A stretch of 64,000 bases of DNA from Felis catus (Eukaryota). Positions 1 to 64,000 of this stretch are shown one piece after another (position 1 is the stretch's first letter; each line of letters opens with the position of its first letter). The translations under genes were made by a program, and so were the position numbers. Location: positions 89,468,001-89,532,000 of the forward strand of contig NC_058368.1 of NCBI RefSeq assembly GCF_018350175.1, given 5' to 3'. The notes under the pieces are model-generated. The model was not told where the DNA came from. It did not search any database and worked only from the letters and a program-made list of their open reading frames with translations.

Positions 1-300
1 TGTAATTATTATATAATGCCCTTCTTCATCTCTTGTTACAGCCTTTAATTTAAAGTCTAGTTTGTCTGATATAAGTATGGCTACTCCAGCTTTCTTTTGG
101 CTTCCAGTAGCATGATAAATAGTTCTCCATCCCCTCACTCTCAATCTAAAGGTGTCCTCAGGTCTAAAATGAGTCTCTTGTAGACAGCAAATAGATGGGT
201 CTTGTTTTTTTATCCATTCTGATACCCTATGTCTTTTGGTTGGCGCATTTAATCCATTTACATTCAGTGTTATTATAGAAAGATACGGGTTGAGAGTCAT
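1..300 (-). CDS. LINE-1 ORF2p N-terminus (APE endonuclease), partial at window edge
   Basis: Mirror of 14121-14420, which encodes MTLNPYLSIITLNVNGLNAPTKRHRV...ICCLQETH. Confidence 0.9.
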   Translation of the reverse strand, partial: MTLNPYLSIITLNVNGLNAPTKRHRVSEWIKKQDPSICCLQETHFRPEDTFRLRVRGWRTIYHATGSQKKAGVAILISDKLDFKLKAVTRDEEGHYIIIT

Positions 301-350
301 TGTGATGTCTGTATGTTTTATGCTTGTAGTGATGTCTCTGGGACTTTGTC

Positions 351-1244
351 TCACAGGGTCCCCCTTAGGATCTCTTGTAGGGCTGGTTTAGTGGTGACAA
401 ATTCCTTCAGTTTTTGTTTGTTTGGGAAGACCTTTATCTCTCCTTCTATTCTAAATGACAGACCTGCTGGATAAAGGATTCTCGGCTGCATATTTTTTCT
501 GTTTAGCACACTGAAGATCTCGTGCCAATTCTTTCTGGCCTGCCAAGTTTCAAAAGAGAGATCAGTCACGAGTCTTATAGGTCTCCCTTTATATGTGAGG
601 GCACGTTTATCCCTTGCTGCTTTCAGAATTTTCTCTTTATCCTTGTATTTTGCCAGTTTCACTATGATATGTCGTGCAGAAGATCGATTCAAGTTAGGTC
701 TGAAGGGAGTTCTCTGTGCCTCTTGGATTTCAATGCCTTTTTCCTTCCCCAGTTCAGGGAAGTTCTCAGCTATAATTTCTTCAAGTACCCCTTCAGCACC
801 TTTCCCTCTCTCTTCCTCCTCTGGGATACCAACTATGCGTATATTATTTCTTTTTAGTGTATCACTTAGTTCTCTAATTTTCCCCTCATACTCCTGGATT
901 TTTTTATCTCTCTTTCTCTCAGCTTCCTCTTTTTCCATAACTTTATCTTCTAGTTCACCTATTCTCTCCTCTGCCTCTTCAAGCCGAGCTGTCGTCGTTT
1001 CCATTTTGTTTTGCATTTCGTTTAAAGCGCTTTTCAGCTCCTCGTGACTGTTCCTTAGTCCCTTGATCTCTGTAGCAAGAGATTCTCTGCTGTCCTCTAT
1101 ACTGTTTTCAAGCCCAGCGATTAATTTTATGACTATTATTCTAAATTCACTTTCTGTTATATTATTTAAATCCTTTTTGATCAGTTCATTAGCTGTTGTT
1201 ATTTCCTGGAGATTCTTCTGAGGGGAATTCTTCCGCTTGGTCAT
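351..1244 (-). CDS. LINE-1 ORF1p (297 aa), intact
   Basis: MTKRKNSPQK... with coiled coil, then RNNIRIVGIPE, RHIIVKL, YKGRPIRL and YPAGLSF ORF1p motifs. The first ATG is at 1244; the ORF track starts at an upstream GTG. Confidence 0.95.
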   Translation of the reverse strand: MTKRKNSPQKNLQEITTANELIKKDLNNITESEFRIIVIKLIAGLENSIEDSRESLATEIKGLRNSHEELKSALNEMQNKMETTTARLEEAEERIGELEDKVMEKEEAERKRDKKIQEYEGKIRELSDTLKRNNIRIVGIPEEEERGKGAEGVLEEIIAENFPELGKEKGIEIQEAQRTPFRPNLNRSSARHIIVKLAKYKDKEKILKAARDKRALTYKGRPIRLVTDLSFETWQARKNWHEIFSVLNRKNMQPRILYPAGLSFRIEGEIKVFPNKQKLKEFVTTKPALQEILRGTL

Positions 1245-2481
1245 TTTGGATAGTCCCTGGAGTGGTGAGGACCTGCAGGGCACTTCCCCTGTGCTGTGGT
1301 GTATAACTGGAGTTGGTGGGCGGGGCCGCAGTCAGACCTGATGTCTGCCCCCAGCCCACCGCTGGGGCCACAGTCAGACTGGTGTGTGCCTTCTCTTCCC
1401 CTCTCCTAGGGGCGGGATTCACTGTGGGGTGGCCTGGCCCATCTGGGCTACTTGCACACTGCCAGGCTTGTGATGCTGGGGATCTGGCGTATTAGCTGGG
1501 GTGGGTAGGCAAGGTGCACGGGGGCAGGAGGGGCAGGCTTAGATCGCTTCTCCTTAGGTGATCCACTTCAGGAGGGGCCCTGTGGCAGCGGGAGGGAGTC
1601 AGATCCGCTGCCGGAGGTTTGGCTCCGCAGAAGCACAGAGTTGGGTGTTTGCGCGGAGCGAGCAAGTTCCCTGGCAGGAACTGGTTCCCTCTGGGATTTT
1701 GGCTGGGGGATGGGCGGGGGAGATGGCACTGGCGAGTGCCTTTGTTCCCCACCAAACTGAGCTCTGTCGTCCAGGGGCTCAGCAGCTCTCCCTCCCTTTG
1801 TCCTCCAGCCTTCCCGCTTTCCGAGCAGAGCTGTTAACTTATGACCTCCCAGACGCTAAGTCGCGCTTGCTGTCGGAACACAGTCCGTCAGGCCCCTCCG
1901 CTTTTGCCAGCCAGACTCGGGGGCTCTGCTTGGCCGGCGAGCCGTCCCTCCGCCCCGGCTCCCTCCCGCCAGTCCGTGGAGCGTGCACCGCCTCGCCGTC
2001 CTTCCTACCCTCTTCCGTGGGCCTCTCGTCTGCGCTTGGCTCCGGAGATTCCGTTCTGCTAATCCTCTGGCGGTTTTCTGGGTTATTTAGGCAGGTGTAG
2101 GTGGAATCTAAGTGATCAGCAGGACGCACGGTGAGCCCAGCGTCCTCCTACGCCGCCATCTTCCCTCTCTCCTCGCCAAAATAATTTCACTGAAACGAGG
2201 ATTATTTTCAGTTCCCCATATAGGGCGATCTGGAGAGGAGAGCTTGATCCAGCGAGACCAGATAGAATGTTCTAACAAAACCAGGGAACATAGAGCAACC
2301 AGAAGGCTTCAGGTTGACTGGAAATGTCCACCAGGCACATGGGCAGATGGGTATCTGTTTTGAATTTATTCCTGACTCCCCTCCAGAGTAATTAACAGGC
2401 GTTATCTACCCAAGGAATGGAACAAATAGGAAGTTCAGGTTCTAAGGAGCTGCCTTGTTTGTGCCAGTGGCCCCACGCTAG

Positions 2482-2706
<225 letters not shown>

Positions 2707-2753
2707 TGATGCCTAACTGCACTGAGGCAGCGGTGAGATACCGGGGAGAGAGC

Positions 2754-3765
2754 TGCATTTATTTTTATTTATTTACTTGTTTAATACAAGTTAGTTAACA
2801 TATGGTGCAGTAATGGTTTCAGGAGTAGAATCCAGTGACTCATCATTTTTATATAACACCCAGTGCTCATTCAAACAAGTGCCCTCCTTAATGCCATCAC
2901 CCATTTAGCCAGTCTGCCCTCCAACCTACTATCCAGCAGCCCTCAGTTTGTTCTCTGTAATTAAGAGTCTCTGTTCTTACCTTATATTTCCTTCCCTTCC
3001 CTATGTTCATCTGGATGAAATCATATGGTATTTGTCTTTCTCTGACTGACTTATTTCACTTAGCATAATACATTCTAGTTCCATTCACGTTGCAAATGGC
3101 AAAATTTTCAATCTTTTTCATCACCCAGTAGTATTCCATTGCATATGTATACCATATTTTCTTTATCCATTTAGCAGTCAATGGACATTTGACTGCTGAA
3201 TCAAACTATTGTTGATATTGTTGACATTGCTACTATAAACACTGGGGTGCATGTGCCCCTTCAATTCAGCATTTTTGTATCCTTTAGATAAATACCTAGT
3301 AGTGCAATTTCTGGATCATAAGTTAACTCTACTTTTAATTTTTTGAGAAAACTCCACACGGTTTTCCAGAGTGGTTGCTTCAGTTTGCATTCCCACCAAC
3401 AATACAAAAGTGTTCCCCTTTCTCCACCTTCTCTCCAACAACTGTTTTTTCCTGAAGTGTTAATTTTAGCCATTCTGACAGGTATGAAATGGTAGTATCA
3501 TATTGTGATTTTTATTTGTATTTCTCTGATGATGAGTATGTGAGCATCTTTTCATGTGTCTGTTAGTCATCTGGATGTCTTCTTTGGAAAACAATCAACA
3601 AATCTAAAAGGCAAACAACAGAATTGGAGAAGATATTTACAAATGACATATCAGATAAAGGGTTAGTATCCAAAATTTATAAAGAACTTATCAAATGCAA
3701 CATCCCATAAAACAAATAATCCAGTAAAGAAATAGGCAGAAGACATTTTGTATTTATTTTTATTT
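2754..3765 (-). mobile_element. Older 5'-truncated L1 with twin-priming 5' inversion
   Basis: L1 3' end on minus (2771-3590) plus an inverted ORF2 piece on plus (3586-3746). Flanked by TSD tg(c/t)atttatttttattt at 2754-2770 and 3749-3765. Confidence 0.85.
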
Positions 3766-5990
3766 GTCTCCATGTATTTTTTTATTTCCTCTTTGATTTC
3801 TTGGTTGACCCATTCATTGTGTAGTAGCATGTTATTTAACCTCCTTGTATTTGTGGCCCTTAGAGGTTTTTCTTGTGATTGATTTCTAGTATCATAGCAC
3901 TGTGTGCAGAAAAGATGCATGGTATGAGTTTGATCTTTTAAATTTGTTAACTCTTCTTTTGTGGTCTAATATGTAGTCTGTTCTGGAGAAAGTTCCATGT
4001 GTGCTTGAAAAGAATGTGTATTCCACTGTTTAGAGATGGAATATTCTAAATATATCAGTTAAATCCATCTGGTCCAATGTGTCACTTAATGCCACAGTTT
4101 TCTTATTGGTTTTCTATTTGGATGATTTGTCTGTTGATGTAAGTGGTCATTAAAGTTCCCTACTATTATTATATTATTATCAAATAATTCCTTTATGTTT
4201 TTTATTAACAGTTTAATGTATTTGGGTGTTCCATATTGGGTGCATAAATATTTATAATGTTCATATCTCCTTGTTGATTGTTTTGTTTGTGATTATATGT
4301 TGTTTGCTTCTTATTATAGTCCTAGTTGTAAAGTCTATTTTGTCTGACATAAGTATTAATATACCAACTTTCTCTTTGCATTCATTTGCATTATAAATGC
4401 TTTTCCATCCCTTTACTTTCAATCTTCATGTGTCTTTAAGAAATGAATCTCCTTGGCACAAAAACAGACACATAGACCAATGGAATAGAATTTGAACTCC
4501 AGAACTAGACCCACAAACGTATGGCCAACTCATCTTTGACAAAGCAGGAAAGAACATCCAATGGAAAAAAGACAGCCTCTTTAACAAATGGTGCTGGGAG
4601 AACTGGACAGCAACATGCAGAAGGTTGAAACTAGACCACTTTCTCACACCATTCACAAAAATAAACTCAAAATGCATAAAGGACCTAAATGTGAGACAGG
4701 AAACCATCAAAACCCTAGAGGAGAAAGCAGGAAAAGACCTCTCTGACCGCAGCCGTAGCAATCTCTTACTCGACACATCCCCAAAGGCAAGGGAAATAAA
4801 AGCAAAAGTGAATTACTGGGACCTTATGAAGATAAAAAGCTTCTGCACAGCAAAGGAAACAACCAACAAAACTAAAAGGCAACCAACGGAATGGGAAAAG
4901 ATATTTGCAAATGACATATCGGACAAAGGGCTAGTATCCAAAATCTATAAAGAGCTCACCAAACTCCACACCGGAAAAACAAATAACCCAGTGAAGAAAT
5001 GGGCAGAAAACATGAATAGACACTTCTCTAAAGAAGACATCCGGATGGCCAACAGGCACATGAAAAGATGTTCAGCGTCGCTCCTTATCAGGGAAATACA
5101 AATCAAAACCACACTCAGATATCACCTCACGCCAGTCAGAGTGGCCAAAATGAACAAATCAGGAGACTATAGATGCTGGTGAGGATGTGGAGAAACGGGA
5201 ACCGTCTTGCCCTGTTGGTGGGAATGCAAATTGGTGCAGCCGCTCTGGAAAGCAGTGTGGAGGTTCCTCAGAAAATTAAAAATAGACCTACCCTATGACC
5301 CAGCCATAGCACTGCTAGGAATTTATCCAAGGGATACAGGAGTACTGATGCATAGGGGCACTTGTACCCCAATGTTCATAGCAGCACTCTCAACAGTAGC
5401 CAAATTATGGAAAGAGCCTAAATGTCCATCAACTGATGAATGGATAAAGAAATTGTGGTTTATATACACAATGGAATTCTACGTGGCAATGAGAAAAAAG
5501 GAAATATGGCCTTTTGTAGCAACGTGGATGGAACTGGAGAGTGTGATGCTAAGTGAAATAAGCCATACAGAGAAAGGCAGATACCATATGGTTTCACTCT
5601 TATGTGGATCCTGAGAAACTTAACAGGAACCCATGGGGGAGGGGAAGGAAAAAAAAAAAGAGGTTAGAGTGGGAGAGAGCCAAAGCATAAGAGACTGTTA
5701 AAAACTGAGAACAAACTGAGGGTTGATGGTGGGTGGGAGGGAGGGGAGGGTGGGTGATGGGTATTGAGGAGGGCACCTTTTGGGATGAGCACTGGGTGTT
5801 GTATGGAAACCAATTTGTCAATAAATTTCATAAAAAAAAAATAAAAAAATAAAAAGTGGGTAGTGAAAAAAAAAAGAAAGAAATGAATCTCTTATCAACA
5901 GTGTATAGAGGATTTTTGTCTTTTTATCCATTCTGTCACCCTATGTCTATATATTGGAGCATTAGTTTATTTACATTCAAAGTAATTAAT
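3766..5990 (-). mobile_element. Old degenerate L1 ORF2 (endonuclease region), split by the younger L1 at 4452-5877
   Basis: Minus-strand remnant LNNMLLHNEWVNQEIKEEIKKYMETN; the sequence resumes after the TSD at 5891. Confidence 0.8.
4452..5877 (+). mobile_element. Young 5'-truncated L1 (last ~1.4 kb) with poly(A) and short 3' extra sequence
   Basis: ORF2 C-terminus ([15 protein letters not shown]...[13 protein letters not shown]...LLCGS*) and G-rich 3'UTR. 14-bp TSD aagaaatgaatctc at 4438-4451 and 5878-5891. Confidence 0.95.
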
Positions 5991-6725
5991 GAAATCAGGA
6001 GCATGTTCTTTGAAAAAATAATTCACACATATATGCAGATTAAATAACATGTCCCTAAAGAATCAGTGGGCCAAGAGAAAATCAAAAGACAAATGAAAAA
6101 TACCCTAAAACAAACAAAAATGGACACACCATATACTGAAATGTAAGGGTTGCAGTAAAGGAAGTTCAAAGAGGAAATTTTAGAGTGATAAATCCCTACA
6201 TTAAGAAAAGGTAAACATCTCAAAAAAAAGTATAACTTTCTGCCTCAAAGAAAAGGAAAATAAGAAATAGCAGTCAAAAACAAACAGAAGAACAGACATA
6301 AACATCACAAAACAAATAAATGAATTAAAGACAAGAAAAACAACAGAAAATACTGATATAACTAGGGGCTAGTTTTGTAAAATGATACAGAAAATGGACA
6401 AATCTTTAATTAAAGAAAAATAAAGAGTAAACAAAACTGGAAACTATTGAAAACAAAAATACAAAAGATATATGCCAACAGACTGGATTATCTAAGTGAA
6501 ATTGACAAGTTCCTGGAAATATGCAACTACCAAAACTGACTCAGGGAGACATTTAAAAATCTAAACAGACTGATAATGATGGACTTTGAATAAGTAATCA
6601 GTTCTCTCAATATAGAGTATCCCAGGACTATATTGCTTCACTGGTTAATTCTACCAAACATTAAAAGAAGAATTAATAACAATTCTTCTCTAACTCTTCT
6701 AAGAAAATTGATATCAGGAAACATT
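5991..6725 (+). mobile_element. Old degenerate L1 ORF2 fragments
   Basis: A-rich sequence resembling the L1 ORF2 linker/RT-proximal region (e.g. cccaggac...gcttcactggttaattctaccaaaca). Confidence 0.7.
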
Positions 6726-6734
6726 TTCTTTCGT

Positions 6735-7145
6735 TCTTCTTAATGAAATTTGTTGTCAAATTGGCTTCCATACAACACCCAGTGTTCACCCCAACAAGTG
6801 CCCTCCTCAATGCCCATCACCCACTTTCCCCTCTCCCCCATCCTCCATCAACCCTCAGTTTGTTCTCTGTATTTAAGAGGCTCTTATGGTTGGCCTTCCT
6901 CCTTCTCTGTAACTTTTTTTTCCTTCCCTTCTTACATGGTCTTCTGCTAAGTTTCTCAATATCCACACATCCTCACTATCACAGATGAGTGAAAACATAT
7001 GGTTATCTGTTTTTCTCTGACATATTTCACATAGCATAATACCCTCCAGTTCCATCCACGTTGCTGAAAATGGCCAGATTTTATTCTTTCTCATTGCCAA
7101 GTAGTATTCCATTGGATATATAAACCACATCTTCTTTATCCATTG
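6735..7145 (-). mobile_element. L1 3' end fragment
   Basis: Minus-strand WFIYPMEYYLAMRKNKIWPF and felid-type L1 3'UTR. Confidence 0.9.
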
Positions 7146-7179
7146 CAGTTTTTATCTTTTATCTTGATGAGGTCCCATT

Positions 7180-8240
7180 AGACAGATATATTTAGAATCT
7201 ACATCCTAGAGCAGCAGTATATACTTTCTTCTCAAGTGCACATGGAACATTCTCCAAGATAGATCACATACTGGGTCACAAAACAGCCTTCAGTACATAT
7301 AAAAGAATTGAGATCATACCATGCACATTTTCAGATTACAATGTTATGAAATGAAATCAATCACAGGACTGGCACATGAAAAGATGCTCAACGTCACTCC
7401 TCATTAGGGAAATACAAATCGAAACCACACTGAGATATAAATCAAAACCGCCTCACGCCAGAGTGGCTAAAATGAACAAATCAGGAGGCTATAAATGCTG
7501 GCGAGGATGTGGAGAAACAGGAACCCTCTTGCAGTGTTGGTGGGAATGCAAACTGGTGCATCCGCTCTGGAAAACAGTGTGGAGGTTCCTCAAAAAATTA
7601 AAACTAGAGCTACCCTATGACTCAGCAATAGCACTGCTAGGAGTTTACCCAGGGGTACAGGAGTGCTGATGCATAGGGGCACTTGTACCCCAATGTTTAT
7701 AGCAGCACTTTCAACAATAGCCAAATTATGGAAAGAGCCTAAATGTCCATCAACTGATGAATGGATAAAGAAGTTATGGTTTATATATACAATAGAATAC
7801 TACTGGGCAATAAGAAAGAATGAAATATGGCCTTTTGTAGAAACATGGATGGAACTGGAGAGTGTTATGCTAAGTGAAATAAGTCATACAGAAAAAGACA
7901 GATACCATATGTTTTCACTTTTATGTGGATCCTGAAAAACTTAACAGAAGACCATGAAGGAAGGGAAGGGGAAAAAAAGTTACAGAGAGGCAAGGAGGCA
8001 AACCATAAGAGACTCTTAAAAACTGAGAATAATCTGAGGGTTGATGAGGGGTGGGAAGGAGGGGAGGGTGGGTGATGGGCATTGAGGAGGGCACCTGTTG
8101 GGATGAGCACTGGGTGTGGTATGGAAACCAATTTGACAATAAATTTCATATTTAAAAAAAATAAAAAGAAAATTCAGAAAAAATAAAATAAAAATAAAAT
8201 AAAGTAATAAAATAATAAAATAAAATACAAACTTGTCATA
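7180..8240 (+). mobile_element. Internally deleted or rearranged L1 (endonuclease piece joined to the 3' end) with A-rich tail
   Basis: 7180-7368 resembles 14648-14838. At 7369-7375 it jumps to the HMKRCS region, then runs through the ORF2 C-terminus, 3'UTR and A-rich tail. Confidence 0.85.
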
Positions 8241-8244
8241 AAAA

Positions 8245-8566
8245 AACAGGTTTGAAGTGCATTAGACTACTTATATGTGGATTTTTAAAAGTACAATACT
8301 GTGAATGTATTTCTAGATTTGTAAGTGTATTCTTTATGATTTTCTTCATAACATTTTTCTTCTCTAGATTTCTTTATCATAAGAATACAGTATGTAATGC
8401 ATGTAATATACAAAATATGTTTTAAGTGACTATGTTATTGGTAAAGCCTCTGACCAACAGTAGGCAAATAGCAGTAAAGTTTAGGGGAGTCAAAATTTAT
8501 ATGCAGATATTTGACTGCATGGGGGTTCAGTGCCCCAAGCACTATGTTGTTCAAGAGTCACTTGTA
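8245..8566. mobile_element. Tigger2-type (TcMar-Tigger) non-autonomous DNA transposon relic
   Basis: Resembles Tigger2a termini as recalled (ggtttgaactg...cacttata...ggatttt; ...gttgttcaagggtcaactg). Paralogous copy at ~33703-34034. Confidence 0.65.
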
Positions 8567-9619
8567 CTGCAAAATGACCACCACAGCAAGTCTAGTTAAC
8601 ATCCATCACCACACATAGTTACAACTTTTTTCTTGTGACAAGACTTTAGTATCTACTCTCTTAGCAACCTCAGAGGTACAATATACTATTATTAACTATC
8701 ATCACCTTTCTGTACACTGCATCCACAGGACTTATTATTTTATAACAGAAGTTTATACCTTTTGACTCTTTTCACCCATTTTACCTACCTCCAACCCCTC
8801 TTTTAGCAACCACCAACCTATTCTTTGTATCAATGGTTCTTTTTTATATACCACATATAAGTGAGATCACACAGTTTTTGTCTTTATCTGACTTATATTA
8901 GGTTCTATTCATGTTGTCTTAAATGGCAAGATTTCCTTTTTACTGACTGAATAATATTCCATTGTGAATAAGATCCATTTATATAAATATTTGTACATAA
9001 ATGTATATATGCATTTTTATTCATTCATTTATCGATAGTCTGCATATTTCTTTTAGGAAATTAAAGTAATAAAAAGATTATTTCCCAAAAAAACTTGCCA
9101 TTACATCAGTCACTTTCTCTGTATCTTTGTCATTCTACCCTGGTGCAGTGAATGAATTGCCAAGGCTCTTTATCATAGCTAATCCATCCATTTGTGCAAT
9201 AAATCTGGAGCTCTCTTTTCTGCTTAAGACTCCAAACTTTCATTATTCTTCTCTCTTACACCCATTATCAAAATTTCCCTATCAACATGCAGATGTAGTG
9301 TATTTCTTGTACATTTCTTGAGTCATTTCTACCCTTCATTTGAGCAATATTCCTGAAGTAATTATCTCTCTCTCTCTCCAATTTCTCACATCTCATTTGC
9401 TCTTGATCCCAGAATGTAGTAGACAGAAAAATACCTGTGAGTTTTTCCCTATGTAGACATTGTAATGTGTTTCTTTCCATCCTTTGAATATGGTTTAGCC
9501 TTTGACTTGCTTTGCCATTCACTGTGGAGCAAACATAACACAAACAGAATCTTGATAAATGCCTTCATGTGGGGCTTCATGTGTGAAACATCCTAGCTTA
9601 TTAGGTTATTAGAAAATGA

Positions 9620-9846
9620 GGGGCACCTGGGTGGCACAGCAAGTTAAATATCCAACTTCAGCTCAGGTCATGATCTCCCAGTTCATGGGTTCAAGCCCTG
9701 CATTGGGCTCTGTGCTGACAGCTCAGAGCCTGGAGCCTGATTTTGATTCTGTGTCTCCCTTTCTCTGTGCCCCTACCATACCAGTGCGCTCGCTCTCTCT
9801 CTCTCTCTCTCTCAAAATAAATAAACATCATAAAAAGGAAAAAAAG
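9620..9846 (+). mobile_element. CanSINE
   Basis: tRNA-derived head ggggcacctgggtggc, (CT)n and A tail. Confidence 0.9.
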
Positions 9847-9854
9847 GAAACAAA

Positions 9855-10790
9855 ATATGCTCTATATCACTAATCACTAGGGAAACGCAAATCAAAACCA
9901 CTATCAAATATAACCTTACACCTGTTAAAATGGCTCAAATAAAAAACATAAGAAGTAACAAGTGTTGGTGAAGATGTGGAGAAAAAGAAACCTTTGTACA
10001 CTATTGGTGGGAATAGTGAATATAATGTGAATTGTGAATGCAGCCACTTTGGAAAACAGTATGGAGGTGCTCAAAAAATTAAAAATAGAAATTCTACTTG
10101 ATCCAATAATTCCACTATTGGATATTTACTTTGAGAAAACAAAAATGCTAACTCAAGCTTACAAGCTCGAGATCAAGAGTTGCATGTTTTACTGACTGAG
10201 CCAGCCAGGTACACCCAAAGACACTAATTCAAAGAGATATTCACTCTCATGTTTATTGTACCATTATTTACAATAGCCAAAATATGGAAATATATATGTA
10301 TTTATAGTAGAATATGCTATATTATGCAGCAGTGAAAATGAATGACATTTTGCCATTTGTGCAACATGGATGGACCTAGAGGGTATTACGCTAAATGAAA
10401 TAAGTCAGTCGGATAAAGACAAATGTCATATGATTTTGTTCATATGTGGAATATTAAAAAAAAAACAAATGAATAAACAAACAACAGAAAAAAGAATCCA
10501 ACCCATAAATACAGAGAACAAATTGTAGGTTGCCAGAGGGAAGGGTTGTCGGGGGATGGGCAAAATGGGAGAAGTAAGTGGGAGATACAGGCTTCTAGTT
10601 ATGGAATGAAAAAGTCATGGTGATAAAACGCACAGAACGAGGAATATATTCAATGATGTTGTATAGTGTTGTAGGGTGACAGATGGTATTTACACTTGTG
10701 GTGAGTATAACATAACATATGGAGATGTTGGATCACCTGAAACTATGTAGGATTGTGTGTCAACTCTACTTAAACAAAAAATTGTTTATT
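9855..10790 (+). mobile_element. Older carnivore L1 3' end (with SINE fragment ~10160-10215)
   Basis: Degenerate ORF2 C-terminus and 3'UTR. Confidence 0.8.
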
Positions 10791-11714
10791 TGGAAATGTG
10801 TTTATTTTGCATTCAAAGACTGGTAGGTATTGCTGCTAATAGACCTACCCTACAAGAAATTTTAAAGAAAATACTACAGGTTTAATAGAAATGACACCAA
10901 GTCGTCACTCAAATACACATGAAGAAAGGAAAAGAAAAAAAAAAAGCATTGGGTAAATACTACTGTGTAAGTAAAACAAAAGACAATCCAAATACATTTT
11001 TTTCTTTGTTTCTCTAAACTAATCTAAAGAAAATTGTATAAAGCAATACTAATAAAACTACAATGTTGGGCTTAAATGAATATATAACTTGTAAGGCCAA
11101 AAAGTAGAAAGCATTGAAGAAGGAATGGAGTGATGTTAGAGCAAAGTTTTCATATTTTATTGGAATAAAGTGATAACATCTGATAAATTCTGATAGATAC
11201 ATTTTGAATGCCTACAGCAAAAGCTAAGAAAATGGCAAGAAAAGACAGTGTAAACTTCAAGAAAGTTGTTATAATGATATATTACAACATAAGAAATTTA
11301 AAAAATAATTTGCCATTTTATACAGTAATAGGCAGATAACAGAACAAGGTTCAAAAATATTTTGCTGAACAAAAGAAGCCAAATACAAAAGTTGTTTTCA
11401 TTCATACAAAGATCAAGAAAAAGCAAACTTAGTCTATTTGGATGGAAATCATAATAGTGGAGGATAGAGATAAAAATGGTTGTTTGAGGGGGACTAATAA
11501 ACTGCAAAATGACAAGAGAATCCTTCTATAGTAGTGGTCATTCACTATACATAGTTCAAGTTACATTTGTCAAAAAATGACTAATACATTTGGAAATAAA
11601 AGCTGTATACTTATAATCTATATATTTGACTGAATGTGAATCACATTTCTTAAAAACACTGAGTGTACCTCTCTCCCTGGTATCTCACCGCTGCCTCAGT
11701 GCAGTTAGGCATCA

Positions 11715-11939
<225 letters not shown>

Positions 11940-12249
11940 CTAGCGTGGGGCCACTGGCACAAACAAGGCAGCTCCTTAGAACCTGAACTTCCTATTTGTT
12001 CCATTCCTTGGGTAGATAATGCCTGTTAATTACTCTGGAGGGGAGTCAGGAATAAATTCAAAACAGATACCCATCTGCCCATGTGCCTGGTGGACATTTC
12101 CAGTCAACCTGAAGCCTTCTGGTTGCTCTATGTTCCCTGGTTTTGTTAGAACATTCTATCTGGTCTCGCTGGATCAAGCTCTCCTCTCCAGATCGCCCTA
12201 TATGGGGAACTGAAAATAATCCTCGTTTCAGTGAAATTATTTTGGCGAG

Positions 12250-13176
12250 GAGAGAGGGAAGATGGCGGCGTAGGAGGACGCTGGGCTCACCGTGCGTCCT
12301 GCTGATCACTTAGATTCCACCTACACCTGCCTAAATAACCCAGAAAACCGCCAGAGGATTAGCAGAACGGAATCTCCGGAGCCAAGCGCAGACGAGAGGC
12401 CCACGGAAGAGGGTAGGAAGGACGGCGAGGCGGTGCACGCTCCACGGACTGGCGGGAGGGAGCCGGGGCGGAGGGACGGCTCGCCGGCCAAGCAGAGCCC
12501 CCGAGTCTGGCTGGCAAAAGCGGAGGGGCCTGACGGACTGTGTTCCGACAGCAAGCGCGACTTAGCGTCTGGGAGGTCATAAGTTAACAGCTCTGCTCGG
12601 AAAGCGGGAAGGCTGGAGGACAAAGGGAGGGAGAGCTGCTGAGCCCCTGGACGACAGAGCTCAGTTTGGTGGGGAACAAAGGCACTCGCCAGTGCCATCT
12701 CCCCCGCCCATCCCCCAGCCAAAATCCCAGAGGGAACCAGTTCCTGCCAGGGAACTTGCTCGCTCCGCGCAAACACCCAACTCTGTGCTTCTGCGGAGCC
12801 AAACCTCCGGCAGCGGATCTGACTCCCTCCCGCTGCCACAGGGCCCCTCCTGAAGTGGATCACCTAAGGAGAAGCGATCTAAGCCTGCCCCTCCTGCCCC
12901 CGTGCACCTTGCCTACCCACCCCAGCTAATACGCCAGATCCCCAGCATCACAAGCCTGGCAGTGTGCAAGTAGCCCAGATGGGCCAGGCCACCCCACAGT
13001 GAATCCCGCCCCTAGGAGAGGGGAAGAGAAGGCACACACCAGTCTGACTGTGGCCCCAGCGGTGGGCTGGGGGCAGACATCAGGTCTGACTGCGGCCCCG
13101 CCCACCAACTCCAGTTATACACCACAGCACAGGGGAAGTGCCCTGCAGGTCCTCACCACTCCAGGGACTATCCAAA
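12250..13176 (+). promoter_or_regulatory. L1 5'UTR internal promoter (CpG-rich, YY1 motif)
   Basis: GC/CpG-rich, starting gagagagggaagatggcggcg. YY1 sites near L1 5' ends are established knowledge. Confidence 0.8.
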
Positions 13177-14070
13177 ATGACCAAGCGGAAGAATTCCCCT
13201 CAGAAGAATCTCCAGGAAATAACAACAGCTAATGAACTGATCAAAAAGGATTTAAATAATATAACAGAAAGTGAATTTAGAATAATAGTCATAAAATTAA
13301 TCGCTGGGCTTGAAAACAGTATAGAGGACAGCAGAGAATCTCTTGCTACAGAGATCAAGGGACTAAGGAACAGTCACGAGGAGCTGAAAAGCGCTTTAAA
13401 CGAAATGCAAAACAAAATGGAAACGACGACAGCTCGGCTTGAAGAGGCAGAGGAGAGAATAGGTGAACTAGAAGATAAAGTTATGGAAAAAGAGGAAGCT
13501 GAGAGAAAGAGAGATAAAAAAATCCAGGAGTATGAGGGGAAAATTAGAGAACTAAGTGATACACTAAAAAGAAATAATATACGCATAGTTGGTATCCCAG
13601 AGGAGGAAGAGAGAGGGAAAGGTGCTGAAGGGGTACTTGAAGAAATTATAGCTGAGAACTTCCCTGAACTGGGGAAGGAAAAAGGCATTGAAATCCAAGA
13701 GGCACAGAGAACTCCCTTCAGACCTAACTTGAATCGATCTTCTGCACGACATATCATAGTGAAACTGGCAAAATACAAGGATAAAGAGAAAATTCTGAAA
13801 GCAGCAAGGGATAAACGTGCCCTCACATATAAAGGGAGACCTATAAGACTCGTGACTGATCTCTCTTTTGAAACTTGGCAGGCCAGAAAGAATTGGCACG
13901 AGATCTTCAGTGTGCTAAACAGAAAAAATATGCAGCCGAGAATCCTTTATCCAGCAGGTCTGTCATTTAGAATAGAAGGAGAGATAAAGGTCTTCCCAAA
14001 CAAACAAAAACTGAAGGAATTTGTCACCACTAAACCAGCCCTACAAGAGATCCTAAGGGGGACCCTGTGA
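13177..14070 (+). CDS. LINE-1 ORF1p (297 aa), intact
   Basis: Same translation as 351-1244 (minus); ATG at 13177. Confidence 0.95.
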   Translation: MTKRKNSPQKNLQEITTANELIKKDLNNITESEFRIIVIKLIAGLENSIEDSRESLATEIKGLRNSHEELKSALNEMQNKMETTTARLEEAEERIGELEDKVMEKEEAERKRDKKIQEYEGKIRELSDTLKRNNIRIVGIPEEEERGKGAEGVLEEIIAENFPELGKEKGIEIQEAQRTPFRPNLNRSSARHIIVKLAKYKDKEKILKAARDKRALTYKGRPIRLVTDLSFETWQARKNWHEIFSVLNRKNMQPRILYPAGLSFRIEGEIKVFPNKQKLKEFVTTKPALQEILRGTL

Positions 14071-14120
14071 GACAAAGTCCCAGAGACATCACTACAAGCA
14101 TAAAACATACAGACATCACA

Positions 14121-17100
14121 ATGACTCTCAACCCGTATCTTTCTATAATAACACTGAATGTAAATGGATTAAATGCGCCAACCAAAAGACATAGGGTATC
14201 AGAATGGATAAAAAAACAAGACCCATCTATTTGCTGTCTACAAGAGACTCATTTTAGACCTGAGGACACCTTTAGATTGAGAGTGAGGGGATGGAGAACT
14301 ATTTATCATGCTACTGGAAGCCAAAAGAAAGCTGGAGTAGCCATACTTATATCAGACAAACTAGACTTTAAATTAAAGGCTGTAACAAGAGATGAAGAAG
14401 GGCATTATATAATAATTACAGGGTCTATCCATCAGGAAGAGCTAACAATTACAAATGTCTATGCGCCGAATACCGGAGCCCCCAAATATATAAAACAATT
14501 GCTCATAAACATAAGCAACCTTATTGATAAGAATGTGGTAATTGCAGGGGACTTTAATACCCCACTTGCAGAAATGGATAGATCATCTAGACACACGGTC
14601 AATAAAGAAACAAGGGCCCTGAATGAGACATTGGATCAGATGGACTTGACAGATATATTTAGAACTCTGCGTCCCAAAGCAACAGAATATACTTTCTTCT
14701 CGAGTGCACATGGAACATTCTCCAAGATAGATCATATACTGGGTCACAAAACAGCCCTTCATAAGTTCACAAGAATTGAAATTATACCATGCATACTTTC
14801 AGACCACAATGCTATGAAGCTTGAAATCAACCACAGGAAAAAGTCTGGAAAACCTCCAAAAGCATGGAGGTTAAAGAACACCCTACTAACGAATGAGTGG
14901 GTCAACCAGGCAATTAGAGAAGAAATTTAAAAATATATGGAAACAAACGAAAATGAAAATACAACAATCCAAACGCTTTGGGACGCAGCGAAGGCAGTCC
15001 TGAGAGGAAAATACATTGCAATCCAGGCCTATCTCAAGAAACAAGAAAAATCCCAAATACAAAATCTAACAGCACACCTAAAGGAACTAGAAGCAGAACA
15101 GCAAAGGCAGCCTAAACCCAGCAGAAGAAGAGAAATAATAAAGATCAGAGCAGAAATAAACAATATAGAATCTAAAAAAACTGTAGAGCAGATCAACGAA
15201 ACCAAGAGTTGGTTTTTTGAAAAAATAAACAAAATTGACAAACCTCTAGCCAGGCTTCTCAAAAAGAAAAGGGAGATGACCCAAATAGATACAATCATGA
15301 ATGAAAATGGAATTATTACAGCCAATCCCTCAGAGATACAAACAATTATCAGGGAATACTGTGAAAAATTATATGCCAACAAATTGGACAACCTGGAAGA
15401 AATGGACAAATTCCTGAACACCCACACTCTTCCAAAACTCAATCAGGAGGAAATAGAAAGCTTGAACAGACCCATAACCAGCGAAGAAATTGAATCAGTT
15501 ATCAAATATCTCCCAACAAATAAGAGTCCAGGACCAGATGGCTTCCCAGGGGAGTTCTACCAGATGTTTAAAGCAGAGATAATACCTATCCTTCTCAAGC
15601 TATTCCAAGAAATAGAAGGGGAAGGAAAACTTCCAGACGCATTCTATGAAGCCAGTATTACTTTGATTCCTAAACCAGACAGAGACCCAGTAACAAAAGA
15701 GAACTACAGGCCAATATCCCTGATGAATATGGATGCAAAAATTCTCAATAAGATACTAGCAAATCGAATTCAACGGCATATGAAAAGAATTATTCACCAT
15801 GATCAAGTGGGATTCATTCCTGGGATGCAGGGCTGGTTCAACATTCGCAAATCAATCAACGTGATACATCACATTAACCAAAAAAAAAGAGAAGAACCAT
15901 ATGATCCTGTCAATCGATGCAGAAAAGGCCTTTGACAAAATCCAGCACCTTTTCTTAATAAAAACCCTTGAGAAAGTCGGGATAGAAGGAACATACTTAA
16001 AGATCATAAAAGCCATTTATGAAATGCCCACAGCTAACATCATCCTCAACGGGGAAAAACTGAGAGCTTTTTCCCTGAGATCAGGAACACGACAGGGATG
16101 CCCACTCTCACCGCTGTTGTTTAACATAGTGCTGGAAGTTCTAGCATCAGCAATCAGACAACAAAAGGAAATCAAAGGCATCAAAATTGGCAAAGATGAA
16201 GTCAAGCTTTCGCTTTTTGCAGATGACATGATATTATACATGGAAAATCCGATAGACTCCACCAAAAGTCTGCTAGAACTGATACAGGAATTCAGCAAAG
16301 TTGCAGGATACAAAATCAATGTACAGAAATCAGTTGCATTCTTATACACTAACAATGAAGCAACAGAAAGACAAATAAAGAAACTGATCCCATTCACAAT
16401 TGCACCAAGAAGCATAAAATACCTAGGAATAAATCTAACCAAAGATGTAAAGGATCTGTATGCTGAAAGCTATAGAAAGCTTATGAAGGTAATTGAAGAA
16501 GATTTAAAGAAATGGAAAGACATTCCCTGCTCATGGATTGGAAGATTAAATATTGTCAAAATGTCAATACTACCCAAAGCTATCTACACATTCAATGCAA
16601 TCCCAATCAAAATTGCACCAGCATTCTTCTCGAAACTAGAACAAGCCATCCTAAAATTCATATGGAACCACAAAAGGCCCCGAATAGCCAAAGGAATTCT
16701 GAAGAAGAAGACCAAAGCAGGAGGCATCACAATCCCACACTTTAGCCTCTACTACAAAGCTGTCATCATCAAGACAGCATGGTATTGGCACAAAAACAGA
16801 CACATAGACCAATGGAATAGAATAGAAACTCCAGAACTAGACCCACAAACATATGGCCAACTCATCTTTGACAAAGCAGCCAATGGAAAAAAGACAGTCT
16901 CTTTAACAAATGGTGCTGGGAGAACTGGACAGCAACATGCAGAAGGTTGAAACTAGACCACTTTCTCACACCATTCACAAAAATAAACTCAAAATGGATA
17001 AAGGACCTGAATGTGAGACAGGAAACCATCAAAACCTTAGAGGAGAAAGCAGGAAAAGACCTCTCTGACCTCAGCCATAGCAATCTCTTACTCGACACAT

Positions 17101-17935
17101 CCCCAAAGGCAAGGGAATTAAAAGCAAAAGTGAATTACTGGGACCTTATGAAGATAAAAAGCTTCTGCACAGCAAAGGAAACAACCAACAAAACTAAAAG
17201 GCAACCAACGGAATGGGAAAAGATATTTGCAAATGACATATCGGACAAAGGGCTAGTATCCAAAATCTATAAAGAGCTCACCAAACTCCACACCCGAAAA
17301 ACAAATAACCCAGTGAAGAAATGGGCAGAAAACATGAATAGACACTTCTCTAAAGAAGACATCCGGATGGCCAACAGGCACATGAAAAGATGTTCAGCGT
17401 CGCTCCTTATCAGGGAAATACAAATCAAAACCGCACTCAGATATCACCTCACGCCAGTCAGAGTGGCCAAAATGAACAAATCAGGAGACTATAGATGCTG
17501 GAGAGGATGTGGAGAAACGGGAACCGTCTTGCCCTGTGGTGGGAATGCAAATTGGTGCAGCCGCTCTGGAAAGCAGTGTGGAGGTTCCTCAGAAAATTAA
17601 AAATAGACCTACCCTATGACCCAGCCATAGCACTGCTAGGAATTTATCCAAGGGATACAGGAGTACTGATGCATAGGGGCACTTGTACCCCAATGTTCAT
17701 AGCAGCACTCTCAACAATAGCCAAAGTATGGAAAGAGCCTAAATGTCCATCAACTGATGAATGGATAAAGAAATTGTGGTTTATATACACAATGGAATTC
17801 TACGTGGCAATGGGAAAAAATGAAATATGGCCTTTGGTAGCAATGTGGATGGAACTGGAGAGTGTGATGCTAAGTGAAATAAGCCATACAGAGAAAGACA
17901 GATACCATGTGGTTTCATTCTTATGTGGATCCTGA
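14121..17935 (+). pseudogene. LINE-1 ORF2p (EN-RT-C-terminal domain), disabled
   Basis: EN, RT ([15 protein letters not shown]) and C-terminal motifs. Lesions: stop at 14928-14930, frameshift at A-run ~15880-15888, 10-bp deletion at ~16879 (compared with 4548-4557), 1-bp deletion at ~17537. Confidence 0.93.
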
Positions 17936-18489
17936 GAAACTTAACAGAAACCCATGGGGGAGGGGAAGGAAAAAAAAAAAAAAGAGGTTAGAGTGGGAGA
18001 GAGCCAAAGCATAAGAGACTGTTAAAAACTGAGAACAAACTGAGGGTTGATGGTGGGTGGGAGGGAGGGGAGGGTGGGTGATGGGTATTGTGGAGGGCAC
18101 CTTTTGGGATGAGCACTGGGTGATGTATGGAAACCAATTTGACAATAAATTTCATATATTAAAAAAAACACTGCACTGAGTGTAAAAAGAAAAGAAAGAC
18201 AAGATGTGCACAGAATGATTCATACATATTTAAAGGGACAAAAACTCAAGAGGAGTGTTATATATTTTATTAAAAAACCATGCCTCCCAATAAAGAAGTG
18301 TCAGGATTAGATGGCTTCACTGGTAAATTCTACCAAATATTTAAAGAAGAATTTAAACTAATCTTTCTCAAACTCATGTAAAATTGAGTAAAAGAGAGAA
18401 CACTTCATAACTCATTCTAAGCCTGGCATTACCAAGTACCAAAGCAAAAAAGGACAATACAAAAGAAATGAAAGTTAAAGACCAATATT

Positions 18490-21400
18490 CTGAGAAGGGT
18501 GGGTAGATTGTGGAGTAAGAAGACTCTAAGCTCACTTCACTGATACAACTAGATAACACTCACATCTGCATAAATAAGTCAGAAAATCACACCAACAGTG
18601 TCAGAACACCCTCCACAACTAAAGGTAGGGAAGAGGCCACATCAAAGTGAGTGGAAAGGGTGAAGATGCAGTGGGGAAAAATTGGACCCTGGCCTTCCAA
18701 GGTCAAGAAGTATTCAGAGGCACACAGAAAGTGGAGAAACAGATTATCACACCAGGGAGTCTGCACAGGGAAAACAAGTGTCCACAGCATTTGGTTTTCA
18801 AAGTGAGAGGGACCAAAGTTCATGAGTTCTTACAATTAGAGGGACTTTTGGAGCCTGGAACTTAAAAAATTAGCTGGCTTAGCTCTAGGAAAGCTCAGAG
18901 GGCAACAGGAAGCAGTGTCTGACCTTAAAGAGAGAGCAAAACCAACATGCCTCAGAGATAAGGCATAGAAGCAGCAGTTTGAAAAAAGTCTGGGGCATAT
19001 GGGAAGGAGAGTTATTTACTCATTTTTGAGAATGTTCTTGAGGGAGACACCTCTAGGAACAAAGGAGCTGGCAGGCAACATTACCTTTCCCATCCCCCAA
19101 CATAAACATATGGCCACTTGTAGGAACAAGCATGGTGCCTACATTCACCACCTTGAATGTAAGCATTCACTTGCTTACACACCAAGCACTGCCACCCTGC
19201 CTAAGTAGGCAGATTTGCCTTGTCCAGTTACACTTGCCTCAGTTTTGTTGCTACAGGTCTCCCTTCCCACTCAAGACTAACTCAAACCTTGCCAACAGCA
19301 TGTCTCTCAACCACTGTGTTTTGTGGGTTCTTGGTCTGGGCAGGGATAGAGATAGGTACTGTGGAAGCCCGAGGCACACGTTTTAAAAATTGTGCACCCC
19401 TCCCAACAGATCCCAGTCCCAGGAACATCTCATTTCAGAAGGAAACCAACATGCACCTTGTTAAAACTGCATGAACTACCCCAGCCAAGGACCAAACACT
19501 GCCCAAAACAGTCAAAGAGAGCCTCCAGAGATGACAGGATTGAAAGAAAAAGTGGCCAGGACAAAACAAAAAGGCACATGCAGCACACATAGGAGACACC
19601 CCTAAAGTGCCAGCTTATGTAAAACAGGAGACACTGCAGGACCTCTTCTTCATAAGGTTACTACTTTTAAGAGCAAGAGACATAGCTGACTTTCCTAACA
19701 GACAGAAACAGACACAGAGCATTAGACAAAATGAAGAGACAGAGGATTATGTCCCAAATAAAGGAATAGGACAAAATCACAGCAGGAGACCTAAGCAAAA
19801 CAGAGATAAGTATGCCTGATAGGGAATTTAAAGTAGTGATCATAGATACTCAAAGGACTTGAGAAAAGAGTGGAAGACATCAGTGAAACTCTTAACAAAG
19901 AGATTTAAAACAACAATCAGAGATGAAGAGCACAATAAATGAAATTAAAAATACACTAGATAAAATGAAGCATTTATAGAGGGAGAGGAAAGTGGCAGAG
20001 GAGTAGGAGCCTTGTCTTGTCCCACAAACACAACTAGATAACTATCACAAATACCTCACAAATAGACCTGAGGACTGACAGAACAAACTCCACCACTAAA
20101 GGGAAAGAAGAGGCCACATAAAAGAAAGTAGAAAGTGCAGATACCTGGTTTTGGAGAGAAACGGATCATGGGTGCTGTGTAGGAGAGGAAACTGTGGTCA
20201 TGGAGGAGGGCTAGAGAGTGAGAGGCACCCAGGGGATTACAAAAGAAGAATTCCCCATATCCATTGGTTTGGAAAATGAGAGGGGCTGAATTTTGTGAGT
20301 TCTTGAGGACAGCAAAGCTTAATGCATTGAGTTTTAAAGGCTTGGCTAGGATAGAGCCCTGAGGGCACTGCCCTATTCCTGGACAGAAGACAGGCAAACA
20401 TCATGGAGGCAGACAACCTGGAAAAAGCCGTATGAAGAGCACCTGAGGAACACAGAAGGAAGATTATTCACTCCTCCAAACAAGTTCTGGAGAGGCAGTG
20501 TTCATTGAGATGCCTCTCTCTGACCAAAGTTGCTGGCTGGAGCCATTTCCTTCCCCTGCGCATCAGCATAAACACAGAGGCACCTGCAGGAAGCAGTGCA
20601 GCACTACACTAGCTGCCTAAAAATACTACCCAAGTATTCTGTAGTCAAGAATACTCTATCCAGCAAGGCTATCATTCAAAAATAAAAGAAGAGAAGACAA
20701 GTTTTCCAGACAAAGAAAAACTAAAGGAATTCAAGACCAGTAAACCAACCCTGCAAGAAATTTTAAAGAGGACTTCTTGTGTGGAAAAAAGAGACCGAAA
20801 GTGAGAAAGACAAGAAAGAATCATAGAAAATCTCCAGAAACAATGACAAAAGTAATATAATGGATATAAATACATATATATTAATAATTACTTTGTATTT
20901 TAATGGACTAAATATTCCAGTTGAAAGACATCGGTTATCACAATGGGTAAAAAAAACAAGACCCGTCTGTATGCTGACTACAAGAGATTCATTTTAGACA
21001 TAAAAACACCAGAATGAAAGTGAGGAGATGGAGAAACACTTATCATTCAAATGGATATCAAAAGAAAGCCAGAGTAGCCATACTTATATCAGAAAATTAG
21101 ATATTAAACCAAAGAATGTTACAAAACATGAAGAAGGACACTCTATCAAAATTAAGAGGTCTATCCAACAAGATCTGACAATTGTAAATATTTATACTCA
21201 CAACTTGTACCCAAATATATAAATCAATTAAGAACAAACATAAAGGAACTCATTGATAATAATACAACAATAGTAGGGGACTTTAACCCCCCACTTACAA
21301 TGGACCAATCATCTAAGCAGAAAATCAATAAGGAAACAAAGACTTTGTATGACACACTGGACCAGATGGATTTAACAAATATATTCAGAAAATTTCATAC

Positions 21401-24300
21401 TAAAGCTGCAGAATACATCTTCTTTTCGAGGGCACATAGAACTTTCTCCAGAGTAGATCACTTATTGGGTCGCAAATCAGGTCTCAATAAGTACAAAAAG
21501 ACTGAGATCATACCATGCATCTTTTCTGAACACTGCTATGAAACTTGAAGTAAACCACAAGAAAAAATTTAGAAAGACCACAAATGCATGGAGGGTAAAC
21601 AACATGCTACCAAACAATGAATGGGTCAACCAGGAAATCAAAGAAGAAATTAAAAAATAGAAAACAGGGGCGCCTGGGCAGCTCGGTCAGTTAAGCGTCC
21701 GACTTCAGCTCAGGTCATGATCTCGCGGTCTATGAGTTCGAGCCCCGCGTGGGGCTCTGTGCTGACAGCTCAGAGCCTGGAGCCTGTTTCAGAGTCTGTG
21801 TCTCCCTCTCTCGCTGCCCTTCCCCTGTTCATGCTCTGTCTCTCTCTGTCTCAAAAATAAATAAACGTTAAAAAAAAATAGCAGAAAACAAGTGAAAATA
21901 TAAATGCAATGGTCCAAAACCTTTGGGATATAGCAAAAGCAGTCCTAAGAGGGAAGTATATAGCAAACCAGGTCTACCTCAAGAAGCATGAAAAATCTGA
22001 AATAAAGAATCTAACCTTACACGTAAAGGAGGTAGAAACAGCATAAAAAACAAAGCCTAGAGGTAGCAGATGAAGGGAAATAATAAAGATTAGAGAAGAA
22101 ATAAATGATATAGACACTAAAACCAAGAGGAGAACAGATAAAGGAAACCAGAAGTTGGTTCTTTGAAAGAAGTAATAAAATTAATAAACCCCTAACAAGA
22201 CTTATCAAAAAGTAAAGAGAAAGGACACAAATAAATAAAATCACAAATGAGAGAGGAAAAAAAACCCAACACCACAGAAATAGAAACAATTATAAAAGAA
22301 TATTATGAAAAGTTAAATGCCAACAAATTGGACAACCTCAAAGAAATGGATAAATTCCTAGAAACATAAACTACCAAAAATGAAACAGGAAGAAATAGTA
22401 AATGTAAACAGACTGATAAACAGCAAAAAATTGAATTGGTAATGAAAAAGCTCTCAACAAACAAAAGTTGAGGACCAGATGGCATCATGAGGGGATTCTA
22501 CCAAACATTTTAAAAAAGAGTTAATACCCTTCCTTCTCAAATTATTCCAAAAAATAGAAAAGGAGGGAGAACCTCCAAATTTATTCTATGAGGCCAGCAT
22601 TACCCTTATTCCAAAATTAGACAAAGATGCCACTAAAAAGGAGAACTACAGGCCAATATCTTTGATGAACATGCATGCAAAAATTTTCAGTGATATACTA
22701 GCAAACCAAGTCCAACAGCACACTCAAGATTCATTCACCATGATCAAGTGGATTTATTCTTAGGCTGCAATCGTAGTTCAATATTCACAAATCAATCAAA
22801 GTGATAAACCTGATTAATAAAAGAAAGGATAAGAACCATATGACCCTTTCAATATGCAGAAAAGGTATTTGAAAAAGTGCAAATCCATTCATGATAACAG
22901 ACACATAGATAAATGAAACAGAATAGAAAACCCATAAATGATCCCACAGCCATATGGTCAATTAATATTCAACAAAGCAGGAAAGAACATCCAATGGAAA
23001 AACACAGTCTCTTCAACAAACGATGTTGGGAAAACAGGACAGCAACATGCAATGGAAAGAAACCACTTTCTTTACACCATACACAAAAATAAATTCAAAA
23101 TGGATTAAAGACCTAAATGTGAGATCTGAAACCATAAAGATTCTAGAAGAGAACACAGGCAGTAACTTCTTTGACAGGGGCTGTAGCAACTTCTTTCTAG
23201 ATATGTCCCCTGAAACAAGGGAAACCAACACAAAAATAAACTATTGGGACCTCATCAAAATAAAAAACTTCTGCACAGCAAAGGAAACAATCAACAAAAC
23301 TAAATGGCATTCTATGGAATGGAAAATATATTTGTAAATGATGTATCTGATAAAGTGTTAGTATCCAAAATATATAATGAACTTATAAACAGAACACCAC
23401 CAAAACAAATAATCCAATTAAAAAATGGGCTGGAGAGATGGACAGACATTTCTCCAAAGGAGACATCCAGATGACCAATGGACACATGAAAAGATGTTCA
23501 TCAGCACTTAGCATAAGAGAAGGGCAAATCAAAGCTACAATAGGATATCACCTCACACTTGTCAGAATGGCTAAAATCAAAAACACAAGAAACAAGAAGC
23601 GTTGGCTAGGCTGTGGAGAAAAAGGAATCGTCTTGCACTATTGGTGGCAATGTAAACTCGTGCAGCAACTCTGGAAAACAGAATGGAGGTTTCTCAAAAA
23701 GTTAAAAATAGTACTACCTTGTGATCTAGCAATCTCACTACTGGATAATTATACAAAACATACAATAACACTAATTCAGAGGGATATGTGCACCCCTATG
23801 TATATAGCAACATTATTTACAACAGCCAAATTAGGGAATCAGCCTATGTCCATTGACTGATGAATGGATAAAGAAGAGGTGGTATATATACACAATGGAA
23901 TATTAGTCATAGTAAAAATGAAATCTTATCATTTGCAATGACATGGATGGAGCTAGAAAATATAATGCTAAGTGAAATAAATCAGAGAAAGACAAATACC
24001 ATATGGTCTCATTCATATGTGAAATTTAAGAAACAAAACAAATAAGCAATGGGAAAAAAGAGAGATGGAGAGACCCAAGTCAAGAAACCCACTCTTAGTT
24101 ATAGAGAAAAATGTTATACTTATCAGAGGAGAGTTGGGTGGGGGAACAGAATAAATAGGTGGTAGGGATTAAAGAGTCCACTTGTAATGAAGATCACTGG
24201 GTGATATATTGAATTGTTGAGTTGCTATATTTTACACCTGAAACTAATGTTTATTATACTGGAATTTCAAAAATTTAGATTTGTTTTTAAAATAAAGTGT
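18490..24300 (+). mobile_element. Older carnivore L1 mosaic (two 5'UTR-like segments at ~18490 and ~19980, degenerate ORF1/ORF2, 3'UTR)
   Basis: Degenerate L1 5' ends; ORF2 remnants ([21 protein letters not shown]); internal deletion near 22895; 3' end at ~24290. Confidence 0.85.
21667..21878 (+). mobile_element. CanSINE (felid type)
   Basis: ggggcgcctggg head, CT-rich region, poly(A); agaaaaca flanks both sides. Confidence 0.92.
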
Positions 24301-24519
24301 AAAAAAAGTACTATCTAGATTTCTCTTCTTCAAATGCCATCCAACATGTCTTCTCCCCTTTACAGGTGCAGGAAAAATCCTTTGACAGTTGTTTCTACTC
24401 CAGGTCTCTATTCCTTACCTTCCACTCTTACAATATCAGCAAAATACAAAACTGCTCTTATAATCACTCTAAAGCATATGTTGCTAATCCCGATGTAATT
24501 TTTAACTGCATGTTTTTCT

Positions 24520-24737
24520 TTTTTTTATTTTTTTTGAACGTTTATTTATTTTTGAGACAGAGAGAGACAAAGCATGAACGGGGGAGGGTCAGAGAGAGGG
24601 AGACACAGAATCTGAAACAGGCTCCAGACTCTGAGCTGTCAGCACAGAGCCAGACGCGGGGCTCGAACTCATGGACCGCGAGATCATGACCTGAGCCGAA
24701 GTCGGCCGCTTAACCGACTGAGCCACCCAGGCGCCCC
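24520..24737 (-). mobile_element. CanSINE (felid type)
   Basis: Minus-strand SINE; TSD tgcatgtttttct on both sides. Confidence 0.93.
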
Positions 24738-24779
24738 TGCATGTTTTTCTATATTCTTCTTCCATTTACTCTTGCTCAT

Positions 24780-25750
24780 TCCTTCCACTGGAAGAACATT
24801 CTTCACCGATCACTCCTTCTCAAGCTCCTGTGCTGGGTCCCTCTTTTCTGCTGACCTCTTCACACCCTTGTCTGCTCTCTCCCCAGTCACTCCTTGGCGC
24901 TTGCATCCAGTAATGTGGTTTTACAGCAACTACAACTGATAGGCCCACACTGACTTGCCTTTGCCCACACACTTTACCCACATCAACAATCATATATCCA
25001 ACCGCCTACATGACATCTCCATGAGGATCTGTATTAGACGTCTGAAACTGAACTGGTCCCAAACTTCACTCTGGATATCACATCCTACACCTGCTCCTCT
25101 CACCTCCCCATTAGAGACTGTGGCAATCCTTTCCTTCAGTGCACCCAGGGAAGAACACTGGAGCCATCCTCCATCCACTCATCCACTCCACATCTACTCC
25201 ATCAGGAAAACCTGATTGGCTGCATTTTTAAAACAATCCAGAATCCAAACTACCATTCTGTCCTGTCTCAAAACCCCCATATCTCACGGGGATTATTCCA
25301 AAACCTCTTCACTGGTTCTCCTTCATATATCTTTTCTCCACTACACTCCAAGATCAACACAGCAGCCAGAATAATTCTGTGAAAATAGAACATACAACAG
25401 GCCACAACTGGCAAAAATTATGTATGTACATCAATTTTTCTGAGAATAATGGCAAAAGTAAGCCTTTTAATGGCTCAGTAAACCAGACATTGACCCAGCA
25501 TGCTGATCCCTCCCCATGCCCTCACATCACCCCCTGTGCCCTCACCAGCTGATGTGTCTCTTCCTCCCAGATTCCCTGATTCCTTTTTCCTGACTTCCTT
25601 CAGTCTTGGCTGAAACCTCATCTTCAAGACAGGTCCCTTCCTGACCACTCCTTTCAAAATACAAATCCTCCTGCCTGCACCAGGAAACCATTTTATCCTA
25701 CATTTATTTTCTAACCTGCTAAATGTTATGCCTCTTTCACTGAAAAATAT
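24780..25750. mobile_element. Ancient L2-like fragments
   Basis: Pyrimidine-rich degenerate sequence resembling the L2 3' region (recalled similarity only). Confidence 0.5.
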
Positions 25751-26333
25751 GAGCACATTTAACCCTCATTTGTATACTTTTGATCACTGGTACATGATCA
25801 AAAGCTGAGGAGTGCTGACTTATGGATGATATCTAACAATGAATTATTGATGACTGTTAAAACCTCAGAGATTGAGAGTTGGACACTCAGGAAATAGTTG
25901 TCAAATGATTAACTGAGACAAGAGAATGGCACTTTAGGTTTGATGCTTTGGCGTCGGGTGCCTGTGTTATTAAAGAAGAGGGTGCACTGCAAGAATGTGA
26001 ATAGGAATGAATCTCTACCTTCCCAGAAGGCACAGCATCAGCATGGGAAGCATAGGATCAAACTCTGTTAAACTCACTTTCCAAGAAGGAACTCACTTAT
26101 TCTCTTGATATTTTTGTACCAAAAAAAAAAAAAAAATCTGAGGTCAGCACTTTTCTCATTGGCCTGGGCACTACATGAATGTCAGCTTCATTTTGTTTGT
26201 CAGGCTTATTGGTTAATTTAAAAATGTAATATTTCAGTAAGTGTACTGATTGCAAAAAGAAAAATAAAAACCATAGAAAAATTGCTTAAATTACACATTC
26301 CTATTAATTAAAATTCCTATTACATATTAGGGG

Positions 26334-27034
26334 TTCAATTAAAAATTCAGTTGGTTTAGTAGCCCCGGAACCTTAGCACTTATATTTCTTTTTAATTGAA
26401 TCAATAGAGGTTTGGATGCTCCAACATAAATTATGGATCAATACTAAAGTGTCTGAGGAAAGAAATTACTCTCTGGATGGCTGTACTTTGACTAGATTAA
26501 ACAAACATAAACACCCTGCTTTCTAGCGGGTGAAAACAATGAACACTCTGAGTTTACTTTCTCCTCTAGTCTTCTAGAACTCCTCAGAATAACTTCTTTG
26601 AAAATTAGAAGAAGAGATGTTTGTGACCTCAGGTGCTGACTATGATTAAAAACACTTCCAAATTTATCAAGAGAACCCTCTGCAATTCACAGAGTAATTT
26701 GTGATTCCTCTGGACAAATCAGAAAGTTCACTGTGCACAAATGGGTTTTTTCAGTCCTTGGGGATGAAGCAACCCGCCCCTCATAGCCCTGGATCCAGGC
26801 AGCTACATCCAGCTGGAGCCCATCAGAGGTGCCTCCTGAACTGCTGAGGAGCTCAGACTCAGTAAGTCCCCTCCCTGTGTGCAGCTCTTGCATGCAGGGA
26901 GAGACCTGGCCATTCTTTGCAGGAATTTTGGTTCCCTAATCCTTTCTTATGTCAAGTACATTTTCTGCTGAATACTTTGCCTGTGCTTAAAGGTAAGTCT
27001 CCTTTCTCTGTGTTTCTGCACCCATACTCCTGTA
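26334..27034 (+). promoter_or_regulatory. Putative V1R promoter and 5' non-coding exon, ending at splice donor AAG|GTAAGT (26992/26993)
   Basis: Unique sequence ~9 kb upstream of the V1R CDS, strongly conserved with the paralog, with a consensus donor followed by a pyrimidine-rich intron-like tract. Upstream non-coding exons are typical of V1R genes. Confidence 0.65.
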
Positions 27035-27630
27035 CCCCTTTTTCCTTATTATATTTTTTCTATTCCATTTTTGCTGTCTTTCTTTTGTGTTACTCCTTTT
27101 ACTCTGCTGTTTTCTCCCTTTCATTTCTTTTCATTTATACTTAATTTTAATTTATAAGCTTTTTATACTTGTTTATATCCTCACTAATCTTCTACCCTCC
27201 ATGATCTTACCAGTTTTTCCTTTCTCTGCCTTTAATTTATTTATTGCTTATGAAACTCCGGTTTTAATTTCCTCTTGAATTCTATCTTATTTTTCCTCTT
27301 ATCTGCCAGCCCTTTCTTTATTCCATGCCTCCATTCTATCAATTTAAAAATATGTATTTCATTCTTTTCTGTCATTTCTTTCCATAGTTTATGGAGTTTT
27401 CCATAACCTTTTTTCATCCTTTTATAATGCCTTTCACATATTACTCACCATTATTTTGTGTTATTCATATGTATTCTGTTTACTCTTGCACATCTTCTGA
27501 TTTCTAAAACTCAAAAATTTCAAGAAATTTATTTTCTCTATGATTCTTTCTTGTATATTTTTTCTTTTATGTACAATTCTTCTAAAACTCTCTTTGGAAA
27601 GTTTAATTACTGTTATTAAAAACAATTTTA

Positions 27631-27850
27631 GGGGCGCCTGGGTGGCGCAGTCGGTTAAGCGTCCGACTTCAGCCAGGTCACGATCTCGCGGACCGGGAGT
27701 TCGAGCCCCGCGTCAGGCTCTGGGCTGATGGCTCAGAGCCTGGAGCCTGTTTCCGATTCTGTGTCTCCCTCTCTCTCAGTCCCTCCCCCGTTCATGCTCT
27801 GTCTCTCTCTGTCCCAAAAATAAATAATAAAAAAACGTTGAAAAAAAAAA
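27631..27850 (+). mobile_element. Young felid CanSINE
   Basis: CpG-rich copy with TSD aaaaacaatttta; absent from the paralogous position near 50885. Confidence 0.95.
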
Positions 27851-27944
27851 CAATTTTAAGGACCAATATTGTGTGGCATACAATTTGGATCTGTAAGAAA
27901 GACCAAGGAAATTTGCTATAAAAATTTTAAGTTATTTCAAACTT

Positions 27945-27946
<2 letters not shown>

Positions 27947-27976
<30 letters not shown>
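27947..27976. repeat. (TG)n microsatellite
   Basis: About 15 TG units. Confidence 0.95.
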
Positions 27977-27979
<3 letters not shown>

Positions 27980-29694
27980 TATTTTCTACAGACTGCAGTA
28001 TTCTCAAGGTCAGGTTCATAAACTTATTTGAAAAATCAACAACTGCTGTAAAAAAGTGCATTTCCAATATAATTTTGCTTCTATGATTCTGATTTATACT
28101 AGCTTCAATAAATTTATATTCTTTTTATCAGGATTACAGATAATATTACTAAGAGTCAGTTCAAAAGCAATCACTTAACTGTATCATAGACACTCAAAGA
28201 TATTACACAAACACATTTTGCTTAAGAGGAAAATAGAGTGATCAATGATGATTTCAGTCATTAGGTCAACTAATATTGACCTAATGTAGGTCAATACATT
28301 AGGTCAACCTTTTACTGGAAATATGAAAGGGAAGTTTGTGCTTATGTTAACAAGTAAAAGGAATGAAGTAAAATATTTAATTTATACACAAATGCATTCA
28401 ATTGTGGGAGACCATACAATATATTATGTAACAGGTCAAATACCACCATGTCAGAATTAACTATTCAAAAGAATACTTAAAGATTTACATCAGTGTAATA
28501 ACTTGTGAGCAGTTATTTCTTTTAATGCATTATAGGCAAACATGAGGTTCCTAGAATGGCCTCATGACATCACCTTAGGGATTGGGAGACTGACTTAGAA
28601 AAATGGACAAGAGGAGCCTACCAAAAGCTCCCCCAGTTCTAGGCCATAATTGCAAAGTGGTGAGAGAGAACCAATGCTCCCTCAGAGGACTGTGGACATA
28701 AGTCCCCAGGGAGTGACGGCCAGAGAGAACTTGGGTACAGATAGTTCCAGAAATTTCTGGAAACAAGCAGGAAAGCTTGAAGACCTGCATGCTTTGCTGA
28801 TGTCTGATAACAGCCCAGGGAGCTCTAGCTTTACCAGTGGATAAATTTGTTTGATCGTTTTATATACACTTTGCTTCCTTTCATGTCATCTTTCTCTTGT
28901 CCTGTTCACCCTCTTCTCTTCAGTGTATACTCCTACTCATAGCTGTGAAATTCTTACTCTTGTTCAATTTCTTATTTTTTTGTTAATCATTGGCAGTTTC
29001 CTACTACTCATTTTATTTACCACACCGTTCCTGTTTCCTGTTATCTCTTCTGCTCTCAGACTCCTGTATCTTATTTATTTAAAATAATCTGCCTTCACAA
29101 ATAGATTTTTAATCATGTCTCCTCTACTCTTCATCTCTAACGTGTGTGTTTTTGTCTTCTCTATTAACTTCACGTTCATTGCCTTCTATTCACTATCCAA
29201 TTCATTCATCATTTATTCAGGTTTTTCTTTTTTCACCTTTCAGTATTTAAATCCTTTTTCCTCTGTCCAAATTAATTACTTTCCCTTATTCATCTGTGAA
29301 TGTTTTCACTCTAAAATGTTTTGAAAACATTCTAATTTAATAATATTCAAAGATATTCTTTTTTTCTTTTCTCTTTATTATTTTAGTCTCCCCGACTCTC
29401 ATCTTTTGTTTCTGTTACTATGGCTTTTTTTTTTATCATGTCCACTTTTCTTTCCTCCTCACTTCCTCTATCCTTACAACTCTTTTGTTGATTAAATCAT
29501 TGATTTTTAATTCATGTGTCTATTTTTCCACTTACTGTAATAATTTATTTACTTTCTCCTTTTGGTATATATATTTTTTCATTTCTCTATTTTCTGTTGG
29601 TCTGCCATTCAATTTCTGTCACTTGTAAAGGCTTCCTGTTATTTAAATTACACAAATTTATGTCTAAGTTTTAAGACTTTTTGTTATTCCTTTT

Positions 29695-30200
29695 AGGGAG
29701 GAAATCTTTTTCCTCTACTCCCTTATGTTAGATATGGGAGCATGCAACCTAAGCTGACAAAAGACAGTTGAATGGGAGATGAAACCCCAAATTTATTCAT
29801 GTTTCTGTGGGAGCTCACAAGAGTTTAGCTCATGAATGGCTAAAATCAAGAGTTTATATAACTAACTTCAAAAAAATTGGGAAGGGGGAAGAAAAGCCTT
29901 CTATGAGAAGAACAAATTGGTTTCTAGGGGAACAAACAGAAGACAAGAAATTTTGTGATGATCATTGTCTATGCAGGTGTGAGTGCCATTTTCCATCTTT
30001 CTCAAGTCACCAGAGAAGGGAATTTATAACAGTGTCATTCCCAGAAGTTTCTAGTTTTAGTTACATAGAAGCTCCTAGCAGGCTTCCCCACCCCTATGTC
30101 TGTTGAATCTCAAATGTCTTTAGTTTAATTTTCTGAGAGTCATCCCTATGTCTGTTGAATCTCAAATATCTTTAGTTTAAAGTAATTTTCTGAGAGTCAG
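29695..30200. mobile_element. Probable old ERV LTR relic (paralog at ~51487-51990)
   Basis: Purine-rich block within pyrimidine-rich intron that resembles ERV1-class solo LTRs as recalled; present in both duplicated units. Confidence 0.45.
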
Positions 30201-31407
30201 CCACAATCCTATCTAATTGTCTGGTAGCAATTTCTTAGAAAACCAATGCTTCTAAAAAATTTTTCTTTTTCTTGATTTCCTAAAATCCCTAATGTAATGC
30301 TTTATATATATAATGCTATATATAATGCCTATATAATGCTATATATCCTTATATATTTTCTATGTCATGTTAGGCTTAACTTTTTCCATAATCTTTTTTT
30401 TTTCGTCTGTGCCTTTTTTTATTTCCACAATTTTCCTTAGGTTCTTGACTGTCCTCACTTGCTTTTCTTTCTCTTTTCCTGCTCATTCTGTTCAGCTGAT
30501 TTCCTGGCTGAGATGGCAATACCTTTGTTCTCTCCTGTTTCTATTTGCACTTGTACCTTCATATTCATTGTCCCCCTCTTTTCTTTTCCATTTTGATTAA
30601 CAATTGTCTCCTGATTTTAATTCTCCTTCTCATTTATTTTAAACATTCTCTTCAATAAAGCCTTGTTTCTCTTTCTTAATTCTTTATTCTCTCCTGATCT
30701 AACAAACAAGATTTTAGAAACAACCTCTCAAACTCAATGTAACAAAAGAGTTTAGATTTTGTTGAAAATAGTGTTAAATTTTAAATATTGCTGAGAACCG
30801 TCACTTTGTGATGTAGGGTATTATGATTTATAAATGTTCTATGGAGAATTTTTTCTTTCTTAACAACTTTCAACAGATTTGTATAATTTTATCCAAGAAA
30901 TTCTTACACAAATTTAAGATTATTTCATAGTATTATTATTAATCCTAAATTTTCTAAAATTACACTGTATAAAGAAATTAACTTCCAAAATAATGAGCTG
31001 TGTTACCAATTTAATACTTTTCTCTAGGTTTTCAAACTTATTTTCAGTGTCGACCATCTTATAATCAGTGAATAATGACAGTTACATCTTTTCATTTTCT
31101 AGAATGCTTATTCTTTTTCATTTGTTTATTTACCACATATATTAGGAGCTAAAATGCAATATAATGTGTGGACATGACAGTTGGTGCAGTTCTAACACTA
31201 TTGATTTAAAAGAGCATTGGGCTTCATTTATTAGTTCTATGTTTATATTAGCTAACTACCTTGCATAAAGTCAATAATCTCCTTTATATTTATAATATAC
31301 TAAGGAATTATATATTTATAATAAACAAATATTAAATGTATATGAATGTTTCTTACCCATTTAATGAGATAGTCATGTGCCTTTCTTCTTTAAGATATTA
31401 ATATGGA

Positions 31408-31601
31408 GGGGCTGCCTAGGTGGCTCAGTTGGTTGAGCACCTGATTCTTGGTTTCAGCTCAGATCATGATTTCATGGTTGGTGGGTCCAGTACCCCCGCC
31501 CCCGCAACTACCTTTGGGTTTGGGCTCCATGCTGACAGTGTCCCTGCTTAGGATCCTCTCTCTCTCAATAAATAAATAAATAAATAAATAAACTTAAAAA
31601 A
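31408..31601 (+). mobile_element. Older CanSINE
   Basis: SINE head, (AAAT)n tail, TSD aagat(a/g)ttaatatg. Confidence 0.88.
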
Positions 31602-32189
31602 AGATGTTAATATGAGACTTTCTTTAATACATTTTCTAAAGCTAAGACATTTTAACATTTTGGAGAAAATCCAAACTGTTAACAAAATATTGTACTTGTT
31701 TATACTTTGATTTATAGTTTCTAATCATTTATATGTATATTTATATATTTTATTGACATTAAATTAGCATAACATAAAAATAAACCATGTTTAAGTGTGC
31801 TATTCGGTCGGATTCATAACATTTTAAATGTTTTACTACTTTTATTAAGTTTCAAAGCGTTTCATCACCTGAAAAGAAAGCCCTAGACTCCACAGTCACT
31901 CCTTTGTCCTGTCTTTAGCCCTTGCAACCACAAGTCTGCTGTCTACAGATTTAGGAATTTATATATTTTAGGATATTTCATATAAATGAATTTATGCAAT
32001 ACATGAGTTTTTGATTCTAGCTTCTTTTGCTTTGTTCAGATTGGTCTTGCAAATGCGCTCATGTAGGTAGTAGGCTGGAGGATGGCTAGTGTTTCATATG
32101 GGTCTTGATGTTGCTTGGAGTGGAATACCTTCACATTTAATTCTGGATTTGGCTTAAGATTTCCTCCATGTGGTTGCTTATTTTCTTTT

Positions 32190-32397
32190 TCTTTTTTTAA
32201 ATTTTTTAAATGTTTATTTATTTTTGAGAGAAAGTAGCGGGGAGGGACAGAGAAAGAGGGAGACACAGAATTTGAAGCAGGCTCCAGGCTCTGAGCTATC
32301 ATCAGAGATTCCAATGCAGGGCTTGAACCCATCAACTATGAGATCATGACCTGAGCTGAAGTTGGATGCTTAACTGACTGCACCACCCAGGCACCCT
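32190..32397 (-). mobile_element. CanSINE (shared with the inverted duplicate at 9620-9846)
   Basis: Minus-strand SINE; TSD agaaaat(g/a)agca. Confidence 0.9.
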
Positions 32398-33123
32398 TGC
32401 TCATTTTCTAATAACCTAATAAGCTAGGATGCTTCATACGTTCACAGGAGAGCAAGCCCCACATGAAGGCACTTATCAAGATTCTGTTTGTGTTATGTTT
32501 GCTCCACAATGAATGGCAAAGCAAGTCAAAGGCTAAACCATATTCAAGGGATGGAGAAAAACACATTACAATGTCTACATAGGGAAAAATTCATAGGTAT
32601 TTTTGCAGTCTACCACATTCTGGGACCAAGAGCAAATGAGATGTGAGAAACTGGAGACAAACTGAGATAATTACATGCAGGAATATTGCTCAAATGAAGG
32701 GTAGAAATGACTCAAGAAATGTGCAAGAAATACACTACATCTGCATGTTGATAGGGAAATTTTGATAATGGGTGTAAGAGAGAAGAATAATGAAAGATTG
32801 GAGTCTTAAGCAGAAAAGAGAACCTCAGATTTATTGCACAAATGGATGGATTAGCTATGATAAAGAGCCTTGGCAATTCATTCACAGCACCAGGGTAGAA
32901 TGACAAATATACAGAGAAAGAAATTAATGTAGTAGCAAGTTTTTTGGGAAATAATCTTTTGCTTATTTTAATTTTCTAAATGAAGTATGCAGTGTATCAA
33001 TAAATGAATAAAAATGCATATGTACATTTATTTACAAATATTTATAAAAATGGATCTTATTCACAATGGAATATTATTCAGTCAGTAAAAAGGAAATCTT
33101 GCCATTTAAGACAACATGAATAG

Positions 33124-33328
33124 AGTGGCGCCTGGGTGGCTCAGTCAGTTGAGCATCCGACTTCAGTTCAGGTCATGATTTCATAGGTCTTGAGTTCAAG
33201 CCCCGCGTCGGGCTCTGTGCTGGCAGCTCAGAGCCTGGAACCTGCTTTATATTCTGTGTCTCCCTCTCTCTGCCCCTTCTCCGCTCATGCTCTATCTCTC
33301 AAAAATGAATAAATGTTTAAAAAAATTT
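33124..33328 (+). mobile_element. CanSINE inserted after the inverted duplication
   Basis: TSD aagacaacatgaataga; empty site in the paralog at ~8904-8920. Confidence 0.93.
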
Positions 33329-33702
33329 TAAGACAACATGAATAGAACCCAATGTAAGTCAGATAAAGAAAGACAAATACTGTGTGATCTCACTTATATG
33401 TGGTATATAAAAAAAGATCCATTGATACAAAGAACAGATTGGTGGCTGCTATAAAAGGGGTTGAAGGGTAGGTAAAATGGGTGAAGGGGGACAAAAGGTA
33501 TGAACTTCCTGTTATAAAAGAATAAGTCCTGTGGATGCAGTGTACAGCAAGGGGGTGATGATAGTTAGTAATAATATATTGTATATCTGAGGTTGCTAAG
33601 AGAGTAAATAATAAAATTTGTCATCACAAGAAAAAAGTAGTAACTATATGTGATGATGAATGTTAACTAGAGTTGCTGTAGTGATCAATTTGCAATACGA
33701 TT

Positions 33703-34034
33703 TACATTTGAACAACATAGTGATTAGGGCACTGAACCCCCATGCAGTTAAAAATATGCATATAAATTTTGACACCCCTAAATTTGACTGTTAGTCACCA
33801 ACTGTTGGTCAGAAGCTTTACTGATAACACAATCAACTAACACATATGTTGTATCATACATGCATTATATACTGTATTCTTATGATAAAGCAAGTTAGAG
33901 AAGAAAAATGTTATTAAGAAAATGATTAGTAATACATTTACAAAACTAGAAATACATTCACAGTATTGTACTTTTAAAAATCCACATATAAGTGCACTCA
34001 GGGACTTCAAATATGCTTTTGAAGAGTCAACTGT
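33703..34034. mobile_element. Tigger2-type non-autonomous DNA transposon relic nested in an old L1 3' end
   Basis: Ends ...ttgaacaacat and ...gaagagtcaactgta; paralog at 8245-8566. Confidence 0.65.
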
Positions 34035-35749
34035 ATATAAAAATATCAAGTCACATGTTGTACATCTGAAACTAACATAAACTTTCATGTCCATTATATC
34101 TCAATTAAAAATGTGCAATTTGTCATCAATTGAATGTGAGATTGGGAGAGGATAGGTTGGCAGTTTAAAAATAAAGAAGTTATGAAGTAGTCATCAAGAT
34201 GAGTGACAAAGTGAATACCCAAGGAATACTCTAGAAAATTTAGTGTGATTCCTGCTGAAAATAAAAGTTCACTGGACCTTAGTAGTGAAGGATTTGACAT
34301 GAGTGTAGTTAACATATTTTGTGTTTTACTCCAGCCTTGATTATCTGAGCATGATGCCATGAATGAGACAGAATATTAGATTTAACAGGAGTTGATATTT
34401 TTCCATGGTGAGTTCTATGAAGTAGGAAAAATAAATCAGTGGAATCAGCTATTTTTTCAAGAAGTGATGATGACCTTGGATTGTGGAAGTTCAGGTAAGA
34501 AGGAGAGGCTCTGGGAGGGTTGTGGAGAGTAAAGAGATCAATGTTTCTCAGACACTGATGATGTCAAAGTAATACTGGAGTTAGAGATTAGATAAAGTAA
34601 GCTGCAAATGGTAGTAGGAGAATGAGAAACACAATGAGTCTACAATATTTGTAATGACAACTCTAGTATTTGAACAGGAGAAAAAGTGGATGTGGTTGGG
34701 GGCAGCAAAAGTGTTGGAAGAGAGATCACAAATGTGAGAGGCTAGGAATATTGCACTGGTCATCTGTATGGGAAATCTCCAAGAACATGACAGAATTTGA
34801 GTTAGACACAATGAGTCACTAGCTACTGAGGGGAGCGACTTGGGTCAGTAGATTACTTCCACAAAGAATGATGACAAATGTTTCAAAACTGGAGTAATGG
34901 AGAATTATCTGAATATGCCTGGTATCAAAGAGAACATTCTCACATACAGGACTAGTGATATAGGAGACAGAGGAGAGAAAGATCGCACTACTTGAGAGAG
35001 ATGCTGGAGAAGCAGTGACTTCCAGGTAGAACAAAGACAAGAAGTGAATTTTCAGTACAGAGATGGCAGATGCAAATGAACTGACCCATGAGCTGATCTG
35101 ATATTCATCATGTGCATTGGAAAGGTCTTGGACTTGGGGAAGCATGTTGAAAGGGGCAGAAAAAAGGAATTTACAGAGCCTGATGGTCATGAGAAACTCT
35201 AGGGATGGAGTTCTTCTGGTGAATAATTACACCAGAAGTGTAACAATATGGTGATAACAATATAGTGATAATAATATGTGTTAAATATGGTAGAAATGAA
35301 ATAATAAACATTAAAATACATTAGTAATTTTCTGTTGTTTATGACAGAAGATTGAAAAGCATTAAAATTATAAAATGTAATTCAGAATACATACCCAGAA
35401 CTTAAATAAAATCTCCATAAATCTGAAATATTGTTTTTCATGAATAAAAAAATTATCCTTCAGGATAGTCAGTTTATTTCTCAGAATTAGAGTAATGTTT
35501 TTATAAATAAGGCATGTTTTGTCTCAAACCTAATACTCCCCTGAAGTGACATCAATAATCCTTGACATATGCCTCTAGAACCAATTCTTAATTTCCTGAA
35601 TACTCTTATAGAATATTTGCACAACCTACTGCCAAGATTGATCATATCTCAAGGGCTCTCCATAGAGTCCTGTTATTTCTATCAAGCTTACAGATCATTT
35701 TCTGCCTCTTTTTAGGCTGTTGAGGAGTCTATCCAGAGTAGAAGAGGCC

Positions 35750-36742
35750 ATGAATATAATAGTTTCAAGTGATACTATTTTGGGAATATTTTTTCTCTTT
35801 CAATTTGGGATTGGTTTTATTGGAAACACATTATTACTCATGTTAAACATCAACACTTTATTTCAGCCCTCCTCCAAAAAGCCTATAGATTTGATATGCA
35901 CCCATTTAACTTTAGCTAATATCATGACAATTCTTTCCAGTGTGATTCCAGAAATAATAAATGCTTTTGGGGTAAGAAATTTTCTGGATGACATTGGTTG
36001 TAAGGCAGTGCTGTACATCTACAGAGTCACACGGGGTGTCTCCCTCTGCACCACGTCTTTCCTGAGTATTTTTCAGGCCATAATTATCACTCCTAGCAAC
36101 TCTAGGTGGGCATGGCTCAAACCCAAAGTCTCCACGTACCTTTTTCCTGCCTTCTTTTCTTTCTGGATCATCAACATGCTGATCTACATCCGTGTCATCA
36201 TAACTGCTGTGGGCCCCTACAACATCAGTGAAGTTGGACAAGTGTATTCACTGACATACTGTAGCGGGAGAGAACCTGATAAACTTCAGGAGGCTGCTTT
36301 TCTAGGGGGTATGGTCTTACGAGATATTCTGTGTATTTGCCTCATGATCTGGACCAGTATGTACATGGTAAACTTTCTCTTCATACATCGCAAGACAGTC
36401 CAGCATGTCCATAGGACCAGCCTCTGCCCAAGACCATCTCCCGAAACCAGGGCCACCCACACAATCCTGGCACTGGTGAGCTGCTTTGTTTTCTTTTACT
36501 GGACCAACACTTGCCTTACCATTTACATAATTTACAGACATAATGTACAAAGTCTGGAGAACATTACTATTTTTCTCTCCTCTTGTTATCCAGCAATCTG
36601 CCCTTTTGTGCTGATCAAAAATAATAATAGACGATCATTTCTGAACTGTAACTTTGCAAAAACGAGAAAGTCCTCACCACAGTCTATGTCCCTTAGAGGT
36701 TTGAACGCCCTCACAAACTTCTTTGACACAAGAGCCATGTGA
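35750..36742 (+). CDS. Vomeronasal type-1 receptor (V1R/VN1R family 7TM GPCR), 330 aa, intact single coding exon
   Basis: V1R motifs: GIGFIGN, KPIDLICTHLTLAN, FLDDIGCK..YIYRVTRGVSLCTTSFLS.FQA, WAWLK, HRKTVQHVH, PETRATHTIL.LVSCFV.FY, YPAICPFVLI. ATG in gccATG context, acceptor tctgcctcttttttag at 35715, AATAAA at 36871. Confidence 0.96.
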   Translation: MNIIVSSDTILGIFFLFQFGIGFIGNTLLLMLNINTLFQPSSKKPIDLICTHLTLANIMTILSSVIPEIINAFGVRNFLDDIGCKAVLYIYRVTRGVSLCTTSFLSIFQAIIITPSNSRWAWLKPKVSTYLFPAFFSFWIINMLIYIRVIITAVGPYNISEVGQVYSLTYCSGREPDKLQEAAFLGGMVLRDILCICLMIWTSMYMVNFLFIHRKTVQHVHRTSLCPRPSPETRATHTILALVSCFVFFYWTNTCLTIYIIYRHNVQSLENITIFLSSCYPAICPFVLIKNNNRRSFLNCNFAKTRKSSPQSMSLRGLNALTNFFDTRAM

Positions 36743-37518
36743 TTACATTTTCCCACATTAAGATTTTAGTAAGGTAGAATTCTGCAAGGGTATAAATAAT
36801 TTTTACTTTGGCCATTTCTTCAAACCATCCAGCTTAATGAACACATGGAGATAAATGACAATATTCATAAAATAAAACATATTGCACCTGAATGGGGCAC
36901 TATTTTACCTTTTTTAAAATGATTGTAAAAAAATTATTCTTCTCATTATTTGGATGCTTCCAGTTTGAGACATCTTCCCTAATGTGACATAGGTATTAGA
37001 TGAGTTATAGCAACTACCCTTGCTGGTATATGCTAGACAGCCCTCATTAGACAAAATTATGTTATATCTACATTGTTGTGTACTTTAGAAGCCAACAATA
37101 CTTGAGGATACTATATGCTGTTGATTATATCTGGTTAAATCATGGATAATGATGTAACTAAATATAACCATACTTTCCCTACTCCACTGAATAACCAAGT
37201 GTCCTCAAAGCCAAATGTATTATTCTCAAATGCTTGGTGAAAAACACTTGGCTTTCTATTTGTACATCTTTGTATCTGTTAGCACCATTAGAAGTATTCC
37301 TTAAATGTACATTTTGTTTTCTGAAGACATACATTCTATATTGTGGCAGATTTTTTTTGAAGCTTTGCACTTTTATGAAGAAATATTTAGCACTTCTGAG
37401 ACATAACACTATGATATATTAGAAAACCTGAAAAAAATCTGCTAGAAAACAGCTAAAATCTCAGTATAATATTTAAACTTTTTTTTCATTAAGAACTGTG
37501 TTTAAACAAATGTAAGGA

Positions 37519-37747
37519 GGGGTGCTTGGGTGGCTCAGTTGGTTGAGTGTCTAACCTCAGATCAGGTCATGATCTCACAGTTTGTGAGTTCAAGTCCCTC
37601 ATCAGGCTCTGTGCTGACAGCTCAGAGCCTGGAGCCTGCTTTGAATTCTGTGTCTCCATCTCTCTGCCCCTCCCCTGCTCATGCTCTGTCTCTCTCTGTC
37701 TCTTTCTGTCTCTCAAAAATAAATAAATGTTAAAAAAGTAAAAAAAA
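37519..37747 (+). mobile_element. CanSINE
   Basis: SINE head, CT tract and tail; TSD aaatgtaagga. Confidence 0.92.
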
Positions 37748-38471
37748 TGTAAGGAAACTTCTGATTAGGAAAACAAGAATAAAATGAATGCTGAAAATGC
37801 AGCTGCTCTCAGCACATGTATTAATCTTACAGCACAGACCTCTGAACTTCATAACTTCTTGGGAAAGATAAACTGAAAATTGAAGCCACAGATTAGAGAT
37901 TGATGAGGTAACACAGTTCACTCACATTCTTTTTACAATAGAAAGAACTGATGCACTAAAAGATTGAAACGAAAAAGGAAACATTTATATTAGACTAATA
38001 GTTTATTAAAAACTTGAAGTATCTATAGCTTTGTGTGGGGAAGATGGTGAAATAAGAAGACCTTCAGTTCACCTCATCCTGTGGATACAACTAGATAACA
38101 TTAAATCAGTGTGAATAACCCAGAAAATGACCTAAAGACTGGCAGAACAAACCCCACAACTAAACGTAGAGAAGAGGCCACATTGAAGAGGATAGGAAGG
38201 GCAGAGATGTGGTGGGGAGCTAAATGAGCCATGGCCATGTCTGCGAGGGAAGGAGCCACATGTGGGGAGAGGGGTGAGAAACAGACTATCACACCAGGAA
38301 GCCTGTACCCCAGGAAGAAGAATCTCTTGAAAACTAGCTGGGCCAAATTTTCAGAGTCCTTACAACCAGCAGGATTAAAGCCTGAAACTTTAAAAAATCA
38401 CCAGGCTCAGCTCTGGGAGAGCTGAGAGGGCAATAGGAAACTAGGTCCACCTTTAAAGAGATAGCACAATA

Positions 38472-38610
38472 AGGGGCACTAAGGAATCTACTCCTGAAAT
38501 CATTGTTGCACTATATGCTAACTAATTTGGATATAAATTTTAAAAAATAAAAAATAAAACAAGTTAAAATTTAAAAATGCTAATAAATAAAAAGATTAAA
38601 AAAAAGAAAG
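38472..38610 (+). mobile_element. Extremely 5'-truncated retroposed insertion (L1-like 3' tip with A-rich tail)
   Basis: 17-bp TSD aaagagatagcacaata at 38455-38471 and 38611-38627. Confidence 0.8.
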
Positions 38611-39514
38611 AAAGAGATAGCACAATACAAGCCCATGCTGATACAGCACATAAACAGCAATTTGAACAACACCTGGGGCATTCAGAAGGGACAGATATTT
38701 ACTAATCATAGAGCATGTCCAAGAGGGCCAGAAATCACTGAGAGACAACTCCAGGAACAAAAGAGCTGCCAGGTGCCATTTCGCTCTCTGCCCCCAAGCA
38801 TAAACATGGAGTCAAGTGTGGCACTAGTTTGTTGCTGTCATTCACTACTTAACATATTACACTGTGCCCGGTCCCTACTGCTGGGCATGCCTCAGTTCTG
38901 CTGCTGTGGGCCCCTCCCCCAGAAGACCAGTGCAAACATTGTAAACACGATCTCCTTTCTGTGTAGTTTAGGGGAAGTGCACCTCATTAAAACTGCACAC
39001 CCCATGCATGCATGCTTTGAAGAGTGGCCTTGGCCAACCCTGTTCTCAGCAACATAGGGACATGCCCTGTGGCTAAGAATGAGCACCGCATTGTTAAAAC
39101 TGTGCACCCCACCCTCTATATTCAGGAACAGGAGATGAAACTGACTTTCTTAATACATAAAAATAGACAGAGAGTTAGATAAAATGAGGAGACAGAGGAA
39201 TATAACCCACACTAAAGAAAAGGACAAAATCATAGCAAGAGAGCTAAATGAAATGGATATAAGCAATATGTATGATAAAGAATTTGAATGATCAAAATGA
39301 TACTCACTGGTCTTGAGAAAAGAGTAGAGGACATCAATGAAACCCTTAACAAACAGATTTTAAAAAAACTATCAGAGATGAAGAACACAATAAGTGATAT
39401 TAAAAATACATTAGATGGAATAAATAGTAGACCAGAGGAAGCAGAAGAAAAGATCAGTGACCTAGAGGACAGAGTAAGTGAAAGTAATCAAGGTGAGCAA
39501 GTGATAGAAAAAAA

Positions 39515-40345
39515 TAGGCCAACAGACACATGAAAAGATGCTCAATGTCACTCTTCATCAGAGTAATACAAATCAAAACCACACTCAGATACCACTTCAC
39601 ACCAGTCAGAGTGGCTAAAATGAACAAATCAGGAAACTACAGATGCTGGTGAGGATGTGGAGAAATGGGAACCCTCTTGCACTGTTGATGGGAATGCAAA
39701 CTGGTGCAGCTGCTCTGGAAAACAGTGTGGAGGTTCCTCAAAAAGTTAAAACTAGAGCTACCCTATGACTCAGCAATAGCACTGCTAGGAATTTACTCAA
39801 GGGCTACAGGAGTGCTGATGCATAAGGGCACATGTACCCCAATGTTTATAGCAGCACTTTCAACAATAGCCAAATTATGAAAAGACCCTAAATGTCCATC
39901 AACTGACGAATGGGTAAAGAAGTTGTGGTTTATATATACAATGGAATACTACTTGGCAATGAGAAAGAATGAAATCTGACCATTTGCAGCAACGTGGATG
40001 GAACTGGAGGGTATTACGCTAAGTGAAATATGTCAGGCAGAGAAAGATACCATATGTTTTCACTCATATGTGGATCCTGAAAAATTTAACAGAAGACCAT
40101 GGTGGAGGGGAAGGGGGAAAAAAAGTTACAGAGAGGGAGGGAGGCAAACCATAAGAGACTCTTAAATACTGAAAACAAACTGAGGGTTGATGGGGGATGG
40201 GGAAGAGGAGAAAGTGGGTGATGGGCATTGAGGAGGGCACCTGTTGGGATGAGTACTGGGTGTTGTATGGAAACCAATTTGACAATAAATTATTTTCAAT
40301 ATTAAATAAATAAATAAAAATAAATTCAAAAGACAAAAAGAAAAA
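39515..40345 (+). mobile_element. 5'-truncated felid L1 3' end nested in ORF1 of the older L1
   Basis: ORF2 C-terminus, 3'UTR and A-rich tail. Confidence 0.92.
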
Positions 40346-42042
40346 AATGTGCAAGATAAGAATAGATTTAGAGAATTCAGTGACACCATCAACCATAATA
40401 ACATTCACATTATAGGGATCTTGGAAGGAGCAGATAGAGAAGAGGGGGCAGAAAATTTATCTGAAGAAATAATAACTGAAAATTTCGTGAATTGTGGTGC
40501 CTAGGTGGCTTAGTCGGTTAAGCATTCAACTTCAGCTCAGGTCATGGTCTCGCAGTCTGTGAGTTCCAGCCCCATGTTGAACTCTGTGCTGAGAGCTCAG
40601 AGCCTGGAGCCCGCTTCAGATTCTGTGTCTCCCCCTCTCTACACCCTACCCCTGCTTGCACTCTGTCTCTCTTTCAAAGTAGAATTAAGACATAATTTTT
40701 TTTTTAAATTCCTGAATCTGGGGAAGGAGGTTCAGATCCAGGAGCTACAGAGATTTCCTCAACAAAATCAACCCAAAGGAGGTACACATCAAGATACATA
40801 ATAATCAAAATTCAAAAAAGCAGAAGTAAAAAGAATTTTAAAAGCAGCAAGAGGGCGACACCTGGGTGGCTCAGTAAGTTAAACTACCTCTTAGCTTTGG
40901 TTCAGGTCATGATCTCATGGTTTGTGAGTTCAAGCCTCATGTCAGGCTCTGCACTGACTGCAAGGAGCCTGCCTGGGATACTCTCTCTCCCTTTCTCCCT
41001 CACTCTCCCTTCCCCTCCCTTTCTCAAAATAAATGAATAATCTTAAAAAAGAAGAGGCAAGTGGAAAGAAAACAGTTATATGCAAAGGAGACCCCAAAAG
41101 GCTCTCTGCACTTTTTTCATCAGAGACTTTGCAGGTCAGAACAGAGTGGCATGATATATCCAAAGTGCTGAACAAAAAAATCTGCAATCAAGAATACCCT
41201 ATTCAGCAAGGGTATCTTTCAGAATAGAAGAAATAGTGTTACCTAGACAAACAAAACTTAAAGGAGTTCATGATGGCCAAAGCAGCCCAAAAAGAAATGT
41301 TAAAGGGGACTCTTTCAGTGGAAAGAAAAGACCATAAGTAAGAGTAAGAAAAGTAGAAAGCATAAAAGCCATAAAAATAAGTACAGCATATTTATAAAAA
41401 TCAGTCAAGAGACTCACAAAATAAAAAAGATATAACATATGACACCATATGCCTAAAATGGGAAGGGGGCAAGTAAAAATGTTTTCAAACTTAAGAGACC
41501 ATCAACTTTTGATAGATATGCATAAGATGTTATTCAAAAACATAATGTTAACCTCAAATCAAAAACCAGTAATAGATATGCAAAGAATAAAGAGAAAGAA
41601 ATCCAAGTATATCACTAAAGAAAGCAAACTTATGATGAGAGAAGAGAGCAAGGGAAGGAAGAAACAAGTAACAAAATGGCAATAAATATATACATGTCAA
41701 TAACTGCTTTTGATATAAATGGACTAAATGCTCCTATCAAAAGACATAGAGTGACGAAACAGATTTTTTTAAAAACACCCACCTTTATGCTGCCTATAAG
41801 AGACTCATTTCACCTAAAGACACCTAAAGATTGAAAATGAGGGGATGGAGAAACGTTTATCATGGAAATGTAAGTCAAAAGAAAACCAGGGTAGCCATAC
41901 TTATAACAGACAAATTTTATTTTAAAACAATACTGTAATAAGCGACAACTAAAGACACTATATAATCATTAAGGGGACAATGCAACACTAAAGCATAACC
42001 TATATTAGGTATATATATCTAGGAGCACCCAAAAACATAAAA

Positions 42043-42674
42043 ACTTGAACATATTGGTGGTTAGGGATTTGGGTTTATGCAAAATAAAATCCGGGAACAA
42101 GGCAATGGGGAGGAAGGTTGTTTACAGCGGACATGAGGCAGCACCTCTGTTTATCTTTGCTAGCCTAAGGGATGAGACAGATAGGGAGAATAAACTCAGG
42201 GTTGACAAGGCTCCTTTTCTTTTGTTAACCATCTCTGCTCTGGGCTGCTTTGCTTGCAGTGCAGCAGTCCATAGTCCAATTCACCAATTTACCTAACCTG
42301 GCCCTATTCTCCTATGAAAGCATATTTTCTGCTATAGTACTAAATTGGGGGTGCTTCCACCCTGCATATCTAATCTTGTTTATTTCATATATCTATGTAT
42401 TGGATAGATGGTACTTTGCACCATTTCTATTTTAGGCCTTTGCCTCTCTATTTTGGGGGCTCTGCACCCCTTTCTATTTTGGGGTGCCTTTGCACCTTGC
42501 TAATCCTGGAACCTTTGCACCTCCCTATTCTAGGGATGTCTTTGTACCCCCTATTCTTGGGGTGCCAATCTGACTTACCCAAACTCGGGTGTGAGCATTT
42601 TATGACTTTGTATTTCTTTATGCTTGTTAACCCATTGGTGTAAGCCCAGGGGATTCCTAAGCTTATCCCCTACA
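42043..42674 (-). mobile_element. Probable ERV solo LTR (possibly partial) inserted in L1 ORF2
   Basis: Non-L1 block interrupting the L1; the minus strand begins TGTAGGGGATAAG; ataaaa flanks both sides; internal degenerate repeats. Confidence 0.6.
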
Positions 42675-44400
42675 ATAAAAGTGTTAATAACAAATACAAA
42701 GGAAATAATTGATAGCAATACAATAATAGTAGGGGGTGACAACACCCACTTACATCAATGGACAGATAATTTCAACAGAAAATCAACACTGACACAGTGG
42801 CTTTAAAGGACACCCTGGACCAGATGGATTTAATAGATGTATTAAGAACATTGCATTCTAAAACAGCAGAATACACATGTCAGTTGCACATGAAACACTC
42901 TCCAGAAACTACATATTAGATGATAAAACAAGTTTCTTCTATTTCAAAAAGATCTAAGTTATACCATGCATCTTTTTTGACCACAAAGCTATGAAACTAG
43001 AAAGCAATCACAAGAAAAAAACTGAAAAGAGCACACATACATGGAGGTTAAATAACATGACGAAACAAAGAATAGACCAATCAGTAAATCAAAGAAGAAA
43101 TAAAAAATTACTTGGAGACATATGAAAATAAAAACACCATGGTATAAAATTGTTGTGATGTAGAAAAATTAGTTCTAAAAGGGAAGTTATACCAATACAG
43201 ACCTACCTCAAGAAGTAACAAAAATAAATAACCCAATCTATGCCTAAAGGAGCTAGAAAAAGAACAAAAAACCTAGACCAGCAAAAGAAAGGAAATAATA
43301 TAGAGCAGAAATAAATAATATAGAACTAAAAAAAGAAAAAACATATCGATGAAACCAGGAGCTGTTTCTCTGAAAAGATCAACAGAAATAATAAACCTAT
43401 AGCCAGATTCATAAGAAGAAAGAAAGAAAGAAAGACTCAAATATACAATACCAAAAACAAGAGAAGAAATAAATGACACCACAGAAATATAAAGGCTTGT
43501 AAGAGAATATTATGAAAAATCATATGCCAAAAAACTGGACAATCTAAAAGAGATGGGTAAATAACCTCCTAAAACTGAATCCGGGAGAGGTAGAATATTT
43601 GAACAAAGAAATTGAATCAGTAATCAAAAAAGAAAAAAAGAAAAGAAAAGAAAAGAAAGGCAAAGCCCAACAAAGATCTAGGACCAGATAGTTTAATTCT
43701 ATGAAATATTTAAATAGAGTTAGTAACTCTTTTTTTAAAACTTCTCCAAAAAATAGAAGAGGAAGGAAAACTTCCAAATTTATTCTATGAGGCCAGCATT
43801 ACTCTGATTCCAAAACCAGATAAGGACACCACACAAAAGAGAACAACAGGCCAATATCTCTGATGAACATAGATGTGAAAATCCTCAACAAAATATTAAC
43901 ACCAAATCCAAGAATACATTAAAAATTCATTCAACATGATCAAATGGGATTTATTCCCAGGATGCAAGCATGGTTTAATATTTGCAAACCAATCCATGTG
44001 GTACATCACATCAATAAGAGAAAGAATAAAACTATATGATCATTTCAATAGATGCAGAAAAATTATTTGACAAAGTCCAACATCCATTCTTCATAAAAAC
44101 CCTCAACAAAGAAGGTTTAGTGGGAACATACCTCAACCTAATAAAAGCCTCATATGAAAAACCCACAGCTAGCATCATACTCAATGGGGGAAGAGTGAGT
44201 TCCCCCTAAGATCAGGAACTATCCACTATCCACTATCACCACTATTATTAAACATAGTACTGGAAGTCCTGGCCACAGCAATAAGACTAGGAAAGAAAAA
44301 GACATCCAAATAGGTAAGGAAGAAAAAAAAATTCACTATTTGAAAATGACATGATTCTATATATGGTAATTCCTAATGGAGTCCTAAAGACTCCACAGAA

Positions 44401-44612
44401 GGGGCGCCTGGGTTGCTCAGTCAAGCATCCAACTTCAGCTCAGGTCATGATCTCATTGTTCATGAATTTGAGCCCTGCATCGGGCTCTGTGCCGAGAGCT
44501 TAGAGCCTGGAGCCTGCTTCGAATTCTGTGTCTTCCTCCCTCTCTGCCCCTCCCCTGCTTGCACTCTGTCTCTCTCTCTCAAAAATAAATAAACATTTAA
44601 AAAAATTTTTAA
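44401..44612 (+). mobile_element. CanSINE
   Basis: TSD aaga(c/g)tccacagaa. Confidence 0.92.
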
Positions 44613-47600
44613 AAAGAGTCCACAGAAAAACTACTAGACCTGAAAATGCATTCAGTAAAGTCACAGGATACAAAATCAATTAAAGCAATCCATTGCATAT
44701 TATATGCTAATAATGAAGCAGCAGAAAGACAAATTAAGAAAACAATTTAATTTACAATGCCTCCACACATAATAAAATATCCTGGGATAAAATTAACCAA
44801 AGAGTGAAAGACCTACACTCCGGAACCAAAAAACATTGATGAAAGAAATTGAAGATGACACACAAAAAATGGAAAGAGATTCCATGGTGATGGATTTGAA
44901 GAACAAATATTGTTAAAATATCTATACTACACATAGCAATCTACAGATTTAATGCAATCCCTATCAAAATGTCAACATTCTTCATAGAACTAGAAAAAAC
45001 AATCTTAAATTTGCATGAAACCACAAAAGACCCCAATACCCAAAGGAATCTTGAAAAACAAAAAGAAAATTGGAGATATCACAATTCCTGACTTCAAGTT
45101 ATATTACAAAGCTGTAGTGTGCCTACGGGATAGGCACAAAAATAGACATATAAATCAATAGACCAGAATAGAAAGCCCAGAAATAACCCCCAAATTTTAT
45201 GGTCAATTCATCTTCAACAAAGCAGGAAAAAAATATCTAATGAGTAAAAGACAGTCTCTTCAACAAATAGTGCTGGGAAAACTGGATAGCTACATGCAAA
45301 AGAATGAAACTGGACCACTTTCTTACACCATACGCAAATAGATTTAAGACCTAATCATGAGACCTGAAACCATAAAATTTCCAGAAGAGAACACAGGAAA
45401 TAATGTCTCTGACATCAGCCATAACAACATTTTTCTAGACAGGTCTCCTGAGGCAAGGGATATAAAAGCAAAAATACACTATTCGGACTTCATCAAAATA
45501 AAAACCTCTGCACAACAAGAAAACAATCAACAAAACTAAAAGACAATCTACTGAATGAGAGAAGATATTTTCAAACGACATAAACGATGAAATATTAGTA
45601 TCCAAAATATAAAAAGAACTGGTACAATTCAACACCCCCAAAACAAATAATCCAATTAAAAAATGGGCAGAAGAGGGGTGCCTGGGTGGCTCAGTTGGTT
45701 AAGAGTCCGACTCTTGGTTTCAGCTCATTAAGGAGTGCACTTGTGATGAGCACTGGTGATGTCCAGAGGTGTTGAAACACTATATTTTATACCTGGAATT
45801 AGTATCCACCTAATATATGGAAGTATTGAAACACTATACTGTACACCTGTATGTTAACTATACTGAGATATGATAATAATAATAATAAAATGATAATAAC
45901 AATGATAATAATTATAAAGACATCTTGATGGTCTTTGGCCCATACTTAATCAGAATGATACTTAATTTACAACAGATGGGGGTGCTTACTATTCTACTTC
46001 AAGAAGAACTTGGGCTGAGAGACCTTTGTCCATTATACCCTTGTAGTTACTGAATATAAAAACTATTAATTCAATTTCTCTTATTTCATTGAGATATAAC
46101 TAGGACAGAACTTTGAATTTTCAAAAAGGTCATGTCAGTAAAAGTTTATTCCATCTCAAATTTCCCTTAAAATATTTTATTTTATTCTTTCAATTTTTAT
46201 ATTTAACTGTGATTGAATTAAAGTGTTTTTAGGATTACGGATTATTAATTCCATAGAAAGTAATAGTTTCTTCTGCCTGCAGGAATGCTGATCTTGCTCA
46301 AACTTTTCCCCCCCACAAAATATCGTGTAAGATGCCCAAGATCACTCCCACTCACATAGAAAGCCTATTCACTGCCATTGCTCCACATCCCTGGGCTTCA
46401 AGTGTGCAGATCTCCCTGCTTCCCTCCCCTGAAATTCCATTTCTTTCCTTCACTCTGTGATGATGCTGATAGAGAGTCTCCCCATCCTCCTCTCCTATTC
46501 TGAACACTAACTGGTTTCAGGAAGAGGTTGTCTTCTGGAGGCATGTGGACAGTGCATTTAAGAAACTTTGATGAGTGATTTTGATGTACCTGGTGTTGCC
46601 CTAGGCTCTGGGACATAAATATGAAAAGAAAATCATTATAAATCTGAGGCTGCCTTCTCAGATGTGTGAAGAAGATTGAGTTACTATTTTTTCATTACTG
46701 AATTTAATTTCCATTCTGAGTTCATATTCCATAAGGAAATTCCAAGTAATCTTAGCATACTCAGGAGTTTTCTTTTCCTAACCCTCATGACTAGGCCTAA
46801 ATTTTCAGAGACTTTGTAATATCTTGATGTTGGCCAGGCTGATCTCCAGGTGTTGTTACCTGTCCATGCCTGCACCTGCCAAGATGTGTATTGTTGTGTC
46901 AGATTCTGGCCACAGACCACACAGGACACAGTCATCATCTCTCATTTCATAATGAAAGTCCCTATATAAGCTACTATTGTACTTTCCTGGAAGGCACATT
47001 GGCAATTTGGCTGTCATCCCAAGACATTCTGGAAACAAGAAACAAGACCAACCTAGTCTTTCTTCTGTGTTGCACGGTATCTTCCTTTCATGCCGTGGCA
47101 CACTCCCAAATTCCCAAAACTTTGCGGGGGATATTATTTTCTCTTTCAAACTGGACTTGGAGTGAATTGTAGAGTGGAGCACCAGCCTTTCCTCAGGGAG
47201 TCACCCACGTCTATGCTGTCAAACATTAGTCAGATGCTCAACTGCTCAGAATTGCCCACTTGGTTAGTGTCACAAACTACCATGTCACACAAAGAGTTGT
47301 TCTGATGCTGGGGTACAAGCTAGAGCTCCATGGCCCAGTCTGGGTTACCATGAAAGACTTTCATGGAGGAAATGAGGTCTAAGTGAGGCTTGAAGGATGA
47401 ATTGGAATGAGCTGGGCAAATTGGAAGAAGGAAAAGCCTTCCAGGTCAAAAGGAGATCATGAACAAAGACAAAAGAATGAAGCAGTTAGGTACATCTGTC
47501 TTTGGATCCTCAAGTAGATCTGTTGCTGGAACAAATAATGCAAGCTCAGTAGTGGTAGCAAATGAGGGGAGAGGTCCATTAAGTGATTCTTGAAAAATCC

Positions 47601-48220
47601 ATTGAGCTAAAGGGACTGTGCCATCTAGGGGGCACTACGTAGGGGACTGAAGCTTGTAAAATGACCACAGAATTTATCTAAATCTAAAGGATGACAACAT
47701 GAAAAGAGAAGACTAGCACCATCCCAGCCCAGGTCACAATTAGCAAAAATTATGTATGTCCATCAATTTTTCTCAGAATAATGGCAAAAGTAAGCCTTTT
47801 AATGGCTTGCTAAACCAGACATGACCTGGCCTGCTGAACCCTTCCCATGCCCTCACATCCCCCCTGTGCCCTCACCAGCTGATGTGTCTCTTCCTCTGGC
47901 TGCAGTGCTCCCCTCGCAGATTCCCTTATGCCCTTTTCCTGACTTCCTTAAGAGTTTGCTGAAACCTCATCTCCAAGACAGTGTCCTTCCTGACCACTAC
48001 TTTCAACGTTCTAGCGTCTTACCTCCACCAGCAAACCTTTTATCCTTCATTTACATTCCAACATGCTATTATGCTGCTTGCATGAAAAATAGGATCACAC
48101 TTAAAGTATTAATTGTGTCTCCTTTGTTTACTGATGTATGGCCTACATCTGGAAGTACAGGCTTATAAATAATATTTAGTCACATGAATTATCAATGACT
48201 TTTAAAACCTTGGATATTAA

Positions 48221-48420
48221 GGGGTACCTGTGTGGTTCAGTCGGTTAAGCATCTGACTTTGGCTCAGGACATGATGTCACAGTTCCTATGTTCAAGCCCC
48301 ACATCGCTGCTGTCAGTGCAGAACCCACTTCGAATCCTCTGTTCCCCACTCTCTCTGCCCCTCCCCCACTTGTGCACACACACTCTCTTGAAAATAAATA
48401 AACATTAAATTTAAACAAAA
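48221..48420 (+). mobile_element. CanSINE (unit B-specific)
   Basis: TSD aaaaccttg(g/a)atatt; empty site at ~25860 in unit A. Confidence 0.88.
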
Positions 48421-48671
48421 ACCTTGAATATTGAAACCTGAACACTGAGTAAATAGTTGTCGAATGATTAATAGAGATAAGAGATGGCATTTTTAGGTCT
48501 GATATTGGAGTCAGGTGCCTGTCTTACTAAAGAAGGGGGTACACTCCAGGGATGGGAACAGGAAAGAAGCTCTACTTTCCCAGAAGTCACAACATTAGCT
48601 TAGAATAAAATTCTGTTAAACTCACTTCCAAAATAGGAACTCACTGATTCTGTTGATATATATATCAACAG

Positions 48672-48816
48672 AAGAGCAGAGGGGGAGAGAGAGAGAATCT
48701 TAAGCACTGCATGCTCAGCGCAGAGCCATCACAGGGTTCCATCCCACCACCCTGGGATCACAACTTGATCTGAAATCAAGAGAGGGTCACTCAACCTGCT
48801 GAGCTACCCAGGTGCC
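48672..48816 (-). mobile_element. Older short CanSINE (unit B-specific)
   Basis: Minus-strand head ...gagctacccaggtgcc; tgttgata flanks. Confidence 0.8.
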
Positions 48817-49048
48817 TCTGTGTTGATAGTTTTGTACAAAAAATTCTGAGCTCAGCCCTATCTCATTAAACTAGACACAACATGAATTTCAGGGTAATTT
48901 ATTTTTCAGGGTGATTGCTTTATTACAAAATGCAAGATTTTGACAATTGTACAAATTGAACAAATTTCCACAAGGAAAATTAAAAAAAAACAATAAATTG
49001 CTTTAATTATATAGTTACATTAATTAAAGCACTTATATGTATTAGGTT

Positions 49049-49757
49049 TTCAATTAAAAATTCAGTTGGTTTAGTAGCCCCAGAACCTTAGCACTTATAT
49101 TTCTTTTTAATTGAATCAATAGAGGTTTGGATGCTCCAACATAAATTATGGATCAATACTAAAGTGTCTGAGGAAAGAAATTACTCTCTGGATGGCTGTA
49201 CTTTGACTAGATTAAACAAACAAACAACCAAAAACACCCTGCTTTCTAGCGGGTGAAAACAATGAACACTCTGAGTTTACTTTCTCCTCTAGTCTTCTAG
49301 AACTCCTCAGAAAAACTTCTTTGAAAATTAGAAGAAGAGATGTTTGTGACCTCAGGTGCTGACTATGATTAAAAACACTTCCAAATTTATCAAGAGAACC
49401 CTCTGCAATTCACAGAGTAATTTGTGATTCCTCTGGACAAATCAGAAAGTTCACTGTGCACAAATGGGTTTTTTCAGTCCTTGGGGATGAAGCAACCCGC
49501 CCCTCATAGCCCTGGATCCAGGCAGCTGCATCCAGCTGAAGCCCATCAGAGGTGCCTCCTGAACTGCTGAGGAGCTCAGACTCAGTAAGTCCCCTCCCTG
49601 TGTGCAGCTCTTGCATGCAGGGAGAGACCTGGCCATTCTTTGCAGGAATTTTGGTTCCCTAATCCTTTCTTATGTCAAGTACATTTTCTGCTGAATACTT
49701 TGCCTGTGCTTAAAGGTAAGTCTCCTTTCTCTGTGTTTCTGCACCCACACTCCTGTA
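49049..49757 (+). promoter_or_regulatory. Near-identical copy of the putative V1R promoter/non-coding exon; donor AAG|GTAAGT at 49715/49716
   Basis: About 5 substitutions and one small indel versus 26334-27034 by eye. Confidence 0.65.
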
Positions 49758-50033
49758 TCCTTTTCTTTTTCTTATCATTTCTTTACTATTCCATTTCCCT
49801 CATCAGTCTTTCTTATTCCTCTTTTTATTTTGCTGAATTCTCCTGTCATTGCTCTTCCTTTATAATTCTCAGTGTTGTGATTAAAATTACTTATTTCTCT
49901 TACAGTCTTCAAACTTATCTGTTATGTTAATATTTGTATTTTTTTAATTAATCAATGTTTTTTTGTTTATACCTTTACTATCTTCCATCTTTCGTGGTTG
50001 TTCTCAAAAGTTCTCATTTATCACCCCTTGATT

Positions 50034-50486
50034 AATTTTTTTAAGTTTATTTATTTTGAGAGAGAGAGGGAGAGAGTGGGGGACAGGGGCAGAGAGAGAG
50101 GGAGAGAGAGAATCCCAGGCAGGCTCCACGCTGTCAGTGCAGAGCCTGATGGGGCCTGGAACTCACAAACCATGAGATCATCACCTGAGCTGAAGTTGAG
50201 TCAGACATTTAACTGACTGAGCCACCCAGGGGCAGGCACCCCTCAATCGTTAATTTATTTATTGTTTTTGCAATTCTATTTAATTTTTTTTACGTTTATT
50301 TATTTTTGAGACAGAGAGAGACAGAGCATGAATGGGGGAGGGTCAGAGAGAGAGGGAAACACAGAATCTGAAACAGGCTCTAGGCTCTGAGCACAGAGCC
50401 TGATGCAGGGCTCGAACTCACAGACTGCAAGATCATGACCTGAGCCGAAGTCGGACGCCTAACCGACTGAGCCACCCAGGCACCCC
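50034..50486 (-). mobile_element. Two adjacent CanSINEs (50034-50233 and 50284-50486)
   Basis: Two minus-strand SINEs; the second has TSD ttttgcaattctattt. Confidence 0.9.
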
Positions 50487-52469
50487 ATTTTGCAATTCTA
50501 TTTTAAATGTACCCCTGACTTGCTCCCTGCTTTTCCTCTTCTCTTCTACTTTTGACATTTCATTTCTTCCTTCTTTCACTCCCTTCTGTTATCTTAAGTG
50601 CTTATATTATATTCCTTTCTATAATCATTTACATTCTTAACATAGTTTTCTATAATGTTTTTTTCCTTTTTCCATGAAACCATTTCATGCATTACTACCA
50701 TCTCCATCAGAGTATGAATGACCACTCATACCTATTCTGTCTATTCTGACATATATGCTAATATTCTAAGATCCAAAATTTTTGAATATTCAAACTAAGT
50801 TTTTTTACTCTGAATCTGTCCTGTATATTGTCCCTCTCAATCACAATTTTTCTGAATCTCTTTTGGAAAACTTATTAAGTCACTAAAAATAATTATATAA
50901 ACCCATTTTGTATGGCAAAAAATATGAAGATGTATGAAAATCAAGGATTTTACTTCAGTCCAGACCTCACATATTTTTTTATGTAAAATTCAGATTCATA
51001 AACTAACTTGAAACATAAACAGCTGCATTTATTTAAGAAGCATTTCCAGTAAAAGTTTTCTTCTCTCATTCTTATTTATACAAGTTAGTATAAAGTTATG
51101 TTGTGTTTATTCATTCTTCTTTCTTTTTCTCTTCTTACTTCAGTCTACCCTTTCCCATCTTTAGTGTCTGCTGTTGGTGTCTCCCTTTCTTCCTCTCTCT
51201 TTATATCATGCCCTCTTCTCTTCTTGCCTCCTCTTTCCTTTAAAACTCATGACTCCTTACATTAACTGAATATTAGTTTTTTTAATTCCTTTCTCCATTG
51301 TTTTCCACATATGGTAAAAACCTCCTTTCCTTTTATTTTCTCATTTTTGTCTCTATTGTGTTGGTGTCATTTCTCTACTTTCCATTGCTTTGTCATAATA
51401 TTTCTCTCACTTGTGAGTGCCTTCTGATTTTTAGATTACATAAATTTATATCCCTTTTGAGTTTTACTATTTCTTACCGATCATGCTGAGGAGAAAAACC
51501 TCTTCCTCTACCCTCTTATGTTGGTTATGAGGGCCTGCAAATTAAATCAATAAAAGAAGAACAAGAGAAAAAGCAAAAAAAAAAAAATTATTCACATGCT
51601 TATGGGAGTTCATAAAAGAAGTAACTCGTAAATGGCTAAAATTAGGAGTTTATATACTCAACCTCAAAAAAAGAAAGAGGGGAGAGAAAAGGCTTCTGTG
51701 GTAAGAATAAATGGGTTTTGAAGAGAACAAATACAAGATAAGAAATTTGTATAATCACTTTGTATGCAGGTGCAAGTAGTATTTTCTTTCTTTCTCAGGA
51801 CCATAAAACACCATCAGAGAAGGGAATTTATAAAAGTTTCTTTCTCAGTCGTTCCTGAATTTAGTGAGAAAGGAAAGCCTCTAGGAGGCTTATTCCTGCA
51901 GCCGTTGAATCTCAAATGTGTTTGCTCTAAAGTAATATTCACTTGGGAGTTAAAAATAAAATAAAAATAAAAATAAAATCACATTAACTTGGAGAATTCA
52001 ACGGGTCTCCACAATACTATCTAAATTATTCTCATATCAAATTCTTACTCAGAAACCAAAGCTTCTCACACATTATTCTTTTTTCTTGCTTTCCTAAAAT
52101 TCCCCATTTCATGTTTTTTAATTATTCTGATATGTATCCTAATATTTTTTATTTATTATTAGGCTTCATTTTTTCTACAATCCTTTCTCTGTGCTTTTTT
52201 ATTTGCACAATTTTCTTTATTTTCTTGCCTGTTTTCAATTGTATTTTTTTTTCTCTCTTTCCCTTGTTTTTTTTAGCTGATTTCCCTGTTGGCATGCCAC
52301 TACTCTCGTCCTTTTGTCTTTTTTAATTCTACTTGTACCTTCATATTTATTATTTCTCTTTACCTTTCCACCTTGATTAAACATTGTCTCCTAATTTCTA
52401 TTCCCTTTCTCTCTCATTTTCTTTCATCTCCTCCACTGATCTATTAATTTATTTAAACACTGCTTTTTA

Positions 52470-52696
52470 TTTTATTTTTATTATTTTTATTTTTTATGTT
52501 TTAGAAGTTTTTATTTAAACCCAAGTTAGTTGTGGCACCTGGGTAGCTCAGATAAGCGTTGGACTTTGGCTCAGGTCATGATCTCACAGTTTGCGGGTTC
52601 CAGCCCCACATCATGACTCTGTGCTGACAGCTCAGAGCCTGGAGCCTGCTTCAGATTCTGTGTCTCCCTCTCTCCCTGCCCCTCCTGGGTAGCGCA

Positions 52697-52731
<35 letters not shown>

Positions 52732-52840
52732 AAAAATAAACATTAAAAACAAATCTTAACACAAGTTAGTTAACACACAGTGTAATATTAGTTTCAGGTG
52801 TACTGAGCACTTCCATACAACATGCAGTGTTCATCACAAA
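52470..52840 (-). mobile_element. Short L1 3' tip (minus) with nested plus-strand CanSINE (52531-52750)
   Basis: T-rich tail and L1 3'UTR end; SINE flanked by caagttagtt. Confidence 0.8.
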
Positions 52841-55199
52841 AATATGTGCAATTTTTACTGCCTTGTTTTCCTGTTCATGTTTCTTGCCTCTTCATTTGTC
52901 TCTGATCTCAAAAACAAAATTTACATACAAATTTTCCAAGTCAATGTAAGAAAGTGATTTAGATTTTGTGGGCAGTTGCAATGAGTTTTAAATATGGTTG
53001 ACATGTGGCACTTCATGATATTGGGTATTCTGATTTATAAGCATCCTATGTGCTACTACTATTTCTGTCTTAACAGTTTTCAATTGACTTCTGCAGTTTA
53101 TTATAGAAATTCTCACATAAATTTGAAGTTACGTCACACTGTTATTGTCATCCTATATCTTATAGTTTCTAAAATTACATTATCTATGGAAATACCTGTT
53201 AAAATAAGTAGCTGTGCTACCTACTGTAATATTTTTCTCTAGAGTTTTAAACTTATTTTCAGTGTAGACCATATTATCATCAATTAATAAGAACAATCAC
53301 ATTTTTGGTTTTTGGAATGCTTATCCTTCTTTTAATTCTTTTCCACATATGTTAAGAGCCCCAATGCAATAAAAAACGGGGACATAATAGGCAGTGCACT
53401 TACACTTCTCACTTAAAAGAGAATTAGTTGGGTCCCATAATTTATTGTTTGTTCTATGTTTATATTAGCTATCTTTCTTGCATAAATTTAAAATCTTCTT
53501 TGTATTTACAATATACGATAGGGTTTTATTTTGTCATAAATACATGTTAAATATATATGAGTGTACCTTTCTTACCTGCTAAAATATCATGTGCCTTTCA
53601 TGTTTCAGGCATTAGTATGGACAATTATGTTAATAGATTTCTTAAATATAAGGCATCTTAGAATATCTGAAAAATTTAAACTGTTTATGATATATTATTC
53701 TCTTTATACCTTGGTGTATATAGCTCACATTATTTATATGTATATTTATATACATTATTGAGATGAAATTAGCAAAACATAACATTAGCCATCTTATTTT
53801 GTGCCATTCAGTGGAACCTACATTTGCAATGTTGTGCAACCACAGCTCACATTAAGCTTCGAAACATTTCATCACTCCCAAAGAAAACCACAGAATCCCC
53901 AGTCACTCTTCTCTCCTCCCTCCCTCCATTCCCTGGAAAACAATGTCTGCTTTCTGTCTACAGATTTATGCATGTTTGGATATTTCATATAAGCAGAGTC
54001 AGACCATGTGTGACTTTTGAGTCTCACCCCTTTCACTTCTTTGCTGAACTCTCTCATGAGAGTGTGGGCATATCTTGACTAGAGAATGACTGGTGTCCCA
54101 TATGGGTTCTAATTTTCCTTTTGGAAATTCCTTTTGGAAATTTCCTTTTGGAATTGTTGCACCTAGCCAGAGCACTCTTTATCCTTTCCTAAAATTATTG
54201 TCAAAAATTCATACCTATGATTACTTGGATACCCTTATTTCTAAGAGTTCCCCTATAATGAGACATATCTATCAGTTAAAGTACAGTAACTACAATTGCT
54301 GGATTATGCTGGACTGCCTTCACTAGGCAAAAAAATTTTATATCTGCACTGTTGTATATTTTGGATCCAATGCTTGAATTTACCATATGCTGCTGATTAT
54401 GTCTAGTTTAATCATGGAGTGTGATATATAAGTGTACATATAACCATGCTCCCTTCACTCTATGAATACTGATCACCATTCCCCAGAGCACAAAAGTATT
54501 GCCCATTCTCAAATACTTCATAAGACCCCATGTTACCTTGTGTGTGCACAATTTTGTATCTGTTTACATCACTAGAAGTATTTCTTGAATTCTTACACAT
54601 TCTATTTTGTATAAGCATATTGTTGTGTCAATAGCTAATATTTTTACGTGGGCAGTGTTGTACTTTTATCAAAGTACTTAGCAATTCTTATATATCACAG
54701 AATGATAAATAGAAAATTAATTTTTTCTTGAAAACAGTCAAAATTCTCAGTAAAATTCTTATAAACAATTTTTAATAACTGCCTCAAATAAATATAAAGT
54801 CAATCTGATGAAGAAAAAGTAGTAAGCTTCATGCTAAAAGTGCAGCTGCTCTCAGCACATTTGTGACTCTTACAGCACAGACCTCTGTGCTTCAAAGCTC
54901 CTTGGGAAAGAGAAAACTGGGGGTTAGAGCCAGAATACAAAGATTTGCTAATTATGTAACACAATTCAACTACATTCTTTTTACAATAGAAGTAACTAAT
55001 GCATGAAGACACTCAAAGATTGAAATTAAAAAGGAAAAAAAACTACAGTAGGCTAATTGACATAAAGCTAAATTAAACATATAAAATATGAGACAAAATT
55101 ATGTGGTTATAATGGAGGTAACTATAATAATGATAAAGGGATAAATTAACTTGGAAGAAATATCTGCCCTAAAATTGAATACAGTTAGAATAGTAACTC

Positions 55200-58106
55200 C
55201 ATAAAAATTTAGTTCTTTTAGACTCTGAACTTAGGTGACCATCAATTTAATATAGACTGCTATACAAATAAGGTGTTATACATAAACCTAGTGGTAATGA
55301 TGAATCAAAAGCCCGTGTTAGATACAGAAACAATAAAGAGAAAGAAAGCCAAGTTTAACATAAGAAAAGCCAATAAACCACAAAAGAAGAGAGAAAGAGA
55401 AGAAGAGAGCAGAGCAGAGCTACCAAACAACCAGAAAACAATGAACAAAATGACAATAAGTACATGTCTATCAATACTTACCTTAAATGTAAATGAGCTA
55501 GCTGTTCCATCAAAGATACAAGGTGACTAAATGAATTTTTTAAAACACCCATTGATGTGTTACCTATAAGAGACTCATTTTGGACCTAAAGAACCATCAA
55601 GGTTGAAAATGAGGAGCTGGAAAAACATATTCCATTCAAATGGAAGTTAAAAAAAAAGAATAAGGCAGGTTAGCAATATTTTTATCAGACAAAAGAGACT
55701 TTAAAACAAAGACTATAGCAAGAGACAAAGAAGGACACTCCATAGTGATGAAGGCATCAATACAACAAGAGTTTATAACAATTGTAAATATCTATGCACC
55801 CAACAGAGAAGAACCTAAATACATAATGCAACATTTAAAGACTTATAGGGAAAAAGTGACAGTAATAAATAATAATAGAAGACTTCAACACCCCACTTAT
55901 ATCTAAGATAGATCCTCCAGGCAGAAAGTCAACAAGGAAACGGTGGTTATAAATGGAACACCAGACCAGATGGACATAGCAGAGATATGCAGAACATTTC
56001 ATTCAAAAACAACAGAATGCACATTCTTTTCAAGTGTACAAGAAACATTTTCCAGAGTAGATCACATATTAGGTCACAAAACAGTGGCCCTATAAACTTA
56101 AGAGGATTAAAATCATGTTGAGCACCTTTTCTGATGATAACAGTATAAAATGAGACATAAACTACAAGAAAAAAAAACTGGGGGAAAAAAGATGTGAAGA
56201 CCATGCAACATGCTACTACACAATAACTGGATCAACAAAGAAATCAGAGAGAAAACCAAAAAATATGTGGAGACAAATGAAAATGAAAACTCAATGATCA
56301 AAAATCCTTGCAAAAGCAGTTCTAAAAGGGAAGTTTATAGCAATACAGGCCTTCTCTAGAAACAAGAAAAATCTCAAATAAACAACCTAACTTTACACCT
56401 AAAGGAAGTAGAAAATGAAGAACAAATAGTGCCCAAATCTAGTAGAAAGTGGAAATAGTAAAGATTCAAGCAGAAATAAATGAAATAGGGACTGAAATAG
56501 AAATAGAAAATTTCAATAAAACCAAGAGCTGATTCTTTCAAAATACAACAAAATTGACAAATCTCAAGCCAGACTCATCAATAAAAAAAGACAGAGGAGT
56601 CAAATAAATAAAATCAGAAATGAGGCAGGAAAAATAACTGACACACAGAAACACAAAGGATTGTAAGAAAATATTATATGTCAACAAACTTTTCAATCTA
56701 GAAAGAATGGATAAATGTAAACACACACACACACACACACATTTCCAATATGAACCAAGAAGAAATAGAAATTTTCAACAGACTGATTATTACTCATGAA
56801 ATTGAATTAATAATAAAAATAACTTTTAACAACCAAAAGTCTGGATCTATACTCTGAAAACTATAATATGTTGAAAGAAATTGAACATGACATAGTCGAA
56901 TGGAAAGATATACCATGCTACATAAATTGCACATATGAGTGAAATCATATGGTATTTGTCTTTCACTGACTTGCTTCACTTAGCATAATACTCTCTAGCT
57001 CAGTCCACTCATTGCAAATGGCAAGATTTCATTATGGCTGGTAATATTCCATTGTATACATACAATATTCCATTGTGTATATATATTCCATTTTATGGCT
57101 GGTAATATTCCATTGTGTATATATAACCACATCTTCTTTATGCATTTATCAGTTGATGAACACTTGAGCTGTTTCCAACACTGAGCTATTTTAGATAATG
57201 CTACAATTAAAATAAATAGAGAGGGGCAAACCAAGAAACAGACTCTTAACTATAGAGAACAAACTGATGGTTACCAGAGGGGAGGTGGGTGTTGGGATTG
57301 GGTGAAATAGTGTATAAGGATTAAGGAGTGCACTTGTGATGAGCACTGGGTGATGCAGGAAGTGTTTCAGTAAACCAGAAAGTAATATTACACTGTATGT
57401 TAACTGGAATTTAAATAAAAAGTTTTTAAAAAGAGTTGATTAGTACATACAGTCCAAGAGATTCCAGGGGCACATATGCACAGTGAGACAATTATCTGAA
57501 GAAGCAGCAAGAGGGTGATCATCTTCAAGTCAAAGAGATAGGTCTCAAAAGAAATCAACCCTACAGGTACCTTGCTCTTGGACCTTCAACCTCCAGAAAT
57601 GTGAGAACATAAGTGTATTTTTCAAAAAAATTATACACACACACACACACACACCATGCTAATAGATTGGAAGAATTAACATGTTTTTTAAATTTATTTT
57701 ATGTTTTATTTATTTTTAAGACAGAGAGAGACAGAGCATTAGTGGGGATGGAGCAGAGAGAGAGGGAGACACAGAATCCGAAGCAGGCTCCAGGCTCTGA
57801 GCTGCGAGCACAGAGCCCTATGCGGGGCTCGAACTCACGAGCTGTGAGATCATGACCTGAGCCAAGCAGGACCCCAGTCAACTGACCACCCAGGCGCCCA
57901 GAAGAATTAATATGGTTAAAATGTCCATACTGGGACACCTAGATGGTTCAGTCAGTTGAGCTTCCAACTCTTGGTCTCAGCTTAGGTCATGATCTCACAG
58001 TTGGAGGGATCAAGCCCAGAATCAGTCTTCATGCTGAACATGGAGCCTGCCTGGGATTTTTTTCCTCTCTCCCTCTGCTCCTCTGACCCACTCATTCATT
58101 CATTGA

Positions 58107-58156
<50 letters not shown>

Positions 58157-59591
58157 ATAAATAAATAAATAAGCTTTGAAAATTAAATAAATAAAATGAA
58201 GATACTACTCAAAGCAATCTATAGAGTCAATGCAATCTTTGTCGAAATTCTAATAGCACTTTTCATGGAACTAGAACAAGTAATACTAAAATTTTATCAA
58301 AACCACAAAACACCTTGAATAACTAAAGAAATATTGAGAAAGAACTAAGCTGGGCAGCACACAATTCTAGATTTTAAAACATACTACAAAGTTACAGTAA
58401 TTAAAGCAGCATGCTACTGGCAGAAAAATAGAGAGATGAATGGAACAGAATAGAGTGCCCAGAAATAAGCCTGAACTATATGGTCAATTAAGGAGGCAAG
58501 ACTATATGATGAGGAAAAGATAATCCTTCCAATAAATGGTTTTGGAAAAACTAGACAGCTGCATGTAAAATAATGAAATTGGAGCACTTTCTCAAGCCAT
58601 ACACAAAACTAATGGATTAAAGCTTAAATGTGATATGTGAAACCACAAAATTCCTGCAGACATCAGCCTTAACAACATATTTATGGATATGTCTTTTCAG
58701 GAAAAAGAAAGAAAAGTAAAAATAAACTATTGGGCTTACATCAATATAAAAGCTTTTGCACAGTGAAGGCAACCATCATCAAAACAGAAAGGCAACCTTC
58801 TGGATGGGAGAAGGTACTTGCAAATGAAATATCAGATAAGGGGTTAATATCCAAAATATACAAAAAACTTATGCAACTTACCACAAAAACATAAATCTGA
58901 TTTAAAAGTGGGCAAGAGACAGCAATAGCACTACTAGGAATTTACCCAAGGGATACAGGAGTGCTGATGCATAGGGGCACTTGTACCCCAATGTCTACAG
59001 CAGCACTTTCAACAATAGCCAAATTGTGGAAACAGCCTAAATGTCCATCAACTGATGAGTGGATAAAGAAATTGTGGTTTATATACACAATGGAGTACTA
59101 CGTGGCAATGAGAAAGAATGAAATATGGCCCTTTGTAGCAACGTGGATGGAACTGGAGAGTGTGATGCTAAGTGAAATAAGCCATACAGAGAAAAACAGA
59201 TACCATATGGTTTCACTCTTGTGTGGATCCTGAGAAACTTAACAGAAACCCATGGGGGAGGGGAAGGAAAAAAAAGAGGTTAGAGTGGGAGAGAGCCAAA
59301 GCATAAGAGACTGTTAAAAACTGAGAACAAACTGAGGGTTGATGGGGGCTGGGAGGAAGGAGAAGGTAGGTGATGGGCATTGAAGAGGGCATCTTTTGGG
59401 ATGAGTACTGGGTGTTGTATGGAAACCAATTTGACAATAAATTTCATATATTAAAAAAAAAGAATAGTTAATGCATGTTCTCAAACTATTCCAAAAAAAA
59501 AAAAAAAAGAAAAAGAAATGGAAGAAAAACTTCCAGATTCAATCTATGAGATCAGCATTACCCTAATACCAAAACCAGATAAAGACACTAC

Positions 59592-59622
<31 letters not shown>

Positions 59623-60790
59623 CTACAGGCCAATATCCCTAATGAACATGGATGCAAAAATTCACAAAATACTAGCAAATTCAATCCAACAGTACATTAA
59701 AAGAATCATTTAAGATGATCAGTGGGTTGCAAGGTTGTTCAATATTCGCAAATCAATCAACATGATACATCAAATCAATAAGAGAAAGGATAAGAACCAT
59801 ATGACCATTTTAATACATGCAGAAAAAGCATTTGACAAAGTCCAACATCCATTCATCATAAAAACCCTTAATAAAGTAGGGTTAGAGGGAACACACCTCA
59901 AGATCATAAAGGCCATTTATGAAAAACCACAGGTAACATCATCCTCAATGGGGAAAAACTCAGAACTTTTCCTCTGTGGTCAGGAACACTGTCACCACTG
60001 TTATCAAACATAGTATTGGAAATCCAACCACAGCAATGAGACAAAAAAAAGAAATAAAAGGTATCCAAGTCAGCAAGGAAGAAGTAAAACTTTCACTATT
60101 TGCAGATGATATGATATTCTATGTAGAAAACCTGAAAGCCTCCACAAAAAACTGCTAGAACTGGTAAGTGATTTTAGGTAAAATAACAAAATATAAAATC
60201 AATGTACAGATTCATTTCTGTTGCATTTCTATACACCAATAATGAAACAGAAGAAAGAAAAAATTAAAGAATCAACCCCCATTTACAATTGCACCAAAAC
60301 CATAAGATCCCTAGTAATAAACCTAACCAAATAGGTGAAAGATCTGTACTCTGAAAACTATAGAACACTGATTTTTTTAATGTTTGTTTATCTTTGAGAG
60401 AGAGAGACAGAGTGCAAGAGGGGGGAGGGCAGAGAGAGGGGAGGACACAGAATCCAAAGCAGGCTCCTGGCTCTGAGCTGTCAGCACAGAGCCCAATGCA
60501 GGCCTCAAACTCATGGACCACAAGGTCATGACCTGAGCTGAAGTCAGACGCTTAACCGACTGAGCCACCCAGGCACCCCTAGAACACTGACTCTTAACTA
60601 TAAAGAACAAACTGATGATTACCAGAGGGGAGGCAGGTGGGAGGATAGGTTAAACAGTTTATGGGAATTAAGGAGTGCACTTGTGATGAGCACATGGTGT
60701 TGTATGGAAGTGTTGAATCACTATATTTACACCTGAAACTAATATTACACTGAATATTAACTAACTGGAATTAAAAACTTAATTTAAAAA
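55200..60790 (+). mobile_element. Cluster of degenerate L1 fragments with nested CanSINEs (57684-57899 -, 57932-58195 +, 60372-60579 -) and a MaLR-like LTR piece (~57500-57620)
   Basis: L1 ORF2 remnants (ILTLNVN, FADDM at ~60100), several 3'UTRs, and SINE TSDs gaagaattaa(c/t)atg and tagaacactga. Confidence 0.82.
58920..59460 (+). mobile_element. Young felid L1 3' end
   Basis: HRGTCTPM...LLCGS*, 3'UTR and poly(A). Confidence 0.92.
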
Positions 60791-60882
60791 CACAACTACT
60801 TATAGCAATAATTACTAAAATGTTGTAATAGGAATATGCTAAAGACAAAAAAATTAAAAATTAAAAAAATAAATTGTTATTG

Positions 60883-61437
60883 CCTTTTGGCCAGACCACC
60901 ATCTTCCAATAATTCGCCAAAATGACCAACACAAAGGGAAAGAGGGGAGGCGCCCACTATATTCTCTAGGCCTTTTAGAAAAAGGAGTTGGAGTTGTTCC
61001 TTTGTCCACATATATGTGAATCTACAAGAAAAGTGATATTGTAGACACAAGGGAATGGGCACTGTTCAAAAAGGAGTGCCTCACAAATGTTAACATGGCA
61101 AAACTAGAAGAGTCTACAGTGTCACCCAGATGCTGTTGGCATTGATGTAAACAAACAAGTTAAGGGCAAGATTCTTGCCAAGAAAATTAGTGTACATATT
61201 GAGCATATTAAACACTCAAAGAGCTGAGACAGCTACCCGAAATATGTGAAGGAAAATGATCAGAAATAGGAAGAAGCCAAAGAGAAAGGTACTTGGTTTC
61301 AACTGAAAGGCAAGCCTACTCCATCCAGAGAAGAATACTTTGTGAAAACTAAAGGAGGCTGAGCTGCTGGAACCCACTTCCTATGAACTCATGACATGGT
61401 AAGTGTTAAAAAAAATACCTCAAGACTATTAAAAAAA
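60883..61437 (+). pseudogene. RPL21: Processed pseudogene of 60S ribosomal protein L21
   Basis: Intronless. Pyrimidine-rich 5' start, ATG at 60922 giving MTNTKGKR; later [33 protein letters not shown] and ELLEP..YE; multiple stops and frameshifts; A-rich tail. Confidence 0.95.
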
Positions 61438-61479
61438 CGTGAAACATTGGAATTATCATTTTATAGATTAAGGCAATGA

Positions 61480-63900
61480 AGCATAGAGGTCTCTTACCTT
61501 TCCTTAAAGGGATCTGCAATTACTTACCAGTGACTCTGCATTAGACAAAGGAAAATATGCAAATTTGAAGGGCCAGTCTGGGAACTTCTAGAAGTCATGT
61601 GATAAATAGAGTTTGGGCCAAATCCATGTCAAAGTTGGTCTAGTGCATGCATAGATTAATTCTGTGTCTATTTCTCCTGGTCTTGAATACATAGTTGGAG
61701 GAAATATTCTTTCACATAAATGCATATGGAAGGAGAGCTAATTTGGCAAGAAAACCAAGTTGTAGCCCCTAGAAGTATTTCTCTATAGTAAAATCATAGA
61801 GAAAACCAATATTGCAACTCTGGTAAAAATTGCAGGGATTACAACCATCATTAAATATAGGAGAGGGATCATCACTGTCCTGTTTCCATTTAACTTGCTT
61901 GTTTACCTAATGCCAAGGCCACTGGGTCTTGTGGAACAAATATAGATTACCTAAAGTTAATCAGGAAGTTACAAAAATTGTAGCTTCTGTGGAATATTTG
62001 GCATCTTTGCTAAAGCAAATCAACACAGCTCCTTGTGTGGAAAATAAGAATTTCTCCATATAAATCAGCAAGGATTGTCAAAAACAGTACAATTTCACTT
62101 GAAATGGACAGTAGTATATTTTTATCATGTTTCCTCAGAGGTATCTCAACTCTTCTGTCTTTTGTCAAAATATAGTCCATAGAAACCCTGATCAAATAAA
62201 ATCTTATAGTACATTGTGCTGTCCACTAGACATCAGGCCAGATGGATCTGATATGCATTGAATTGTGAGTATCTTATGCCTTCATAAAGTACATGCATGA
62301 CAACAGGTAGGAGATAGGACCCATGAGCCTATCATTTCAAGGAAGAAATGCAGCATTCATTCATGTAGAGCATGAATAGACATCCCCTAAATCTCCTTTA
62401 AAGCGAAAAAAAAGGTGCTACACTTGAACAGTTACCTGTAAGAAAGAGTCACAGCAGTGGCTGAGCCACTTTGGATTTGGAATGCAAGATATGCCATATT
62501 TGGTTACGTTGCTCCAGGCCTCCCCCCCCCCCCATTAGTTCACATGACTGTCTCAATGCTGTATGGCAAATACAGGCTACAGTAAAAGCCAGTCTTCCAC
62601 GTGGGTTTTAAGGACTAATAGATCCAACTCCAATGTTTTATAAGTTAGGGCAAATAGGGATTCTGGGTAGATCCTCTGAAAAAGCCCAATAGGTAAATAA
62701 CACAAAAAGTCTTAGGGTTTTAGTGCAAAGTCATATCCTCTTCTGACATTTTCTTTTCAAGAAACAAATCCCAGATTGTTAATGGGCCCTGAGGAAGGTA
62801 TATATAGAGAAGCTTCTAAGAAGAGGCACAGGAGGTGAGAATATTTCTGAGTATGTGGGTGGCTATCAGTCAGCCTCTTTCTTCAGCCACTCCAATAGTT
62901 TCTCAGTGGGCCTGTGTATCAATTGGCAGGGGGGCTGGGAATGGAAGCTATGCACAAGCTCAGTGGCATAGATTTTTCTTTACTATGTTGATCTGCCTAC
63001 CACTAGATGTGAGGGCATTCACTGCAAAAACTAAAGTTTTACATGGAGCCCTAACTATCTGTCATTTCCTGAATCCTCAAGCTATCTTTCTAAGGGCAGG
63101 TTTATTCCAACATAAAAATTTTCATCACTGTAACAGGACATATTCTACATATGGATTTGCCTTCCTTCTCTGCTATGCTTCTGCATCATTATCTGTGGAC
63201 TTAAGGAATGCCTCATTCATCATCATGGTATTCCACATAGCACCCTTCCAAGCTCATTTCAACATAACAAAAATGTAACAATGACTTCATGTCCATAAAA
63301 GATATTGTTCTTTCCGTGTACCACAATATCTAGAAGTAAGTACCCTGATAGACAATTTGGATGACCTACTGAAAAAAATGTTATCTCATCAGCTTTGATG
63401 TAACATCCTATGGGTATATATATCATGTATTATATGCTTTGTATATCTAGTATACTTTTTCCCCAAAGACAGAATACATGGGTCTGGGAATCAAGGAGCA
63501 GAAATGAGTGTGAATACTTTCATCACCTAATATCCCACTTATGTTTTTCTTTCCATCCCCACAACCTTAAACTGTGCTGCTCTTGAGGGCTTAGTTCTCA
63601 AAAGATAAGTGTGTTAACAAGAGGACACAATGGTTATGACTTCACCTGGTGTGGTGGGCCCTCATGCCATGACTCCATTGAACTGACAATTAGTTAAGAG
63701 TATTGGTTTTTTATATGGGTTGCATGTATGCATGTATGTATAGGATGTGTTGCATCCTATACAATGAGGATAAGAAACACTATGTTTAGAACCCATGGAA
63801 TTCTCTGGGTAAGTCTTAGTACTGCCATGTTTGATAGCATCATTCAAAAACTATGACAGTCCAACAAAGGCTCATAGCTTCCAGAAACAAAAGGTTGGTA
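61480..63900 (+). mobile_element. Highly degenerate ERV-L internal (pol/integrase) region
   Basis: Remnants resembling ERV-L RT (PFN....; DY.KLNQ; LLKQINT at ~61880-62030) and the integrase N-terminal segment (QWA...G.G...YA.AQ.H at ~62905-62975). Confidence 0.75.
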
Positions 63901-64000
63901 GACCAGGTAGTGTTTGAAAGCAAAAATAACATGAACTGGATCATAAAATCATGTGATTGAAATCAATACCAGCAGTGGTCTCATGACTCATTACAGGAAT

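Follow-up and report, generated by a model that had tools for sequence, protein, structure and literature searches.

The window analysed here, a stretch of 64 kb from the genome of Felis catus, holds an old tandem duplication whose two units, A and B, are colinear with an offset of ~22.7 kb at their most similar part. Unit A includes an intact V1R gene, and unit B is its paralogue without a coding exon. Each unit contains one copy of a block of about 0.7 kb, referred to as core A and core B; the window harbours just these two copies and no N. The coordinates of all these features are collected in Table 1. The window also contains two copies of an element which we take to be L1 from the ORF1/ORF2 translations, at 1-2752 (-) and 11669-14420 (+); they point outwards in opposite directions with 8.9 kb between them, and only 2 of 2752 bases distinguish them, yet the ORF2 of the copy at 11669 is split into five pieces. 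This inverted pair is either very young or homogenised. Another inverted repeat pair (8242-9777 and 32240-34020) is 86-90% identical and has its second copy inside the V1R intron; apart from embedded SINEs, it gave no match to L1 or SINE probes.

Table 1. Features of the V1R tandem duplication in the 64-kb window of Felis catus
Feature	Position	Strand	Remarks
Unit A of old tandem duplication	25398-37999	+	alignable extent, from alignment
Unit B of old tandem duplication	47730-55057	+	without coding exon; from alignment
Second, weaker island	25398-25650 (B 47730-48000)	+	90-93% identical, two 33-bp perfect runs
Core A, homogenised block	26334-27034	+	701 bp; 99.1% identical to core B; candidate promoter plus 5' untranslated exons for the intact V1R
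Core B, same block in the coding-less paralogue	49049-49757	+	709 bp; 22.7 kb downstream of A, direct orientation
Motif cluster	26707-26780	+	CNTCTGG 26707, O/E-like site (one mismatch) 26755, GC box 26773; in B 49430, 49478, 49496
Putative 61-nt intron	26862-26922 (B 49585-49645)	+	GTAAGT ... pyrimidine tract CAG; from sequence only
Putative 70-nt non-coding exon	26923-26992 (B 49646-49715)	+	perfect AAG/GTAAGT donor; intron from 26993 / 49716
Putative acceptor of coding exon	35714-35716	+	34 nt upstream of ATG; from sequence
Intact V1R ORF	35750-36742	+	330 aa, felCatV1R2 cluster; Pfam V1R PF03402, E=3.2e-80
Two old B-only SINE-like inserts	48204-48828 (~48213-48426, 48660-48828)	.	between second island and core B; absent from A
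Deletion junction in B	54120-54160	+	~A 32151 joined to A 36882; precision of a few tens of bases
Frameshifted RPL21 processed pseudogene	60920-61400	+	Pfam Ribosomal_L21e in two frames, E=1.5e-8 and 2.5e-11

The V1R ORF is the single intact coding exon of unit A, and its Pfam match and its felCatV1R2 cluster place it in the V1R family. Its product shows no difference from the Felis catus protein P0132 and one from NP_001160946.1 (felCatV1R2). A partial Lynx pardinus model, P0127, begins 11 residues ahead of the cat methionine, i.e. at the start of the coding exon. Three Lynx models (P0123, P0126 and P0127) differ from the cat protein in the last three residues (window 36734-36742), and P0127 continues beyond the cat stop, which suggests a small C-terminal frameshift in Lynx. 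Among the best 120 of 254 matches, with names given for cluster representatives only, one felid-named and one hyaenid-named cluster exceed 60% identity. A tree of the V1R clade built by a quick method from 48 rows (including P0003-P0031) puts 18 ursid rows in one group with a support of 100; this protein tree shows a bear-specific expansion and cannot place unit B. When compared with metagenome contigs, the V1R protein gave two short matches of 40-42% identity, with no DNA match to the window.

In unit B, the stretch equivalent to A 32152-36881, which includes the V1R coding exon, is missing. The joint of this deletion (54120-54156) carries a short, imperfect motif repeated three times, and templated insertions at end-joining scars give such imperfect repeats. 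Searches of the window by tblastn, with an HMM built from 60 relatives and, on both strands, with a frameshift-tolerant profile built from 120 relatives found no V1R relic elsewhere, unit B included, and the N-terminal extensions of 137 stored V1R proteins had no tblastn match in the window outside the ORF. As the exon is deleted and no relic remains, unit B is a gene unit with a 5' end, an intron and a 3' flank and without a coding exon, as the earlier note on this DNA had held; it has no recognisable broken V1R coding sequence of the kind that defines a pseudogene, and is better described as a coding-less relic unit. There is likewise no downstream coding exon for the donor of B within 14 kb, up to position 64000, where an RPL21 retrocopy is all that was found. 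A decayed V1R gene served by B had been suspected by eye at 62.3-64 kb and was rejected, its score of 15.6 standing against a shuffle mean of 15.9 and a maximum of 20.0; Pfam gave no receptor family in this region over nine frames. The single felid-named and hyaenid-named clusters among the matches listed, several of which are unnamed, hint only faintly that a working ORF has been missing from B for more than 10 My, since before the felid radiation, in which case selection on the old gene of B may not bridge the gap.

Outside the core, the two units align in 11 colinear blocks with 1191 differences over 4799 gap-free columns, corresponding to 75.2% identity and a K2P distance of 0.30 (K of single blocks, 0.20 to 0.42); since these blocks were chosen from BLAST matches and unalignable stretches were excluded, the true divergence of the flanks is, if anything, higher. 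Identity amounts to 80.6% upstream and 74.0% downstream, and ranges from 60 to 84% per 100 columns, the second island excepted, so that the earlier description of old, diverged flanks stands while its range of 75-85% was too high and too narrow. SINE-like inserts, presumably belonging to the Can-SINE family, are private to one unit or the other, again as described earlier; all six of those tested have candidate target-site duplications (TSDs) of 8-16 bp, five of which flank the insert as expected. The two B-only inserts between the second island and core B carry TSD-like repeats of 9 and 8 bp; compared with ten other SINE copies they average 73-75% identity, against 81-84% for the rest. With a mutation rate of 0.86e-8 per generation taken from cat pedigrees, and 3.8 years per generation (10.1101/2021.04.06.438608), K values of 0.20-0.35 would put the duplication at 44-77 My by a rough clock, in keeping with the great age suggested before.

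In contrast to these flanks, the two core copies are nearly identical. A global alignment shows 695 of 701 positions identical (99.1%), with 6 substitutions at A 26367, 26508, 26590, 26805, 26816 and 27025, corresponding to B 49082, 49231, 49313, 49528, 49539 and 49748 (four transitions and two transversions), and a sole indel of 8 bp inside a (CAAA)n tract near A 26505; the one short indel counted previously is thus right, and the number of substitutions is 6 rather than about 5. With a core difference of 0.86%, the chance of at most 6 differences in 701 bp is ~10^-75 at the rate of the flanks, and 10^-9 even at a rate of 5%. Local identity therefore greatly exceeds that of the flanking paralogous sequence (99.1% versus 75.2%), as expected of a non-allelic gene conversion tract, and sliding identity places the flanks so far below the core that a flank as similar as the core can be dismissed. 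The step is abrupt at both edges, from 99% to ~73% with no intermediate shoulder, and the differences show no clustering within the tract (KS p=0.88). The core offers perfect runs of 214 and 208 bp. The identity spans a putative intron, microsatellite and AT-rich sequence, and so reaches beyond motifs alone. On the right, the tract stops 42 bp inside the putative intron that starts at the donor 26993/49716, close to the ~40 bp beyond AAG/GTAAGT stated earlier; on the left, a perfect 12-bp inverted repeat (26334-26345 / 26389-26400) begins exactly at the edge, where folding is no better than in shuffles (z -0.4 and -0.6).

Homology between the units reaches right up to both edges, over 200 bp on the left and over 110 and 250 bp on the right (0 of 1000 shuffles in each case), so that the core block is no insert; the tract is embedded in colinear older homology without a TSD, and makes up ~0.7 kb of the 5.5 kb of alignable unit sequence. 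A young multi-copy transposable element that inserted twice is therefore hardly credible as the source of the block. At least 45% of the window consists of L1 and SINE sequence, which is in favour of such an element, but there are only two copies in 64 kb, both sit in the same paralogous position, and the flank alignment runs on without a gap. Nor did a search for hallmarks of transposable elements find a TSD of at least 6 bp within 40 bp of the edges, an AATAAA signal, a terminal repeat or a poly(A) tail at the core, and a young element, considered earlier as an alternative, fails as far as the window permits a test.

An artefact of assembly, in which a single block was placed twice or two haplotypes were taken for two loci, is very improbable as well. 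In its favour, 7 of 8 exact ORF look-ups turned up no B-derived ORF in the collection, none of the three ORFs of B being found there; besides the ORF across the right edge of A, six window ORFs, these three among them, had no match in the collection. Against it, each copy lies in register within its own old homologous flanks, unlike a mis-join, in a window without N, and an ORF across the right edge of A recurs without a single mismatch on an independent 1061-bp contig (P0139), which supports the junction in A. Furthermore, the difference of 0.86% exceeds the heterozygosity of the cat, which is ~0.2%. Both cat copies also carry private changes relative to a third copy, P0138 (see below), so that mis-assembly, named as a danger in the earlier note, does not hold up as far as it could be tested.

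The second island upstream of the core (Table 1) suggests exchange in the past. Its best 150 columns contain 10 differences, and none of 2000 permutations was as low, although the permutation ignores rate variation, and a BIC segmentation assigned no separate segment to it. It may be an older conversion tract or a constrained element, and may have been cut off from the core by the two B-only SINEs. By eye, A 24900-25750 resembles what we take to be an L2 3' fragment; if so, the second island would be neutral DNA, which points to older conversion.

The core is probably the promoter and first exons of the V1R gene, a plausible reading, put forward earlier, that derives from position and motifs. 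The motif cluster was scored with O/E and GC-box consensus strings that we assumed. CNTCTGG occurs 46 times in the window and O/E-like sites at one mismatch 12 times on the + strand, so the motifs carry little weight. The O/E-like, CNTCTGG and MV12 motifs near the start site are taken from PMC3247230; MV12 has no match in the core. As to position, mouse V1R promoters are described as islands of 0.5-1 kb within 10 kb of the coding exon (PMC1955453), and the cat core is such a conserved island, of 0.7 kb and 8.7 kb upstream. The core holds two donors, one of them a perfect MAG/GTRAGT. On the + strand the two core copies are the sole matches to MAGGTRAGT in 64 kb, and both strands together give 3 matches versus 2.49 expected, so that the notable thing is the location of the donor alone; about 0.014 would be expected per 701 bp of one strand, by post hoc arithmetic. 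No structured RNA family is indicated, as Rfam gave no match at the gathering threshold in the window.

The third copy bears on how the identity arose. P0138 is a predicted ORF on a 1103-bp contig that is matched by a non-genic minus-strand frame of the core (the one candidate of one), and corresponds to A 26507-26893 (387 bp). Read through its amino acids, in a comparison frame that shows ~70% of base changes, it differs from both cat copies in five codons, by at least 6 bases; it shares the state of B at 26805 and 26508 and that of A at 26590, and the remaining one of the four A/B differences within its span is silent. The informative changes over the 387 bp comprise 6 in the third copy only, 2 in A only and 1 in B only, and the microsatellite of P0138 is 4 nt longer than that of A and 4 nt shorter than that of B. 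After correction for silent changes, the distance of P0138 to the cat copies is ~2.6-3%, against 1.0% between the cat copies themselves over this span. As a query, P0138 found only itself among 10 candidates, a 113-aa frame across the right edge of B had no match among the representatives, and an exact 21-mer of the core had no match in metagenome contigs or in viral contigs.

Two things follow from this comparison. With at least 7-8 changes in 387 bp against each cat copy, in place of the near-zero change of ultraconserved elements, the block accepts change in P0138 and is not ultraconserved. At the same time the cat paralogues, whose flanks put their separation tens of My back, are closer to each other than to the outside copy, as conversion predicts, in one third copy over 387 bp. 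Conversion thus explains the pattern better than selection alone. P0138 could itself be a third paralogue; were it one from the cat, conversion would still be the better account, with more copies involved.

Accordingly, we give almost no credence to a reading in which both copies of the block have been held fixed by purifying selection alone ever since the units duplicated. V1R promoters are indeed conserved within subfamilies (PMC1955453), but the ratio of core to flank divergence is 0.028 here, versus 0.8-0.9 for most mouse V1R promoters and ~0.63 for those of subfamilies A and G, which are coding-like (PMC1955453). With the 9 informative changes and assumed split times of the third copy, selection without conversion has a P of 4e-5 to 1e-6 for a split 11 My ago if the third copy is an orthologue of A, and of 5e-4 to 2e-5 if it is an orthologue of B; for a split 35 My ago, P is 0.003-0.16. 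Of the earlier proposal of recent gene conversion and/or selection, conversion is therefore upheld by the identity step, the old flanks and P0138, and selection as the cause of the identity is not supported, given the ratio of 0.028 and P0138.

We consider it probable that the block is a recurrently converted promoter/5' exon module, of which core B is a passenger without a selected role. An ancient tandem duplication would have produced two V1R gene units, whose promoter/5' exon blocks diverged less than the remainder and so kept the capacity for recombination. After a germ-line double-strand break in either block, repair would have used the other, 22.7 kb away, as its template, with 0.7 kb copied and the copying halted where the 25%-diverged flanks start. 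At first, selection acting on both promoters while they were live may have upheld the likeness, and later repeated copying, B's coding exon having been removed by deletion, so that the B block would now be a passenger of promoter-limited concerted evolution. From 6 differences in 701 bp, the last homogenisation is estimated at ~1.9 My (0.7-4.1), with a halved rate doubling the age, and the most recent sweep may thus have occurred ~2 My ago (0.7-4). Conversion tracts have a mean length of 250 bp, and detected tracts of 880 bp (10.1101/135152), and the match of the 0.7-kb tract to these published lengths counts for conversion.

Several points stand against this preferred reading: no shoulders lie beside the core, as eroding repeated tracts might leave, recurrence is presumed from the A/B pair of a single species, and neutral persistence is demanding in a toy model. 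In the latter, 701 bp evolved at the cat mutation rate with human conversion parameters (300 runs per setting), and identity was scored as kept with at most 13 differences. At the human mean rate, the share of runs that kept it was 0-27% after 10 My, falling to 0-4% after 30 My and to 0% after 60 My; at 60 My, 0-87% were kept at 4 times this rate and 0-100% at 20 times, depending on the homology rule. Neutral persistence hence took 4-20 times the human mean rate together with a lenient homology rule. Upkeep over such times therefore calls for a local hotspot, for the gene in B having been lost late, or for selection; failing these, the event was a one-off.

Such a one-off, in which homeologous conversion or a template switch, as a rare and isolated event ~2 My ago, overwrote B from A or from a third copy, with neither a long concerted history nor a function implied, is a minority possibility that we take seriously. 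The clean edges, the lack of shoulders and the even spread of the differences agree with it, and so does P0138, since an ordinary felid orthologue of A might differ by as much as P0138 does. Conversion below 80% identity is rare but on record (PMC3924818). According to the same source, however, efficient conversion needs a minimal segment of ~200 bp of perfect match, and its rate falls sharply near 80% identity, whereas the longest perfect run in the flanks is 33 bp and those adjoining the core are of 10-11 bp at most. Such short runs speak for a block that had stayed alike all along rather than for a new jump. The coincidence of the tract with the putative promoter and exons, which form so small a part of the alignable sequence, and the existence of the second island also speak against a single event.

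The requirement for 4-20 times the mean conversion rate leaves some room for a function of B. The block in B might be under selection as a cis element, either an enhancer that stabilises transcription of the neighbouring V1R or a choosable null promoter that tunes the frequency of its expression, with conversion matching it to A; we regard this as improbable. The roles proposed earlier for B, as a decoy in receptor choice, an enhancer or the first exon of a non-coding transcript, are conjectural. It would account for an upkeep that is hard to achieve neutrally at average conversion rates, and the motif cluster and both donors lie within the tract. Mouse V1R genes are argued to need cluster neighbours for stable transcription, and the choice of a null allele to lock out its cluster in cis (PMC9668312); the window holds no V1R ORF or relic besides the gene of A. 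On the other hand, conversion yields an identical sequence pattern without function, B's own changes have accrued at about the pace of A's (1 versus 2 substitutions, and one repeat-length change each), and the donor of B lacks a downstream coding exon within 14 kb. A more specific version, in which a gene-less promoter is kept on purpose, as a cluster element stabilising the lone V1R or as a null promoter setting the number of neurons in which that gene is expressed, and is conversion-matched across felids, is speculative, and we think it decidedly improbable. If true, V1R promoters would double as mutual enhancers, which would name the cis element behind the cluster dependence and the lock; the cis elements underlying these two phenomena in mouse are described as undefined (PMC9668312). 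A functional B would offer a natural minimal test case for them.

The preferred reading, recurrent conversion of a promoter module, has several precedents. The earlier statement that V1R promoters are unusually conserved among rodent paralogs is borne out in mouse, where conversion of promoters had already been proposed: paralogous promoters of subfamilies A and G resemble each other more closely than expected from orthologues, and conversion was credited (PMC1955453). There, as in the cat, an unbroken island of >500 bp lies upstream of the coding exon and is more alike between paralogues than the remaining duplicated block, for which Stewart and Lane (2007, PMC1955453) proposed conversion. 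The cat pair differs in its degree (99% versus 75%, ratio 0.03 against ~0.6 in mouse), in being from a carnivore, in its base-sharp edges and in a partner without a coding exon; the words 'orphan' and 'pseudogene' are absent from the main text of that paper. In addition, the mouse start sites were mapped by RACE, while the cat promoter is a putative one.

SIGLEC11/SIGLEC16P in primates are neighbouring paralogues that share, in each species, a 2-kb tract which takes in upstream sequence and is 97-99% identical, and they resemble the cat pair in that a non-functional partner participates, with a human event ~1 My ago (PMC5701461). Their tract contains coding exons, their flanks are 88-93% identical and they lie head to head, whereas the cat tract is non-coding, with flanks at 75% and direct orientation; recurrence and direction are established for them, with the non-functional partner as the source of the copied sequence (PMC5701461). 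BMP8A/B, DDX19A/B and TUBG1/2 are, like the cat units, old duplicates with a homogeneous segment that includes an intron, but both partners are intact genes and the pattern extends across many mammals over 100 My (PMC2720389). A further parallel is the capture of a V1R promoter by Fpr genes, where, as presumably in the cat, a promoter outlives its own coding exon and stays conserved; null V1R alleles are choosable in mouse (PMC9668312). The Fpr promoters drive new coding sequence, whereas none was found downstream of B in the window. We found no literature on this cat locus in a search of main texts that covered few subscription journals, and V1R promoter peaks without coding sequence may possibly have been mentioned in print before.

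The cat locus is well explained by a known process, as a tidy carnivore case of a phenomenon already proposed for V1R genes, the twist being a partner without a gene. In practice, short reads from the two core copies will cross-map, and the 6 substitutions and the repeat length are what discriminates between them. For the V1R family, it provides an unusually clean example for the suggestion of Stewart and Lane that the identity of V1R promoters results from gene conversion and not from selection on binding sites. As identity can persist in a copy without a gene, promoter conservation among V1R paralogues is no proof of function.
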